Assembly: GCA_963773835.1 (NCBI GenBank)
Contig: CAVZCQ010000006.1
Coordinates: 46,061-110,060, forward strand
DNA from: an uncultured Acidobacteriaceae bacterium
GTDB lineage: Bacteria; Acidobacteriota; Terriglobia; Acidiferrales; UBA7541
Length of the DNA stretch: 64,000 nucleotides
Direction of reading: 5' to 3'
In this document: positions 1 through 64,000 of the stretch, in pieces
Layout: each line of letters begins with the position of its first letter
Numbering within the stretch: position 1 is the first letter of the stretch
Notes under the pieces: model-generated
What the model was told of the DNA's origin: nothing
Databases searched by the model: none
What the model saw: the letters and a program-made list of their open reading frames with translations, nothing else
Made by a program: the position numbers and the translations under genes

Positions 1-1099
1 AGGGAGCGGTGGCGGGCGCGCCCGGCGCGCGCGCCTGGCGCTCCGCAGCGATGCGGCGAAGCTCCCCGAACGTCATTCCCTCGCGCAGCAGCAACGGGAT
101 TCCCACCAGTGAGCAGCTCGCAAAGGTGACCAGCCACAAAGTGACCGCCGCGGCCATGGCCGGCTCCCGCGCCACGCCCAGAAACAGCGTCATGGCCAGG
201 AAAGTTCCCACCCACGAGCCGCCGCCGATTCCCGGCAATTGCAGCGTAGAACCGAGCATCGTGCATGCCAGTGTGAGCACGGCGGCCCGCAATCCGAATG
301 TCGCGAAACTCCCTCCAAAACTCCACGGCACCCAGCAATAAATCGACAGCACCAGAGCCCAGTGCGCAGCCGTCAGTGCGATGGCCGTGGCCAGATCCCC
401 CCAGGTCTGCAGCGCCTGCAATCCTTCCACGAATCCCGCAAACAGTCCCGCCGCGCTACGCCGCCAGCCCGCGGCCTCGCGCCAGCGCACTGCCACGCGG
501 GCCAACGCTCCGCCATTCGTCGCGTGGAGATAAATCAGGAAGACAACGGCGGCAACGAGCCCGGCAAACAGCAGGAATCCGGACTTCTGGAGCAGGGGCA
601 GAAATGACGAAACCGACGAGGATGGAGACTCGCTCTCCCGCTCGCGGAGGATGCCGGGCAGCAATACCAGGCTCCAGCCAGTCATGAAGATGGTCACCGC
701 GATGTCCAGCACGCGTTCCACCACGTAAATCCCGAACATGGCGGACATGGGCAGATGTTCGCGCCGGCCAATCAGCAACGGACGGACCGGTTCGCCGGCA
801 CGTCCCAAGAGCACGATGGCCACAAAGCCCATCAGCGTGGCTTCGAAAACGCTCCACACTCCCGCAGGGCCCAGATTATGGGATAGACGCACCCAGCGAA
901 GGCCGCGAATCCAGTAGCAGACGTAGATGGCGACAAGGGAAAGCAGCAGGAGATCCAGGCGGGCGCCGCGAAGCGCATCGCCCAGGCGGTCCCAACTGAA
1001 CCCCGGTATCCGCACCCTGCCGCGTGCGGCGTAAAGCAGCGCGCCGATGATAACGAGAGCCAGCAGCAGGATGAGGATTTTTCGCGCGGGACGGTTCAT
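1..1099 (-). CDS. Flippase-like / lysylphosphatidylglycerol-synthase-TM-region family (UPF0104-type) integral membrane protein; 3' end runs off the left window edge
   Basis: Absent from the ORF track because it has no in-window stop. My own reverse-strand translation from ATG 1099-1097 is uninterrupted to position 1. It is strongly hydrophobic (MNRPARKILILLLALVIIGALLYAARG...WIRGLRWVRL...GRAGEPVRPLLIGRRE...LQLPGIGGGSWVGTFLAMTLF...). The multi-TM pattern fits this family. Confidence 0.6.
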   Translation of the reverse strand, partial: MNRPARKILILLLALVIIGALLYAARGRVRIPGFSWDRLGDALRGARLDLLLLSLVAIYVCYWIRGLRWVRLSHNLGPAGVWSVFEATLMGFVAIVLLGRAGEPVRPLLIGRREHLPMSAMFGIYVVERVLDIAVTIFMTGWSLVLLPGILRERESESPSSSVSSFLPLLQKSGFLLFAGLVAAVVFLIYLHATNGGALARVAVRWREAAGWRRSAAGLFAGFVEGLQALQTWGDLATAIALTAAHWALVLSIYCWVPWSFGGSFATFGLRAAVLTLACTMLGSTLQLPGIGGGSWVGTFLAMTLFLGVAREPAMAAAVTLWLVTFASCSLVGIPLLLREGMTFGELRRIAAERQARAPGAPATAP

Positions 1100-1389
1100 T
1101 CCTACTGACCGTAGCAACAGGCGCGATGTGGTGTCAAGGAATGCGGTTGGTTGGAGGGTCATGGCGAGGAAGCAGGCTCTTGGCCGCAGAACATGGCGGA
1201 GAGCGCCTGGTGAGTACGTTTGTCGGCCCGAGTCCTGGGCTTGGCAGACTTGAGGATGGCGGAGAGGGCGGCCTGGATATCGGGAGAGGGGCTGCTATCG
1301 ATTTGCTCACAGTGGACGCGCTTAATGGGTGGCGCGCCTACGGCGCGAGAGACGAAGCGAAGAAAGACACGCTCCCGCCTACGCCAAGG

Positions 1390-1647
1390 CTTCGGCGGGC
1401 AGGCGGGATGACAGCGAGACAAGATGGAGACGTGCCTCAGGTCAGACCCCGTTCCGTAGCGTCGGGATCGGGGTCGGGACCTGAGCTACAGGGTCGGGGG
1501 GCGGGCAAGGTGGGCGTGCCCACCAACGCTCTCCGGAGCTTCGGCGGGCGGGCGGGATGACAGCGAGACAAGATGGAGACGTGCCTCAGGTCAGACCCCG
1601 TTCCGTAGCGTCGGGATCGGGGTCGGGACCTGAGCTACAGGGTCGGG
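1390..1647. repeat. Tandem direct repeat: two ~108-nt near-identical copies (1390-1497 and 1539-1647, period ~149 nt), each containing a long imperfect hairpin
   Basis: Both copies read cttcggcggg(c)aggcgggatgacagcgagacaagatggagacgtgcctcaggtcagaccccgttccgtagcgtcgggatcggggtcgggacctgagctacagggtcggg. The hairpin arms are ctcaggtcagaccccg (1436-1451) and cggggtcgggacctgag (1469-1485). Confidence 0.85.
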
Positions 1648-1649
1648 AG

Positions 1650-1702
1650 CGGGCAGGCCAGCCAAAGAGAGGGCACGGCATGCCGTGCCCCTACGGGGAC
1701 CG
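1650..1702. repeat. REP-like intergenic element (subfamily ii) containing the perfect 20-nt palindrome GGGCACGGCATGCCGTGCCC followed by CTACGGGG
   Basis: A 47-nt stretch (1656-1702) is identical to 2312-2358. The palindrome lies at 1671-1690. Confidence 0.85.
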
Positions 1703-1871
1703 GAGGCAGAGCGGGGGGGCGCGGCCCCGGTCCGCCGGATTGGTATCGGCGATAGCCGGAGCATCAGCAACCCGTGAGTCATTTCGCTGAAACTACTTGA
1801 CCCTGAATGGCGGCGGCGCGATATCTGCTAGGGAGAGATTCTGCGCGAGCCAACAAAAGCAGGAGGGACTC

Positions 1872-2297
1872 ATGAGCATCGCAGTGCAGAAATCAAAGGT
1901 CCAGGCTCAACCCCTTATCGCTGTGCGGAATGTAAGAGCGAGCAGCCGCTGGTACGCGGAACTGCTCGGGGCGGACTCGCTCCCCGAGCATCGCCATCGT
2001 GACCTGTACGAGCGGATCTCCTTGTGCGGTCAGCTGATTCTTCAACTCCACGCCTGGGACGAAGAGAATCATCCAAACCTTGTCAACGCGAATGCCGCGC
2101 CTGCCGGGCACGGGGTCCTGCTTTGGTTCCAGGTGGACGACTTTGACTCGGTGGTGGCGCGTGCGCGCGCATTGCGGAGCGAGATCATCGAAGAACCTCA
2201 CGTCAACCCGAGGCCCCAACATAGAGAAATGTGGCTCCGCGACCTCGACGGTTATGTGGTGGTGATTGCGGGTCCAGATGGCGAGTGCAGTTCGTAA
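1872..2297 (+). CDS. VOC (glyoxalase/bleomycin-resistance/dioxygenase) family protein, 141 aa
   Basis: ORF 1797..2297. I prefer ATG 1872, which is preceded by aggaggga. The sequence MSIAVQKSKVQAQPLIAVRNVRASSRWYAELLG...LILQLHAWD...GVLLWFQVDDFDSVVARARAL...REMWLRDLDGYVVVIAG is typical of VOC-fold proteins. Confidence 0.7.
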   Translation: MSIAVQKSKVQAQPLIAVRNVRASSRWYAELLGADSLPEHRHRDLYERISLCGQLILQLHAWDEENHPNLVNANAAPAGHGVLLWFQVDDFDSVVARARALRSEIIEEPHVNPRPQHREMWLRDLDGYVVVIAGPDGECSS

Positions 2298-2304
2298 CCT
2301 GTGC

Positions 2305-2358
2305 GCGGGCTGGCCAGCCAAAGAGAGGGCACGGCATGCCGTGCCCCTACGGGGACCG
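2305..2358. repeat. REP-like element (subfamily ii), second copy; possible terminator hairpin for the VOC gene
   Basis: Same sequence as 1650-1702. The palindrome GGGCACGGCATGCCGTGCCC lies at 2327-2346, 30 nt after the stop at 2297. There is no T-tract. Confidence 0.8.
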
Positions 2359-2523
2359 CAGACAGGGCGGACCGGGTCGCGAAGAGTGTGAGGGGCCGCC
2401 GGGGCCGTCTGACCGCTGCTGCGGAGTCTGGATGCGAGCCAGCCGCGGATACCCGCGATTGCCGGGCGGACTGCAAGATTCGGGAAAAATCTCCTGAGGG
2501 TTTCTGCTTCTGGTTTTCGGCGT

Positions 2524-2751
2524 TCAGTCGGCCGGGGAAAAGATCCAGTTAAAGGGCAGAATCCGGCGGAGTTTGGTTTTGGACGCTTTTCCTTGCCAGC
2601 CGCAATGCGGATTAGAACAGGAAATCTGCTCGCCTCCGAACAGTTCCATCGCTTCGACTTCTGAAAGCCAGGCCCTGGAGCACTTGCGTTGCAGACTGAT
2701 ATCGTGGCCGCCCTTGGGGCAAACGAAGATAAATCGGTAGGCTTTATTCAT
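2524..2751 (-). CDS. Small hypothetical Cys-containing protein (75 aa), possible zinc-ribbon-like
   Basis: ORF-track protein MNKAYRFIFVCPKGGHDISLQRKCSRAWLSEVEAMELFGGEQISCSNPHCGWQGKASKTKLRRILPFNWIFSPAD has non-repetitive, protein-like composition. It sits in a visibly lower-GC pocket. Cysteines are at positions 11, 24, 45 and 50. I recognise no family. Confidence 0.45.
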   Translation of the reverse strand: MNKAYRFIFVCPKGGHDISLQRKCSRAWLSEVEAMELFGGEQISCSNPHCGWQGKASKTKLRRILPFNWIFSPAD

Positions 2752-2940
2752 ACATTATTGTAACACGACCGGCTGAATCGGCCCACAGAGTGTGCCAGGT
2801 GGCGCGAGGCAGGCACCCTCCAAATGGGGGGCGGGCCCCCAGCACGCGGCGAGCAGGCTGCCGGAGGGATCTTGGCGCGAGGTAAGGCTCCTGCCTTGCT
2901 GCACTACACCAACCGGACTAAGATGCGAGGCAGTGGCGAG

Positions 2941-2966
2941 GGAACATTTCAGGCGGCGATTACGTT
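2941..2966 (+). promoter_or_regulatory. Candidate ECF-type (autoregulated) promoter GGAAC-N17-CGTT upstream of the ECF sigma gene
   Basis: GGAAC at 2941-2945, a 17-nt spacer, then CGTT at 2963-2966. The site is about 50 nt upstream of the TTG start at 3017. It resembles the generic ECF -35 GGAAC / -10 CGT motif. Confidence 0.35.
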
Positions 2967-3016
2967 TTGATGAATGAGGGCCGGAGCGGCACGCCGACGA
3001 CGAGGCAGATGGTCAC

Positions 3017-3586
3017 TTGGAGCCGGATTCTCAACTGGTCGGACAGTGCCTGCGCGGCGAGTCTGCGGCCTGGGAGGAATTGGTGAGGCGGCACACGCGG
3101 CGAGTGTACAACCTGGCCTACCGGTTTACGGGAAACCGGCAGGAAGCCGAGGACGTGTCGCAGGAAGTGTTCCTGAGGCTGTACCGTACGCTGGCGAGCT
3201 ACCGCGCGGTGCACGGGGAGTTCACCACCTGGCTGACGAGCGTGACGCGCAACCTGCTGATTGACCATTACCGGCGGACGCGGCGCGACCGGCTGACCGA
3301 TTCGCTGGACGACGAGACGTCTCCGGCGGAGCACAAAGCGTCGCCGGGAAGGCGGCCGGACGAGGCAGCGTCCGCCAGCGAGCTGAGCGTGCAGGTGCAG
3401 CAGGCACTGCAGAAGGTTTCGCCGGAGCTGCGCGAGGCGGTGATCCTGCGCGACCTGCAGGGGCTGGATTACCGGGAAATCCAGCAGGTGCTGAGCGTGC
3501 CGGAAGGAACGGTAAAATCGCGCATCAACCGCGGGAGGATCGAGCTGGCGCGGCTGTTGACGCAGATGGGAGTGCGGACGGAGTGA
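3017..3586 (+). CDS. ECF-family RNA polymerase sigma-70 factor (sigma-24 type), 189 aa
   Basis: Region 2 is AWEELVRRHTRRVYNLAYRFTGNRQEAEDVSQEVFLRLY...FTTWLTSVTRNLLIDHYRR. Region 4 is ELREAVILRDLQGLDYREIQQVLSVPEGTVKSRINRGRIELARLL. Confidence 0.9.
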   Translation: MEPDSQLVGQCLRGESAAWEELVRRHTRRVYNLAYRFTGNRQEAEDVSQEVFLRLYRTLASYRAVHGEFTTWLTSVTRNLLIDHYRRTRRDRLTDSLDDETSPAEHKASPGRRPDEAASASELSVQVQQALQKVSPELREAVILRDLQGLDYREIQQVLSVPEGTVKSRINRGRIELARLLTQMGVRTE

Positions 3587-3598
3587 ATCGCGAAGACT

Positions 3599-3632
3599 GG
3601 GGCACGATCCGCCGCAGGCGGATGCCCCTACG
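3599..3632. repeat. REP-like hairpin (subfamily i) GGGGCAcgATCCGCC-GCA-GGCGGATGCCCCTACG between the sigma and anti-sigma genes
   Basis: Stem ATCCGCC/GGCGGAT with the flanking GGGGCA...TGCCCC. It is closely related to the copy at 13794-13822. Confidence 0.7.
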
Positions 3633-3659
3633 AAGAAGGGAGCAGAATCGGAATAGGCC

Positions 3660-4301
3660 ATGTCGTGGACCTGCCTGAATACGGAAGAAGGGCTGCTGGA
3701 GTATCTGGAAGGCGAGCTGGCCTCTACGGAGCGCGCGCTGTTGGATGCGCATCTGGCGGAGTGCGCGGCCTGCCGGGCGCTGGCCGCACAGGTGCGCTGG
3801 GTGGAGATGCGGCTGCCGCGGCTGGAGCCGGAGATCGAGCCGGTGTGGCTGGTGAAGCGCATCCTGGCGGCGACGACCGCAGCGGAGCGGGAGAAGCGGG
3901 AAAGCACGTGGAAAACGATCCTGGCTGGGCTGTCCTCTCCGCGATTTGCCGTTGGGCTGGGCGCCGTGGCGGCAACCATCTTTATCCTGTTCCAGGCGCT
4001 GGGGATTAATCCGAGGAAAATCACAGCGCAGGATTTGAATCCGGTAAACGTATACCGGGCCGCAGACCGCGCAGCGCACCTGACCTACGCGCGCAGCCTG
4101 CGGTTTGTGAATGATATGCGCGTGGTATACGAAATCCGATCGCGGCTCGAGGAGGCTTCGGCAACGCCGACTCCGCCGGCCCAGCAGGAGGCGCCAAAGA
4201 CGACGCCTTCGCCGCAGTCCGAGCGACAACTAAAGAATGATTTGCTGCGGAAAGGTCCCGCGATGAGCGCGGCCGTGGCGGGGATGGGAGGAGTGCTGTG
4301 A
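3660..4301 (+). CDS. Membrane-anchored ZAS-type (zf-HC2) anti-sigma factor, 213 aa
   Basis: N-terminus MSWTCLNTEEGLLEYLEGELASTERALLDAHLAECAAC carries C5-x25-H31-x3-C35-x2-C38. A single TM segment FAVGLGAVAATIFILFQALGI follows. The gene lies directly downstream of the ECF sigma gene. Confidence 0.8.
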   Translation: MSWTCLNTEEGLLEYLEGELASTERALLDAHLAECAACRALAAQVRWVEMRLPRLEPEIEPVWLVKRILAATTAAEREKRESTWKTILAGLSSPRFAVGLGAVAATIFILFQALGINPRKITAQDLNPVNVYRAADRAAHLTYARSLRFVNDMRVVYEIRSRLEEASATPTPPAQQEAPKTTPSPQSERQLKNDLLRKGPAMSAAVAGMGGVL

Positions 4302-4900
4302 GCGCGCCGGGCGAAGGAGCGCCGGCCGCGGGCCCGAGCCCCGGAACCCCGGGAACAGGCTATTGCCGGCAATGCGGGAAGGCCCTAACACCGGAAACGT
4401 GGCGCGAGGTTGGCGGTGCATTCTACTGCCCGGACTGCCTGGCCACGATGATCGGCCAGGCGCAGGCGCAGCCGCGCAGCAAAAGCGGAGAGAAACGCGC
4501 GGCGACGGCCGCGGCGCTGGGGATCATCCCGGGACTGGGGGCGGTGTACAACGGCGAGTACGTGAAGGCGTTGATCCACGTGCTGGTGTTCGGCACCATC
4601 ATCAGTCTGATCGATCATTCGCCGGGGATCTTTGTGCCCCTGCTGGTGGCCTGGATTTTCTATATGCCGTTCGAGGCCTATCAGACGGCGAAGGCGAAGG
4701 CCGCGCTCGGGGGCGCGCGCCCGAGCGAGGCGGCGGGGCGGCAGCGCGAGACGCTGGGCCCGATCCTGTTGATCGCCGTGGGGACGCTGGCGCTGCTCAA
4801 TGAGCTGAACATCATCGATATCGACAAGATCCTGGATTTCTGGCCGTTGGGATTGATTGCCCTCGGCATCTGGCTGCTGGTGAAACGGCAGGAAAGGTAA
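4298..4900 (+). CDS. Zinc-ribbon membrane protein with a C-terminal LiaI/LiaF-like (DUF5668-type) TM region, 200 aa
   Basis: The GTG start overlaps the upstream stop (GTGA). CRQCGKALTPETWREVGGAFYCPDC is a CxxC...CxxC ribbon. Hydrophobic helices follow, ending in LGPILLIAVGTLALLNELNIIDIDKILDFWPLGLIALGIWLLVKR. Confidence 0.6.
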   Translation: MSAPGEGAPAAGPSPGTPGTGYCRQCGKALTPETWREVGGAFYCPDCLATMIGQAQAQPRSKSGEKRAATAAALGIIPGLGAVYNGEYVKALIHVLVFGTIISLIDHSPGIFVPLLVAWIFYMPFEAYQTAKAKAALGGARPSEAAGRQRETLGPILLIAVGTLALLNELNIIDIDKILDFWPLGLIALGIWLLVKRQER

Positions 4901-4911
4901 AGGCGAAACGC

Positions 4912-5166
4912 ATGGGCATTTACTATCGGCGGCGCGGTCTGGTGGGCCCGGTGGTGCTGATTACCATCGGGGCGATCTTTCTGGCGGACCGCTGGTGGCC
5001 GGGGATGAGCTTCGGACGGCTGTGGCCGCTCATCCTGATTGCGATCGGGCTGGTGCGGCTGCTGGAGATGAGCATGAGCCGGGACGACACCGTGTACCCA
5101 GCGCCGCCGCAGAATCCGCCTTCCCCGCCGCCCAATGCTCCTCCGCCGCCGGGCGGCTCGCAATGA
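4912..5166 (+). CDS. Small DUF5668 / LiaI-LiaF-like TM-region membrane protein, 84 aa, Pro-rich tail
   Basis: MGIYYRRRGLVGPVVLITIGAIFLADRWWPGMSFGRLWPLILIAIGLVRLL forms two TM helices with the same pattern as the neighbouring genes. Confidence 0.55.
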   Translation: MGIYYRRRGLVGPVVLITIGAIFLADRWWPGMSFGRLWPLILIAIGLVRLLEMSMSRDDTVYPAPPQNPPSPPPNAPPPPGGSQ

Positions 5167-6545
5167 ACCCTGATGCAAGGCAGGCGCGCGACCCAAGAGA
5201 AGTCGTAATGCGCAATCGTGGTCCATTCCGGTCGGTGGCCGGCGCGCTGTTTCTGGTGATTATCGGCTCGCTCTTCCTGATCCACAATTTCCGGCCTGAC
5301 CTGATTCAATGGCGGTTCCTGGGGAAGTGGTGGCCGGTACTGCTGATCCTGTGGGGCGTGATCCGCCTGGTGGAGAATCTGAGCGGGAGCGGGAGGCGAG
5401 GACTGCGGGGCGGCGAACTGTTTCTGCTGATTGTGCTGGTGCTGGTGGGAGTGGCTATCTCGTACGGCCCACGGATTCAGCTGCCGGAGGCGGAGCCGGA
5501 GGACATGCCCTTCATGGAGACGGCGGACGCGTCGCAGGAGTTGCCGCCCCGCAACCTGGAACCCGGGGCGGTGGTGCGCATTACGACGGCGATGGGCGAC
5601 ATCAGCGTGGACGCGAGCGGCGACGAGAAACAACTGCGCGTGCTGGTGAGGAAGACGGGCTATGCCATGTCGCAGGACGATGCGCGCTCGCAGGCCGCAG
5701 GGGCGAAGGTGAACGTGCAGCAGTCTGGGCGCGACGTGAGCCTGGAGGCGGAATCCCAGGGGCGGAGCGACAATACGACGCGCGTGAGCTTTGAGGTGCA
5801 TCTGCCGCGCAACGTGGCGCTGGACCTGCGCACCGGGCACGGCGACGTGAAGGTGAATGGGGTGAGCGGGAACGTTGCGGCGAGCGATACGAAGGGCGAC
5901 GTGACACTGCGCGACATCGGCGGCGATGCGCGGGTGGACGTGGGCCGGGGCGACGCGCGCGTTTCGGCGACGAAGGGCAACGTGCACGTCTCGGGAAAAG
6001 GAAGCGAGGTGGAAGTGACGGACGTGGGAGGCGCGGCCACGATTGACGGCGAGTTTTACGGACCGATCACGGCGCGGAACGTGGCCGGGGGCGCGCGCTT
6101 CGTCTCCTCGCACACGGATATGACTATAGGCGCTCTGCCGGGACGGATGACGGTGGAGTCGGGAGACCTGAGCGTATCGAACGCTTCCGGGCCGTTCGTG
6201 CTGACCACCGGCGACAAATCCGTTTCGCTCGAAGACCTTTCCGGGCGCATCCGGGTGCAGGACAAACGCGGCGATATCTCCCTGCGGCTGAAGACGGCGC
6301 CGAAGGAAGAAATCGATCTGAACAACGATTCGGGAGCCATCGAGCTGGCGCTGCCGGCAAAATCGGCGTTCGAGATTTCCGCGCTATCGCGCGGGGGCGA
6401 CATCGACAACGAGCTGGACCCGGCCGCTCTGAAAGTCACGCGGCAGGGGAGCGATTCGAAGCTGGAAGGCAAGGCCGGCGGGAAAGGCCCGAAAATCACG
6501 CTGAACACCTCGTACGGGGCGATCCGGCTGAAGCCGTCGGATTAG
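5163..6545 (+). CDS. DUF4097-family (putative adhesin / LiaF-C-like beta-strand repeat) protein with an N-terminal DUF5668-like TM region, ~460 aa
   Basis: In-frame ATG 5163 overlaps the upstream stop (ATGA); the track ORF from 4995 is over-extended. The N-terminal TM helices are FRSVAGALFLVIIGSLFLIHNF and WWPVLLILWGVIRLV. Repeated strands follow: GDVKVNGVSGNVAASDTKGDVTLRDIGGDARVDVGRGDARVSATKGNVHVSGKGSEVEV... Confidence 0.7.
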   Translation: MNPDARQARDPREVVMRNRGPFRSVAGALFLVIIGSLFLIHNFRPDLIQWRFLGKWWPVLLILWGVIRLVENLSGSGRRGLRGGELFLLIVLVLVGVAISYGPRIQLPEAEPEDMPFMETADASQELPPRNLEPGAVVRITTAMGDISVDASGDEKQLRVLVRKTGYAMSQDDARSQAAGAKVNVQQSGRDVSLEAESQGRSDNTTRVSFEVHLPRNVALDLRTGHGDVKVNGVSGNVAASDTKGDVTLRDIGGDARVDVGRGDARVSATKGNVHVSGKGSEVEVTDVGGAATIDGEFYGPITARNVAGGARFVSSHTDMTIGALPGRMTVESGDLSVSNASGPFVLTTGDKSVSLEDLSGRIRVQDKRGDISLRLKTAPKEEIDLNNDSGAIELALPAKSAFEISALSRGGDIDNELDPAALKVTRQGSDSKLEGKAGGKGPKITLNTSYGAIRLKPSD

Positions 6546-6565
6546 CAGGCAGCGCACCACGGGAA

Positions 6566-6584
6566 GGGCATGCCGCGCCCCTAC
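6566..6584. repeat. Degenerate REP-like copy GGGCATGCCGCGCCCCTAC between convergent genes
   Basis: Shares GGGCA..TGCCG.GCCCCTAC with the copies at 1671 and 2327. It lacks the full palindrome. Confidence 0.45.
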
Positions 6585-6590
6585 TACCTC

Positions 6591-7763
6591 TTAGCGCCGC
6601 GCTACGGAACGTAATTCCTCGAAGAAACCGGGATAGGAAACGCTTGCGCATTCGGCGCCGCGAATTGTGGACTCGGTGCGCGCGCCGAGGGCGGCAATGG
6701 CGAGCGCCATGGCCAGGCGATGGTCGCCCCGCGGGTCCAGTTCCGCGCCGCGCAGGCCCGCTCCGCCGGTTTCGGCGCGTCCGGCCACGCGCAGCCCGTC
6801 GTCGAATTCCTCCACCTGCGCTCCCATGAGCCGCAGATTCTCGGCCAGCACGGCGATGCGGTCGCTTTCCTTTACGCGCAGCTCGCGCGCGTCGCGGATT
6901 TCGATTCCCTGCTCGGTGAATGGCCCCAGCGCGGCCAGCATGGGCAGCTCGTCAATCATACGGGCAACGTCTGCGCCGCGAAACGTGCCGCCGCGGAGCG
7001 GGGCCGTGCCGCTCGGGCCTGCTTCCAGGTCGCCTACGAGTTCGCCCGATTGTTGTTCGAGACGCGAGACGCGAATGGCTGCGCCCATCTGGACCAGGAA
7101 GTCGAGCACGGCGCTTCGCGTGGGATTCAGGCCGACGCCGGGCAGCATCAGCTTCGAGCCGGGAAGGATGGAGGCAGCGGCCAGGAAGAAGACGGCGGAG
7201 GAAAGGTCGCCGGGGACCGCCAGGTCGCGCGCGTGGAGCTGCATGCCGCCGGCAATTTCGATGCGCTGGCCATGGCGATGGACCGCGGCGCCGAATTCGG
7301 CGAGCGCGATTTCCGTGTGGTCGCGCGTGCGCACCGGTTCGATTACTGCGGTGGTGCCCGCAGCATAGAGGCCGGCGAGAAGAATCGCGGATTTCACCTG
7401 CGCGCTGGCGACCGGCAGCGTGTACTCGATAGCGCGGAGAGGAGCGCCGGTGATTTCGAGCGGGGCAAACCCGCCGCCGCGGGCCTGGATGCGCGCGCCC
7501 ATCTCTGTGAGCGGGTCGATGACGCGCCGCATGGGGCGGCTTCGGAGGGAGGCGTCTCCGGTGAGCCGGGAGGAGAAGGACTGGCCGGAGAGCGCTCCGG
7601 CCAGCAGACGGATTGTGGTGCCGGAGTTCTCCGCATCCAGGGCGCGGCGGGGTTTCTGCCAGCCCGCGAGACCGCGGCCGTGGATACGAACCACACGGAG
7701 GCTGGCTGCGGCATCGTCGCGGGAACGGGCTACCCCGCGCGTGTCTTTCACGTCTATCTTCAC
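6591..7763 (-). CDS. aroA: 3-phosphoshikimate 1-carboxyvinyltransferase (EPSP synthase, class II), C-terminal ~390 codons of an apparently frameshifted gene
   Basis: LDAENSGTTIRLLAGAL...LTGDASLRSRPMRRVIDPL...LPVASAQVKSAILLAGL...EPVRTRDHTE...VPGDLSSAVFFLAAA...RVKESDRI...DHRLAMA are class II AroA motifs. The track start (GTG 7763) is an artefact of the frameshift. Confidence 0.9.
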   Translation of the reverse strand: MKIDVKDTRGVARSRDDAAASLRVVRIHGRGLAGWQKPRRALDAENSGTTIRLLAGALSGQSFSSRLTGDASLRSRPMRRVIDPLTEMGARIQARGGGFAPLEITGAPLRAIEYTLPVASAQVKSAILLAGLYAAGTTAVIEPVRTRDHTEIALAEFGAAVHRHGQRIEIAGGMQLHARDLAVPGDLSSAVFFLAAASILPGSKLMLPGVGLNPTRSAVLDFLVQMGAAIRVSRLEQQSGELVGDLEAGPSGTAPLRGGTFRGADVARMIDELPMLAALGPFTEQGIEIRDARELRVKESDRIAVLAENLRLMGAQVEEFDDGLRVAGRAETGGAGLRGAELDPRGDHRLAMALAIAALGARTESTIRGAECASVSYPGFFEELRSVARR

Positions 7764-7945
7764 ACCGAGGCGCTCGAGGCACGCCAGGGTCTCGAGCAGT
7801 CGGCTGCGGGCGAATAGTTCTGGATTTCGCTGGCGCCCTCCGCCAGCGCTGCCAGGATGGCCAGCCGGTGAGAGATGGATTTGTCGCCCGGCACGACGAT
7901 GCCGCCCGTGAGAAGCCGGGCGGGTGCGATGGCCCGTTTCGCCAT
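7760..7945 (-). CDS. aroA: N-terminal fragment of aroA (first ~49 codons in frame, then an out-of-frame tail)
   Basis: MAKRAIAPARLLTGGIVVPGDKSISHRLAILAALAEGASEIQNYSPAADC is the canonical AroA N-terminus (GDKSISHR). The other frame continues LETLACLERLGVKIDVKD into the 390-aa ORF. Confidence 0.85.
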   Translation of the reverse strand: MAKRAIAPARLLTGGIVVPGDKSISHRLAILAALAEGASEIQNYSPAADCSRPWRASSASV

Positions 7946-8048
7946 GGGGCGATTCTACAGCAGGGGCGGGAGGGCTGCGGGGAGCCGGTTAACCCCCAAG
8001 CGGGAAAACCCTGCGAGGGTTAGGCGAATCAAGTAGAATGAGAAGATT

Positions 8049-9992
8049 GTGACTCGCGCCAAGTTCCACTTTCGGCCGCTACGCGCGGTGGTACTCGCGA
8101 CCCTACTGCTGCTCGCCACCCTGGCGGCTACTGTGTTTGCCGCCGGAACGGGGCCCCTGGACAACATCCTGCCGCTGGACCAGGTGAAGCCCGGAATGCG
8201 CGGGGAGATGTACACGATCATCGAAGGCGACAAGATCGAGAAGCTCGATCTCGAAGTGATCGGAATACTGCCCAACCTGATGGGTCCGCAGCAGGACATC
8301 ATCCTCGTGAAACTGGTGGGGGACCGAGCCACGGAAATTGGGGTGGCGGCGGGGATGAGCGGGAGCCCGGTGTACATCGACGGGAAACTGGTGGGAGCGC
8401 TGTCACTGAAGTTCGGGATATTTACGAAGGAGGCGCTGGGCGGAGTGACGCCCATCGCGCACATGCTGGAAGCGGACGCGTCGGACGCCGCGTCGTCCAC
8501 GCCCGCGCAGCGCGCGGAAGCGGGAATGCCGGCGGCGCCTGCGCCTGCAGCCGCTGGCTGGCCTCCAGCGGTTCCTGCACCGATAGGCGCGTGGAATAAT
8601 TCTGCCGCTGGACTGGCGGCCGCTTTTCCGAATGCTGCCATGGCGGAGGGGGCGGCTGCGCCTCCGCAGTATCCGGTGGCGGATCGCTATCTGCAGCAGG
8701 CCGGACTCCCTTCGGGCGCCTACCTTTCGCCGATTGAAACGCCACTGATGTTCTCCGGATTTGCCAAGGAGGCGATAGACCGTTTCGCTCCGGAATTCGC
8801 GAGCTACGGGATGACGACTGTGGAAGGCGGGACAGCGGTGGCGCGACCGGACGACCCGAACCTGAAGCCCGGGGATATGGTGGGGATTGTGCTGGCCACC
8901 GGCGACCTCTCCATTCAGGCGGGATGCACGGTGACGGCGATCGTGGAGGGGCATGTGCTGGTGTGCGGCCACCCCGTCTTCAATTTCGGGAAGATGGCGA
9001 TCCCGATGTCGCGCGGGCGGGTGCTGACCACGATGGTGTCGTCGTATTCCTCGACCAAAATCATGAATTCCGGCGGGGTGATCGGGACGATCGACTACGA
9101 CCGCATCTCCGCGGTGACCGGGAGGCTGGGGGCGCCGCCACGGCTGGTGCCGGTGAGCCTGGAGGTGGTGACGCCGGCGCGCGCGAAGTCGCTGCACTTC
9201 CAGGTGGCGGAAACTCCGAAGCTGACGCCGCTGTTGATCGCCATCGCCACCTACAACGGGCTGGTGGCCAACCCCGTGTACAGCGACGGCACCACACTCC
9301 ACCTTACCGGCCAGGTGAACGTGGAGGGCCATTCGCCGGTCGAGCTGGACAATATGTTCGCGCCGAATGATTTCGGCGTTCCCGACGGGCTGCTTGTGGC
9401 GATGATGATGCAGCAGATGTTCCAGCGGGTTTACACGAATCCGTACGAGATGCCGAAAGTGACGGGCGTGCAGTTGCGTGTGGAAAGCATCCCGGAGCGG
9501 CGCCAGGGGTTTATCGAAAACGCGTGGAGCGACCGCTCAGAGGCGGCGCCGGGAGAGCAGGTGCGGGTCAAAGTGCTGCTGCGGCCCTACCGCGGGACGC
9601 CGTTCCTCGAGGAAGTGCCGATTACGATTCCCATGGCAGCGAGGGGGATGCTACGCGTGCTGGTATCAGACGCGGACACGCTGAACCGCATGAGCAACGG
9701 GCTGGCGTTCAGCCCGTTCGCGCGGCTGGCCGGGCTGGAGCAATTGATCCGCATGCTGAACCGCGAGCGGAGAAACAACCGGCTGTACGTGGCGCTGCTG
9801 CAACCCGCGCCCACGCTCCTGGTGGAGGATAAAGAGCTGCCCAACGCGCCGCTGAGCGAAATCGAAGTGCTCGGGCCGGGACGCACCATGGGGGGCCCGA
9901 CGCTGCTGCGCGAGTCGCTGGCCGGGGAATGGTCGGTGCCCATGAACCAGGTGATTTCCGGCCAGCAATCGCTGCTAATTAAAGTGAAGTAG
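8049..9992 (+). CDS. Secreted SpoIVB-like serine peptidase (MEROPS S55 family), 647 aa
   Basis: Signal-like N-terminus LRAVVLATLLLLATLAATVFA. GVAAGMSGSPVYIDGKLVGALS matches the SpoIVB catalytic-serine context (GMSGSPI). Confidence 0.6.
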   Translation: MTRAKFHFRPLRAVVLATLLLLATLAATVFAAGTGPLDNILPLDQVKPGMRGEMYTIIEGDKIEKLDLEVIGILPNLMGPQQDIILVKLVGDRATEIGVAAGMSGSPVYIDGKLVGALSLKFGIFTKEALGGVTPIAHMLEADASDAASSTPAQRAEAGMPAAPAPAAAGWPPAVPAPIGAWNNSAAGLAAAFPNAAMAEGAAAPPQYPVADRYLQQAGLPSGAYLSPIETPLMFSGFAKEAIDRFAPEFASYGMTTVEGGTAVARPDDPNLKPGDMVGIVLATGDLSIQAGCTVTAIVEGHVLVCGHPVFNFGKMAIPMSRGRVLTTMVSSYSSTKIMNSGGVIGTIDYDRISAVTGRLGAPPRLVPVSLEVVTPARAKSLHFQVAETPKLTPLLIAIATYNGLVANPVYSDGTTLHLTGQVNVEGHSPVELDNMFAPNDFGVPDGLLVAMMMQQMFQRVYTNPYEMPKVTGVQLRVESIPERRQGFIENAWSDRSEAAPGEQVRVKVLLRPYRGTPFLEEVPITIPMAARGMLRVLVSDADTLNRMSNGLAFSPFARLAGLEQLIRMLNRERRNNRLYVALLQPAPTLLVEDKELPNAPLSEIEVLGPGRTMGGPTLLRESLAGEWSVPMNQVISGQQSLLIKVK

Positions 9993-10072
9993 CCGGCTCC
10001 CGGGGACTGAGACGGTGCCAATCCGAATGAGCGATTCGCCGCTGTGCTAACCAAATCCTGAAAGGACGGTCC

Positions 10073-12346
10073 ATGTTTCGAACCCGCAGAAATCCCGCGG
10101 CGGCGTGTGCCGCGGCTATAGCCGCGGCGGCCCTGCTGGCCACTGTGCCCGCCGCGGCCGAACGCATGCGCTTCTGGCGGCAGACGTCGTACGAAGACTT
10201 CGAGAAGGGGACGCCGAAGGGCGTGGCGCTGCGGAGCGACGGGCGGCTGGTGCGGGCGCCGCGCTTCGTTCAGCGAGCCGACCCGAACCTGGCGTATCTG
10301 TGGGCGCTGGCCGCGGACTCGCACGGCCAGGTGTACGCGGCGGGCGGCTCGACTGCGAAGGTGCTGCGCCTGGAAGAAAAGGGCACGGTCACCACGGTGT
10401 TCGAGTCCGCCGAAATGTCGGCGCAGGCACTGGCCGTGGATACGCAGGACAACCTGTACGTGGGCACATCTCCGGATGGGAAGGTGTACCGGGTGACGCC
10501 GAAGGGTGAGAAGAGCGTGTTTTTCGACCCGCAGCGGAAATACATCTGGGCGCTGGTGTTCGGGCGTGATGGAACTCTGTACGTGGGCACCGGAGACAAA
10601 GGCGAGATTTTCGCCGTGGCGCCGGATGGAAAGGGCGCAGTTTTCTATAAAACGCAAGAGACGCACGTGCGGTCGTTGGCCGTGGACTCAAGCGGACGGC
10701 TCTACGCCGGCACCGAGCCGAACGGCCTGGTTCTGCGGGTCGATGCGGACCCGAAAACGAAAACGCCGCGGGGATTTGTAGTCTATGAGACGGCGAAAAA
10801 GGAAGTCACCTCATTGCTCGCGGACAAAGCGGGGAACCTGTACGCGGCAGCGGTGGGCGACAAAACGCCGTCGAATCTGCCGGGGCAGGTTGCGACTCCG
10901 CAGCCGGTGGCACAGGTGGTGCCCGGCGCCACGGGCCCGATGATCACGTTCACCGCGGCTCCGCAGATGGTGTTCACTCCCTTTCCCATGCTGGGGGGCG
11001 GGAGCGATGTGTACCGGTTCGGGCCCGATGGCGCGCCGCAGCGGCTATGGAGCTCGCGCGATGAGCTGGTGTACGCCGTGGCGCTATCGCCGGAAGGAAA
11101 ACTGCTGCTGGGAACGGGCGGGCACGGCATCATCTACCAGCTCGAGGGCAACGAGGTGTACGCCAACATCGCGAAGACGTTTTCGGGGCAGGTGACCTGC
11201 TTCGCCGCGCGGGCGGGAGGAGAAATCCTGGCGGGCGGGGCGAATCCCGGGAAGGTCTTTTCGCTGGGCCCAGAGGCCGAGCCGGAGGGGAGTTACGAAT
11301 CCCAGGTGTTCGACGCCAAACTGTTTTCCACCTGGGGGCGGCTGACGTGGTGGGGCGACAATCATTCGACGGACGGGCACATTGAGTTTTACATGCGCAG
11401 CGGAAACACCTCCGACCCGAGCACGTATTGGAGCTCGTGGGCCGGGCCGTTCCATGATCCCAACGGAGAACCGGTCAACCTGCCGCCCGGGCGGTTTGTG
11501 CAGTGGAAGGCGGTGTTCCGCGACGGAGCGCCGGGAATCAACATCGCCTGGGTGGGTGTGGCCTATCTGCCGAAAAATGTGGCGCCGGTGATCGATTCCG
11601 TCCTGATTCAAAATCCGGGAATCCGCGCGCAGTCGGCGGTGGGGATGGTGATGCCACCGGGACAGGCGCAGCCGGTGCAGCTCCGGATGCCGGCTCCCCC
11701 GCCCCTGCCGGGGCTGAACCTTTTCCCGCAACCCACGCCGCCACCGCAACCGCAGAAGTTCGAGCCGCCGCCTCAGGGCTTCGTACAGCGGGGCTGGCAG
11801 TCGGTTCTCTGGGGCGCGCACGACGACAACGACGACGACCTGGTTTATTCCGTGTATTACCGCGGGGAGCGGGAGACGGTTTGGAAGCTGCTGAAAGAAA
11901 AAGTCGAGGCGCGGTTCTATTCCTGGGACACCACCACGATGCCCGACGGCACGTACTATCTGAAGATTGTGGCCTCGGATTCACCGTCCAATCCTCCGGA
12001 TGAGGCGCTCACGGCAGAACGCGTGAGCGACCGCTTTGTAGTGGACAATGCGCCGCCGGAAATCCTGAACCTGCGCGCGACGGTGACGGGCAACGCCGCC
12101 GAGGCGCGGTTTGAAGCGCGCGATTCGGCCAGCATGCTCAGCCGGGCGGAGTGGAGCCTGGATGGAGGCGACTGGAAGGTGGTGCTGCCCGCGGGAAGGC
12201 TAAGCGACGCGCGCCAGGAAAGCTATAGCATCACACTGCTGGGCCTGGCGTCGGGAGAGCATACTCTGGCCGTGCGGGTGACCGACGAATTCGACAATCA
12301 GTCGGCGGCGAAAGCAGTGTTTCACGTGGGCGCCGCATCGAAGTGA
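10073..12346 (+). CDS. Secreted beta-propeller-repeat protein (hypothetical), 757 aa
   Basis: Signal peptide AAIAAAALLATVPAAA. Repeated roughly 40-aa blades follow (HGQVYAAGGSTAKVLRL, DNLYVGTSPDGKVYRV, DGTLYVGTGDKGEIFAV, SGRLYAGTEPNGLVLRV, GNLYAAAVGD, GKLLLGTGGHGIIYQL). The C-terminus is Ig/FN3-like. Confidence 0.65.
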   Translation: MFRTRRNPAAACAAAIAAAALLATVPAAAERMRFWRQTSYEDFEKGTPKGVALRSDGRLVRAPRFVQRADPNLAYLWALAADSHGQVYAAGGSTAKVLRLEEKGTVTTVFESAEMSAQALAVDTQDNLYVGTSPDGKVYRVTPKGEKSVFFDPQRKYIWALVFGRDGTLYVGTGDKGEIFAVAPDGKGAVFYKTQETHVRSLAVDSSGRLYAGTEPNGLVLRVDADPKTKTPRGFVVYETAKKEVTSLLADKAGNLYAAAVGDKTPSNLPGQVATPQPVAQVVPGATGPMITFTAAPQMVFTPFPMLGGGSDVYRFGPDGAPQRLWSSRDELVYAVALSPEGKLLLGTGGHGIIYQLEGNEVYANIAKTFSGQVTCFAARAGGEILAGGANPGKVFSLGPEAEPEGSYESQVFDAKLFSTWGRLTWWGDNHSTDGHIEFYMRSGNTSDPSTYWSSWAGPFHDPNGEPVNLPPGRFVQWKAVFRDGAPGINIAWVGVAYLPKNVAPVIDSVLIQNPGIRAQSAVGMVMPPGQAQPVQLRMPAPPPLPGLNLFPQPTPPPQPQKFEPPPQGFVQRGWQSVLWGAHDDNDDDLVYSVYYRGERETVWKLLKEKVEARFYSWDTTTMPDGTYYLKIVASDSPSNPPDEALTAERVSDRFVVDNAPPEILNLRATVTGNAAEARFEARDSASMLSRAEWSLDGGDWKVVLPAGRLSDARQESYSITLLGLASGEHTLAVRVTDEFDNQSAAKAVFHVGAASK

Positions 12347-13293
12347 GCGCCGGGCCGAGCCTGGACGACATCCGCGTTGCCGCGCGGCGCATCGCGCCTT
12401 TCATTCATCGCACTCCGGTAATGACCTGCGCCACGCTCGACGCCATGGCGGGGGCACGCCTGTACTTCAAATGCGAGAACCTGCAGAAAACCGGCTCGTT
12501 CAAGATTCGCGGGGCGACCAACGCGGTGCTGCAACTGAGTCCGGCGGAAGCGGCGCGCGGCGTGGTGACGCAATCCTCGGGAAACCATGCGGCAGCCGTG
12601 GCGCGGGCGGCGGCGGCGCGCGGAGCGGCGGCCCACATCGTGATGCCGAAAAACGCTCCGGCGGTCAAATGCCGGGCCGTGGAAGGCTACGGCGGAGTGA
12701 TTACGTTCTGCGAGCCGACGGTGGAAGCGCGTGACGGCGCGATGAAACGCCTCCTGGAGGAAACCGGCGGCGTGCTCATCCATCCGTATAACGACCGCCG
12801 GGTGATCGCAGGACAGGGAACGGCAGCGCTGGAATTGCTGGAAGACGTGCCGGAACTGGATGTGCTGCTGGCGCCGGTGAGCGGCGGAGGACTGTTGAGC
12901 GGCAATGCCATCGCGGCGACGAGCGTGCGGCCGTCGGTGCGGGTGATCGGGTGCGAGCCTGCCAACGCGGATGATGCCTACCGTTCGCTGAAATCCGGCC
13001 ACATTGAAAAGAACGCGACGGCGGATACGATTGCGGACGGGCTGCGCGCGCAGTTGTGCGAGCTGACCTTCGGGATCCTCCGCGAGCGCGTGGACGAAAT
13101 CGTGCGCGTGAGCGAAGAGGAAATTGTGGCGGCGATGCGGCTGGTGTGGGAGCGGATGAAGATTGTAGTCGAACCGTCAGCGGCGGTGGCGCTGGCTCCG
13201 GCGATTGCGCGCAGCATCCGCGCGGACGGAAAGCGCGTGGGGGTGCTGCTTTCGGGCGGAAATGTGGACCTGAGCGCGCTGCCGTTTCACTAA
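12343..13293 (+). CDS. PLP-dependent threonine/serine dehydratase (serine-racemase-like fold type II enzyme), 316 aa
   Basis: IHRTPVMTCATLD...YFKCENLQKTGSFKIRGATNAV contains the PLP-lysine motif. SSGNHAAAVA and PVSGGGLLSG are also present. The GTG start overlaps the upstream stop. Confidence 0.85.
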   Translation: MSAGPSLDDIRVAARRIAPFIHRTPVMTCATLDAMAGARLYFKCENLQKTGSFKIRGATNAVLQLSPAEAARGVVTQSSGNHAAAVARAAAARGAAAHIVMPKNAPAVKCRAVEGYGGVITFCEPTVEARDGAMKRLLEETGGVLIHPYNDRRVIAGQGTAALELLEDVPELDVLLAPVSGGGLLSGNAIAATSVRPSVRVIGCEPANADDAYRSLKSGHIEKNATADTIADGLRAQLCELTFGILRERVDEIVRVSEEEIVAAMRLVWERMKIVVEPSAAVALAPAIARSIRADGKRVGVLLSGGNVDLSALPFH

Positions 13294-13336
13294 GAAGCGA
13301 AAATCAAGAAGTCGGATACGCTCGAATGGGGGGAAC

Positions 13337-13741
13337 ATGAGCGCAGCGGAGAATAAACAGTTGATGCAGGGCATATTTGCGGAGATGGCGAAGGGGAATG
13401 CGCGGCCGCTGGTGGAAGCCATGGCCGATGACTTTCGCTGGACGGTTCCTGGGACTACAAAATGGTCGAGGACCTATGAAGGAAAGCAGGCGGTGCTCGG
13501 CGAGCTGTTCGGGGTCTTGCGGGACAGGATTGAGGGACAGATGCGGACGGCGGCGCAGCGGTTCATCGCCGAAGACGATTACGTGGTCGTGGAAGCCCGC
13601 GGGAACAACACCACGAAGGCGGGAAAACCCTACAACAATTCCTATTGCTTCGTGTTCCGGTTGGCGGGCGGAAAGCTGAAAGAAGTCACAGAGTATATGG
13701 ACACGGAACTGGTGACGGCGGCTTTGGGAGATGCGGGGTGA
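13337..13741 (+). CDS. SnoaL-like / NTF2-fold (ketosteroid-isomerase-like) protein, 134 aa
   Basis: NKQLMQGIFAEMAKGNARPLVEAMADDFRWTVPGTTKWSRTYEGKQAVL...YCFVFRLAGGKLKEVTEYMDT follows the typical SnoaL-like pattern. Confidence 0.7.
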   Translation: MSAAENKQLMQGIFAEMAKGNARPLVEAMADDFRWTVPGTTKWSRTYEGKQAVLGELFGVLRDRIEGQMRTAAQRFIAEDDYVVVEARGNNTTKAGKPYNNSYCFVFRLAGGKLKEVTEYMDTELVTAALGDAG

Positions 13742-13793
13742 GCCGCGCGGGCGGCGCCTCGCACGGCAGCTTCGTGGCGCGATAGACGGTAGC

Positions 13794-13822
13794 GGGGCAT
13801 CCGCCGCGGCGGATGCCCCTCG
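13794..13822. repeat. REP-like hairpin (subfamily i): 26-nt perfect palindrome GGGGCATCCGCCG/CGGCGGATGCCCC followed by TCG; likely bidirectional terminator between convergent genes
   Basis: Palindrome read directly at 13794-13819. It lies between the stop at 13741 (+) and the stop at 13837 (-). Confidence 0.7.
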
Positions 13823-13836
13823 AAAGCCCCCGCCGC

Positions 13837-16572
13837 TTACTTCGGATTGCCGTCGGCGTCGATAAAGCGGATCTCGCCGAGGTTCAACTCACGGATGCCG
13901 GCCTCGATTTTGGCCCGGTCGCCGACCACAACCCACACCAGATGGTCAGGGTGGATCACTTCGTGCGCGGCGGCCTCCAGGTCGGAGGTCTTGAGCGCCA
14001 GAATCCGGCCGGTCATCTTGTCGTAGTAGTCGTCGGGCCAGTGGTATTTGAGCAGGCTGATGATAGAAGTGCCGACGGCGTTCAGCGTCTCGCGCGAGCC
14101 GGGCAGGCGAAGCGTCTCATTGGCCTGGATGCGCGCGAGTTCCTGCGCGGTCACCGGGCGGTCGGAAAGGAATTCGCGCAGTTCCCGGTTGACTTCGGCG
14201 AGGGCTTCCTTGGTCTTGTCGGTCTGGACGGGCGCGAAGACCAGGAAGGGCCGTTGCGCGCGCGCCCCCCACAGCACGCTGCCCGCACCGTAAGCCCAGT
14301 GTTTATCCTCGCGCAAATTCATGTTCAGGCGCGAGCTGAACGTGCCGCCGATGGCGTCGTTCATGGCGTGCACGGCGATTTCCTCGCCGGCATCGGGCGG
14401 CGCGGAGACGTTTCCGGCGAGGATCACGGACTGGCCGGCGTTGGGTTTGTCCACGATGTACACGGCCGGCTTCGCAGGGAGCTGGACGGTGGCCACGTTT
14501 TTTGCCGGCACCTCGCCCGGTTTCCAGGAGGCGAAGGCTTTTTCGAGCCGGGGGATGATTTCAGCGAGGGTGGTGTCGCCGACCACGACGAGAGTGGCGT
14601 TATTGGGGTGGAACCAGACCTCGTGGAATTTGACCAGGTCGGCGCGTGAGATCTTCTCGACGCTGGCCGCGGTTCCCGAGCCGGTGAGCGGGTTCCCGTA
14701 CGCATGGTTGGCGCCGTAGAGGAAACGCGGGAAGACGCGCAGACCCATCGTCACCGGCTCGCTCTGTTCCTGCTGGATGGCGTCGATTTGCAGCTTCTGT
14801 TCGCGCTTGAAGTCCGCCTCGGGGAACACAGGATTCAGGATCACGTCGGCGAACAGATCGAGCGAGGGATCGAGTTTGGCCTTGAGCGCGGAAAGCCGCA
14901 CGTAGGAATAGTCCAAATCGCCGTAGCTCTGCAGTTCGGCGCCGAGCAGTGCGGTTTGATCGTTAATCTCGAGCGCGTTGCGCGTGCGGGTCCCGTCGAC
15001 GAGCAGCGACGAGCCCAGCTTGGCCGTTCCCGGCGAAGCGAACTGGTCGGAGGCAAACCCGGCATTCACGGCCATCCACATGTTCACCAGGCCGGCGCCC
15101 TTGCGTTCCGCCAGAACGATTTTCAGTCCGTTGGGCAGCGTAGCGCGCTCGAGTTTCGGCAGGTTCGCCTCGGGGGCCGGGCCGAGCGCCGGCCCTTTGG
15201 CGTGGTCCACTTCCGCGGAGGCGGCCTTGTAGTCGGGGAACGGCATCACCTCGGCGATGTACACGCCGTCGGAAAGCCAGCGGTCCGCCGCGGAGCGCAG
15301 TTGTTCCGCCGTGGCATTGTGCACGCGAGCGAGTGTGGTCTTGTAGCCGCTCGGGTCGCCGGTGAAGACGGCATACTGCGCGAGCTGGTCCGAAGAGCCG
15401 CCGAAGCCGCCGATGCGTTCAATTCCGCGGAGGAAGCCGGCCAGGTAGGCGGTCTGCACGCGCTCCAGTTCGGTGGGAGCCGGACCGTCCTTCAAAAAGC
15501 GTGCCATCTCCTGGTCCATGGCCTTCTCGATTTCTCCGAGGCTGTGGCCGGGAGCGGCGGTCACCTGCACCACGAATTGGCCGGCGATTTCGCGGGCGTC
15601 GTTGTAGACGGTCACGTCGCTGGCGATTTGATCGTCGTAAACGAGGCGCTTGTAGAGCCGCGAGGTTTTCCCGTCGCCGAGGCAAGAGGCCACCATCGTC
15701 AGGTAGTCGGAGTCCGCGGTCCCGAATGGCGGAATGTTCCAGACCTTGTAGATTCGCGGGAGCGGCACGCGTTCCTCGGTGATTTCGCGATGCGTCCCCG
15801 TCATCTTGGCGATCCAGGCCTTCTGATGGGGCACGGGAGGGCCCGGAGGAATATCGCCGAAATACTTCTCGACTTTCTCCTTGGCAACCTTCGTGTCAAT
15901 GTCGCCGGCGATCACGATGACCACGTTGGACGGGCCGTAATAGGTCTTGAACCACTCCTGGACGTCTTTGAACGCGGCAGCGTCCAAATCGGCCATGTCG
16001 CCGATCACGTCCCAGGAGTAAGGATGTCCCGCGGGAAACGTATTATCGGGGATGTGCTCCTCGGTCGTATCGTACGGCTGGTTTTCGTCCTGCCGTTTTT
16101 CGTTTTCCACCACGCCGCGCTGGAGATCGAGCGTCTTCTGGCTCAGGTCGAGGTAGGCCATACGATCGGCTTCCATCCACAGCGCGTAATCAAACGCCGA
16201 GGCGGGAACGTTTTCGAAGTAATTGGTGCGGTCGAAATTGGTGGTGCCGTTGAGGTCGGTGGCGCCCACGGACTGCAGGGCCTTGACGTAGCTGCCCGGC
16301 GCGTGCTGGCTGCCTCCGAACATCAGGTGCTCGAACAGGTGGGCGAAGCCGGTGTGTCCCGCCCTCTCGTTCTTCGAGCCCACGTGATACCACATGTTGA
16401 TGGCGACGATGGGGGCTTTGTGGTCCTCATGGACGATGAGCGTGAGTCCGTTGCTCAGGACAAATTTTTGATAGCTGATGTCCGGCTCCTGGGCACGCGC
16501 CGGAACCGCGGCGCCGGCTGCGAGCACCAGAACAAACAGCAGAGACAGCAGACGAACGAGATGAATCCTCAT
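13837..16572 (-). CDS. Secreted M16-family (pitrilysin/insulinase) zinc metallopeptidase, double-unit, 911 aa
   Basis: Signal peptide LLSLLFVLVLAAGAAVPARA. The inverted zinc motif HxxEH is present in GFAHLFEHLMFGG. A second inactive-type M16 unit occupies the C-terminal half. Confidence 0.9.
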   Translation of the reverse strand: MRIHLVRLLSLLFVLVLAAGAAVPARAQEPDISYQKFVLSNGLTLIVHEDHKAPIVAINMWYHVGSKNERAGHTGFAHLFEHLMFGGSQHAPGSYVKALQSVGATDLNGTTNFDRTNYFENVPASAFDYALWMEADRMAYLDLSQKTLDLQRGVVENEKRQDENQPYDTTEEHIPDNTFPAGHPYSWDVIGDMADLDAAAFKDVQEWFKTYYGPSNVVIVIAGDIDTKVAKEKVEKYFGDIPPGPPVPHQKAWIAKMTGTHREITEERVPLPRIYKVWNIPPFGTADSDYLTMVASCLGDGKTSRLYKRLVYDDQIASDVTVYNDAREIAGQFVVQVTAAPGHSLGEIEKAMDQEMARFLKDGPAPTELERVQTAYLAGFLRGIERIGGFGGSSDQLAQYAVFTGDPSGYKTTLARVHNATAEQLRSAADRWLSDGVYIAEVMPFPDYKAASAEVDHAKGPALGPAPEANLPKLERATLPNGLKIVLAERKGAGLVNMWMAVNAGFASDQFASPGTAKLGSSLLVDGTRTRNALEINDQTALLGAELQSYGDLDYSYVRLSALKAKLDPSLDLFADVILNPVFPEADFKREQKLQIDAIQQEQSEPVTMGLRVFPRFLYGANHAYGNPLTGSGTAASVEKISRADLVKFHEVWFHPNNATLVVVGDTTLAEIIPRLEKAFASWKPGEVPAKNVATVQLPAKPAVYIVDKPNAGQSVILAGNVSAPPDAGEEIAVHAMNDAIGGTFSSRLNMNLREDKHWAYGAGSVLWGARAQRPFLVFAPVQTDKTKEALAEVNRELREFLSDRPVTAQELARIQANETLRLPGSRETLNAVGTSIISLLKYHWPDDYYDKMTGRILALKTSDLEAAAHEVIHPDHLVWVVVGDRAKIEAGIRELNLGEIRFIDADGNPK

Positions 16573-16775
16573 GGTTCTCCCTCCGAGAGTTTCAGACGGA
16601 ATTTGGAGTTATCCGGTTTCCGGGGCTGGTGCGCGAAGCAGGATGCCGACGCAGGCCAGGGTCGGGCCCCTGCGCCCCGGGAGAGATAGTACCGATTCCG
16701 GAGAGGCAAGGCCAGCCCGAAACTGGCGCGAGGGCTCGCGGACCGGCACAGGAGTGCAGCGGCGGGGAAAAGAAG

Positions 16776-19331
16776 CTACTCCGCGCGGAGCGCTTCAACC
16801 GGCGAAATCGCGGCCGCCCGCCCGGCCGGAATCAGCGCCGCGATCAGCGAGCAGATCGCGAGCGCGACTGCGGCGACGCCGAGCGCGAGCGGGTCCCAGA
16901 ACGCGACGCCATAGAGCTGGGCGGAAATCAGCCGCCCGGCTCCGATGGCGAGAGGCAGGCCCAGAATCAGCCCGGCAACCACGCGTTGAAACGCGCCGCC
17001 GAGGACATGGCGAATCAGCCGGCCGCGGTCGGCTCCGAGGGCCATGCGAATGCCAAATTCGTTGGTACGCTGCGCGACCGTATAAGCGGTAACTCCGTAG
17101 AGGCCGATGGCGGCAAGCGCCAGGGCCACCAGTCCGAACAAACCCGCGAGGCTGGCGACCGCGCGCTCCTGGCTGAACGTGAGTCGGATCTGCTCCTCCA
17201 GCGTGCGGACAGATGTGATCGTGAGATTGGGATCCACGCCGGCCACCGTACGGACAATGACGGGTTCGAGTGCGCCCGGCGGCACGTTGGTGAGCAACAG
17301 AATTCCGCCGATGTAGTGCGAGCTCAGCTCAATCCTCTGCATCAGGGGCTGTGGGTAGGGGACCGTCTGTGCGAGCGGCACGTAGAACATCGGGAAGGCG
17401 GGGCGTCTCAACCCCCATCCGGCGAAACGGGCGTCTCCTACGATTCCGACGATCCGGAAGTCTCCGGCATTCTCTGGCAGATCGAGGCCGAAGTGCTGAT
17501 CGATGGGGTCTTCGCCGGGCTTGAAGAAGCGTTTGACAAACGTTTCATTGACCACCGCCACCAGCGGCGCGGATTCGTTGTCGGACTCGTTGAGCCCGCG
17601 GCCGCGAAGCACAGGAACGCCCAGATTCTGCAGGTAGTGTGCGCTCACGCGGTCCCAGGAAGCGCCTGTTTCGTCGGTCACGTTGCCCACCGGGTGCCCG
17701 GAAACGATGACCATCTCTCCCCAATTGTTCGTCAATGGATTGTAGAGCGACAAACCCGAGCCCTGAACGCCAGGAATGCGGTTGAGCGCGTCTTCAAGAT
17801 GGCGGTAGAGCGCGGCCAGCCTTTCCGGCGTGTAAGTGGCTGGCGGATTGTGGAGCGCTACCAGCACGCGTCCCGAAATCTGGTAGCCGAAATTCTGGTG
17901 TTCGAGATTGCTGAGGCTGCGCGCCAGCATCGCCGCGCCGGCCACCAGGACAACCGAAAGAGCGGCCTGCACCACCAGGAGTCCCTTGCGGGCAAACGAT
18001 CCACGGTCTCGAGTGCCCCGGCCGGCCGCGCGCAGCGCCTCGGCAGGATCCGTGCGCGTGGCCACCCAGGCGGGAGCGGCGCCGAAAATGATGCCGGTGA
18101 CGAGCGCCAATCCAAACGCAATTGCCAGGACCGGGAGTGACGGCGTCACGCGGAACGGCAGGAAGTGCGCGCTCCGGAAGGCCAGCGCCACCAGTAGCCG
18201 CGCCGCAGCCACGGCCACCACGAGTCCGGCGAGGCAACCTCCGATTGCGAGCAACATGCTCTCCGTGAGCGCCTGGGTAATGATCCGTCGCGGGGTGGCG
18301 CCGATGGCGAGACGCACCGCGGTTTGCGGGCGTCGCACCGCCGCTCGGGCCAGCAGCAGATTGGCGACGTTCGCGCACGCGATCAACAGCACCAAGCCGC
18401 AAACAGCCAGCAGAATCTCCAGGCTGCGTCCGTATTCCTCCTTCATCAACTCGACCCCGGCGCCGGCCGGGATCACGTGAATCACCTGTTTCGGAAGCGC
18501 GCGAATCACGTCCGGCATCCAGTTGGAGGGATAGCCGGAATCGGACTGCAGCCACTGGCGGAGCAGGGCGGTGAATCGCGCGGACATGCCGTTCGTCGAA
18601 GCCCCGGGCCGGAGACGGCCCATCATGCGCAGCCAGGCGGATACCGATTGATGCAGGAGCGAACTGCCGCCGGCAATCATGGATTCCTGTTGCAAGGGGA
18701 TCCAGACGTCGGGCGGATCGCTGGTCAGCGTTTCGCCAAAAAAGCCGGGAGGCGCCACTCCGATGATGGTAAACGGATGGCCCTCGACGATGAAGGTTCC
18801 GCCCACAACGGAAGTGTCACTGCCATAGGTGGTCTGCCAGGCGTGGTGGCTGAGGACCGCGACCGGCGCTGAAGCTGGCCTGTCATCCTCCGGAGTCAGC
18901 ACGCGGCCGCCAAACGCGCGCACTCCAAGCATCGAGAAATAGCCGCCGGAGACGTACTCGGAACGCAGCGGCCGCGCGGCTTGCTCGCCCTCGCGACGAA
19001 CGCTCAACAGGCCCCGCCCGGCCTGAAACGCCGCGGTCTGTTCAAATTCGGGCGCTGCGGCCTTCAGTCGCTCGTAGAGGGGGAAGGAATAGAAGCCCCA
19101 GACGTCCTGCGGCCCCCCTTCCACGCAGCAATCGTCGCCCTCACCGACCCGGTACAGGCTGGCTGGATCGGTCACAGGGAGCGACCGGAGCATGACCTCG
19201 TGGATGAGTGTGAAGATGGCCGTCGTGCCCCCGATGCCGAGGGCCAACGTGAGGATGGCCGCGGCGGTGAACACCGGCGAGTGGCGGAACTGACGCAGGG
19301 CGTAGCGCAGGTTGCCGAATAGATTTCGCAT
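16776..19331 (-). CDS. ADOP-family duplicated orphan permease (MacB-like periplasmic domain + FtsX, twice), 851 aa
   Basis: The N-terminus MRNLFGNLRYALRQFRHSPVFTAAAILTLALGIGGTTAIF is diagnostic of this acidobacterial family. Two MacB_PCD/FtsX halves are present and no adjacent ATPase. Confidence 0.85.
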   Translation of the reverse strand: MRNLFGNLRYALRQFRHSPVFTAAAILTLALGIGGTTAIFTLIHEVMLRSLPVTDPASLYRVGEGDDCCVEGGPQDVWGFYSFPLYERLKAAAPEFEQTAAFQAGRGLLSVRREGEQAARPLRSEYVSGGYFSMLGVRAFGGRVLTPEDDRPASAPVAVLSHHAWQTTYGSDTSVVGGTFIVEGHPFTIIGVAPPGFFGETLTSDPPDVWIPLQQESMIAGGSSLLHQSVSAWLRMMGRLRPGASTNGMSARFTALLRQWLQSDSGYPSNWMPDVIRALPKQVIHVIPAGAGVELMKEEYGRSLEILLAVCGLVLLIACANVANLLLARAAVRRPQTAVRLAIGATPRRIITQALTESMLLAIGGCLAGLVVAVAAARLLVALAFRSAHFLPFRVTPSLPVLAIAFGLALVTGIIFGAAPAWVATRTDPAEALRAAGRGTRDRGSFARKGLLVVQAALSVVLVAGAAMLARSLSNLEHQNFGYQISGRVLVALHNPPATYTPERLAALYRHLEDALNRIPGVQGSGLSLYNPLTNNWGEMVIVSGHPVGNVTDETGASWDRVSAHYLQNLGVPVLRGRGLNESDNESAPLVAVVNETFVKRFFKPGEDPIDQHFGLDLPENAGDFRIVGIVGDARFAGWGLRRPAFPMFYVPLAQTVPYPQPLMQRIELSSHYIGGILLLTNVPPGALEPVIVRTVAGVDPNLTITSVRTLEEQIRLTFSQERAVASLAGLFGLVALALAAIGLYGVTAYTVAQRTNEFGIRMALGADRGRLIRHVLGGAFQRVVAGLILGLPLAIGAGRLISAQLYGVAFWDPLALGVAAVALAICSLIAALIPAGRAAAISPVEALRAE

Positions 19332-19531
19332 GCCTCCCCCCCTCGAACAATTACGAACTCCGGGCGCCCCGGGTTCCCTACTTTCGACGGATTGGCGCGC
19401 CGCTGGTTAGGAGGGAAATCCGATACTCGCCAACGGAGAAGCTATGCTCAGGAGCCGGAGATTCAGCGGCAGAATGGAAGGGGCGCAAATCGAGAACCAG
19501 TAGAGCGCTCTCCGGCCTCCGGGGCGGTTCC

Positions 19532-20521
19532 TCACCGTCTCACGGGCAGGCTGCGCGCGAGCAGTGTGGAAATTTGCGATTGGGTAAGGCTGAGATTCAG
19601 CTCCACGCGCTCGCCTGACTGCTGCACCACGGCGGCATGGAGCGCCGCGGCCAGGTCCGGATTCTGATTGGATTCGGCAGTGGAGTAGAGCGCGAATCCT
19701 GCCTGGGCCACGGCGGCAAGCAGAGCGGCCTGGCTCGCGTCGGTGCAGATGAAACTGGCGGAGGCGGTAAGGTCGTTGCCCAGCGTGGCGCGCGCCACGG
19801 CGGCGCGCAGATTGTTGAGCAGCGTCTGCGCCTCAGGCCGGGCGGCTGCGTCGGGCGCGATCGTGCGGATTTCGAGGGCCGCGAATCGCTGGTCCATCAC
19901 GGACCAGATGGCACTGCGGCCATTGGCCTCGGCGAGGAGCGGAGAAAGGGTCTGGTTCTGGCGGAAGCCGGGAGCGCCCGTGGAAGCGCGGTTCAACAGT
20001 GCCTCCACCTGGTCGCGGGTGCCGAACACCAGCTTGCTGGAATCGGGAAACGCGAGGGCGAAAGCCTGGCCGGCTTCGTTCTCCCCCATCCCGATCACGT
20101 GTATCCCGGCAACTTCGGAGCTGGGCAGCCGCAGAGCGCGGGCGCGCTCCGCGACGGTGGACGGCGCAAAACTGCCCTCGGCAATGCTGATCAGTTCGAT
20201 GCCTCCGCTCGGGGAAACCAGATAAGCCCAGCTCAGTTGCTGCGCCTGGGCTTCAAAATCGACCCCCAGGGAGAGAGCCTGCGATTCGAGCTGGCGGAGC
20301 CGCGGCGGGAAATAGGAATCGTGGATGATGCGATAGTGCGGCGACTGCCGGAGGGTGTGGAGGTCGGCAAAGGCGAGTTCGCCGGCTTCGGGGGGATAGA
20401 GAGCGAGAGTGGAGTCGGGCAGGGACTGCGCGCGTGCGGGGGCCGCAAAGAACGGCACGAAGATTGCAGCGCAAAACAGCAGGCCCGCGCATCGGGCGAG
20501 GTTCCGGTGGAAGTTCATCAT
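19532..20521 (-). CDS. Secreted hypothetical protein, 329 aa
   Basis: Signal peptide LARCAGLLFCAAIFVPFFAAPARAQ. The composition is non-repetitive and protein-like. I recognise no family. Confidence 0.55.
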   Translation of the reverse strand: MMNFHRNLARCAGLLFCAAIFVPFFAAPARAQSLPDSTLALYPPEAGELAFADLHTLRQSPHYRIIHDSYFPPRLRQLESQALSLGVDFEAQAQQLSWAYLVSPSGGIELISIAEGSFAPSTVAERARALRLPSSEVAGIHVIGMGENEAGQAFALAFPDSSKLVFGTRDQVEALLNRASTGAPGFRQNQTLSPLLAEANGRSAIWSVMDQRFAALEIRTIAPDAAARPEAQTLLNNLRAAVARATLGNDLTASASFICTDASQAALLAAVAQAGFALYSTAESNQNPDLAAALHAAVVQQSGERVELNLSLTQSQISTLLARSLPVRR

Positions 20522-20806
20522 CTTGGAATCCTTGGTTCCGAAAGGTTTAGACGCCTACAGGGTGCGGGGGTATGCCGGGAGTTCCCCCAAATGCCCAGCA
20601 AATACAATGGGCGTCGGGCAGGAGTTTGTCAATTCGGCCGGCTCCGCCGCGTGGCCGATGGGAGCCCCGGTCAGCGAGGTGCGGGGTGTAGTGTCCGGCG
20701 GGAATCACGGCTGGGACGAACTCTTGACAGAGTAGTCTTTGGAAACGAGAATAAACACCTGTTTTGCGGGCACCCCCTTCCGCCCGCGCATGAACGCGAG
20801 GTTCAC

Positions 20807-21601
20807 ATGCGCATCCTGCTGGCGGAAGGCGATCCATCACTCGCCTCATTTGTACGCAAGGGTCTCGAAGCGGAACACTATGCCGTGGATACGTGTGCCG
20901 ACGGGCCGGAGACGGCCTTCCTGTGGCAGCAATTCGGCTACGATCTGCTGGTGCTGGACCTGGGCCTGAGCCCGGCCGCCGGCATGCGCGGGCACGATCT
21001 TCTCGGCGCCACGCGGGAAGCCAAGCCTGCCGTACCCATCCTGGCGCTCTGCAGCTCCTCGCGGGCCGAGGACCGGGCGCGGGCGCTGGACCATGGTGCG
21101 GACGACGTGCTCACGCGCCCCTTTTCGTTCTGTGAGCTGGCGGCGCGCGTTCGAGCCCTGTTGCGGCGAGGGGCCGGCCCTGCCGAGTCTGTGCTCCAGG
21201 TGGCCGACCTCGCCCTGGACCGGCTGGAACGCACGGTGGAACGCGCCGGACGCAAGGTTCCGCTGACGGCAAAGGAGTTTGCTCTTCTCGAATACCTCAT
21301 GCGCAATCGCGGGCGGGCGCTCAGCCGCGCCATGATCGTCGAACACGTTTGGAATCTGTGCTTCGACACTTCTACGAACGTCGTGGATGTGTATATCAAC
21401 TACCTGCGCCGAAAATTGGACGATGGATTCGATCCCCCGTTGATCCATACGGTACGGGGCGTGGGCTACCGCCTGGAAGTCCCCGACGACGCTGAAGCCA
21501 TGCTCACTCACCGGCGCAATCCCGCCACGATTCCGCTCGAGCCCCGGCGCTATCAGCCCGTTCAGGCTGCAGCAGTGGGCGCACGCGGGCCCCGGCGATA
21601 G
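20807..21601 (+). CDS. OmpR/PhoB-type response regulator (receiver + winged-helix), 264 aa, no cognate kinase nearby
   Basis: In-frame ATG 20807 lies within the over-long track ORF 19637..21601. MRILLAEGDPSLASFVRKGLEAEHYAVD...DLLVLDLGL is the receiver domain. LTAKEFALLEYLMRNRGRALSRAMIVEHVW...VDVYINYLRRKLD...IHTVRGVGYRL is the winged helix. Confidence 0.85.
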   Translation: MRILLAEGDPSLASFVRKGLEAEHYAVDTCADGPETAFLWQQFGYDLLVLDLGLSPAAGMRGHDLLGATREAKPAVPILALCSSSRAEDRARALDHGADDVLTRPFSFCELAARVRALLRRGAGPAESVLQVADLALDRLERTVERAGRKVPLTAKEFALLEYLMRNRGRALSRAMIVEHVWNLCFDTSTNVVDVYINYLRRKLDDGFDPPLIHTVRGVGYRLEVPDDAEAMLTHRRNPATIPLEPRRYQPVQAAAVGARGPRR

Positions 21602-21882
21602 CCGGAAAGGGCCCGGGCCAGGGGCCGCTCCTTAGTCATGCTTCGCTCATAGCAGCAGCAACTCCCTCATCACAGCGCATCTGCACAATTTTCGCTTGAA
21701 CGATGGCGATATGACCGTGTTCCGTTCCGAAACGGGAAGCGTCCGCGCTGTTTCAGGAAGAACACTTTCCCGCTATTTCGAGAAAAATCTAATCGCCAGC
21801 TAACGCCTTTCTAAGCCGTCTTCCCTAGCGTGTTTCATGTCGAAGCGGGCAGTGTGCCGAGGCGACGCAGCGTTCCGAACGC

Positions 21883-22812
21883 ATGGAACAGCATTCGAAA
21901 CGAACTCCAGAGAGCAAGGGGAAGAACCCGGCCATGAATCGCACATGCGTTGGCATTTCGAACAGCAGGCGGCTGAAAAATTCAACGCCCCCGCCCCTGC
22001 GGCGCCCCAGCCGCCCCGTGGCGATGGCCACGGCGGGAGACGACCGGCTGATGGAACTGCTGCCCCAGGTGCGTTTCATCGCGCGACGAATCCACAGCCG
22101 GCTGCCGGCGCACGTGCCGTTTGACGATTTGCTCCAGGCGGGAGTACTGGGCCTGCTGGACGCGCTGCGCAAATTCGATCCCCGGCGAAAGGTACAGCTC
22201 GAGTCGTACATGAAGTTCCGGATCCGCGGAGCGATTCTGGATGAGCTGCGCTCGCTGGATTGGAGCCCGAGGGAGCTGCGGCGGAAGGCTCGGCGGCTGG
22301 AGGAAGCCGAGCAGCAACTGCGCGGCCGGCTGGGGCGCGAGCCGGTGGCCGCGGAGCTGGCGAAAGTCACGGGAATGTCGCTGTCGCAATATCATCGCCT
22401 GGCGGGAGAGCTTCGCGGGCTGGATTTGGGAAGCCTGCAGGAAGTAGCGATGTCATCCGAGGAGGGAACGGAGCAGGATCTCTCTTCCCGGCTGGCTTCA
22501 CCGGAGGCCACCAGTCCGCTGGTAATGTGCACGAGCCAGGAGCAGCGGGGGCGTCTGGAAGAGGCAATCCGGAGGCTGCCGGAGCGGGAACGGCTGGCGC
22601 TCACTCTGTATTACTACGAAGAGCTGACGATGAAAGAGGTGGGCGAGGTGCTGGCGGTGGGGGAATCGCGGGTCAGCCAGCTCCACTCCTCGGCGTTGGT
22701 TCGGCTGCGGCAATATATGCAAGGGCAACCGGAGGCGCAGGGCGCGGGGCCAGGCACCGGCGAGCCTACCGCGCGTGGGGGTGTGCGGGCGTGCGGCTCG
22801 CCCATGGCCTAG
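21883..22812 (+). CDS. fliA: FliA/WhiG-family RNA polymerase sigma factor (sigma-28 type)
   Basis: LPQVRFIARRIHSRLPAHVPFDDLLQAGVLGLLDALRKFDP...ESYMKFRIRGAILDELRSLDW...RERLALTLYYYEELTMKEVGEVLAVGESRVSQLHSSALVRLR. The start is uncertain: alternative in-frame ATGs at 21934 and 22024. Confidence 0.8.
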   Translation: MEQHSKRTPESKGKNPAMNRTCVGISNSRRLKNSTPPPLRRPSRPVAMATAGDDRLMELLPQVRFIARRIHSRLPAHVPFDDLLQAGVLGLLDALRKFDPRRKVQLESYMKFRIRGAILDELRSLDWSPRELRRKARRLEEAEQQLRGRLGREPVAAELAKVTGMSLSQYHRLAGELRGLDLGSLQEVAMSSEEGTEQDLSSRLASPEATSPLVMCTSQEQRGRLEEAIRRLPERERLALTLYYYEELTMKEVGEVLAVGESRVSQLHSSALVRLRQYMQGQPEAQGAGPGTGEPTARGGVRACGSPMA

Positions 22813-22891
22813 GCTGGTTGACGACGGAACCCGCCACAGTGCGGCGGGCGGCTGCCTTCCTGCCTCAGGGCTGGCCGGCGCCCCCGGGTGC

Positions 22892-22918
22892 TAATGTATT
22901 TGCGGCAACTGCCGATTA
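22892..22918 (+). promoter_or_regulatory. Sigma-28 (FliA)-type promoter TAAT-N15-GCCGATTA upstream of flgM
   Basis: ctaatgtatttgcggcaactgccgattac contains TAAT at 22892-22895, a 15-nt spacer and GCCGATTA at 22911-22918. The enterobacterial/Bacillus consensus is TAAA-N15-GCCGAT(A/T)(A/T). The motif ends 43 nt before the flgM ATG. Confidence 0.6.
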
Positions 22919-22961
22919 CTTACGTCAGGGTGCCACCGGAAATCGGCGGCTGAACAATTAA

Positions 22962-23264
22962 ATGGCTGGACGCCCGCGAGATACACGAAAGAGAATCCCG
23001 GAAAATCAGGCCGCTAATCGTTCCATCCACAGTACGTTGCCGCTATTCCCCTCCCCAGAAGAAATCTCAATCTGTGACGCGTTGGCACGTTTCTGCCCGG
23101 GCCTGGATCAGGGGAAGATTCTCCAACGCCTTCGGGAAGACGAGGCTCGCCGCCGGGAGCGGGTGGATGAGCTACGGAGGCAGGTGATTGCCGGAACCTA
23201 CCACGTTTCGCCCCGTGCGGTCGCAGCCGCAATCCTGCTGGAAGGCGATCTGCTGGTCCAATAG
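22962..23264 (+). CDS. flgM: Anti-sigma-28 factor FlgM family, 100 aa
   Basis: C-terminal RRERVDELRRQVIAGTYHVSPRAVAAAILLEG matches the FlgM signature (RV..LK..I..G.Y.V....IA..LL). The size and the position directly after fliA fit. Confidence 0.7.
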   Translation: MAGRPRDTRKRIPENQAANRSIHSTLPLFPSPEEISICDALARFCPGLDQGKILQRLREDEARRRERVDELRRQVIAGTYHVSPRAVAAAILLEGDLLVQ

Positions 23265-23359
23265 GGCGACAGCGCGTGGAGCGGGCGCATCCAACCGTGC
23301 ATTGCTGGTGGTCAACGGCGAGCGCCCTCGGCACACGCGAAGGCGCCTGCCAAACCGCC

Positions 23360-23388
23360 TTGACACTCTGGGAGCGGGTTGCTAGCTT
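23360..23388 (+). promoter_or_regulatory. Candidate sigma-70-like promoter TTGACA-N17-TAGCTT for the giant surface-protein gene
   Basis: TTGACA at 23360-23365, a 17-nt spacer, TAGCTT at 23383-23388. It lies about 190 nt upstream of ATG 23580. Confidence 0.35.
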
Positions 23389-23579
23389 TGCCTCTGGCGT
23401 GGTCACAATTCCTTGGGTGGATGGCCCTCGAACCGGCGCCCGGTACGACGGTCCCAGCAGTATTCCGTGAGAAAGTTGCGCGACCTCTCTGTCTCCCGCC
23501 CGGCCTGTGCTGTCGTCATGGTTGAGGAATGCGGCTGCCCCGCCGCCAATCGGAGCCATTGCGGGGCAAGGGGAACTCG

Positions 23580-26500
23580 ATGAGACGCACCTGTTCGATG
23601 GTCTTTCCTCTTGCCGTAGCCGGCATGCTCTTCTACGGCTGCCTCTTCTCCCCGCCGCTCCGCGCGCAGACCTCAGGTAAAACGCCCGCGGCCGGGTCGT
23701 CCGGCGCGCAGGACGCGGAGACCGCCTCCGGGCGGCGTAAGGAACCCGACGAAGTTAGCCGCCGGCAGGAATGGTTCTACCACCAGCGGCGCTACCCACT
23801 CGCTCGCATCCCAGCCGGCGCGCGGCAGCAGGCCCTGCAGCAGCGCGAGGCCAGCCGCAGGGAGCAGGTCAATCGGGGAATGATAGCCGGAAACCAGAAC
23901 CCGGACCCGCCAATCATCTTCAATCCCTGGACGGCCATCGGGCCGCAGCCCACGGCGGCGAACGGATTCGACTTCCTGCAGCAGATCACAAACACCTCGA
24001 ACATCACCGATTTTTCGGGACGGATCAACGCCATCGCCGTGGATCCGAAGAACAACAACATCGTGTATCTCGGCGGCGCGGATGGAGGTCTGTGGAAGTC
24101 CACAGATGCCGGGGCGCATTGGTTGCCGCTCACGGACGCTCAGGCCTCGCTGGCCATGGGCGCCATCGCAATCGACCCGGGAAGTTGCGGCGGGGCCTCC
24201 TGCACGACGATCTACGCGGGCACAGGCGAGGCAAACTTTGCGGGAGACAGTTACTTCGGCGCGGGGGTTCTGAAATCCATCGATGGAGGGATGACCTTCA
24301 CGCAACTGGGCGCCACCGCGGGCTCGGTCACTTTCCTTAGCGCCGTGATCCCGACCAGCTTCGTGGGGCCGTTCGACAGCCAGACGGGCGGCGCCTTCTT
24401 CAGCGACATCGTAGTGAACCCGACGAACTCGCTCCAACTGCTCGCCAGCGTGGACTTCGGAGCAGAGACCAAAGCTTCAGGGATCTTCTGTTCGGACAAC
24501 GGCGGGATGAACTGGAAGCAGGTGGTGGCTGGAGCGGCAGGCACCGCGGTGGTGATCGCTGCGGACGGCAAAACCGCTTTCGGGGCATTGGGCGATCCCG
24601 GGGGCCTGGCCGCAAACGGGATTTATCGATCCACGACTGCCAACAACACATGCGCGACCCAGACCTGGACGCTGCTGAACGCGGCTCCACTGCCCTCGGG
24701 AACGGCCGCGGGCCGGATCTCGCTCGGGCTGGCTCCGAGCATCGCAACCAGCCCCTTCACGCTTTACGCAGCCATCGCGAATCCCTTGAATCAGTCGAGC
24801 ACCTTTCTGGATGTTTTCAAATCGGCGAACACCGGCACGACATGGAGCGCGACGCATGCGCCGGACATCTGCCAGATGCAGTGCTTCTACGACATGGTAA
24901 TCAAGGTGCACCCGAACAACTCGAGCGTGGTGTTCCTCGGCGGCTCGGCAGTCACCAACAGCAACAAAATGGATATATTCCTCCTGCGCTCGACCAACGG
25001 GGGTGGTACGTGGGACGCCGGCAACCTCACTACTGACATAGCCTTCGACGGCACCAACGAAATCCACGTGGACCAGCACGCCATCGCTTTTTCGCCGCCG
25101 ACGCCCGGCGCAGGAAGCTACACCATGTATGTGGGGAACGATGGTGGCGCCTGGGACACGCCCATGACCTGCAACACCATCAACCCCGGGACCTGCTCCA
25201 CGGTAGCCTGGACGGATTTGAACTTGACGCTGTCGCTCTCCCAGCACTATGCCGGAGTCTCGATGCACCCGGCCAGCCAACTGGTGGTTATGGGCGGATT
25301 CCAGGACAACGGCTCGCAGAAATACGACGCCGGGACGTTCCCCGGCTCGACCGCCTGGACCATGATCAACGGTTCCGATGGGGGAGCCACGTACATTGAC
25401 CGTGGAGTTCCCAGCACGGTCTATGCCACCACGGAATTCATTCCCAACTTTTCCTTCATCACGAAATCGGTGACCAACGGCGACCTGGACTCGACGAACG
25501 CGATCACGTTTTCGCAAGCCACGAACGGGATCGACGCCAACGGCACCGGCTCGGACTATTCCGAATTCATCCCGCAGCTCGCCAGCGACCCCACGCCGGG
25601 GAATAACCGGGTGCTTTACTATCCCACCTGCAATCTGTACCAGTCGCGGGATGGCGCGGGGAACTGGACGGCTATGACCGCCGCTTCGCTTTGTGCGGCC
25701 GGGCTGGCGGACTATACGACGATTGCTCCCGCGGCCGACGGAAATACCGTGTACGCCGGAGACAGTAATGGCGGCGTGCACGTAACCACGAATGCGATTC
25801 GCGCGGCCAACGCGGCGTGGACGAACGTAACGAAAGCGCCGCTTCCGGGCCGCTTTATCACCAAAATCGCCGTGTCGCCCACGAACCCGCAATTCGCTCT
25901 GGTAGCCTATTCCGGTTTTTGTGGCTTCAACGCCGGCGACAACGTGGGGCACGTGTTCGAGACCGCGAATGGCGGCACGAGTTGGACGGACATCAGCGGC
26001 GGCTGCAATGGGGTTGTCGGCCAGGCCCTGCCCAACACGCCTGTGAACGACATCGTGATCGACCCGGCGGACAACACGAACCAGACCTTTTATGTGGCCA
26101 CGGACGTGGGCGTGTTTATCACCTCGAATGGCGGGGGCGTATGGCTGCAACTCGACCAGCAGCCCCGGACGCTGCCGGACGGCGTGGTGCTTTCCCTCAC
26201 GCTGCGGAATGAATCGCGGACGCTGGTGGCCGGGCTGCACGGGCGGGGCGCCTGGGCGATGCAGTTGCAGTCGTTCATGCCGGCGTACGGGCTGGCCTCG
26301 CTTACGCCGGTGTTTGCAGCGCAGGGCAGCGCGGCAGACGTGATGCTGACGGCGAACGGAGAGGGGTTTGTGTCGGGCGACACAGTGCAATTCAACGGCG
26401 TGGGGCTGGTGACGACTTTCGTTTCGCCAACGAAACTGACGGCGACAATCCCGGCGGCAATGCTGGCGAACCGGGGCACCGCCTCGATCACCGTCTTTGA

Positions 26501-29500
26501 TGCGACGAACATGTCGAGTAATGCCCTGCCCTTCAGCGTGGTGCTTATCTACAGCGCCGCGGCGGCGGCGCCGCCGAACGACCTGTTTATGAACGCCATC
26601 GCCGTCCCCGCGAGCATGACCTCGTTCACGGATATCCAGAACACCTTTGCCGCCACGATGACCCCGACCGACCCGAATCCCAGTAGCGTCAACGGCTGCA
26701 TTCTCATGGGTGCGAATATTCCGCCACCGGCCAGCAACGGCGCGGCCAACAGCATCTGGTATTCCTACACCCCGACGACGAACGCGATGGTCGAGGCCGA
26801 TACCGTCGGCAGCACCGTGCCGTTAAATAACCAGGGCCTGTTCGGGACCGCGGATACGATCCTCGAGGTGGTCACCGGATCGCCGGTAGCCTTCACCGCA
26901 GTGGCGTGCAACGACGACATCGTCTCCGGAAACTTCATCACCTCAGAGGTCAAGTTCTTGGCCGCGGCAAATACGACGTACTTCTTTATGGTGTCGCAGT
27001 ATGAGGGTGTGGGCGGGATCACGGTGTTCAACCTGAACGCCACGCCCATGCCCACGTTGACGTCTATCACGCCGAACAGTGGATTGACCGGAAGTTCCTT
27101 CATGGTCACCCTCATGGGCTCAGGCTTCACCGCTCCTGTCACGCTCAACTTCAATGGCACGGGAGGTTCGTTCTCCAACGTGCAGGTGGTCAGCAGCACG
27201 ATGATTACGGCCACGCTTACCCTCGCGTCGGGCTTGATGACGGCGACCGATACGGTCTCGGTGACGAACAGCGAGGCTACCAGCAATACGGTGAACTTCC
27301 AGGTCACCAACGGTCCGCCCACGCTGACTTCCATTGCGCCCTCCATGGGCGCGCAGGGCGCAGCGATTCCTGTAACCCTCACCGGAACCAATTTCGACAA
27401 TTCGAGCGCCATTGTGTTCGGCGGGACGGGAATCACGTCGTCGACTCCGGTAGTGGTGAACAGCACCCAGATCACCGCCACGTTCACCATCTCCGGCACC
27501 GCCGCGACGCAAACCGTGATGGTCACCACCATGGCCGGAATGAGCGGGACGGTGCAGTTCACTGTGAATCCGGCGCCGACCATCTCCTCGATCAGCCCCG
27601 CCACGGGCGGCCAGAACAGCGCCATCACGGTAACCATCATCGGCACCAATTTCTTCTCTCCCGCCACCGTGACCGTGAGCGGAACGGGCGTGACGGTGAC
27701 CAATGCGACGGTAACTAGCCCGACGACCATTACGGCCACGTTTACCATCGCCTCGAACGCCACGATCTCCGGGCGCACGGTTTCCGTCACCACGGACGGA
27801 TTCACCGTCAACAGCCCCACCATGTTTACCGTCACTGCGCCGGTGCCGACCTTGAATTCCATCAGTCCGGCGAGCGGAGTCCTCGGGGTAGGCGGCGCCA
27901 CGCAGATGGAATCAGTAACCCTCACGGGTTCCAACTTCGTCGCCCCGGTCACGATCAACTTCAGCGGCACGGGCATCACGGCGACGAGCGTCACGCTGCA
28001 GAGCAGCACTACCATCACCGCAGTTTTCAATATTGCCCCGACCACCGCGCTGGGGACGCAGAATGTGACGGTGACGGCCGGAGGCCAGACCTCGGGGAGC
28101 CAGACGTTTACGGTCGCCTCGCCGCCCACGCTCACTTCGATCAGCCCGACGAGCGGGGTAGTGGGTACCAGCGTTCCCGTCACGCTCACGGGGACAAACT
28201 TCTTCAGCCCGGCCACGATCAACTTTAGCGGGACGGGAATCACCGCAAACAGCGTGACGGTGACCAGCGGGACCACGATCACCGCGACGTTTGTCATCGC
28301 GGCGAATGCGCCCCTGGGCGGCCAGACGATCTCTGTGACCACGAGCGGCGTGACCACTTCCTCCATGGCCGTGCAGTTCACCGTGAATCCCCCGGCGCCC
28401 ACGCTGACCAGCTTGAGCTTGCCGATGGGCGCTCAGGGCGCGGCTTCGATCAGCGAAACGCTGACAGGGACGAATTTCCAAACCGGCGCCGGGAACACAA
28501 CCATCAGTTTCAGTGGGACGGGCATCACGGCGTCGAACATCAACGTGACCAGTTCGACCTCGCTCACGGCCACCTTTATGGTCGCTGCGGGCGCCTCACC
28601 GGGCGCTCAGACCGTGTTCGTGACCACCGCCGGTGGCGCTTCGGCAAACATGACCACTTTCACCGTGGAAGCTGCTCCGACATTGACGATGCTCAGCCAG
28701 ACCACGGGCGTTCAGGGCACTACCACCTCCACGATCACGCTGACGGGGATGAACTTCTTCAGCCCGGCCTCGATTTCCTTCAGCGGGAGCGGCATCACGG
28801 CCAACAGCGTCACCGTGACCAGCACGACCACGATTACGGCAACCTTTACGATTGCCGCCAATGCTCCGCTCGGCCCGCAAACCGTCTTCGTCACCACTGA
28901 CGGCGTGACCACTTCCAACGTGGTGCAGTTCACCGTCAATCCTCCAGTGCCAACGCTCACATCGCTGAGCGTCACGATGGGCGCTCAGGGCGGGACCGTG
29001 AATGAGACGCTGACAGGAACGAATTTTGTGTCCGGAGCCACGATCCAGTTCAGCGGCTCGGGCATCACCGCGTCCAACGTGGTGGTCGTGAGCGCGACGA
29101 GCATTACGGCCACGTTTACGATTTTGGGCACAGCCACGCCGGGGGCGCAAAACGTGACGGTGATGACCTCGGGCGGCACTTCGGGGAGCAAACCGTTCAC
29201 GGTGGAAAGTGCGCCCAGCCTCACCTCGCTCAGCCAGACCATGGGCGCGCAGGGAACCACCACCGGCACGATTACGCTCACGGGCATGAATTTCTTCAGC
29301 CCGGCTTCGATTTCTTTCAGCGCCTCCGGCATCACGGCCAACAGCGTGACGGTGACGAGCGGGACCACGATTACGGCGACCTTCACGATCGCGGCGGGCG
29401 CGACGCTGGGGCCGCAGACCGTCTTTGTGACCACCGACGGCGTGACCACGGCCAATGTGGTGCAGTTTACCGTTGAAGCGCCCCCAACACTGGGCATGAT

Positions 29501-32500
29501 CAGCCCGGCGGGCGGCGATCAGGGCGCGGCCGTGCCGGTGACGCTCACCGGGACCAACTTCTTCTCTCCCGCCATGGTGGCCGTGAGCGGGACCGGCGTA
29601 ACCGTGAGCAATGTGGTGGTGATGAATTCGACGACCATCACGGCAACGTTCACCATCGCCGCGAATGCCACCCTTTCCTCCCGGACGGTCTCGGTCACCT
29701 CGGACGGAGTGACCACCGGGACGGTGATGTTTGGCGTGAACCCGCCGGCGCCCACGCTCACGGCGCTGAGCGTCACGATGGGGGCACAGGGCGCGGTGAT
29801 CAATGAAACGCTCACGGGGACGAACTTCGTCACCGGAGCCGGGAACACGACCATCAGTTTCAGCGGCGCGGGCGTCACGCCATCGAACATCAACGTGACC
29901 AGCGCGACCTCGCTCACGGCCACGTTTACCGTCGCTGCGGGCGCTTCGCCGGGCGCTCAGACGGTGTTTGTGACGACCTCGGGCGGCACGTCCACCAACA
30001 TGACCACGTTCACCGTCGAGGCTGCTCCTACGCTGACCATGCTGAGCGTGACCGCCGGCGATGAAGGCACCACCACCGGCACGATTACTCTCACGGGCGC
30101 CAATTTCTTCACTCCGGCCAGCATCACGTTCAGCGGAACTGGAATCACAGCCAACAGCGTGACGGTAACGAGCCCGACCACGATTACGGCCACGTTCACG
30201 GTCGCGGCGAACGCGACGCTGGGTGCCCAGACCGTGTTCGTGACCACCGACGGCGTGACCACTTCCAACGTGGTGCAGTTCACCGTCAACCCGCCTGCGC
30301 CCACCCTCACCGCGCTCAGCACCACGATGGGAGCCCAGGGCGCGGTGATCATGGAAACCCTGACCGGGACGAACTTCCAGATGGGCGCCGGGACCACCAC
30401 CATCAGCTTCAGCGGGGCGGGGATCGTAGCGTCGAATATCAACGTGACCAGCGCGACCTCGCTCACCGCCACCTTTACGGTCGCTGCCAACGCCGCGGCG
30501 GGCGCTCAGACCGTGTTCGTGACCACCGCGGGCGGCAAATCGGCCAACATGACCACCTTCACGGTCAACGCCGCGCCCACGCTCACCATGCTCAGCCAGA
30601 CCATGGGCGCCCAGGGCACCACCACCGGCAGCATCACGCTGACGGGCACGAATTTCTTCACTCCGGCCAGCATTTCGTTCAGCGCCATGGGCATCACCGC
30701 GAACAACGTGACGGTGACGAGCGCGACCACGATTACGGCGACCTTCACGATCGCGGCGGGCGCGACGCTGGGGCCGCAGACCGTCTTTGTGACCACCGAC
30801 GGCGTGACCACGGCCAACGTGGTGACCTTTACCGTGGACGCTCCGCCTACGGTGACCATGATCAGCCCGGCCATGGGGGGCCAGAACACGGCGACCAACG
30901 TGACCATCACCGGAACCAACTTCTTCTCTCCCGCGGTGGTCAATATCACCGGAACGGGAGTCACGGTGAGCAGCGTGATGGTGACGAGCCCGACGACCAT
31001 CACCGCGACGTTTACCATCGCTTCCGGCGCTACGCTTTCCGGACGAACCGTAACGGTGATGACCAACGGGGCCACCACGGCCACGGGAGTCACGTTTACC
31101 GTAATTCCGCCCGTTCCCAACATCACCATGCTCAGCCCGACGATTGGGGCGCAGGGCACCACCGTCAACCTCACGATTACGGGCACGAATTTCCTGGTTG
31201 GAGCCGGCAACACGGTCAACTTCGGCGGCGCGGGCGTGACGGTGATGAACACCAATGGCACGAGCGCGACCACGATCACGACGCAACTGGTGATCGCCGC
31301 CGGGGCCGCTCTGGGCGCTCAGAACATTTCGGTGACCACTTCCGGCGGAACCTCGAACAACTCTCCATTTACGGTGGAGGCGCCACCGACGCTGACCATG
31401 CTGAGCCAGACCAGCGGCAATCAGGGCACCACTACGCCCACGATTACGCTGACGGGCACCAATTTCTTCTCGCCGGCCACGATTTCGTTCAGCGGGACGG
31501 GGATCACGGCGAACAGCGTGATGGTGACCAGCACGACCACCATCACGGCGACGTTCACGATTGCGGCAAACGCAACGCTGGGTCCGCAGACCGTTTTCGT
31601 GACCACCGACGGGGTGACCACTTCCAACGTCGTCCAGTTCACCGTCAATCCGCCCGTGCCCACCCTCACCCTGCTCAGCCAGACCCAGGGCGCCCAGGGA
31701 ACTACCGTCAGCCTCACGCTGACGGGCGCCAACTTCATCATGGGCGCGACGACGGTGAACTTCAGCGGCGCGGGCGTCACGGTCCAGAACACCATGGTCA
31801 CCAGCGCCACCACCCTCACCACACAGTTTGTAATCGGCGCCGGGGCCGCGCTGGGCGCGCAGAACGTTTCGGTGACCACGGCGGGAGGCACTTCGGGGAA
31901 CCAGACCTTCACGGTCGAAGCCCCGCCCACCCTCACCATGCTCAGTCTGACCACGGGCGTTCAGGGCACCACCACGTCCACGATTACGCTGACGGGAACG
32001 GGCTTCTTCACTCCGGCCACAATCAGCTTCAGCGGCACGGGCATCACCGCAAATAGCGTGACAGTGACCAGCACGACCACCATCACGGCCACATTCACGA
32101 TCGCGGCCGGCGCCGCGCTGGGACCACAGACCGTCTTTGTGACCACCGACGGGGTGACCACTTCCAACGTCGTGCAGTTCACCGTCAACCCGCCTGCGCC
32201 CACCCTCACCGCGCTCAGCACCACGATGGGAGCCCAGGGCGCGGTGATCATGGAAACCCTGACCGGGACGAACTTCCAGATGGGCGCCGGGACCACCACC
32301 ATCAGCTTCAGCGGGGCGGGGATCGTAGCGTCGAATATCAACGTGACCAGCGCGACCTCGCTCACCGCCACGTTCACCATCGCTGCCAACGCCGCGGCGG
32401 GCGCTCAGACCGTGTTCGTGACCACCGCGGGCGGCAAATCGGCCAACATGACGAATTTCACGGTCGAGGCCGCGCCCACGCTCACCTCGCTCAGCCAGAC

Positions 32501-35489
32501 TATGGGCGCCCAGGGCACCACCACCGGCACCATCACGCTGACGGGCACCAGTTTCTTCACTCCGGCCAGCATTTCGTTCAGCGCCATGGGCATCACGGCG
32601 AACAACGTGACGGTGACGAGCGCGACCACGATTACGGCCACCTTCACGATCGCAGGAAACGCAACGCTGGGGCCGCAGACCGTCTTTGTGACCACCGACG
32701 GCGTGACCACGGCCAACGTGGTGACCTTCACCGTGGACGCTCCGCCTACGGTGACCACGATCAGCCCGGGGATGGGCGGCCAGAACACCATGGTGTCGGA
32801 GACCATTACCGGGACCAACTTCTTCTCTCCCGCCACGGTGGCCGTGAGCGGGACCGGGGTGACGGTGAGCAACGTGATGGTGACGAGCCCGACGACCATC
32901 ACGGCCACGTTCACCATCGCCTCCAATGCCACGCTCTCCGGGCGTACCGTGTCCGTCACGACGAACGGAGTGACGGCCAACAGCCCGACGATGTTTACCG
33001 TGACGCCGCCGGTTCCCAACATCACCATGCTCAGCCAGACGATGGGAGCACAGGGGACGACCGTCAACCTGACCATCACGGGCACGAACTTTGTGACCGG
33101 GGCCGGCGGCAGCACAGTGAATTTCAGCGGCGCGGGCGTGAACGTATTGAACACGAACGCCACCAGCACGACAACAATTACGACGCAACTGATGATCACC
33201 GCCGGGGCCGCCCTGGGCATGCAGAACATCTCTGTGACCACATCCGGCGGAACCTCGAACAACGCCGCGTTTACCGTGGAGGCTCCGCCCACACTGACCA
33301 TGTTGAGTGTGACGAGCGGGGACGAGGGCACTACCACTCCAACGATTACTCTCACGGGGACGAATTTCTTCTCGCCCGCCACGATTTCATTCAGCGGGAC
33401 GGGGATCACGGCGAACAGCGTGATGGTGACCAGCACGACCACCATCACGGCAACGTTTACGATCGCGGCGAACGCAACGCTGGGTCCGCAGACCGTCTTC
33501 GTGACCACGGACGGCGTGACCACCTCGAACGTGGTGCAGTTCACCGTCAATCCGCCCGCGCCCACCCTCACCGCGCTCAGCCAGACCATGGGCGCGCGGG
33601 GAACTACCGTCAACCTCACGCTGACAGGCACGAATTTCCAGACTGGCGCCACGACGGTGAACTTCAGCGGCGCGGGCGTCACGGTCCAGAACACGATGGT
33701 GACCAGCGCCACCAGCCTCACCACGCAGTTTGTAATCGGCGCCGGGGCCGCGCTGGGCGCGCAGAACGTTTCGGTGACGACTGCGGGAGGCACTTCGGGG
33801 AACCAGTCCTTCACGGTGGAAGCCCCGCCCACCCTCACCATGCTCAGCCAGACGAGTGGGGATGAGGGCGCCACCACCGGCACGATCACGCTCACGGGCA
33901 CGAATTTCTTCACTCCGGCCAGCATTTCGTTCAGCGGCACCGGAATCACGGCCAACAGCGTGATGGTGACCAGCACGACAACGATTACGGCCACCTTTAC
34001 GATCGCCGCCAATGCCCCGCTCGGGGCGCAAACGGTCTTCGTGACCACCGACGGCGTGACCACTTCCAACGTGGTGCAGTTCACCGTCAACCCGCCCGCG
34101 CCCACGCTGACCATGCTCAGCGCGACTTCCGGGGTGCAGGGCAACACGGTGATGGAGACGCTCACGGGGACCAACTTCCAGATGGGAGCCGGGGCCACCA
34201 CGGTCAACATCACCGGGGCGAACATCATGGTGACCGGCACGAACGTGACCAGCTCCACGACGCTCACGGTGAATTTTGTGCTCGCGGCCAACGCCTCGCT
34301 CGGCGCTCAAAACGTAACGGTGACCACGGCCGGCGGCACGTCCGGTACGCAGACGTTCACCGTGCTTCCGCCGCCACCAACGCTCACCATGCTGAGCGCG
34401 TCCACCGGCGTGCAGGGCAACACTGTGGCAGAGACGCTGACCGGGACGAATTTCGTCGCCGGCGCGACGACCATCTTGTTCAGCGGCTCCGGAATCACCA
34501 CCACGAACGTGATGGTGACCAGCCCGACGACCCTGACGGCGAACTTCGTGATCAGCGCCACGGCCACGCTGGGCATTCAAAACGTATCCGTGATGACCGC
34601 CGGAGGGACATCGGGGACACAGCCGTTTACGGTGTTTCCGCCGCCGCCGACGATTACTGCCATCAGCCCGACAGGCGCCACGCTGGGAACTGCGAATCTG
34701 ATGGTGACGATCACGGGCACGAACTTCGTTACCGGGCCGCTCTTCAAGGTCAACGTGCCCGCCGGCCAGGGCATCACTGTGACGAACGCTACGGTGGTGA
34801 GCAGCACCATGATTACGGCGACGTTCACGATTGCGGCGAACGCCACCACGCCATTGCAGAACGTGACCGTGACCACGGCAGGCGGGACCAGCAACAACCA
34901 GCCCTTCGGCGTGGGCACGAACTTCACGATGACGGAGAATCCCTCCTCCAGCACGGTCATGGCAGGGGGAATGGCCGGCACCACGCTCACGATTATGTCC
35001 ACGACGCCAAACACTCAGTTCCCGGCCAACGTGCAGTTCTCCGCATCGGGACTGCCCAATCTTTCCACGTGCAACTTCACCAGCACGGCAGCCGGATTCA
35101 TGGGAGGCGCGACGGGAATCCTGCCGGCAGCCGACGGGACCGCGGCCATGACGCAGGTGATGTTCATGTGCACGACCACCAAGGCGTCATTCGTGGCGCC
35201 GCGCACGCCTGCACCCTGGGCACCGCTGGGCGCCTCGCCGCTCGTCGCTCTGGCCTGGGGAACGCTGCTGATGGCGCTCGGCGCAGGATTGGTCGCCGCC
35301 AGGCAGCAGCGCGGCCGCCGGCTGCAGTGGGCGCTCGCCGCCTTCCTGATCCTGGCCTTCGCAGGCTTCTCGAGCGCCTGCCACAACATGGGCATGCCGG
35401 GCACCATGCCGGGACCGTACAACATCACTGTGAAGGCCACCTCCGGCAACGCCACGCAGACCGTCACCTACACGCTGACGGTGCAGTAG
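23580..35489 (+). CDS. Giant secreted surface protein (~3969 aa): signal peptide, BNR/Asp-box beta-propeller, 1 IPT/TIG, PPC-like jelly-roll, ~29 tandem IPT/TIG domains, C-terminal split Ig-like module with TM hairpin
   Basis: Track ORF 23529..35489. I prefer ATG 23580 (RBS aagggga; the same start context ctcgATGAGACGC as the paralogue). About 9 Asp-box-like motifs are present (STDAGAHW, SIDGGMTF, SRDGAGNW, TANGGTSW...). The repeated unit is P.LT.[IL]S...G.QG.....LTGTNF....I.FSG.GIT...V.V.S.TTITATF.I...A.LG.Q.V.V.T.G.....FTV. Confidence 0.9.
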   Translation: MRRTCSMVFPLAVAGMLFYGCLFSPPLRAQTSGKTPAAGSSGAQDAETASGRRKEPDEVSRRQEWFYHQRRYPLARIPAGARQQALQQREASRREQVNRGMIAGNQNPDPPIIFNPWTAIGPQPTAANGFDFLQQITNTSNITDFSGRINAIAVDPKNNNIVYLGGADGGLWKSTDAGAHWLPLTDAQASLAMGAIAIDPGSCGGASCTTIYAGTGEANFAGDSYFGAGVLKSIDGGMTFTQLGATAGSVTFLSAVIPTSFVGPFDSQTGGAFFSDIVVNPTNSLQLLASVDFGAETKASGIFCSDNGGMNWKQVVAGAAGTAVVIAADGKTAFGALGDPGGLAANGIYRSTTANNTCATQTWTLLNAAPLPSGTAAGRISLGLAPSIATSPFTLYAAIANPLNQSSTFLDVFKSANTGTTWSATHAPDICQMQCFYDMVIKVHPNNSSVVFLGGSAVTNSNKMDIFLLRSTNGGGTWDAGNLTTDIAFDGTNEIHVDQHAIAFSPPTPGAGSYTMYVGNDGGAWDTPMTCNTINPGTCSTVAWTDLNLTLSLSQHYAGVSMHPASQLVVMGGFQDNGSQKYDAGTFPGSTAWTMINGSDGGATYIDRGVPSTVYATTEFIPNFSFITKSVTNGDLDSTNAITFSQATNGIDANGTGSDYSEFIPQLASDPTPGNNRVLYYPTCNLYQSRDGAGNWTAMTAASLCAAGLADYTTIAPAADGNTVYAGDSNGGVHVTTNAIRAANAAWTNVTKAPLPGRFITKIAVSPTNPQFALVAYSGFCGFNAGDNVGHVFETANGGTSWTDISGGCNGVVGQALPNTPVNDIVIDPADNTNQTFYVATDVGVFITSNGGGVWLQLDQQPRTLPDGVVLSLTLRNESRTLVAGLHGRGAWAMQLQSFMPAYGLASLTPVFAAQGSAADVMLTANGEGFVSGDTVQFNGVGLVTTFVSPTKLTATIPAAMLANRGTASITVFDATNMSSNALPFSVVLIYSAAAAAPPNDLFMNAIAVPASMTSFTDIQNTFAATMTPTDPNPSSVNGCILMGANIPPPASNGAANSIWYSYTPTTNAMVEADTVGSTVPLNNQGLFGTADTILEVVTGSPVAFTAVACNDDIVSGNFITSEVKFLAAANTTYFFMVSQYEGVGGITVFNLNATPMPTLTSITPNSGLTGSSFMVTLMGSGFTAPVTLNFNGTGGSFSNVQVVSSTMITATLTLASGLMTATDTVSVTNSEATSNTVNFQVTNGPPTLTSIAPSMGAQGAAIPVTLTGTNFDNSSAIVFGGTGITSSTPVVVNSTQITATFTISGTAATQTVMVTTMAGMSGTVQFTVNPAPTISSISPATGGQNSAITVTIIGTNFFSPATVTVSGTGVTVTNATVTSPTTITATFTIASNATISGRTVSVTTDGFTVNSPTMFTVTAPVPTLNSISPASGVLGVGGATQMESVTLTGSNFVAPVTINFSGTGITATSVTLQSSTTITAVFNIAPTTALGTQNVTVTAGGQTSGSQTFTVASPPTLTSISPTSGVVGTSVPVTLTGTNFFSPATINFSGTGITANSVTVTSGTTITATFVIAANAPLGGQTISVTTSGVTTSSMAVQFTVNPPAPTLTSLSLPMGAQGAASISETLTGTNFQTGAGNTTISFSGTGITASNINVTSSTSLTATFMVAAGASPGAQTVFVTTAGGASANMTTFTVEAAPTLTMLSQTTGVQGTTTSTITLTGMNFFSPASISFSGSGITANSVTVTSTTTITATFTIAANAPLGPQTVFVTTDGVTTSNVVQFTVNPPVPTLTSLSVTMGAQGGTVNETLTGTNFVSGATIQFSGSGITASNVVVVSATSITATFTILGTATPGAQNVTVMTSGGTSGSKPFTVESAPSLTSLSQTMGAQGTTTGTITLTGMNFFSPASISFSASGITANSVTVTSGTTITATFTIAAGATLGPQTVFVTTDGVTTANVVQFTVEAPPTLGMISPAGGDQGAAVPVTLTGTNFFSPAMVAVSGTGVTVSNVVVMNSTTITATFTIAANATLSSRTVSVTSDGVTTGTVMFGVNPPAPTLTALSVTMGAQGAVINETLTGTNFVTGAGNTTISFSGAGVTPSNINVTSATSLTATFTVAAGASPGAQTVFVTTSGGTSTNMTTFTVEAAPTLTMLSVTAGDEGTTTGTITLTGANFFTPASITFSGTGITANSVTVTSPTTITATFTVAANATLGAQTVFVTTDGVTTSNVVQFTVNPPAPTLTALSTTMGAQGAVIMETLTGTNFQMGAGTTTISFSGAGIVASNINVTSATSLTATFTVAANAAAGAQTVFVTTAGGKSANMTTFTVNAAPTLTMLSQTMGAQGTTTGSITLTGTNFFTPASISFSAMGITANNVTVTSATTITATFTIAAGATLGPQTVFVTTDGVTTANVVTFTVDAPPTVTMISPAMGGQNTATNVTITGTNFFSPAVVNITGTGVTVSSVMVTSPTTITATFTIASGATLSGRTVTVMTNGATTATGVTFTVIPPVPNITMLSPTIGAQGTTVNLTITGTNFLVGAGNTVNFGGAGVTVMNTNGTSATTITTQLVIAAGAALGAQNISVTTSGGTSNNSPFTVEAPPTLTMLSQTSGNQGTTTPTITLTGTNFFSPATISFSGTGITANSVMVTSTTTITATFTIAANATLGPQTVFVTTDGVTTSNVVQFTVNPPVPTLTLLSQTQGAQGTTVSLTLTGANFIMGATTVNFSGAGVTVQNTMVTSATTLTTQFVIGAGAALGAQNVSVTTAGGTSGNQTFTVEAPPTLTMLSLTTGVQGTTTSTITLTGTGFFTPATISFSGTGITANSVTVTSTTTITATFTIAAGAALGPQTVFVTTDGVTTSNVVQFTVNPPAPTLTALSTTMGAQGAVIMETLTGTNFQMGAGTTTISFSGAGIVASNINVTSATSLTATFTIAANAAAGAQTVFVTTAGGKSANMTNFTVEAAPTLTSLSQTMGAQGTTTGTITLTGTSFFTPASISFSAMGITANNVTVTSATTITATFTIAGNATLGPQTVFVTTDGVTTANVVTFTVDAPPTVTTISPGMGGQNTMVSETITGTNFFSPATVAVSGTGVTVSNVMVTSPTTITATFTIASNATLSGRTVSVTTNGVTANSPTMFTVTPPVPNITMLSQTMGAQGTTVNLTITGTNFVTGAGGSTVNFSGAGVNVLNTNATSTTTITTQLMITAGAALGMQNISVTTSGGTSNNAAFTVEAPPTLTMLSVTSGDEGTTTPTITLTGTNFFSPATISFSGTGITANSVMVTSTTTITATFTIAANATLGPQTVFVTTDGVTTSNVVQFTVNPPAPTLTALSQTMGARGTTVNLTLTGTNFQTGATTVNFSGAGVTVQNTMVTSATSLTTQFVIGAGAALGAQNVSVTTAGGTSGNQSFTVEAPPTLTMLSQTSGDEGATTGTITLTGTNFFTPASISFSGTGITANSVMVTSTTTITATFTIAANAPLGAQTVFVTTDGVTTSNVVQFTVNPPAPTLTMLSATSGVQGNTVMETLTGTNFQMGAGATTVNITGANIMVTGTNVTSSTTLTVNFVLAANASLGAQNVTVTTAGGTSGTQTFTVLPPPPTLTMLSASTGVQGNTVAETLTGTNFVAGATTILFSGSGITTTNVMVTSPTTLTANFVISATATLGIQNVSVMTAGGTSGTQPFTVFPPPPTITAISPTGATLGTANLMVTITGTNFVTGPLFKVNVPAGQGITVTNATVVSSTMITATFTIAANATTPLQNVTVTTAGGTSNNQPFGVGTNFTMTENPSSSTVMAGGMAGTTLTIMSTTPNTQFPANVQFSASGLPNLSTCNFTSTAAGFMGGATGILPAADGTAAMTQVMFMCTTTKASFVAPRTPAPWAPLGASPLVALAWGTLLMALGAGLVAARQQRGRRLQWALAAFLILAFAGFSSACHNMGMPGTMPGPYNITVKATSGNATQTVTYTLTVQ
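27042..34919 (+). repeat. In-frame tandem array of ~29 IPT/TIG-domain coding repeats (unit ~270-285 nt)
   Basis: Counted by eye from the translation, one unit per ...FTV[NEDT][PA] boundary. Several alternating subtypes are visible (NINVTS type, FF[ST]PA[ST]ISF type, GQN...VTS type, PNITMLS type). Confidence 0.85.
30291..34091 (+). repeat. Two consecutive ~1.9-kb super-repeats (7 IPT domains each; 30291-32189 and 32190-34091) that are near-identical at nucleotide level
   Basis: Offsets of 1899 and 1902 nt. The stretches I compared by eye (about 30241-30860 vs 32141-32760, and 31381-31690 vs 33281-33590) differ at only a few percent of positions. Confidence 0.8.
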
Positions 35490-35495
35490 GGGCGG

Positions 35496-35514
35496 CCTGC
35501 CTGCCGCAGGCAGG
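35496..35514 (+). terminator. Hairpin CCTGCCTGC-C-GCAGGCAGG just after the giant gene stop (weak terminator or attenuator; only a CTTT tail)
   Basis: Inverted repeat read directly, 7 nt after the stop codon. Confidence 0.3.
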
Positions 35515-35619
35515 CTTTACGCGGCCATTTCGGAACGCCGCACGACGGCCGCGCGTGTCAACCGGGCGGGATTAACCCGCCCCGACACTCTCGGAGCAGT
35601 GGCCCGGCCAGGGAGCTCG

Positions 35620-38600
35620 ATGAGACGCGGTCCTTCGGTGGTCTTTCTTTTTGGGGTGGCCAGCCTGGTACTGGCCGGATGGCTCATCTCCCTTCCGCTC
35701 CGGGGGCAATCCACGGGGGACCGTCCGCCAACAGCGAATCCGCGGGATGACGGAGACGAAAATTCCGCCTCGGGCCCTGAGAGTGAACGCGACGACGTCC
35801 GCGGCCGGGAGGAGTGGTTCTATCGCCAGCGGCGGTATCCGCTGGCGGCGATTCCGGGTGGCGCGCGACTGAAGGCGCTCGAGCGAAAAGAGGAGATGCG
35901 CCGCGCGCAGCGCGAACAGCGCAACGGCTCCGGCGGCGCGAATGCGAGCACCTTCATCGCCCTCCGAATGCTGGCCAGTGCCACGGCGTGGACTCCCATC
36001 GGTCCGACGCCGACCGCAGATGCCGACCCTGCCGTGGGGCTGGTATCGGGCCGGGTCACTGCGATCGCGGTGGACCCCACGAACTCCAACATTGTTTTTG
36101 TGGGTGGCGCCCAGGGCGGTGTGTGGAAGTCCACCGACGGGGGAGCGCACTGGCTGCCCATGTTCGACACGGAAAAAACGCTGGCCATCGGCTCGATCGC
36201 CATCGACCCTTCGAGCTGCGCTCCGGCGCCTTGCACAACCCTGTATGTGGGCACCGGCGAGCAGAATTTCTCCGGCGATTCCTACTATGGAGCGGGCATC
36301 TATAAATCCACAGATGGCGGCATGACCTGGGCCCAGGTCCTGGGCGAAACCATCCTGAACCCGCAGCCCGCCGCGCCGGATTCCTTTCTTCCGCCGGCAG
36401 CGCCGTTCAACCAGGCTGTCGGCGGCGCGCGCATCGGCGCATTGGTTGTGCATCCGGCGACGCCAACGCGAATTTTCGCTGCCGTGCAGATCTTCGAGAA
36501 CGTGGGAGGCGGCGCCAGCTCCGGCATCTATTGCTCGGATGATGAAGGCTCAACGTGGACGCAAGTAATTTCCGGCGCCATCGGAACCGACGTGGCCATC
36601 AATGCGACGGCAGGGATTGGCTATGCGGCGCTGGGATCAAACAATGGGGACACAGACAACCGCGACACGACAGGCCAGAACGGCGTGTACAAGTCCGTCA
36701 ATGTCAATGCGGCTTGCGCGAGCCAAACCTGGACGCTGGTGAGCAAGGCGCCCGTCCCACTGGCCACCGCTGCGGGGACGATCCGGCTGGGACTGGCCCC
36801 CTCCGACGCCAGCGGCAATACCTTGTACGCCGCGGTCACCAATCCCATCTCCTCGACCCCGCCTTTCAATACCACGCTCGCCGGCGTGTTCAAGACGGTC
36901 AATGGGGGGACGACGTGGACCGTCGTCACTCCTTCCCAGGATTTCTGCATGAACCAATGCGATTACGACCTGGCGCTGAAGGTTCACCCCAACGACGCCA
37001 ATACCGTATTTGCCGGCGGGTCGGCGGTCCGCGACAACGGCGGCCAGCCTTTCTTCCTGCTGCGAACGAACGACGGCGGCGCCACCTGGACGCAGATCGC
37101 GCAGGATTCAGGCGGCACGCTGCTGCACGTGGATCAGCATGCCATCGCATTTGGATTTACTGGTGCGAATGTGAGCTCGATCTTTGTGGGCAACGATGGG
37201 GGAATCTGGCGCTCGCCGCTGGCTGCGCCCATGAGCCCCATTGCCTGGACGAACCGGAACCAGACTCTGCAGCTCTCTCAGTTCTATCCCGGGATTTCGA
37301 TGGATCCGGCGACGGCGAATCTCGGCTTCGGAGGCACACAGGACAACGGCACGCAGAAATATGACGTCGCGGCCAACCCTCCGAACCAGTGGATTGAGCA
37401 GGCCCCGTGCGGGGACGGCGGCTACACGGCGATTGATCCGGCTTCGCCGAGCACCATTTATGCGGCTTGCCAGAAGATCCGTATTCGCAAGTCATTCAAC
37501 GACGGGGCGGACAATTTCTTCACCGCCGCGGACAGCGGCATCGCGCAATCCGACCGGTCTGAGTTCATCCCCCCGCTGGTGATTGATCCGAATCCGGCCA
37601 GCTCCAACCGGCTGTACTTCGGTACGTACCGCGTGTGGCAGACCGCCAACGGAGGAGGAAGCTGGATCGCGATTTCCCCCGATCTGACCGCCGGTCCTGC
37701 GAACTCCCCCGATTTGACCAGCCTCTCTGTGTCTCCCGTGAATTCCGACGTAGTTTACGCAGGAACGTTTGACAGCAAAGTGTGGCGCACCACAAATGCC
37801 AGCTCCGGGAGCGGAGCCACATGGACGGAACTGGACGGGGGTACGCTCCCGCCGCGAGCCATCACCGAGGTTGTCGCCGACCCCAACCGTGCGGATTCCG
37901 TGTTCGTCACCGTTTCGGGTTTCAGTGGATTCCAGATCAACCCGCCGGCGACGGACACGCAGGGGCACGTGTTCCGTTGCTCCGCCACCCAGTCCTCCTG
38001 CACGGACATCAGCGGCGCTGGGGCCGGCGCTTTGCCTAACGTGCCGGTCAACGCCATCGTGGTGGACCCGATTGACGCCATCAGCGACACCCTGTACATC
38101 GGCACCGACGTCGGCGTGTTTGCGAGCCTGGACGGAGGCACCACCTGGCAGCCCGATTTTCCCGGGGCGCCGAATGGGCTGCCCAACGTGGCCGTACTTT
38201 CATTGACGCTGCAGCCCACGGTGCGAATTCTGCGGGCCGGCACGCACGGGCGCGGCGCCTGGGACCTGCAGCTTTCCAATGTGGCGCCTCTCCGGCTGGC
38301 CTCCCTGGCGCCGAACACCGCGCCGGTGACCACGATGAGCCTGTTGCTGACGTTGACCGGAGGGGGTTTCACATCGAACTCCACGGTATTGTTCAACGGC
38401 GTCACGCACACGCCGTCGTTGCAGAGCTCGATGCAGATGACGGCCACGCTGAATGCGGGCGACTTTTCGAGCGTCGGCCCGGTGAACGTGCAGGTATCCG
38501 ACCCGGTGGGCGGCCTCTCCGACACGATGACTTTCACGATCACGAACGACTTCAAGTTCTGTGTGGGTGTGAGCGCGGGCATGGCGTGCCCCATCACGGG

Positions 38601-39165
38601 CTCTGGTTCCACACCCCGCGGGGTTGCGCTGGCCACCCCGCTCACGATTATGCCTGCCCAGAGCGCTCCCTTCCCTGCCAACGTGCTGTTCTCCTGTTTG
38701 GGATTGCCGAACGAGTCGTCGTGCAACTTCACGAGCACCGCGCCTGGATTCAGCGCCAATCCGCCGACGTTGCCAGCCTCCGCTGGAACGATGGGGAACA
38801 CGCAGGTGACCGTATCGTTCATGACCACCGCCCCGTCGCTCGTGGCGCCGCGAGGGCGCCGGCGGGGGCCCCCGGTGGCCGCGCCGCCGGTCGTAGTCTT
38901 TGCCTGGGGCTCGCTGCTGGCCGCACTGAGCGCCGGGCTGATCGCCGCTGCTCGCCAGCGCCGCACACGGCTGCGTTGGGTATTCGCGGTCCTGCTGCTC
39001 CTGGCGTTCGCGGGGATGACCGGCGGCTGCGGAGGCAGCAGCGGGAATGGAGGCGGAGGAGGCGGGGGAAATCCAGGGACCATGCCGGGAACATATCCCA
39101 TCACAGTGATGGCCACGTCCGGCAGCGTGTCTCACAGCGTCACGTACACGCTGACGGTGCAGTAG
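35620..39165 (+). CDS. Paralogue of the giant gene without the IPT array (~1181 aa): signal peptide, BNR/Asp-box propeller, one IPT/TIG, the same C-terminal split Ig/TM-hairpin module
   Basis: Track ORF 35599..39165; ATG 35620 has RBS agggag. The N-terminus is collinear with the giant protein (GRVTAIAVDPTNSNIVFVGGAQGGVWKSTDGGAHWLPMFD vs [40 protein letters not shown]). The last 9 aa, VTYTLTVQ plus stop, are identical. Confidence 0.9.
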   Translation: MRRGPSVVFLFGVASLVLAGWLISLPLRGQSTGDRPPTANPRDDGDENSASGPESERDDVRGREEWFYRQRRYPLAAIPGGARLKALERKEEMRRAQREQRNGSGGANASTFIALRMLASATAWTPIGPTPTADADPAVGLVSGRVTAIAVDPTNSNIVFVGGAQGGVWKSTDGGAHWLPMFDTEKTLAIGSIAIDPSSCAPAPCTTLYVGTGEQNFSGDSYYGAGIYKSTDGGMTWAQVLGETILNPQPAAPDSFLPPAAPFNQAVGGARIGALVVHPATPTRIFAAVQIFENVGGGASSGIYCSDDEGSTWTQVISGAIGTDVAINATAGIGYAALGSNNGDTDNRDTTGQNGVYKSVNVNAACASQTWTLVSKAPVPLATAAGTIRLGLAPSDASGNTLYAAVTNPISSTPPFNTTLAGVFKTVNGGTTWTVVTPSQDFCMNQCDYDLALKVHPNDANTVFAGGSAVRDNGGQPFFLLRTNDGGATWTQIAQDSGGTLLHVDQHAIAFGFTGANVSSIFVGNDGGIWRSPLAAPMSPIAWTNRNQTLQLSQFYPGISMDPATANLGFGGTQDNGTQKYDVAANPPNQWIEQAPCGDGGYTAIDPASPSTIYAACQKIRIRKSFNDGADNFFTAADSGIAQSDRSEFIPPLVIDPNPASSNRLYFGTYRVWQTANGGGSWIAISPDLTAGPANSPDLTSLSVSPVNSDVVYAGTFDSKVWRTTNASSGSGATWTELDGGTLPPRAITEVVADPNRADSVFVTVSGFSGFQINPPATDTQGHVFRCSATQSSCTDISGAGAGALPNVPVNAIVVDPIDAISDTLYIGTDVGVFASLDGGTTWQPDFPGAPNGLPNVAVLSLTLQPTVRILRAGTHGRGAWDLQLSNVAPLRLASLAPNTAPVTTMSLLLTLTGGGFTSNSTVLFNGVTHTPSLQSSMQMTATLNAGDFSSVGPVNVQVSDPVGGLSDTMTFTITNDFKFCVGVSAGMACPITGSGSTPRGVALATPLTIMPAQSAPFPANVLFSCLGLPNESSCNFTSTAPGFSANPPTLPASAGTMGNTQVTVSFMTTAPSLVAPRGRRRGPPVAAPPVVVFAWGSLLAALSAGLIAAARQRRTRLRWVFAVLLLLAFAGMTGGCGGSSGNGGGGGGGNPGTMPGTYPITVMATSGSVSHSVTYTLTVQ

Positions 39166-39184
39166 GGGCGGCTTTATGCCGCCC
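39166..39184. terminator. Hairpin GGGCGGC-TTTAT-GCCGCCC between convergent genes
   Basis: Read directly. It starts immediately after the TAG stop at 39163-39165. Confidence 0.35.
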
Positions 39185-39272
39185 TGCCCGGAGCTTAGCC
39201 GCCAATGAAAAGGCCCGGAACCGATCACATCGGCTCCAGGCCTCTTGCTTGAAAGCTGGCCAGGACTGGAAC

Positions 39273-41696
39273 CTAGGGCACAATCGGAATCGTAAAGTTC
39301 CGCTCCACGAACTGCCCCGCGGGAGTCGCTGGAAGAACCGAGGCATCGGTCACCCGGATGATGAATCCATTGACGCCGCCGCAGGTGGTCCCGGCCGTGC
39401 CAGCGGCAGTTCCGGAGATCTCGCCCGAAGTCGGGTTCAGCGTCAGACCGGCACAATTCGGATCCGACGCCAGGACGCCGTCCGGATTGCTCCAGGTGCG
39501 CTTCACGGCTCCGGTGGAGTCCACGACCGTGCCGCCGGCTGCCACGATAAAAGTGGCGTAGGGGTTTGCCGCCAGCGAAGCCGACGGAAGAGCGAATGGA
39601 GAGGCCGGGGCAAAGCCACCGGTGGTGAAATGGAGCGCCGGATCCACCATCAGGTCGAGTAGCTGCGGGCAGGAGCCTCCGTTGCCGCAAGGGTTTGTCG
39701 GAGCAGCGGAGAGCGGCGCCGGGTCAGTTGAGATGGCCGGGTCGATCACGGCTACGTCGGTCGCAATGTTGTACTCGATGGGGATGATGGTGTCCGAATC
39801 TTGGCAGCTCACGAATAAACGAGTGCCGGAGGGGGCGCCCGTCAATCGGGCCTTGATATCAACCGGCGTTTCGCAGCCCGATATCTGCGGGTTGGTACCG
39901 GGAGGCACGGGCAGGCTGATTGTGGCCACGGGAGCGGTGAAGTTGACCGTGCTGAGGTCCCCTGCCGAGATGTCGTACACCTGCACCGCGTTGTTGATCT
40001 GAGGCGTATTTGTGACGTCAAGACAATTGACAAACAGGCGATTGCCATCCGGCGAGGCGGTGAGGCCGGACACCACGTCGCCGTTCGCGCAGACATTGGC
40101 CGGCACGGTCGGGATCGTGTTGACCTGGGTGGAACCCGCCGACGCCGTAGTGATGGAGACAAAAATAAAGGCCCCGGTATTGTCGCGTGTGGCCGTATAC
40201 ACGTAATTCCCGCGCGGGTCCGTCGCGATTCCTCCTGCTCGCAGCCCGTTGCTCAGTGTGGTGGCCACGGTGGGAGCGGCGGCAATAGGTGTAGTGGGAA
40301 GACTCAGCACGCTGAACGTCGTGCACGGGGGGTTAGCTCCGACACAAGTTCCCGAGGGCAGATAATTCAAGGACAGGAAAGCCAAGCTGCCATCCGTGCT
40401 CAACGAAATGTTGTTGGCGTTGGGGACGATAAGGGCATCAGCTCCCGACAGGGTAGTCGGCACGAGTCCCGGATCTTCGGCGTCCGGAATCGGCTCCACA
40501 GTGGCTGAAGCCTGAGCACCGTCCGTGGGCTCGGACAGCCAGGCGTCATACCGGAAATTCCTCTGGACGGAGCAGGGAGGCGTTCCGCACGCAAACGCAG
40601 TGGAAAAGAACTTCTGGTTCCCGATATCAATCGCGCTGGGGTTGAACGTACCCGTGTTCGATACCACGATGGAATTGACCGCCAAGTCGCTGGCTGCGCA
40701 TCCCGGCGCCACGCACCCCGTGACCGTCGAGATCGAGTCAACCACCGAAACGTCGTGAGTATTCCCCTGTTTAGGCGCGTACACCCACTCGCCATCCGGT
40801 GAAACGCGGGCCGCAACCGGGTTGGCAGGGTTGACCGCGCTCGTTCTCAAGGAGATGAAGTTGACGGGGCTGAAGCCGTTGCTGTCGAAAGACACCACCG
40901 TGGAACCCATCTCTGCAGCACCCGATGCAAAGGTGGCTACGAAACCGTACTCCGGGAGAACTTTGTTGGTGGTGGTAAAGGTCGGGCAAGTGGTGGCGGT
41001 GGTGCAATTGGGCGTGGTGGGGTTGCTCGAATCGGTCACCGTAAAGGTGGTGGAGATCGTCGGCGTGCCCGGGGTGGAAGCCGTCGTGGGCGTTCCAACG
41101 TAATATCCCCTCTGTTGGGTCGCATCGTCGGTGGGCAGCGGAGAGGGATTGACGAACACGACTCCAGCTATCCCGCCCGCTGTCGTGGACCATGTGTAAG
41201 CAGGAGGAGGAGCGGCAGACGGGATTCCCCCGTTGTTGCTATAGAAAATCGCGCTATAGGGCTCGCCCACCGTGCCGTTCTCCAGGAACGTGTTTCCGAT
41301 CGTCAGCTCGGGAACTACGGTGATCGAGTCGGTGTTCCTCACACTGGCCGGGTCAGTGGCCACGGTGGCTGCCGGGGTGGTGGCATCGGCCGTATCCGCG
41401 AGGGTTATGGTGCCGGTCGCAGTGCTCCCCGTCACCCCGGCGCCTCCGCTATTGCAAGTCAACGTCAGCGTGGAATCCGCAGCGTTCGCTTGCGTGGGGC
41501 AGGTAATCGGCGTGGGGAAGCCCGAGCCCATGATCATCACGGTCGGCAGCCCTTCGCCGGCTGCCACCATGTAAGTCAGGTCCTGACTACCCTGCGGCGT
41601 GCCGTACTGCCGCCCGGTGACGGCATTCGTCACAGGGTTGGGACTCGGCAGGCTGATCGCCAATTGAAGACGGATGGTGATCGTTTTGGAAACCAC
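39273..41696 (-). CDS. C-terminal part (~815 codons) of a large lipoprotein adhesin: cadherin-like/He_PIG-type Ig modules + YVTN/lactonase-like beta-propeller + terminal Ig module; joined to the upstream ORF by a frameshift
   Basis: The apparent GTG start is an artefact. The frame is open upstream and reads ...SSTGTTAVVSKTITIRLQLAISLPSPNPVT, continuing the repeat pattern of the upstream ORF. Propeller-like blades include GNYVYTATRDNTGAFIFVSI, NRLFVNCLDVTN and GTRLFVSCQDSDTIIPI. Confidence 0.8.
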   Translation of the reverse strand: MVSKTITIRLQLAISLPSPNPVTNAVTGRQYGTPQGSQDLTYMVAAGEGLPTVMIMGSGFPTPITCPTQANAADSTLTLTCNSGGAGVTGSTATGTITLADTADATTPAATVATDPASVRNTDSITVVPELTIGNTFLENGTVGEPYSAIFYSNNGGIPSAAPPPAYTWSTTAGGIAGVVFVNPSPLPTDDATQQRGYYVGTPTTASTPGTPTISTTFTVTDSSNPTTPNCTTATTCPTFTTTNKVLPEYGFVATFASGAAEMGSTVVSFDSNGFSPVNFISLRTSAVNPANPVAARVSPDGEWVYAPKQGNTHDVSVVDSISTVTGCVAPGCAASDLAVNSIVVSNTGTFNPSAIDIGNQKFFSTAFACGTPPCSVQRNFRYDAWLSEPTDGAQASATVEPIPDAEDPGLVPTTLSGADALIVPNANNISLSTDGSLAFLSLNYLPSGTCVGANPPCTTFSVLSLPTTPIAAAPTVATTLSNGLRAGGIATDPRGNYVYTATRDNTGAFIFVSITTASAGSTQVNTIPTVPANVCANGDVVSGLTASPDGNRLFVNCLDVTNTPQINNAVQVYDISAGDLSTVNFTAPVATISLPVPPGTNPQISGCETPVDIKARLTGAPSGTRLFVSCQDSDTIIPIEYNIATDVAVIDPAISTDPAPLSAAPTNPCGNGGSCPQLLDLMVDPALHFTTGGFAPASPFALPSASLAANPYATFIVAAGGTVVDSTGAVKRTWSNPDGVLASDPNCAGLTLNPTSGEISGTAAGTAGTTCGGVNGFIIRVTDASVLPATPAGQFVERNFTIPIVP

Positions 41697-44600
41697 GGCT
41701 GTGGTTCCGGTGCTCGAATCCGCTGGGCGTCGTCGCGTTGGCCGTATCGTCGAAAGTGATCATGAATGGGTATGCCCCGGCTGTGGCCCCAATTGGCGTA
41801 GTCCCGCCAGTGCAGGTAACCACAGTGTTCGCGCCGTTGGCAGTGCAAGCCACCGCGCTGGGAACGCCGTTTACTGCGGGAGCACCCACGGTAGCCGGCA
41901 GGGTGATCGTGTACCCAGTTGCGCCGGGAATACCGCCCATGGCGTCGTAAATCAAAGCCTTGAAGCCGGCCATGGTATTGCCGTAGGTCCGGTTGACGAC
42001 GCCGAACGGTGGCGGGTCAACGCTCGCTGCATCCACGGTGAACGACAGGGCGGCGTTAACCGTGAGCGAGTCCATCCTCTGGCTGGCAGGGTCGGTGCCC
42101 GTGGTGGCGGCCGGAGTGGTGGCGTTTGCCGTATCGGTAGCGGTGACCGTACCGGTGGCAGTGGCTCCGGTGACGTTCATGTTGCTGCTGTTGCAATGCA
42201 TCGTCAGCGTGGAATCTGCTGCGTTGTTTACCGTGGTGCAGGTAATGGGGGCGGGGAAGCCCGCGCCCATCAGGGTGACGGTCGGCAACCCCTCGCCCGC
42301 CGACAGGCTATACAGCAGGTCCTGACTGCCCGCAGGAGTGCCGTACGGGCGTCCGTTGACCGCGGGGGTCACAGGATTCGGACTCGGCGCGTTGATTGCC
42401 AGTTGCTTCCGGATGGTGATGGTCCGGGCAATATTGGAGGTGGTGCCGGACTGCGAACCGCTGGGCGTTGTTGGGTTGGCCGTGTCGTCCAGAACGATCT
42501 GGAACGGGTACGCACCGAACGCCGCCGTAATTACCGCGGCCCCGCTCGTACACGTGTCCACCGTGCCGGCGGCGTTGGGAGTACAGGCCACATTCTGGGG
42601 AACGCCGTTCGCCGCAGGGGCAGCCACCGAAGGCGGCTGCGTAAACGTGTAGCCCGTCACTGCGTTCGGAATTCCGCCCGTGGCGTCATAGATGAGAGCT
42701 TTGAAACCAGCGCCTACGTTGCCGTATGTCCGGTTGACCACCCCGTTGGTCGGCGGGTCTTGTCCCGCCGCATCCGGAGCGAGCGCCAGCGGCAGATTCA
42801 CGGTGATCGAGCCGGGAATGGCGGCCGGCTGGGTCCCCGAGGTCATGGCGCTCGGCGTGGTGGCGTTTGCAGTGTCATTCAGCGTGATCGAGAAACTATA
42901 TAGGCCCATGCCCGCCGAAACCGTTGAGGCGCCGCTAGTGCACTCCTCTTTTGTCGCGCTCGTCATGGTGCAAGCTACGGCATTCGGCACCCCGGTGCCC
43001 GGCGCGTTGATCGTCGCCGGGAGTCCAAATATGTAAGCCGGCAATCCGCCCGTGGCATCAAAGGCCAAATCCTTGAATCCAGCCCCCGTATTTCCATAGC
43101 TCCGGCCCATTACCGCAGGGGGCGCGGGATTCACTGCGGCAGAGTTGACATCGACGGCCAGGGCCAGCACTGCATTCACGTTGATCGAGGCAGGTGTGGA
43201 AGGTTGCGTCCCCGAGGCCATGGCGCTGGGCGTGGCCGTGTTGCCCGTGTCATTCGGCGTGATCGTGAAGGAATACAACCCGGGGCTCGCCGATACCGTG
43301 GAGGCGCCGCTGGTGCACTCCTCCTTTGTCGCAGCCGTCTGGGAGCAGGCCACCGCATTCGGCACACCGGTGCCGGGAGCGTTGAGCTGTGTCACCGCCG
43401 CAAAGGTATAGGGAGTCAGCCCTCCGGCAACATCGAACGCCAAATCCTTGAAGCCCGCAGCAGTGTTCCCGTAGGTCCTGCCCATGACGGCCGCAGGCGC
43501 GGGATTAACAGCCGGCACCCCCGCGGGGTCCAGCGACAGCGTCAGCGCCGGGTGGATCGTCAGCGCCACCGCTGCGGACGCCGGGATCGTGTTGGCCGGA
43601 ACGACCACCACCATCATCCCAGGCAGCAAATTCGGATCGAAAATCGGCGAATCCTTACCCGTAACGGTCAAGCTCAACGAGCCCGGGGACGTCGCCATAC
43701 TCAAGTTGCCCGTGCTCGCCAGGTCGCAAGTTGCCGGCGCTGCAACGGTCTCCCCCAGCGGGTTCCCCATCAAATTGGTACCCGCCGTGAATCCACAGGC
43801 TGTCAGCGGCATGTTGCCGACGGTCGCGGATACGTTCGTCGTCAGCGGGGGAGGCGCAAGAGGAGCATTGCCGTACGTGCGCCCCACCACTCCGTCGGGA
43901 AACGCAGCAGGCAGGGGGGTGTTGAAACTGAACTCCGAGCGCACCATCAAGTTGTTGGCGAAAGCGCCCGCCGCACTGGTACCGGAAGGCACCACCAGCA
44001 GATCCCCCGCTGGCACAGCGGCACCCGCAGCAAGGGGAATGACGGCTCCCGAGGGGAATGTCTCGACGAGTTGGGTATCCGTTGCCGTGACTGCCACCTG
44101 CGTCGGATCGGACACCGGGGGCATCCCGGACATCAGCCCGGCAGCGTTCGCCGGCCCGTTAATCGTGAAGGTGCACGCCGCGGTCGTGGCGGCGGGGGCC
44201 GTGCTGGCAAGCCCATCGAAGGGCAGCCCGACAACCATGCAGGTATATGGAGCTCCAGCCATAGCAAGTTGAGTTCCGCCCGTGATCGCGACCGAGAGAT
44301 TCTGCGTGTAGGCGCGGCCATTCACGGCATTGGCCAGGGAGAGCGCGGAGGCGTTTGTCGCCAGCGCCGGATTGATCGTGAGAGTAAGGGACGGCGAGAA
44401 AGCTACCTGTGGCGTCGGCGTGCCACTGTCCGTCACCTTGACGGATACCGCGCTGGAGCTCGCTACCGTGGCCATGCCCGTAACCTGACAGGACGTTCCG
44501 CCACCGGGAGTCGCGCTGAACGTTGCGGAAGCGCCAGAGAGGGGTCCCGCCGCTTGGAGGACACACGTGAATGGCGCCGTCCCTCCGGTGAAAACAAAAT

Positions 44601-44850
44601 CGTACGTATACGAGCGTCCAGCAACTCCGTTCGCCAATGCTGAGGTTGTAAACACCAATCCGCCCGGGTTCGGAATGGGGAGCCCGGAGGGCAGACCATG
44701 CGAGCCGCTCGCGCAGCCGGACAGGCCGCCCAGCGCGGCGAGCATCAGCACAAGGGCGCAGGCGCTTGCCACCCAGGAAATCTTCGAATGGGGAGTTGAG
44801 GCAGACCCTGCCAACCCCGCAGTTTCTACGTGCGATCTGGAAAGAAACAT
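41587..44850 (-). CDS. N-terminal part of the same lipoprotein adhesin: lipoprotein signal peptide + ~9 Thr/Ala/Gly-rich Ig-like (He_PIG/cadherin-like) modules; the true reading frame leaves this ORF near 41719
   Basis: ATG 44850 has RBS gggagga 6 nt upstream (the track ORF starts at GTG 44907). The signal is HSKISWVASACALVLMLAALGGLSGC with lipobox LSGC. The ~125-aa modules repeat as ...NPAP.AVMGR.YGN..AGFK.L.[FY]D..GG...Y.F... Confidence 0.8.
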   Translation of the reverse strand: MFLSRSHVETAGLAGSASTPHSKISWVASACALVLMLAALGGLSGCASGSHGLPSGLPIPNPGGLVFTTSALANGVAGRSYTYDFVFTGGTAPFTCVLQAAGPLSGASATFSATPGGGTSCQVTGMATVASSSAVSVKVTDSGTPTPQVAFSPSLTLTINPALATNASALSLANAVNGRAYTQNLSVAITGGTQLAMAGAPYTCMVVGLPFDGLASTAPAATTAACTFTINGPANAAGLMSGMPPVSDPTQVAVTATDTQLVETFPSGAVIPLAAGAAVPAGDLLVVPSGTSAAGAFANNLMVRSEFSFNTPLPAAFPDGVVGRTYGNAPLAPPPLTTNVSATVGNMPLTACGFTAGTNLMGNPLGETVAAPATCDLASTGNLSMATSPGSLSLTVTGKDSPIFDPNLLPGMMVVVVPANTIPASAAVALTIHPALTLSLDPAGVPAVNPAPAAVMGRTYGNTAAGFKDLAFDVAGGLTPYTFAAVTQLNAPGTGVPNAVACSQTAATKEECTSGASTVSASPGLYSFTITPNDTGNTATPSAMASGTQPSTPASINVNAVLALAVDVNSAAVNPAPPAVMGRSYGNTGAGFKDLAFDATGGLPAYIFGLPATINAPGTGVPNAVACTMTSATKEECTSGASTVSAGMGLYSFSITLNDTANATTPSAMTSGTQPAAIPGSITVNLPLALAPDAAGQDPPTNGVVNRTYGNVGAGFKALIYDATGGIPNAVTGYTFTQPPSVAAPAANGVPQNVACTPNAAGTVDTCTSGAAVITAAFGAYPFQIVLDDTANPTTPSGSQSGTTSNIARTITIRKQLAINAPSPNPVTPAVNGRPYGTPAGSQDLLYSLSAGEGLPTVTLMGAGFPAPITCTTVNNAADSTLTMHCNSSNMNVTGATATGTVTATDTANATTPAATTGTDPASQRMDSLTVNAALSFTVDAASVDPPPFGVVNRTYGNTMAGFKALIYDAMGGIPGATGYTITLPATVGAPAVNGVPSAVACTANGANTVVTCTGGTTPIGATAGAYPFMITFDDTANATTPSGFEHRNHSRGFQNDHHPSSIGDQPAESQPCDECRHRAAVRHAAG

Positions 44851-44946
44851 ACACGTCCTCCCATGAGTACGGAGTGCGAAGACAAAGTGGCCCGACCCCA
44901 AATACACGACGACCCCTCAGCGTCCGTCGTTTTGGCAAGCTACTAC

Positions 44947-44975
44947 GCGGCTTGGTTATCGTCAAGGCAAAACAA
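44947..44975 (-). promoter_or_regulatory. Candidate sigma-70-like promoter TTGACG-N17-TAGCTT (minus strand) for the lipoprotein adhesin
   Basis: The minus strand reads ttgccTTGACGataaccaagccgcgtagTAGCTTgcc. The -35 is at 44975-44970 and the -10 at 44952-44947. Confidence 0.35.
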
Positions 44976-45029
44976 ACCAGGGAGCGCGCAGCGTGTCCGA
45001 TGGTTCACTCCCTTTTTTGGAAGAAATCC

Positions 45030-45059
45030 TTGACGGCTCGTGTAGCTTGTGAGTAGAGT
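45030..45059 (+). promoter_or_regulatory. Candidate sigma-70-like promoter TTGACG-N18-TAGAGT for the TonB-dependent receptor
   Basis: TTGACG at 45030-45035 and TAGAGT at 45054-45059. A ~145-nt lower-GC leader follows, containing the hairpin GCATTCGT-cgtgat-ACGAATGC. Confidence 0.3.
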
Positions 45060-45205
45060 CATGGCATTCGTCGTGATACGAATGCGGGGAGATGGGTATT
45101 TCTCCCGGGGGGAATTTTGGGTGCGTGTCTCAGCGGCGAGCGGTTGAACCACCCCGGGTCTGTCCTTCCAGGATGCTGGAATTTTCCACGCGAGGTGTCG
45201 AGAAC

Positions 45206-48200
45206 ATGAGAGTGCGCCTGCCCAGCTGTATACTGATTTTTGCTGCCGCTATGCTGCTGTTTGCCGGGACGCTCCCTGGCCAGACGATCAGCGGGATCAT
45301 TGCCGGCCGGGTGACGGACGCCAATGGAAAGCCCCAGGCCGCCGTGGCCATCGTCGTCAGCAGCGAGGAATCTGGCCTCAAGTTCACCGGAAATACGGAC
45401 TCCCAAGGATTTTACCGGATCTTGGAGGTTCCGCCCGGCCTGTATGAAGCCCGGGCCATCAGCAGCATGCCCACCGCCATTCACTCTAACGTGCGCGTGG
45501 ACGTGAACCGTACGACGGCCGAAAATTTTGTCCTTCAGCCCGAGGAACAGCGGCCGGTGGGTTCGAGCGCGCCGGAAACGGATCTGTACAGCCCCACGCT
45601 GAGCACCGCCTTCCTGGGCGCGCCAGTGGTCGAGATTCCGGTGGTTACGCGCGACGTCAATAACCTGGCCCTGCTGGCCCCCGGAGTGGAGAGCGTGCGC
45701 ACCTTCAGCTTCGCGAGCACGCTGGTTCCCTTCTCGGTGAACGGTTCGCGGGGCCGCGATAACAACTTCACGATTGATAGCGTGGACAACAACGAGCCGC
45801 TGTTCGGCGGAGCCGCCACACAGTTCACCAACAACGAAATCTTCCAGGAGTATTCGATCTCGACTGGCCAGCTCAAGGCCGAATTCGGGCGCAACAGCGG
45901 CGCGACGGTCAACGCCATCACCAAGAGCGGCTCCAACAACTGGCACGGAACGCTCTTCGGCTTCGGGCAGGACGACCTGACGAACGCCATGAATAACGTC
46001 CAGAAGCAGGCCCTGTTGAACTCTCCGGAAACCTTCTACGATACGACGCTCGGCGGCACGCTGGGCGGACCGGTCAAAAAAGGCAAGTCATTCTTCTTCC
46101 TCTCCTACCAGTGGGACCGAATTACCGACAACTTGAGCGACGTCTACCCGGTGCTGGCGAATTATCCCGCCACTCCGGCGGACCTGGCCACGCTGAAGGG
46201 CTTGCCGACCACGCCGGCGCTTCAAGCCTATCTGGGCACTCCGTCAGTCAATGTGGTCCCCGGGGTGGGGGGCGTCACGCCCTGCTTCACCGGAACCAGC
46301 GCCGAAATTAAGAATAACCAGCAGGGCCTCTATCAGGCTCCCAACCCGTGCCTAGTCACCTCCACGGCCGTCAACGCCGGCTCCCTCTTCGGCACGGTGG
46401 TCCCTGTGAATTTTAACGTCTTCAATGTTCCCAATGCCAACACCTTCAATCTGCGCGATCATGAAGTTTCCGGACGTTTCGACCAGAAGTTGAACGATTC
46501 CAACGACATTTACGCCCGCTATCTGTTCGACGACCTGGCTTCGCCGCAATCCCCGCTGGAAACGCCGGGCGTGAGCGCGTTTTCGGACATCGGGCTTCTG
46601 CCCGATTGGAAAACGCTCCTCCGCCAGCGCACCCAGAGCTTTCTGCTGGATCATCGTTACCGGCGGCCAGGCGGTTCGCTTAACGAATTCCGAATCTCTT
46701 ACAGCCGCGTTTCCCAGCGCCAGGGAGCGTTTAACGCGCCAGCCGACTCGCTGCATCTCCCGGCAGCGATTATTAGCGACTGCTTTGCCGGCAACGGCAC
46801 GGCGCCTTTCTTTGGAATCGCGAACAGCGGTTGCGCCTCAACGGGCGTTGGTGCCAACGTTGCTGGCGCCAACACCCTCGGCGGACTCGGGGGCCAGGGG
46901 ACCTACCCCAGTTCACTCGGCCAGACGCAAGTCCCGGCGGGAATCTTTCCCTCGGTGGGCAATCTGATCACCGTAGGGACAGACTCCGGCCCCGCCCGCG
47001 TCACCAGCAACACCTACCAGATCCAGGACAATTATTCGTACACGGTTGGCAGGCATAACATCAAGCTGGGCGCCAACTTCGCCAAGATCGACACCAACTC
47101 CCTCGGCATGCCCGATGACAATGGCTTCTACCTCTTCACCGGGTTCGGTTTTCTCAACGGCTTTCAGACCTTCGCGACCGAACCGAGCGCCGTCCCGAAC
47201 TGCTCGTTTAGCATGGCCCCGTTCTGCCCGTTTACGGATGCTGCCCTGACCAGCCAGCGCCTCGTAAACGTGCGCACGAACGCCAGCGGAGCGATAACCG
47301 GCCAGGGTCCCAACGAAATCAAGATCAAGGAATTCGACCAGTTTTACTTTGCCCAGGACGACTGGCGCGCCCGCAGCAACCTGACGTTCAACTTCGGCGT
47401 GCGCTATGAGAATTTCGGCCAGCCCATCAATTCCGTGCACGACATCAATCCCAACGCACCCTTCGTCAATACGGACAACAAGGATTTCGCTCCCCGTATC
47501 GGCTTTGCTTACTCGCCTTGGGGCAGGCAAGATTGGGTGATCCGGGGGGGCTATGGAATTGAATACGATCCCCCGATCCTGAATCTCCCCTTGCTCATCT
47601 GGCAGAGTGGACCGGTCTCTCCGCTCATTACGACCGATGCGTTCTTTATCGCGCCAACGCAACCCACCGGCGTATACCCGAATCCGCCGTATGCCGTGAA
47701 TGGGAACCCGCTTGCTGCTGTCCAAGGCACGAACCCCTTCAGCGGTCTGCCGGCTGGATTCGTCGGCGGCTGCAGCCAGTATTACGATCTCTTCGATAGA
47801 ATCAACGGCACGACCGTATTCCCCGGCCGGGCGGATACGGGCAAGGTCCCGATCGTGAACTGCTCCGACCAGAACACCGTGTCGAAGAACCTGAAGAATC
47901 CCTATGTGCAGCAGTGGTCGTTGGGCGTGCAGCACGAGCTGCCGGGCAAATTCCTGGCAGAGGTGGATTACGTGGGCAGCAAAGGCACCCGGCTGTTCCA
48001 ACGCATCGAGACCAACCCCTTCCAGGGCTGGGACAGCACCTGCGTGGCAAATATCGCAACCTTGTACGAGTCAGTGGGAATAGGCAACCTCCAGCAGCCC
48101 GGTCAGTGCCGCTTCCCGCGCATCGATAACACCCATGGCGACGTCACGCAGGTGACCAACGGCGGCAGCTCCGTCTATCATGCGCTGCAAGCCAGCCTGG

Positions 48201-49243
48201 TAAAGCGCCAGATGCATACGCGCTACGTCGGCGACCTTACGTTCACGGCCTCCTACACCTGGAGCCATCTCATTGACAATACCAGCGAGATTTTCGGGCC
48301 TGGCTTCCGCACCTTCGGCAAAAGCGATCTTCAGCAGGGCGGTACAGGGGCGGTGCCGGTCGGTTTCCTGTTCGACCCCCTGGCCACAGCGCCGGTCGAG
48401 GCCATTACTCCTCTCGCGCAATCCTTTAACTCGACAACCGGTGCCGAACGGGGAAATTCCTCGTTCGACCGGCGGCATCGATTCGCCGCGAGTTTTGTGT
48501 GGCAGCCGTTTACCACCAAGAATGTCTGGGCGGGGGGCTGGGAATTGGGCGGCGTATTCACCTACCAGTCCGGCCAGCCGTTCAGTCCTCTCAACGCTTC
48601 TCCCTCCAGCACTTGCGCCGACACCAACGGAGACGGGAGCTTGAGCAACGACCGTCCCAACATCGGAAACGCCTCACTCCCCAAGAATCTGGTCGCGCTG
48701 GTGGCCGACCCGCAATGCCTCAGCGCCGCGGCCTACAATATCTTCAATACAAAGACGGGAACCACCGTGGCGTCGGGGGTCACCCAGGCGCAGGCTATGA
48801 CCATGGCCCACTTCGTGCAACGGCCGCTGTTTGCCAATGCCGCTCCTCCGGGGGCTGCGGGCCTCTCCGGCCCCACGACCTACGCCGGCGATATAGGACG
48901 CAATAGCCTGGTCGGTCCCGCAATCACCGACTTGGATCTGGCGCTCTATAAGACCTTCACGTTCGCCGAGCATTACCATCTGCAGTTCCGCTGGGAAGTC
49001 TACGATGTTTTTAACCACCCCAATCTGGGAGGGTTTAACGGCAATCCGTACATCGGCAATGCGTCCGCGGCGCCCGCGTTCGGGTTTGCGTCCACACGCA
49101 CCGGCGCCGCGATCACGGGCGGCATCCCGGAGAATGCCATCGATGCGCAGAACAACGTAACCGGAGCCCATACCTTCCTCAGCACCACTTCGATGAACAC
49201 CGGCAGCCGGCGTATGCAGTTCGGCCTGCGGTTCATCTTCTAA
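45206..49243 (+). CDS. TonB-dependent outer-membrane receptor with N-terminal carboxypeptidase-regulatory-like domain (acidobacterial type), 1345 aa
   Basis: In-frame ATG 45206. Signal peptide MRVRLPSCILIFAAAMLLFAGTLPGQ. TISGIIAGRVTDANGKPQAAVAIVVSSEESGLKFTGNTDSQGFYRILEVPPGLYE is the CarboxypepD_reg domain. The plug region is FSVNGSRGRDNNFTIDSVDNNE. The C-terminal barrel ends in ...RRMQFGLRFIF. Confidence 0.85.
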   Translation: MRVRLPSCILIFAAAMLLFAGTLPGQTISGIIAGRVTDANGKPQAAVAIVVSSEESGLKFTGNTDSQGFYRILEVPPGLYEARAISSMPTAIHSNVRVDVNRTTAENFVLQPEEQRPVGSSAPETDLYSPTLSTAFLGAPVVEIPVVTRDVNNLALLAPGVESVRTFSFASTLVPFSVNGSRGRDNNFTIDSVDNNEPLFGGAATQFTNNEIFQEYSISTGQLKAEFGRNSGATVNAITKSGSNNWHGTLFGFGQDDLTNAMNNVQKQALLNSPETFYDTTLGGTLGGPVKKGKSFFFLSYQWDRITDNLSDVYPVLANYPATPADLATLKGLPTTPALQAYLGTPSVNVVPGVGGVTPCFTGTSAEIKNNQQGLYQAPNPCLVTSTAVNAGSLFGTVVPVNFNVFNVPNANTFNLRDHEVSGRFDQKLNDSNDIYARYLFDDLASPQSPLETPGVSAFSDIGLLPDWKTLLRQRTQSFLLDHRYRRPGGSLNEFRISYSRVSQRQGAFNAPADSLHLPAAIISDCFAGNGTAPFFGIANSGCASTGVGANVAGANTLGGLGGQGTYPSSLGQTQVPAGIFPSVGNLITVGTDSGPARVTSNTYQIQDNYSYTVGRHNIKLGANFAKIDTNSLGMPDDNGFYLFTGFGFLNGFQTFATEPSAVPNCSFSMAPFCPFTDAALTSQRLVNVRTNASGAITGQGPNEIKIKEFDQFYFAQDDWRARSNLTFNFGVRYENFGQPINSVHDINPNAPFVNTDNKDFAPRIGFAYSPWGRQDWVIRGGYGIEYDPPILNLPLLIWQSGPVSPLITTDAFFIAPTQPTGVYPNPPYAVNGNPLAAVQGTNPFSGLPAGFVGGCSQYYDLFDRINGTTVFPGRADTGKVPIVNCSDQNTVSKNLKNPYVQQWSLGVQHELPGKFLAEVDYVGSKGTRLFQRIETNPFQGWDSTCVANIATLYESVGIGNLQQPGQCRFPRIDNTHGDVTQVTNGGSSVYHALQASLVKRQMHTRYVGDLTFTASYTWSHLIDNTSEIFGPGFRTFGKSDLQQGGTGAVPVGFLFDPLATAPVEAITPLAQSFNSTTGAERGNSSFDRRHRFAASFVWQPFTTKNVWAGGWELGGVFTYQSGQPFSPLNASPSSTCADTNGDGSLSNDRPNIGNASLPKNLVALVADPQCLSAAAYNIFNTKTGTTVASGVTQAQAMTMAHFVQRPLFANAAPPGAAGLSGPTTYAGDIGRNSLVGPAITDLDLALYKTFTFAEHYHLQFRWEVYDVFNHPNLGGFNGNPYIGNASAAPAFGFASTRTGAAITGGIPENAIDAQNNVTGAHTFLSTTSMNTGSRRMQFGLRFIF

Positions 49244-49273
49244 GCTGGAGCCATTACCCTTTTCTTTCGAAAG

Positions 49274-49305
49274 GCCCGCGGCGCCCGAGCGCCGCGGGCT
49301 TTTTT
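49274..49305 (+). terminator. Rho-independent terminator GCCCGCGGCGC-CCGA-GCGCCGCGGGC-TTTTTT
   Basis: An 11-bp GC stem, a 4-nt loop and a T6 tract, 30 nt after the receptor stop. Confidence 0.75.
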
Positions 49306-49553
49306 GCTGGGCAGCCAGCCCTCGCTGACCGCCCGGACGGCGGCTTGGATCGTCCTCCGTCGAATCACTCCTGGGTCCCGCGCTGGCGGCCATTGCTGGC
49401 CATCCGCTGTCCTGGCGTGGCTCGCACCGTTGCACTGGCCCGGCGTCGGCACCCCTGGGGGGCGCATGCCCGAGGCGGCCACCGCTGCGGTTGGCGGGCG
49501 AAAAAACTGGCCGGACGGAAGGATTGCGACGATCAGGAAATCTCGCGCAGGGA

Positions 49554-52500
49554 TTACTTGAAGTGAATGGAAACTGTGACTCTGGTCTTGACCGGCTTGC
49601 CCTTGACTGTGGGAGCGCTGAAGTGCCAGCCGCCCTTGGCCGCGGCGACTGCGCCCGCTCCCGGGCTGGGGAACCCGGCCACGGGCTGAGCGTCGGTGAC
49701 GTTGCCGCTAGTGTCCACCACGACCTGGAGTCTGGCTTCGCCGCCCTTCTGCCCGGACTGCAGGACATCGCCCGGCAGCCCGCAATTTGCGCCCGTGGTC
49801 AGCTTCAGTTCGTTATCCAGGAACACCTCATTGAGCTCCTGGCCGGCGGTGACGGGATTCGTCCACGGCTCGCGAGATTTCGCAACCACCTGGCACACGG
49901 CACCGCGCTCGGAAGCGGCATGCACCTTTTCCGCACGGTCGATTTCCGCGCCCAATGAGCTTGTGTTTTCGCCCAGAGCCTGCAGGTCGGACAGCTTGGC
50001 GCGCGCGCCGGCATAATCGTTGGCGCCTTCCAGGCGTTTGATCTCCCCGGTAATCTGGCCGATCTTCTCCGTCTTCTCCCTCGCCTGCTGCGCCACCGCC
50101 GCCCTCTGCGCTTCGGCCTTCAGATTATTGATCTTGGTTTCCAGCAGCCGTGAAGCGTTGCGCGCCTCACTCGAGTGGCGCCCGTTGGCATTGGCGATGG
50201 CGTCCATCGTGGCCTTGGCGCTGATCAGCGCCCCTTCGTCGTTGCTGTTGGCCTGCGACTGCGCCTGGGCAAACTGCGCGTCCAGCTTCTTCCCGCCCTC
50301 AATCTGATTGCGCAGACTCGGGACCTCATCCTTGTGCGCCGCCCCTTCCCCGAGGCCCTGCAGTTGGTCCAGAGCCTGGCTGGCGCGATCCCACTGTCCG
50401 CTGGCGACTGCCGCGTTCGCGGAATCGAACAAATCGTTGGACTTGGCGAGTATGGCCGCGAGATCCTTGTTTTTCTCCACATTGTCGATCTGCGTCCTGT
50501 CCGTCTGAATCGTGGACAGGAATGACGCGTTCAGGTTCTTCGATTTGATGAAGCTCTCCGCATCGGTCAGCTTCTTCCGCCCGCCGTTATAGTCGCCCTT
50601 GGCCGCCACCTTCATGGCCTGCTGGATCATCTCGGTGGCCTTCTTCTCATCCGGTGAAGGGCCGGTCTGGATCACGGGCGGCGGCGGCTGAACCACGGGA
50701 TTGGTGGCAGTGGTCGACGTCCCACCGGCGGGCTGCGTGACCGCAGGATTTTCCGGCTGGGTGGTGGTGTTGGGCTGATTGCTACCTCGGCCCATGAACA
50801 TGTAAACGCCCACGCCGATCACCACGACAGCCGCCACGCCTCCGATAATCATCCCCATACCGCCCTTTTTGGCAGCGGGTGCGGGCTCGAATGTAACCGC
50901 CGGGGGGGAAGGCGCCTTGCGTTCCTCGACCGAGGGCTTCAGCGGCGGTTCTTTGACCGGCGGAGCGGCGGCAGCGGCCATGGGCTGTGCCGCCGGTTTG
51001 GGCGCAGGCGGTGGCGGAGGAGGAGGTGCCTTGACCTCCGGCTTCGGTTCCACCTTGGGCGGAGCCGGCGGTACCACCACCGTGCTCGTGCTCACCGCAG
51101 CGGGCTCTTCGACGTGTCTGCCCTTCTCTTTCTCTTTCTGCTTCTTTTTCTCTTCCTTGGTCTTCGGAGGAGCGATGGCGGTCTTTTCTTCCACCGGCGG
51201 AATTACCGTCGTCTTTTCGCCGATCGGCGGAATCACCGTCGTCTTTTCCTCAACGGGCGTGGGGGGCGCAACCGCAGCGGCATTCATGCCCGCCGGAACG
51301 GCCGCCGGGGGCGCCGGCGCAACCACTGGCGGAGTCTTGAACTTGGTCGTCTCTTCGCCGATTTCGGGCCGGAACACGCGCGTCGCTCCGCCGGCGTCTC
51401 CGCTGGGAACCGCGGCCGGCGCGGGTTTTACACCCAGCCCGCCAATGCCTCCCACGCGCGTCTTGTCGCCCTCGCCCTCGGCCGGCTGCACCGGCTTGCT
51501 GCGCATCAGGGTGAGTTCTTCTTTTGTGGGCACGCGGTGGTCTTCCGCGGCGCGCAGCAGCGCCGGAACGCGCGCATCGATCATGTCGTCGCGATCGAGG
51601 ACGCGCAGAATCTTCGCGGCCTCGTCGAACTTCTTGTCTTCAATCAGCCCAATGGCCTTCAGCGTCTGCTCGTCGTGGTTGCGGCGCTGATCGCGGAGCG
51701 AGCGCTCCTGCTTGGCCATTTCGATCAGCTTGGTGAGGTCCGTGTCCTTCCCCGCCTGCACCACGGTGCGGTTGCCCAGATCGATGGCCCCGGTCAGGTC
51801 CCCGCGCTCGATGGCCTGCCGCATGGTGCGCAGCCGCTCATCCAGCAGCCTCTGGCGCTCGCGGTTCTTGAATTCCTTCTGCTGCGAGGTCACCTGCTCC
51901 AGGCGCTGCCTGAACTCCGCGTCGCCGGGGAACTCCTTCACCGCCTCCTGGCAGGCGGTCAGCGCCGCGTCGAAGTTGTTGGCCTGGACGTGATTGTTGA
52001 TTTCCTGGTTGCGCGACTGCCGCCGCTTCAGTACGTCCTGCTGCGAGCGCTGCGTCCTGGCGAATTCCACCAGGCGGCTCAACTCGAAGTCGTCGGGAAA
52101 CTCCTTCAGCAGCGCCTCGCCGTTGGAGATGGCATCCGCGAACTTCTCTTCGTTCACCTGGCGCTTCAGGCTTTCCAGTTCCTTCTGCAGGCGAAGCTGC
52201 TTCGCGTGCTCGCTGCGCTCCTGCAGCACCAATTCGCGCAGCTTTACCGCCGCGGACTCGTTGGGATAGCGCTGCAGCAACTTGTCCAGAGTGCCCAGGG
52301 CTTCGTTGAACGACTGCGCGCCCAGCTGTTTGCGCGCTTCCGCCAGCGACCGCTGGATTTCGTCCTGGGCCTTGTCCGCGCGGACGGCTTCGAGCAGCTT
52401 TACCACTTCGGATTCGTTCGGGTATTCCTGCTCGAGGGTGCCGAGAACCTTCAGCGCCTCATCGAACTGCTGCGCCGTCCACAACTGCCGGGCCCGCTGT

Positions 52501-53849
52501 ACCCCGTCGGTAAGCTGCTTGCGCTTTCCCCGCCGTTCCTTCTCCTCCGCGATCTGCTTCCGCAGCGACTGCGCTTCCTGGTTGTCGGGCGCGGCCTGCA
52601 GGATGCGGTCCAGCGACTGCTCCGCGTTGGTCAGGCTGCCTTCGGCCAGGTGCTGGCGGGCTTCCCTCATGCCCGTCTGCACCATCTTGAACTGCATCTC
52701 CGCTTCTTGGACTTTGCCCAGCAGCTCGCGGGCGGGCACGAAATTCGAGTCCAGGTGCAGGGCCGCGTCCGCCTCGCGGCGGGCATCGTCCAGATTGCCC
52801 GCCTGGAAGTGCTTCTCCGCCGAAGCCACCATGTCGTTCAGCTTCGGCATCACTTCGCTGCGGCGGATTTCGGAGTTGACGCGGTCCAGCAGCGTCTTGG
52901 CGTGCGTGTGCGAGGTGTCCAGCACCAGCGCTTGTTTCAGTAGTTCCTTGGCGCGCTGCAAATCCCCCTTGTTCAGCAGCGTTTCGCTTTGCGTCACCAG
53001 CAGGCCCACGCTCTCCTGCTGCATCTTCCGCGCCACCGGCTCCAGCTCGTTCAGCAGCTCTTCCATGCTCTGGTAGCGCTCGCCGGGTTCCTTCCTGAAA
53101 ATCCGGCGCATGATGTCGTCCACTTCGGGCGGCAGGTCGGGGCGGAGATCGCGGATGGACTTCGGTTCCTGGCTGACGATGGCGAACATCACCGCGGTGA
53201 TGTTGCCCCCCTGGAACGGTTTCGTGTAGGTCAGGATTTCATACGTCATCACACCTACGGCCCAGATGTCGGAGCGCCCGTCCACCTTCTCGCCCCGAAT
53301 CTGTTCCGGCGACATGTAGTCGATCGTCCCGATGAGCATGCCCGAGGACGTGGAGGAGGTGTCCGTCAACCGCGCGATGCCGAAGTCCACCACCTTCACC
53401 GTGCCGTCGTGGGTCACCACGATGTTCCCGGGCTTGATGTCGCGGTGGACGATGTTCCGCTTGTGCGCGTATTCCAGCGCGCGGCACACCTGCACGATGT
53501 AGCTCAGTTTGATGGAGGCCGGAAGCGGGTTCTGTCCGCCCTCTTCCTTTTCCTTGTCCACCATGTGGCCCAGGTCATCGCCATCGAGCAATTCCATGGC
53601 GATATAGGGGATCCCGCTGTCTTCTCCCATGTCGTAAATCGTGACGATGTTGGGATGTTGCAGCGCGCCCGCGGCCCGCGCCTCGCGATAGAACCGCTCC
53701 AGCAAATCCGGGTTGTCGGTGAAATTTCCGGTGATCGTCTTGATCGCTACCGTGCGGCCGATGAACGGATCCTTGCCGCGGTACACCACGCCCATAGCTC
53801 CGCGACCGAGCTCTCCAAGGATCTCGAATTTGCCGATCTTCTTTTGGAT
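49554..53849 (-). CDS. Hanks-type Ser/Thr protein kinase with long TPR/coiled-coil region, Pro-rich linker, one TM helix, extracytoplasmic coiled-coil region and C-terminal TonB_C-like domain (~1430 aa)
   Basis: The track ORF starts at ATG 53795 (MGVVYRGKD...AIKT...HRDIKPGNIV...DFGIA...GTIDYMSPEQ). The frame is open upstream and encodes the missing beta-1/G-loop residues (IQKKIGKFEILGELGRGA). I therefore extend to ATC 53849, which follows an AGGAG box. The TM helix is MGMIIGGVAAVVVIGVGVYMFM at ~50793-50858. The C-terminus is GEARLQVVVDTSGNVTDAQPVAGFPSPGAGAVAAAKGGWHFSAPTVKGKPVKTRVTVSIHF. Confidence 0.85.
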   Translation of the reverse strand: MQKKIGKFEILGELGRGAMGVVYRGKDPFIGRTVAIKTITGNFTDNPDLLERFYREARAAGALQHPNIVTIYDMGEDSGIPYIAMELLDGDDLGHMVDKEKEEGGQNPLPASIKLSYIVQVCRALEYAHKRNIVHRDIKPGNIVVTHDGTVKVVDFGIARLTDTSSTSSGMLIGTIDYMSPEQIRGEKVDGRSDIWAVGVMTYEILTYTKPFQGGNITAVMFAIVSQEPKSIRDLRPDLPPEVDDIMRRIFRKEPGERYQSMEELLNELEPVARKMQQESVGLLVTQSETLLNKGDLQRAKELLKQALVLDTSHTHAKTLLDRVNSEIRRSEVMPKLNDMVASAEKHFQAGNLDDARREADAALHLDSNFVPARELLGKVQEAEMQFKMVQTGMREARQHLAEGSLTNAEQSLDRILQAAPDNQEAQSLRKQIAEEKERRGKRKQLTDGVQRARQLWTAQQFDEALKVLGTLEQEYPNESEVVKLLEAVRADKAQDEIQRSLAEARKQLGAQSFNEALGTLDKLLQRYPNESAAVKLRELVLQERSEHAKQLRLQKELESLKRQVNEEKFADAISNGEALLKEFPDDFELSRLVEFARTQRSQQDVLKRRQSRNQEINNHVQANNFDAALTACQEAVKEFPGDAEFRQRLEQVTSQQKEFKNRERQRLLDERLRTMRQAIERGDLTGAIDLGNRTVVQAGKDTDLTKLIEMAKQERSLRDQRRNHDEQTLKAIGLIEDKKFDEAAKILRVLDRDDMIDARVPALLRAAEDHRVPTKEELTLMRSKPVQPAEGEGDKTRVGGIGGLGVKPAPAAVPSGDAGGATRVFRPEIGEETTKFKTPPVVAPAPPAAVPAGMNAAAVAPPTPVEEKTTVIPPIGEKTTVIPPVEEKTAIAPPKTKEEKKKQKEKEKGRHVEEPAAVSTSTVVVPPAPPKVEPKPEVKAPPPPPPPAPKPAAQPMAAAAAPPVKEPPLKPSVEERKAPSPPAVTFEPAPAAKKGGMGMIIGGVAAVVVIGVGVYMFMGRGSNQPNTTTQPENPAVTQPAGGTSTTATNPVVQPPPPVIQTGPSPDEKKATEMIQQAMKVAAKGDYNGGRKKLTDAESFIKSKNLNASFLSTIQTDRTQIDNVEKNKDLAAILAKSNDLFDSANAAVASGQWDRASQALDQLQGLGEGAAHKDEVPSLRNQIEGGKKLDAQFAQAQSQANSNDEGALISAKATMDAIANANGRHSSEARNASRLLETKINNLKAEAQRAAVAQQAREKTEKIGQITGEIKRLEGANDYAGARAKLSDLQALGENTSSLGAEIDRAEKVHAASERGAVCQVVAKSREPWTNPVTAGQELNEVFLDNELKLTTGANCGLPGDVLQSGQKGGEARLQVVVDTSGNVTDAQPVAGFPSPGAGAVAAAKGGWHFSAPTVKGKPVKTRVTVSIHFK

Positions 53850-54113
53850 GGCCGCTAACTCCTGCCCTCGAAAAGTCGCGGTCCGTTAGCCCACACGCCT
53901 AGCCGTGCGGGCAGACGAATACACCCACACCCTGCGCAGAAACACTGCGCCGGAAACCTCATCCTAAGTTCGATAGTGTCAAATGGATGGAGGGGTGTCA
54001 ATGGCCCCATCTGGGCCTGTACGATGGTGCCACTACACGCTGTCCCCGTCGAACTCCCGTACTGGTACCGGTTATCGCCCTGCCTTCCGTCTCCACGCCG
54101 GCCTGCCCCGGAT

Positions 54114-54359
54114 TCACGCCTTCGTCCACTCCCGAAACGCCTTGCGAAATGCCTCGAGTGCTTCCGGCGCCACCTCTCCTGCCCGAAGCCTTCCTGTGGC
54201 CCGCAGGGTCAGCCGCATTTGTTCCAGGTAGTCGCGGCAACTCCCGCAAAGCGAGAGATGCTTCTCAAACCGCGCCCGATCTTCTACGCTGATCTGGCCT
54301 TCCAGGTAGGCCGTCACCAGCTCCACCAGCTCGATGCAGTCCATGCCCCACGGGTTCAT
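54114..54359 (-). CDS. Small soluble ZAS-family (zf-HC2, RsrA-like) anti-sigma factor, 81 aa
   Basis: MNPWGMDCIELVELVTAYLEGQISVEDRARFEKHLSLCGSC carries C8-x25-H34-x3-C38-x2-C41. There is no TM segment. The gene overlaps the sigma gene stop by 4 nt. Confidence 0.75.
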   Translation of the reverse strand: MNPWGMDCIELVELVTAYLEGQISVEDRARFEKHLSLCGSCRDYLEQMRLTLRATGRLRAGEVAPEALEAFRKAFREWTKA

Positions 54360-55180
54360 GGCCGCCTTCCCTTCCCTTGAAAATGCCCTTCCACCGCCTT
54401 ACGCAGCTTCGAGCGCCCGCGGTGCAGCAGCACCCGCTGATTCGCCTCCGTGAGGCCCAGCGCCTCGCATACCTCTTCCGAAGTCCACTCCTGAGCGTCC
54501 CGCAGCATCACCACGCTTCGTTGCACGGGCGGAAGCTGCTCCATGGCGCCGCTCAGGAACTCCAGCGTCTCGTTCGAGCTGACCCACTGTTCCGGATCGT
54601 CGCCCCAGCGCTGGAGCGGCACGGTCCAGTGCCCGGGATACTCGCCTGCCGCGTCCTGGAAACGATCCGCAGCCACCGCCGGGTCAGCCCGGCCGGCCTC
54701 GTCATCGGCCAGCGCGGAAAATGCCACGGTTCGCCCTTCCCGTTCGCCCCGAGTGCGCGCACGGTTCATCAGAATGCGCACAATCCAGGTCTTCAGCGAC
54801 GCGCGCCCTTCAAACCGGTCTATCCCCTGGAACACGCCCAACCACGTCTCCTGCACCACCTCCTCCGCCACGGCGTCGCTGCGCACATAGACCCGCGCCA
54901 CCCGCTTCAGCACAGCCTGGTGCCGCTGCACCAGTTCAACGTAAGCCGCTTCGTCCTTCCGCCGCAGCCCTTCCAGCAGCGCGAGTTCGTCCCCTGTAGG
55001 GCCGCCCTTTAGGGTGGCCTCCGCGCCCCTCGAAGCGGACTCTGGCGGCGCCGAGCCACGACCGCCTGACTGGCCCGCGTTCACCCCCGAACCTCGCCCG
55101 CTCCAATCATTTAGTCTCCCCAGCCCTCCAACTGTTTCAGCCGCAATCGCGCCCGGCCCGCGGAGCCCGCAGAGAACCAT
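54356..55180 (-). CDS. ECF-family sigma-70 factor (start uncertain; long Gly/Ser/Arg-rich N-terminal extension in the longest ORF)
   Basis: Region 2 is DELALLEGLRRKDEAAYVELVQRHQAVLKRVARVYVRSDAVAEEVVQETWLGVFQGIDRFEGRASLKTWIVRILMNRARTR. Region 4 is LPPVQRSVVMLRDAQEWTSEEVCEALGLTEANQRVLLHRGRSKLRKAV. The only in-frame canonical starts are ATG 55180 and one GTG about 32 codons downstream. Confidence 0.8.
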   Translation of the reverse strand: MVLCGLRGPGAIAAETVGGLGRLNDWSGRGSGVNAGQSGGRGSAPPESASRGAEATLKGGPTGDELALLEGLRRKDEAAYVELVQRHQAVLKRVARVYVRSDAVAEEVVQETWLGVFQGIDRFEGRASLKTWIVRILMNRARTRGEREGRTVAFSALADDEAGRADPAVAADRFQDAAGEYPGHWTVPLQRWGDDPEQWVSSNETLEFLSGAMEQLPPVQRSVVMLRDAQEWTSEEVCEALGLTEANQRVLLHRGRSKLRKAVEGHFQGKGRRP

Positions 55181-55481
55181 GAGCCTACCGGAGACCCAAT
55201 CCTGCTTCCATTAAGGACGACGCATGGGGCACCTTAGAGCCTGCCGCCGCCCGTTAGTTGCGGAAGTGGTATCCTCTCATCGGTCCGCGCCGGTAGGCAG
55301 AGAAAAAACACAACATCCGGGCCACCCGTCCTGTCCGCCGATCCTAATCTCGGGCCACTGGCTTTCTGGCGTGTACCCACGGGCCTTCCCCCTGTACAAT
55401 GGCGCGTCGCGGGGGGAGGGATAGCCCCCAGACCGCCCAAGCGGTCCAACCTCTTTCCCATTGCAGAGGACAAATCAACCG

Positions 55482-58142
55482 ATGCCCAGCAACGCTCCAC
55501 TCATCCCGGAAGAAGAACGGCTGGAAAGCGCGCGCGACCATAAGTCGCACTGGAAACGCTGGGGGCCATATCTCTCCGAGCGGCAATGGGGCACGGTGCG
55601 CGAAGATTACAGCCCGGGCGGTACCGCCTGGGACTACTTTCCCCACGACCATGCCCGCTCCCGCGCCTACCGCTGGGGTGAGGATGGCATTGGCGGCATC
55701 TGCGACCGCCACGGGCTGATCTGCTTCGCACTGGCGCTGTGGAACGGCCGCGATCCCATCCTGAAGGAGCGCCTCTTCGGCCTCACCGGGAGCGAGGGAA
55801 ATCACAGCGAAGACGTCAAAGAATATTATTTCTACCTCGACTGCACGCCCACCCACTCCTACATGAAGATGCTGTACAAATACCCGCATCGCGAGTTCCC
55901 CTACAAATGGCTGGTGGAGGAAAATCGCCGGCGGTCCCGCCAAGACCCGGAATTCGAACTGGTGGACACCGGCGTGTTCAACGAGGACCGCTGCTTCGAC
56001 GTGATTGTCGAGTACGCCAAAGCCACTTCGGAAGACATCCTGGTGCGCATCACGGTGGAAAACCGCGGCCCGGAACCGGCCGAGCTGGACCTGCTCCCCA
56101 CCCTCTGGCTGCGAAACACCTGGACGTGGAACGACCTCCCGAAAACTTCCGGTATTTCCCTGGTCGAAAAGAGAGAAGGCGCCGAGGTTCTCGGGGTCCA
56201 CGACGACTATTACGGGCGACGTTGGCTGTACTGCGAGGGCGAGCCCACGCTCCTGTTCACCGAAAACGAAACGAACAACGAGCGCGTCTGGGGAGTGCCC
56301 AATCACTCGCCTTATGTGAAGGACGCCTTCCACAACTACATCATCCACGGCCGCAAGGACGCGGTGAACCCGGCCCTGACGGGCACCAAGGCCGCCGCGC
56401 ACTATCACCTCACCGTGCCGCCGGGTGGATTTGAGATGGTCCGCCTGCGGTTTACCGACCAGCCGGACGCCAGCCCCATTTTTGGCCCCTGGTTCGAGGA
56501 GATGTTTGTCCGCCGCGTGGACGAGGCCGACGACTTCTTCCACAAACGCACCGGGAAAAGCCAAATGGACGACGTCTGCGAGGTCCAGCGGCAGGCCTTT
56601 GCCGGAATGCTGTGGTCGAAACAGTTCTACGGCTACGACGTGCGCACCTGGCTCGAGGGCGATACCGCGGTTCCCCCGCCGCCGCCGGAACGCAAACGCG
56701 GGCGCAACCGCACCTGGTCGCACCTCTACAACGCAGACGTCATTTCCATGCCCGACAAGTGGGAATACCCCTGGTATGCGGCCTGGGACCTCGCCTTCCA
56801 CTGCATCCCGCTCGCGCAGATCGATCCCGACTATGCCAAGGAAATGCTGATTCTCCTTCTGCGCGAATGGTACATGCACCCCAACGGCCAGTTGCCGGCC
56901 TACGAATGGGCCTTCAGCGACGTGAACCCGCCCGTGCATGCCTGGGCCGCCATGCGCGTCTACAAGATCGAAAAGCGCATCCGGGGCGTCGCCGACTACG
57001 AGTTTCTCGAACGCGTCTTCCACAAACTCATGCTGAATTTCACCTGGTGGGTCAACCGCAAAGACCCCGACGGCATGAACGTATTCGAAGGCGGCTTCCT
57101 GGGGCTGGACAACATCGGTGTGTTCGACCGCTCCGCCCCGCTGCCCACCGGCGGCCACATCGAACAATCCGACGGCACCAGTTGGATGGGCATGTACTGC
57201 CTGAACATGCTGAATATCGCCTCGGAGCTTGCCCTGCGCGATCCCGCCTATGAGGACGTCGCCAGCAAATTCTTCGAGCATTTCATCTATATCGCGCATG
57301 CCATGCACGACATGGGCAGCGAGGGCCTGGCTCTGTGGGACGATGAGGACGGCTTTTATTACGATGTCCTGCATCTCCCCGATGGCCGCCACCACCCCCT
57401 GAAAGTCCGCTCCATGGTGGGGCTCACGCCGCTGTTCGCCGTGCTGACCATCGAACCGCAAATCCTGGAAAAATTCCCCGGGTTCAAGCGCCGAATGCAG
57501 TGGTTCCTGGACAATCACCCGGACGTGCCGGACCACATTGAAGCCACGCGTTCTTCCAAGCACGGCGTGCGGCGCCTGCTCTCCCTGGTCAATCGCGGCC
57601 GCCTGGAGCGCATGGCGCGCTACCTGCTGGACGAGAGCGAGTTTCTATCCCCCTACGGCGTTCGCGCTCTTTCCCGCTTCCACCACGACCACCCCTATGA
57701 GCTCACCGTGAACAACTCGATCCACCGCGTGCGCTACGAGCCCGCGGAATCCTCCACCGGTCTTTTCGGCGGCAACTCGAATTGGCGCGGGCCCATCTGG
57801 TTTCCCGTCAACTACCTGCTGATCGAATCCCTGCAGAAATTCCACCACTATTTTGGAGACGATCTGAAGGTGGAATGCCCCGTTGGCTCCGGGCGCATGA
57901 TGAATCTGTGGGACGTAGCCACCGAGCTTTCCCGGCGGCTCATCCGCATTTTCCTCCGCGACTCCAATGGCCAGCGCGCCGTTTTCGGGAGCAGCGAGCT
58001 GTTCAACCAAAATCACTCCTGGCAGCACCTGATTCCCTTCTACGAGTACTTCCACGGAGACACCGGTGCGGGCCTCGGCGCCAGCCACCAGACGGGCTGG
58101 ACCGGGCTGGTGGCCAAACTCATTGAACAGAGCGGCGAGTAA
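55482..58142 (+). CDS. GH63-like / MGH1-like glycoside hydrolase (glucosidase), 886 aa
   Basis: ATG 55482 has RBS gagga upstream; the track start is TTG 55461. [53 protein letters not shown]...[37 protein letters not shown] is the conserved N-terminus of this family as I remember it. Confidence 0.7.
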
Positions 58143-58147
58143 GCGAT

Positions 58148-60199
58148 ATGCGCTCCGCAGGTGAGTTCCTTCCTCCGCTGCCCTCGGCGGCGGACTTCGG
58201 CCGCGAGGTGTGTGGCGACCCCGCAGCGGCGGAAGCGCGGGAGTGGCTGGTGACCAACGGCCTGGGCGGATTCGCCTGCGGAACGCTCGCCGGCAACGTT
58301 ACCCGGCGCTATCACGGACTGCTGATGGCTGCGCTGCATCCCCCCGTGGGCCGCACTCTGCTGGTCTCCAATCTGGACGGCACCGCCGAGTACGACGGCC
58401 AGCACTACCCGCTGACCACGCAGCGGTGGTGGAACGCGGGACACCCATCGCTGGTGCCCGAAGGCGGCCACCGGCACATCGAACGCTTCCGGCTCGAGGG
58501 CTCGACACCGGTGTGGACCTACGCGCTGGCCGATGCCCAGCTCGAAAAGCGCGTGTGGATGCGCCAGAGCGAAAACACCACCTATGTCGCGTTCACCTTC
58601 GTTCGCGGCAGCGGGCCGCTGCGGCTGGCGCTCAAGGCCCTGGTGAATTACCGCGACTATCACGCCGCCACCCACGCCGGCGACTGGTGGATGAACGTGG
58701 AGACGGTGCCGAATGGTCTGCGCGTCACCGCCTTTGACGGCGCGGTTCCCTTCTATCTGCTGAGCGCTGGGGCCGCGGCCGAGACCGCGCACGACTGGTA
58801 CCACGACTTCGACCTTCCCGCCGAGCGCGAACGCGGCCTCGAAGACCATGAGGACCACCTGCATGCGGGAACCTTTCGCGCCACGCTCGTCGCGGGCGAT
58901 TCCATCGCCATCGTGCTGTCCACGCGCCCCGATCCCGAGATGGACCACGCGCGCGCGTCAGCCGAACGGCTGGACGCCCAACGCACGCTGCTCTCCCAGT
59001 GGCGCGCCGCGGATACAAGCCTGGCGGACGAAGCCCCGGAATGGATCCGGCAACTCGTGCTGGCCGCGGACCAGTTCATCGCGCAGCGTCCCCTCACCGG
59101 CGATCCCGGCGCAAAAACCGTGATTGCGGGTTACCCCTGGTTCTGCGACTGGGGGCGCGACACCATGATTTCGCTGCCCGGCCTGACGCTTTCCACCGGC
59201 CGGCCGGAAATCGCGCGCAATGTCCTGCACACGTATGCGCGCTTTGTGGATGGCGGCATGCTTCCCAACTGCTTCACCGATGCGGGCACGGCGCCAGAAT
59301 ACAACACCGTGGATGCGGCGCTGTGGTTCTTCGAGGCGGCGCGGCAGTACTACGCCGCCGCAGCCGACAATGAATTCCTGGCTCATCTATTTCCCGTCCT
59401 GGAAGGCATTCTGGAGCATCACCAGCGCGGTACGCGGCACAACATCCACGTGGACGATACCGATGGCCTGCTGTATGCCGGCGCGCCCGGCGTGCAGCTT
59501 ACCTGGATGGACGCGCGCGTGGGCGACCGCGTGATCACCCCGCGCATGGGAAAGCCCGTCGAGATCAATGCCCTCTGGTACAACGCTCTGCTCACCATGG
59601 CGAGATTCGCCAAAAAGCTCAACAAACCAGCGGATCCATACACCGAAATGGCCGCACGTGTGCGCGCGAGTTTCCCGCGGTTCTGGAACGCCACGCAAAG
59701 CTGCTGCTTCGACGTGCTCGACGGGCCGGCCGGAAACGAAGCCGCCATTCGGCCCAATCAGATTTTTGCCGTGTCGTTGCCGGAGAGCCCGCTCCCGGCG
59801 CAACAGCAGGCGGCCGTGGTGGAAACGTGCGCGCGGCTCCTGCTCACTTCCTTCGGCCTGCGCAGCCTGGGGCCGTACGATTCGGCATATGCCGGACGGT
59901 ACGAGGGTGGGCCGGCCGCGCGCGACTCCGTGTATCACCAGGGAACGGTGTGGGGCTGGCTGCTGGGTCCATTCGCTCTGGCCTGGATGCGGGTGCATGA
60001 CGATCCGGCCGGAGCGCTCGCCCTGCTCGAACCCATGGCGCATCACCTCCAAGCCGGCTGCGTCGGCTCGGTGAACGAAATTTTCGACGGAGATCCGCCG
60101 TTCACCCCGCGCGGCTGCTTCGCCCAGGCCTGGAGCGTAGCGGAAGTGCTGCGCGCCTGGACGGAAATTTCCCGGGCTTTGCGCGCGCACCCCTCCTGA
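58148..60199 (+). CDS. Amylo-alpha-1,6-glucosidase / glycogen-debranching-enzyme family protein (GDE_N + GDE_C), 683 aa
   Basis: EWLVTNGLGGFACGTLAGNVTRRYHGLL is the N-terminal domain. IAGYPWFCDWGRDTMISLPGLTLSTGRPEIARNVL...EYNTVDAALWFFEA...FAVSL...SLGP...YHQGTVWGWLLGPF is the (alpha/alpha)6 catalytic domain. Confidence 0.8.
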   Translation: MRSAGEFLPPLPSAADFGREVCGDPAAAEAREWLVTNGLGGFACGTLAGNVTRRYHGLLMAALHPPVGRTLLVSNLDGTAEYDGQHYPLTTQRWWNAGHPSLVPEGGHRHIERFRLEGSTPVWTYALADAQLEKRVWMRQSENTTYVAFTFVRGSGPLRLALKALVNYRDYHAATHAGDWWMNVETVPNGLRVTAFDGAVPFYLLSAGAAAETAHDWYHDFDLPAERERGLEDHEDHLHAGTFRATLVAGDSIAIVLSTRPDPEMDHARASAERLDAQRTLLSQWRAADTSLADEAPEWIRQLVLAADQFIAQRPLTGDPGAKTVIAGYPWFCDWGRDTMISLPGLTLSTGRPEIARNVLHTYARFVDGGMLPNCFTDAGTAPEYNTVDAALWFFEAARQYYAAAADNEFLAHLFPVLEGILEHHQRGTRHNIHVDDTDGLLYAGAPGVQLTWMDARVGDRVITPRMGKPVEINALWYNALLTMARFAKKLNKPADPYTEMAARVRASFPRFWNATQSCCFDVLDGPAGNEAAIRPNQIFAVSLPESPLPAQQQAAVVETCARLLLTSFGLRSLGPYDSAYAGRYEGGPAARDSVYHQGTVWGWLLGPFALAWMRVHDDPAGALALLEPMAHHLQAGCVGSVNEIFDGDPPFTPRGCFAQAWSVAEVLRAWTEISRALRAHPS

Positions 60200-60218
60200 T
60201 AGGGACGGAAGGGCGAGA

Positions 60219-63200
60219 TTACACGGCACGCTGGCGAGGCTCGGTGAGCGAGTAGAAAACTGGGACCATCAGCAGCGTGATAAACGTGGAGAGCGAAAGC
60301 CCGCCAATCACAGCCAGCGCCAGCGGCTTCTGCAACTCCGCTCCCGATCCGATGCCCAGCGCCAGCGGCAGGAGGCCGAACAGGGTGCACAGCGTGGTCA
60401 TCAGGATGGGCCGCAGGCGGATGGTTCCCGCTTTAACCAGGGCCTCTTCGAGCGCCAGCCCGCCCTCTTCATGCAACTGGAGGACGTACTGCATCAGGAT
60501 GATGCCGTTTTTCACAACCAGCCCGACCATCAGGATAATGCCCATGTAGGACGAGACGTTCAGTGCAGTCCGTGTGGCCCACAGCAGCAGGAACACACCG
60601 AGCAGCGAGAGCGGAGCGGCGGAAAGGATGAGAAACGCGGGCCGGAAGCGCCGGAACTGAACCACCAGCACAGTAAAGACCGCGGCGATGGCCAGCGCCA
60701 GCACGCCGAGCAAACTGTGGAACGCGGTCTGCTGGCTTTCGTACTGGCCGCCGAGTTCCCAGGTGACGCCAACAGGGAAATGTGTGGATTGCAAAACCTT
60801 GCGGACGTCGCCGACCACGCTGCCAAGGTCGCGGTTTTCCAGGCGCGCGGTGAGAGCAACCATCAATCGCTGGTTTTCGCGCAACAACTGGCTCTGGCTT
60901 TGCGCCATCTCGACAGTTGCGAGCGCGGTGAGCGGCACGATCTGGCGGGCCGGGGTAACGATGGGAAATTGCTCGATGTGGGTTTGGTTGTAACGGAATG
61001 CATCGGGGAAACGGACGCGGACATCCACGGTGCGGTCGCTCTGCCGATAGGGGGTTGCCACGGCCCCGAGCAGTCCCGCCTGCGCCTGCTGGGAGACCTG
61101 CTCAACGGTCATTCCGAGCCGTCCTGCGGCCACCGGATCCACGTGAATCACGATTTCCGGGTTGCCTTTCTGGATGCCTTTGTAATCCACGAGGCCGGGG
61201 ATTTTCACGAGCCGGGGCTCGAGTTCGTTCGCCACGCGTTCGAGATCGCCGGGACTGTTGCCGAACAGTTTGACTTCCACCGGCTCCGGCGAACCTTCCA
61301 GGTCGCCCAGCATATCCTGCAGAATCTGGACGAATTCCACGTCGATTCCCGGGATACTGGCTTTGATCTGGCGGCGCAGTCCGCTGATGATGTCGTCGAT
61401 GGCCGGGCGCGAGCTGCGCGGCTTCAATTTGACCAGGATGTCGCCTTTGTTCTGCTGGGTGGCGTAGAGGCCCATTTCGGCGCCGGTGCGGCGGGAGAAC
61501 GCGGCGACGCCGGCCGTCTTCGCCACCATCGCCTCGATCTCGCGCACCAGCCGGTCCGTTTCGGAGAGCGAGGTGCCGGGCGCTGTGAGGTAGTCGATGA
61601 CGAAGCCGCCTTCATCCATTTCCGGCAGGAATCCATTCTCCAGCCTCGTATAAAGGAATACACAGGCCACAAGCACTCCCGCCGCCACTCCTGCCAGCAG
61701 CCAGCCGCGTGCCAGGGACCAGCGCAGCGCGCGCTCGTACACCCGGTTCAGCGGCGCGATGAAGGAGGCCGATTCGTGGCGGTAACTCTTCGCCGAGAGG
61801 AACCGCTCGGAAAGCAGCGGAATCAGCGTAACCGCAAAGACGAGCGAGAGCAGGACCGAGCTGATGAGGGTGAGGCTGAGGGCAGAGAAAAAATCTCCGA
61901 CCACTCCGGTGAGCAATCCGAGCGGGAGGAAGACGACCACGGTGGTCAGCGTAGAGCCGAGCACAGGACCGAACAATTCCTGGGTGCCGAGCTCCGCGGC
62001 ACTCGCAGGCATCCCGCCCAGACCCAGGTGGCGGTAAATATTTTCCAGGATGACCACGGCGTCGTCGATGATCAGTCCGATGGAGATGGCCAGACCGCCG
62101 AGAGACATCAGATTGAGCGTGCCGCCAAACAGGTACACGAAGAAGAAGGTGCTGACCACAGTCACCGGCAGAGAGATGGAGGCCACCAGTGTGGTTTTCA
62201 CCTCGCGCAGGAATACGAAGAGGATCAGCACGGCCAGCAGCGCCCCGATCAGAATGGCATCGCGAACGCTGCCCATCGCCTCTTCGACGAACGCCGCGAG
62301 GTCGTAAACGATGCTCAGGCGCAGCGTGGAGGGAATCGCCGATCCAGGGTTGATGGCCATCTGGCGCACCTGGCTGGCAATATCCAGGATGTTGCCGCCG
62401 ATCTGCCGGGCGATGTTGATGAGCGCGGCGGGACGCCCGTTTCCGGTGACGAGGATGCGCCGGTCCAGCGTCCCTTCGCGCACCTCGGCGAGATCGCGGA
62501 GACGCACGGGCACGCCGTTCTCCACGGCGACCACCGTGTCACGGATCTGGTCCAGGCTGGTGAACAGCCCGGAAGTCACCACCAGGTACTGCGAGTAGTC
62601 TTTGTCCAGCCGCCCCACGGCAGTTACGGCATTGGTGGCGCGCAGGCGTTCGGCAATGTCGGTGAGGGCTAGTCGGTGAGCCAGCGCACGCTGTGGATCA
62701 ACGATCACGGAGATTTCGCGCGTGTCGGTGGTCTGCACCTCGACGCGGCTGACGCCGGGAACGCGCGTGAACATCGGACGCAGGTTGTAGTAGGCGTAGT
62801 CCCGCAGATCCGCTCCGGGGGCGTTGCCGGAAAGGATCAGGCTGAGAATAGGAAAAACAGCGGGCGTGACCCGCTCGACCTGGATCTCCGTCTCCGGAGG
62901 CATCCCGCTGCGAACTTCGCTGACGCGCGCCTGGACGAGTTGCAGGGCGTATTGCATGTCCATCTGCGGGCTGAAGAGGACGGAGATCTCACTGGCCCCG
63001 CGAATGGTGGAGGAACGCACGCGGCGCACGCCAAGCACCGTGCTGACGGATTCCTCGATGGGCCGCGTGACGCCGAGCAGCACGTTTTCCTGCGGGTCGT
63101 CTCCTGCATGCACCAGGATCAGGATGCGTGGGAAGGTCAGCTCGGGATAAATGTTGCTGGGCAGGAAGAACATCGCCACGGCGCCGGCGACCACCAGAAA

Positions 63201-63257
63201 GGCGCTCAAAAGCCAGACGGCGCGGCTGTTTTCTCGTACGAAGCGGACGATATTCAT
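60219..63257 (-). CDS. RND efflux transporter permease subunit (AcrB/CzcA superfamily), 1012 aa
   Basis: MNIVRFVRENSRAVWLLSAFLVVAGAVAMFFLPSNIYPELTFPRILILV... A 12-TM, two-large-loop layout with motifs GLIIDDAVVILENIYRH and GIILMVGLVVKNGIILM. Confidence 0.9.
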   Translation of the reverse strand: MNIVRFVRENSRAVWLLSAFLVVAGAVAMFFLPSNIYPELTFPRILILVHAGDDPQENVLLGVTRPIEESVSTVLGVRRVRSSTIRGASEISVLFSPQMDMQYALQLVQARVSEVRSGMPPETEIQVERVTPAVFPILSLILSGNAPGADLRDYAYYNLRPMFTRVPGVSRVEVQTTDTREISVIVDPQRALAHRLALTDIAERLRATNAVTAVGRLDKDYSQYLVVTSGLFTSLDQIRDTVVAVENGVPVRLRDLAEVREGTLDRRILVTGNGRPAALINIARQIGGNILDIASQVRQMAINPGSAIPSTLRLSIVYDLAAFVEEAMGSVRDAILIGALLAVLILFVFLREVKTTLVASISLPVTVVSTFFFVYLFGGTLNLMSLGGLAISIGLIIDDAVVILENIYRHLGLGGMPASAAELGTQELFGPVLGSTLTTVVVFLPLGLLTGVVGDFFSALSLTLISSVLLSLVFAVTLIPLLSERFLSAKSYRHESASFIAPLNRVYERALRWSLARGWLLAGVAAGVLVACVFLYTRLENGFLPEMDEGGFVIDYLTAPGTSLSETDRLVREIEAMVAKTAGVAAFSRRTGAEMGLYATQQNKGDILVKLKPRSSRPAIDDIISGLRRQIKASIPGIDVEFVQILQDMLGDLEGSPEPVEVKLFGNSPGDLERVANELEPRLVKIPGLVDYKGIQKGNPEIVIHVDPVAAGRLGMTVEQVSQQAQAGLLGAVATPYRQSDRTVDVRVRFPDAFRYNQTHIEQFPIVTPARQIVPLTALATVEMAQSQSQLLRENQRLMVALTARLENRDLGSVVGDVRKVLQSTHFPVGVTWELGGQYESQQTAFHSLLGVLALAIAAVFTVLVVQFRRFRPAFLILSAAPLSLLGVFLLLWATRTALNVSSYMGIILMVGLVVKNGIILMQYVLQLHEEGGLALEEALVKAGTIRLRPILMTTLCTLFGLLPLALGIGSGAELQKPLALAVIGGLSLSTFITLLMVPVFYSLTEPRQRAV

Positions 63258-64000
63258 GGACCAGTTTTGATTTTGATGTGCGCGCCATCAGGCAGTCCGT
63301 AGCCCCCGGCGTGGACGACGATGTCACCCGGTTGGACGGCGCCCATCACTTCCACCCGGTCTCCCTCCTGGATGCCGCGCGTGACCGGGACGGCCGACAC
63401 GGTATCGCCCTTCACCTTGTAAACCAGCGTGTTGCCTTCTTCGTTCCGGTAAACTGCGTTCTGCGGGACCACCAGCGCATTCTCATGCGTTTCGACAGGT
63501 AATTCGACGGTGAGATACATTCCATAGCGCAGGCGCGCGCCGGGATTCGGCAGCTCGATGCGCACCAGTCCCATGTTAGTGGCGGCATCCACAGCGGGCG
63601 AAACGGCCACCACCCGCCCTTCCCATTTGGCCCCGGGGATGGCGCCGCTGGTGACTTCCATTTTCTGGCCCACCCGGATACGGCCCAGGTACTCAGCGGG
63701 AACGTTTCCGAACAGCTCGACGGAGGAAAGGTTGGCCACCTGAAAAATGGGCTGGGCGGCGGTCCCGTCCACGGCCTCACCGGCGCTCTGCAGGCGTTTC
63801 ACGACTGTGCCGGCGAGCGGAGAGCGGACCTCTGTGCGGGCGAGTTGCAGCCGCGCCAGCGCCACCGCGGCTTCCGCCTGGCGCACGGCGGCTTCGCCCA
63901 CCTTTTCCTGCGTGCGCGCGTCTTCCAAATCTTTGCGCGCAGAGATGCCGCGGTCGAAGAGGGTTTCTTCCCGCTGGCGCGCCAGGCGCGCATTGGCGAG
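63254..64000 (-). CDS. RND efflux periplasmic adaptor (membrane-fusion protein, HlyD family); 5' end runs off the right window edge
   Basis: The frame is open to position 64000 (...LANARLARQREETLFDRGISARKDLEDARTQEKVGEA...). The track start at 63928 is an internal TTG. The beta-barrel/MPD region reads LTVELPVETHENALVVPQNAVYRNEEGNTLVYKVKGDTVSAVPVTRGIQEGDRVEV. The stop overlaps the permease start. Confidence 0.85.
   Translation of the reverse strand, partial: LANARLARQREETLFDRGISARKDLEDARTQEKVGEAAVRQAEAAVALARLQLARTEVRSPLAGTVVKRLQSAGEAVDGTAAQPIFQVANLSSVELFGNVPAEYLGRIRVGQKMEVTSGAIPGAKWEGRVVAVSPAVDAATNMGLVRIELPNPGARLRYGMYLTVELPVETHENALVVPQNAVYRNEEGNTLVYKVKGDTVSAVPVTRGIQEGDRVEVMGAVQPGDIVVHAGGYGLPDGAHIKIKTGP

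Follow-up and report, generated by a model that had tools for sequence, protein, structure and literature searches.

Within the window, the whole 64,000-nucleotide stretch of DNA analyzed here, a gene for a membrane-spanning Hanks-type Ser/Thr kinase ending in a TonB_C domain lies tail-to-tail with a gene for an Oar-like TonB-dependent receptor, on whose far side a giant repeat protein is encoded divergently. An ECF sigma/anti-sigma pair lies upstream of the kinase. The features are:

39273..44907 (-), giant repeat protein, divergent from the receptor, in two overlapping ORFs (41587-44907 and 39273-41696)
45206..49243 (+), Oar-like TonB-dependent receptor, 1345 aa from MRVRLPS, in an ORF that opens at 45092 (Pfam)
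49554..53849 (-), kinase-TPR-TM-TonB_C gene, 1431 aa, stop at 49554-49556 and inferred ATC start at 53847-53849 (translation, Pfam)
49557..49898 (-), C-terminal module of the kinase protein: beta-strand extension (residues 1318-1367) and TonB_C (residues 1368-1431) (Pfam, TIGR01352, AF2)
49899..50792 (-), periplasmic Pro/Thr-rich spacer (residues 1020-1069) and TPR-like helical repeats (residues 1070-1317) (AF2, Foldseek)
50793-50858 (-), single TM helix, residues 998-1019 (hydropathy, TM alignment)
50859..51512 (-), Pro/Ala/Lys/Val/Glu-rich low-complexity linker, residues 780-997, on the cytoplasmic side of the TM helix (composition)
51513..53042 (-), cytoplasmic TPR/helical-repeat region, residues 270-779 (TPR_14, TPR_19 and TPR_2, Pfam)
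53052..53825 (-), cytoplasmic Hanks-type Ser/Thr kinase domain, residues 9-266 (Pkinase, E = 7e-52)
53850..54069 (-), the kinase's own upstream region: conserved block at 53917-54069, then GGAG and the ATC start
54114-54359 (-), 81-aa soluble zf-HC2 anti-sigma, adjacent to but outside the conserved module (Pfam, NCBIfam)
54356-55180 (-), ECF sigma, adjacent to but outside the conserved module (Pfam, NCBIfam)

The ATC codon at 53849 was assigned as the kinase start because the stretch between the upstream stop and the Gly-loop contains no ATG, GTG or TTG; GGAG sits 9 nt 5' of it. Translation, Pfam, motif and hydropathy analyses bear out the ORF and the domain order (kinase, TPR, linker, one TM helix, TonB_C) of an earlier sequence-only reading of this DNA. 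The catalytic motifs of the kinase domain are all intact (G-loop GRGAMGVV, VAIK, HRDIKPGN, DFG and SPE). Conservation across the kinase-TonB_C family is high in the cytoplasmic TPR region, where Pfam matches span residues 286 to 650, and poor in the 218-residue linker (22% Pro, 11% Lys, 10% Glu), which holds short tandem repeats (EEKTTVIPP). No further 19-residue window of the protein exceeds 1.2 on the Kyte-Doolittle scale, and the TM helices of the 41 aligned family members contain no His, no SxxxH and no polar motif. Structurally, the periplasmic part had been described as a coiled coil of ∼330 residues; AF2 instead models a 50-residue, Pro/Thr-rich disordered stretch followed by 10 helices with pLDDT >80, which form ∼250 residues of TPR-like repeats with weak Foldseek matches to the TPRs of P58IPK and BamD.

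The single-pass Hanks kinase ends in a real TonB_C domain, which faces the periplasm. The pattern originally read from the translation proved genuine when checked against profiles, scoring above both the Pfam gathering score (26.9 bits against 24.6) and the NCBIfam cut-off (TIGR01352, 27.6 bits against 27.1). A profile built from 21 family C-termini retrieved the solved TonB2 structure (2k9k) with E = 6.5e-5 and the E. coli and Pseudomonas TonB CTDs with E of about 1e-2. The last 135 residues were modeled by AF2 with a pLDDT of 89, and the top-scoring Foldseek matches of this model in the PDB were TonB CTDs throughout, the best with a probability of 0.99 and a TM(target) of 0.56. With TonB2, the P. 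aeruginosa TonB CTD (6fip) and the FoxA-TonB complex (6i97) are the best matches by sequence and structure, and the HasB CTD (2m2k) is also among the structural matches. Two Cys residues in the beta extension are conserved in clade 1; a pair also occurs in clade 3, and none in clade 2. The margins over the curated cut-offs are thin, and the Foldseek E-values are weak (0.028 for the top match).

The receptor comprises a signal peptide, a CarboxypepD_reg N-terminal extension, a plug-like region and an OMP_b-brl_4 barrel, and Pfam detects no STN signaling domain in it. Its gene ends 310 nt from that of the kinase on the opposite strand, the distance first reported. Receptor orthologs are 43-82% identical and, in the ortholog alignment, co-diverge with the kinases. 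They carry a TonB-box-like strand of the form E-x-V-x-V-x-S-x-AP, which is degenerate in the window and in its closest relative, L015 (it contains Pro residues and, compared with the orthologs, a short deletion); this argues against canonical TonB-box beta-augmentation in that lineage. The giant repeat protein has a lipobox (LSGC) close to its N-terminus, is 31-33% identical to counterparts at L003, L005 and L006 (tblastn), and is homologous to the He_PIG/Big_3_5 giants encoded by the receptor elsewhere, with giant-protein matches at many receptor loci.

Kinases with this TonB_C fusion form a subfamily within Acidobacteriota (Terriglobia / 'Acidiferrales'). The C-terminal module is common to 44 of the 120 best full-length homologs, all 44 of them 1099 to 1520 residues long, and paralogs without it are mostly 1600 to 2050 residues long. 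Genomic neighborhood analysis places one and the same orthologous Oar-type receptor (CarboxypepD_reg and OMP_b-brl_4), convergently oriented, downstream of the kinase in 9 of 10 kinase-anchored contexts, window included, with a giant He_PIG/Big_3_5 repeat (lipo)protein beyond it; in the single exception, L010, restriction-modification and transposase genes lie downstream. Upstream neighbors vary (ECF pair, GH63, ADH-like gene, TPR gene, response regulator, PP2C), and the linkage persists across at least six such contexts and through one rearranged gene order (L052/L053). As a control, no receptor was found within 8 kb of two paralogous kinases lacking TonB_C (P0053, P0071). The usual neighbors upstream are a PP2C phosphatase gene, adjacent to the kinase in 12 of 24 contexts, and an FHA-domain adenylate/guanylate cyclase, divergent in 6 of 24, neither being adjacent to the kinase in the window's lineage. 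The ExbB/ExbD Pfam families are absent from the called neighbors in ∼10 annotated loci.

The pairing was also followed from the receptor side, using a plug signature (GRDNNF[IT]I / D[SA]VDNNEP) that matched only 84 times in 185,579 species genomes, with 39 of the matches being confirmed receptor orthologs. A TonB_C-bearing neighbor is kept at 21 of 32 informative receptor loci. At 18 it is a convergent kinase-TonB_C gene; at two (L052/L053) PP2C, kinase, receptor and giant run on one strand, indicating that adjacency was kept after rearrangement; and at one (L050) an AAA_35-PEGA-TonB_C-like protein replaces the kinase, the TonB_C module thus having been kept while the cytoplasmic domain was swapped. 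The tail-to-tail pairing first noticed in the window is therefore conserved well past close relatives. The other 11 orthologs, which are placed in three clades of the receptor tree, have no adjacent kinase, suggesting that the pairing is either dispensable or able to act in trans. All of this synteny lies within one phylum and is thus in part inherited gene order.

We consider it an evenly balanced proposition that the locus encodes a trans-envelope module built around a kinase, linked to an Oar-like transporter and operating without ExbBD-type coupling. It builds on what was observed here (domain architecture, topology logic, TonB_C fold and conserved gene linkage), from which we infer physical contact, the direction of signaling and substrates. 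The protein would be a single-pass receptor Ser/Thr kinase whose periplasmic part resembles a TonB/TolA 'arm', in which the membrane anchor is followed by a flexible Pro/Thr spacer, then a stalk of helical repeats and finally a TonB_C head. It would be functionally tied to the convergent Oar-type receptor and, via the receptor, to the giant repeat (lipo)protein. The head would most likely contact the periplasmic N-terminal region of the receptor, at either the TonB-box/plug or the CarboxypepD_reg extension, and this contact could couple the state of the outer-membrane channel to cytoplasmic kinase activity, with phospho-Ser/Thr signaling as the putative output. Where adjacent, PP2C would be the likely eraser and the FHA-cyclase the likely reader. 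Since the TM helix lacks the SxxxH of TonB/TolA and no exbBD genes lie nearby, sensing or regulation is a more probable role for the protein than energizing. The arrangement points to an undescribed wiring of an outer-membrane channel to phosphorylation signaling in an uncultured soil-type Acidobacterium.

The ECF sigma/ZAS anti-sigma pair is a separate unit that is only occasionally adjacent and does not belong to the conserved module. The sequence-only reading had suggested, as a hypothesis, a FecA-FecR-FecI-like unit with the kinase in the place of FecR. The kinase would then control the ECF sigma, for instance through phosphorylation of the sigma itself or of the 81-aa anti-sigma. The pair does lie on the kinase's strand, 264 nt upstream (not 255), in the window and likewise at L015, a similar pair is found near the kinase at L008, and kinase control of ECF sigma factors is known elsewhere (PknT/EcfP, PknS/EcfK; PMC8999054, PMC13147305). 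Nevertheless, such a unit is highly improbable. Those three loci are the only ones of 24 contexts with the pair, and at L008 an opposite-strand TPR gene cuts it off from the kinase. It is absent from L001, L003, L016 and L017, even though L001 is ∼80% identical to the window at the DNA level over the kinase/TPR region and the kinase domains of L016 and L017, where a GH63 gene abuts the kinase promoter region, are 91-93% identical to the window's. The promoter-like block (TTGACA-17nt-CACTAT, with the conserved hairpin GGCGCAGTGTTTCTGCGC) lies, as a conserved promoter/5'-UTR segment, between the pair and the kinase and belongs to the kinase alone: it aligns in seven loci with differing upstream genes and stays attached to the kinase. 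The upstream region is 83% identical to that of L001, has a fold z-score of -3.0 and matches nothing in Rfam. The lack of an STN domain in the receptor likewise speaks against a FecA-type unit, as does the anti-sigma, which is soluble with RsrA-like Cys/His spacing (C-x25-H-x3-C-x2-C) and thus a self-contained switch needing no membrane transducer. Known kinase-regulated ECFs, moreover, have no anti-sigma factors, and those in these genomes form tight sigma-kinase operons (e.g. L054, 16154-18315). ECF pairs are common in the genome, and a second one within the same 64-kb window (∼3053-3797) shows how easily chance adjacency arises. Profiling of neighbors thus divides the earlier proposal: the fusion occurs without the ECF pair, yet mostly with the receptor.

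It also seems unlikely that the C-terminal 430 residues form a dedicated, kinase-regulated TonB paralog that energizes the neighboring Oar-like transporter or gates it inside-out, perhaps so that the giant lipoprotein can be exported or displayed on the surface, as in the case of Oar and PopC, with the kinase/TPR part tuning the paralog. The order of TM anchor, spacer and TonB_C does mirror TonB, the linkage to one TBDT and a giant secreted/lipidated protein is tight, Oar-class TBDTs can secrete proteins and need TonB-box/TonB contact (PMC6434023), and dedicated paralogs such as HasB, whose CTD is among the structural matches, have been solved. The TM helix and neighborhood described above, however, argue against energization; the main Pro/Lys/Glu-rich segment is cytoplasmic rather than periplasmic, TPR-like repeats, not a Pro-rich rod, make up the stalk, and the TonB box of the window's receptor is degenerate. 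Of real if minor probability is the absence of any direct contact, with TonB_C serving as a generic envelope (peptidoglycan/outer-membrane) anchor or localization module of a housekeeping-type receptor kinase and the receptor's adjacency reflecting inherited synteny or shared regulation only. TonB_C-like domains are very common (12,048 representative proteins at E ≤ 1e-3) and occur in many architectures, which in these phyla include multi-repeat proteins, M56 peptidases and AAA_35 proteins; generic binding to the envelope may therefore be all that the domain provides. The third of receptor orthologs without a neighboring kinase, the restriction of the data to one phylum and the convergence of the kinase and receptor genes, which are thus not co-transcribed, fit this explanation as well. 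Against it, the linkage outlasts repeated reshuffling upstream of the kinase, the inversion that put kinase, receptor and giant on one strand, and the AAA_35 swap with the same C-terminal module, and paralogs without TonB_C are also without the receptor.

The kinase-TonB_C protein shares with TonB, HasB and TonB2 an N-in single TM anchor, a periplasm-spanning spacer, a C-terminal TonB_C fold and a gene adjoining that of a TonB-dependent receptor. Unlike TonB, it places ∼1000 cytoplasmic residues (intact kinase, TPRs and linker) before a TM helix without SxxxH, has a stalk of TPR-like repeats and no exbBD nearby, and extends its TonB_C N-terminally by beta strands that carry the two Cys of clade 1. 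Like FecA-FecR-FecI, the system combines a TBDT in the outer membrane with a protein that crosses the inner membrane once and extends through the periplasm, and its regulatory output is cytoplasmic; the receptor, however, carries a CarboxypepD_reg extension instead of the STN of FecA, the kinase protein has a Hanks kinase as its output domain and no FecR domains, and no conserved partnership with the ECF sigma exists. With PknB/PstP-type modules the protein shares a kinase domain, a single TM helix and an extracytoplasmic sensor, and in about half of the lineages PP2C is encoded directly upstream, with an FHA-domain protein nearby. Here, in contrast, PASTA or another ligand-binding domain is replaced as the sensor by a TonB_C at the end of a long helical stalk, the kinase is linked to an outer-membrane transporter, and PP2C and FHA-cyclase are non-adjacent in the window.

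The window's receptor resembles Oar of Myxococcus xanthus in its CarboxypepD_reg extension, plug-like region and large barrel (PF25183). Oar, which secretes the protein PopC, depends on its TonB box and on a Ton system (PMC6434023); no kinase-TonB_C partner has been described for it. The plug of the window's receptor is not recognized by PF07715, and the protein encoded beside this receptor is a giant repeat lipoprotein instead of a protease. In Myxococcus gliding, the TolA/TonB-like arm of GltG/GltJ has been proposed to pull TonB-box-bearing outer-membrane barrels (PMC9946355). GltG and GltJ are likewise anchored in the inner membrane and join cytoplasmic domains to such an arm in the periplasm, but they work with the AglRQS motor, and the kinase protein has next to no sequence similarity to GltJ (17 bits, cut-off 450). 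While their cytoplasmic domains, like those of BlaR1-like M56 peptidase-TonB_C fusions, differ from that described here and none is a kinase, the M56 fusions share with the present protein the use of TonB_C as the periplasmic module of a signaling protein.

The kinase gene is a single long open reading frame (49554-53849, minus strand), whose 1431-residue translation reproduces the domain order proposed by the sequence-only reading; translation, Pfam, motif scanning and hydropathy bear out the succession of kinase, TPR, linker, TM helix and TonB_C. Pfam places a Pkinase domain at residues 9-266 (E = 7e-52) and TPR repeats between residues 286 and 650, and a motif scan recovers every element of the catalytic core (G-loop, VAIK Lys, HRD, DFG, APE/SPE), as long as translation begins no further downstream than the ATC at 53849. 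A 218-aa Pro/Ala/Lys/Val/Glu-rich linker precedes, on the cytoplasmic side, the TM helix at residues 998-1019 (nt 50793-50858), the sole segment hydrophobic enough. With only one TM helix and a kinase domain that has to lie in the cytoplasm, the protein is predicted to have its last ~410 residues in the periplasm. In a model of this whole region, a disordered Pro/Thr spacer, occupying the 50 residues directly after the TM helix, leads into ten helices (pLDDT >80) and a beta-rich head. The helices are TPR-like, with weak Foldseek matches to the TPR proteins P58IPK and BamD, so that the extracytoplasmic ‘coiled-coil’ first read here is better described as a helical-repeat stalk; a TolA-like long helix was dropped for the same reasons. 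The cytoplasmic linker also carries tandem peptide repeats (EEKTTVIPP / GEKTTVIPP / EEKTAIAPP, 51195-51243, +/-), which explain paired terminator-like matches on the opposite strand.

By full-length search, the protein belongs to a large family of kinase-TPR proteins from Acidobacteriota, with source names including ‘Candidatus Acidoferrales/Acidiferrales’ and Terriglobia. The C-terminal module is common to 44 of the 120 best full-length matches, which are 1099-1520 aa long; the remaining matches of these 120 are mostly 1600-2050 aa and have different C-termini.

The TonB C-terminal pattern noticed in the final residues is a real domain: as for Pkinase and TPR, its HMM matched, at residues 1368-1431. 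Two mutually independent models exceed their cut-offs, both marginally: PF03544 (26.9 bits, gathering score 24.6, E = 6.6e-6) and the NCBIfam tonB_Cterm model TIGR01352 (27.6 bits, cut-off 27.1). A profile of 21 family C-termini (alignment A1) matches the solved TonB2 at E = 6.5e-5 and the TonB CTDs of E. coli, Salmonella and Pseudomonas at E near 1e-2. The last 135 residues, as predicted by AF2 (pLDDT 89), adopt the TonB/TolA C-terminal alpha/beta fold, and their top-scoring Foldseek PDB matches are all TonB CTDs (6fip, 9dc4, 6i97, 8rd6, 1u07), the best being 6fip (prob 0.99, TM(target) 0.56), with weak E-values of at least 0.028. A search of representative proteins showed mainly that the C-terminal profile is not specific to the family, as it also matches TonB_C proteins of generic or multi-repeat type by the thousand. 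Many high-scoring ones (P0124, P0129, P0140, P0210) carry 3-10 tandem TonB_C domains, and one 777-aa protein holds seven copies.

The convergent neighbor (45206-49243, plus strand) belongs to the Oar class of TonB-dependent receptors (TBDTs), combining a CarboxypepD_reg extension (PF13620, E = 3e-12) with a large barrel (OMP_b-brl_4, PF25183, E = 3e-114). These are its sole Pfam matches; the PF07715 plug domain gave none, nor did the STN domain (PF07660) at E <= 1. A profile of its plug-like region weakly matches the FepA plug (E = 0.033), and its orthologues also match PF00593. In other TBDTs, the TonB box becomes exposed once ligand binds and can then pair as a beta-strand with TonB_C. A TonB-box-like strand is clear in most receptor orthologues (e.g. 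EEVVVVQSTAP), those of L008 and L016 among them, and degenerate in the window (EEQRPVGSSAP) and in its closest relative, L015 (EEKPPLQSSAP):

Degenerate TonB-box-like strand of the receptor
~45590-45640, plus strand: receptor residues ~130-145, where Pro residues occur and a few positions present in the orthologues are deleted

Beyond the receptor lie two open reading frames (41587-44907 and 39273-41696, minus strand) homologous to the He_PIG/Big_3_5 giants found elsewhere. The giant's N-terminus has a lipoprotein-like signal with the lipobox LSGC, and no significant Pfam domain was found in the window copy. Its two frames (1106 and 807 aa, together 39273-44907, minus strand) overlap by 110 nt in different reading frames and jointly resemble the 1500-2800-aa giants beside the receptor in other genomes; the gene may truly be split, or a frameshift or an error in the sequence may have broken it.

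The pairing of kinase and receptor is conserved. Ten kinase-anchored contexts were compared, namely the window and the contigs of nine TonB_C-bearing family members. The receptor, proposed as the neighbor of the TonB_C kinase, is retained in nine of them: in the window and in loci L001, L003, L005, L006, L008, L011, L013 and L014 of other genomes, a convergent CarboxypepD_reg + OMP_b-brl_4 receptor lies immediately downstream, and beyond it, divergent from it, a giant He_PIG/Big_3_5-type repeat protein. The sole exception, L010, has restriction-modification, transposase and HNH genes downstream of the kinase. Across the kinase-anchored loci the receptors are orthologues, with 43-82% identity. 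The paralogous kinases P0053 and P0071, neither of which has TonB_C, have no receptor gene within 8 kb. A further candidate control, P0064, of the same length class as the TonB_C-bearing kinases but lacking TonB_C, was dropped because its C-terminus looks frameshifted.

The association was also approached with the receptor as the starting point. Conservation is extreme in the plug region of the receptor orthogroup (alignment A3), and its signature motifs, searched against 185,579 species represented by a single genome each, matched only 84 places, 39 of them confirmed orthologues, all in Acidobacteriota-type MAGs. Loci were analyzed by tblastn, a family HMM and Pfam, and the 32 with at least 1 kb downstream were counted.

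Genes neighboring the receptor in 32 receptor-anchored loci
18 of 32: convergent kinase-TonB_C gene downstream of the receptor
2 of 32 (L052, L053): PP2C, kinase, receptor and giant on one strand
1 of 32 (L050): convergent AAA_35-PEGA protein with the same TonB_C-like module at its end
11 of 32: no TonB_C-bearing neighbor

By itself, tblastn missed divergent TonB_C ends in L046, L049, L050, L052 and L053; the family HMM recovered them, and Pfam confirmed only some of the five. In L052 and L053, where the end is detected weakly (E = 2e-4 and 4e-3, family HMM), PP2C, kinase, receptor and giant follow one another at ~4100-17300 (plus strand), possibly as an operon, with the order changed and the adjacency kept. 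The L050 neighbor (13267-15849, minus strand), at a deep-branching receptor locus, was ruled out as a kinase, Pfam identifying it as an AAA_35 ATPase-PEGA protein; P0126, a 1048-aa AAA_35 protein, carries the full C-terminal module (E = 3e-37). The 11 receptor loci without such a neighbor are distributed over three clades in the tree of receptors, which suggests that the neighbor was lost or relocated about three times. Several MAGs holding contigs with an Acidobacteriota-type locus are titled Patescibacteria, Binatia, Xenobia or Aquilonibacter (L015, L017, L033, L044), probably as mis-binned contigs or mislabelled bins.

The linkage thus outlasts reshuffling upstream of the kinase, an inversion and a cytoplasmic-domain swap. 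This persistence is the chief reason to think that the receptor and its TonB_C-bearing neighbor work together, and a functional link between the two is probable on this comparative evidence from one phylum.

The usual neighbors of the kinase suggest what output such a module might have. A PP2C phosphatase gene is the next one upstream, in the orientation of the kinase, in L005, L006, L010, L011, L027, L029, L033, L046, L049, L052 and L053 (on the opposite strand in L037), and an FHA-domain adenylate/guanylate cyclase gene diverges from the kinase in L005, L006, L011, L014, L027 and L029. Neither gene occurs within the 64-kb window. In the loci that have it, this classical eraser and reader set of Hanks kinases points to a phospho-Thr and cyclic-nucleotide output. 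The conserved module of receptor, giant protein and kinase, with PP2C and FHA-cyclase, is better supported than a link to the ECF sigma factor.

An ECF sigma gene (54356-55180, minus strand) and a zinc-binding (ZAS) anti-sigma gene are indeed present upstream of the kinase, as Pfam confirms (the intergenic gap is 264 nt, not 255), and had suggested a FecA-FecR-FecI-like unit. As a conserved partner, the pair does not hold up: it lies beside the kinase in only 3 of the 24 contexts with upstream sequence (the window, L015 and L008), and in L008 an opposite-strand TPR gene intervenes. L013/L020 retains an anti-sigma-like remnant only. The pair is absent from L001, ~80% identical at the DNA level, and from L016 and L017, whose kinase domains are 91-93% identical and where a divergent GH63 gene directly abuts the kinase upstream region. 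In other genomes, then, the fusion mostly lacks the ECF pair and mostly keeps the receptor. The anti-sigma (54114-54359, minus strand) is a soluble 81-aa protein consisting of zf-HC2 only, with no TM segment. Its ligands (C8 ... H34-x3-C38-x2-C41, or C-x25-H-x3-C-x2-C) have the same spacing as in redox-sensing RsrA, a hallmark of a self-contained cytoplasmic switch; its TIGR03988 score of 29.7 bits falls short of the cut-off (62.5). Pfam finds no FecR domain in the kinase. With a receptor lacking STN, no transmembrane FecR-type anti-sigma and no genetic coupling of the ECF factor, the FecA-FecR-FecI analogy fails on its defining features. Unlike the PknT/EcfP and PknS/EcfK types, in which an ECF factor without an anti-sigma shows conserved kinase linkage, the window pair has a ZAS anti-sigma and its linkage is not conserved. 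ECF pairs are frequent in this genome, and chance adjacency is easy given a second ECF sigma + zf-HC2 pair in the window (~3053-3797, plus strand; 25-36% identity to the first by tblastn). Near a paralogous kinase, L054 holds a tight Sigma70_ECF (PF07638) + Pkinase operon with no anti-sigma (16154-18315, plus strand), an example of the form that true ECF-kinase modules take in this group of genomes.

A true TonB-type energizer is also a less likely role for the TonB_C-bearing kinase. TonB and TolA are coupled to ExbBD and TolQR, respectively, by an SxxxH signature; among 41 aligned family members the TM helix is purely hydrophobic, with no His, polar or SxxxH motif, and ExbB/ExbD Pfam families are absent from the called neighbors of ~10 annotated loci. 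The missing signature and missing exbBD neighbors both argue against energization. For the Pro-rich rigid periplasmic spacer of TonB proper, the comparison is mixed: a disordered 50-aa Pro/Thr-rich stretch is periplasmic, the large Pro/Lys/Glu-rich region is cytoplasmic, and the stalk consists of TPR-like helices.

The reading with the best support is that of a receptor kinase whose periplasmic arm resembles TonB or TolA and whose TonB_C head would engage the cognate Oar-type receptor on its periplasmic side, such that channel state might be coupled to kinase activity, or the reverse. The chance of a direct contact between TonB_C and receptor comes close to even, and outside-in signalling specifically seems unlikely. 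In the window and L015, the degenerate strand argues against a canonical TonB-box contact, and the head might instead meet the receptor's N-terminal extension or plug. Oar-class receptors require TonB-box/TonB_C contact and can export proteins (PMC6434023), and the TolA-like arms of GltG/GltJ have been proposed to act on TonB-box-bearing barrels (PMC9946355). These arms are among the closest analogues, together with TonB paralogues that serve a single receptor, cell-surface signalling of the FecR type and M56-peptidase-TonB_C fusions. The parts are thus already known (Hanks kinase, TPRs, TonB_C, Oar-class TBDT), as is the wiring of an outer-membrane receptor to an inner-membrane transducer; the searchable literature yielded no account of a kinase fused to TonB_C, nor of such a fusion paired with a TBDT.

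To our knowledge, TonB-dependent receptors have only two routes to the cytoplasm, TonB for energy and the STN-domain/FecR/ECF cascades. Tentatively, and with some doubt, we suggest a third TBDT-coupled trans-envelope device in Acidobacteriota: a Hanks kinase that would read or set an Oar-type channel via an ExbBD-independent TonB_C head and relay by Ser/Thr phosphorylation to PP2C/FHA-cyclase circuitry. Such a device would add phosphorylation, and probably cyclic-nucleotide, signalling to these routes, and could control uptake or export linked to the giant surface lipoprotein. Acidobacteria are a dominant, little-studied soil phylum in which Oar-like receptors are very numerous, and the pairing, if real, would give a testable handle on the roles of these receptors and of the very large Ser/Thr kinases. 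It also presents TonB_C as a putative sensor or docking module on signalling proteins, whether kinase, AAA_35 protein or M56 peptidase.

Expression of the kinase appears to be self-contained. A block of ~150 nt upstream of it (53917-54069, minus strand) is kept in seven loci whatever gene precedes, which indicates that the kinase carries its own putative promoter and structured leader. The block reads GGTACCAGTAC ... GTGGCACC ... GGGGCCATTGACACCCC ... TTTGACACTATCG, followed by the conserved hairpin GGCGCAGTGTTTCTGCGC, and contains TTGACA-17-CACTAT. A sigma-70 promoter scan upstream of the kinase gave no match, the -10 element CACTAT scoring 3/6, and GTGGCACC was dismissed as a sigma-54 element, since L016 and L017 have TAGCAC there and so do not keep the GG. 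The leader has no Rfam match; its predicted fold is stable (z = -3.0) and takes the start-codon region into pairing.

No in-frame ATG, GTG or TTG occurs from the upstream stop to the Gly-loop of the kinase (53795-53880, minus strand), and a canonical start is likewise absent in L005, L006, L008, L013 and L017. Clade 1 of the kinase family has a conserved ATC (GCGGCC ATC CAA AAG AAG) and clade 2 a CTG, with GGAG 9 nt upstream, at about the position of the ATG or GTG start of clade 3. This suggests a conserved non-canonical initiation codon, ATC in clade 1 and CTG in clade 2. Lacking a canonical start, the gene is truncated by gene callers: public calls begin at an internal MGVVY and lose beta1 and the G-loop, so the start codon of this family is systematically miscalled. 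The largest open reading frame in the window (23529-35489, plus strand) encodes 3986 aa.
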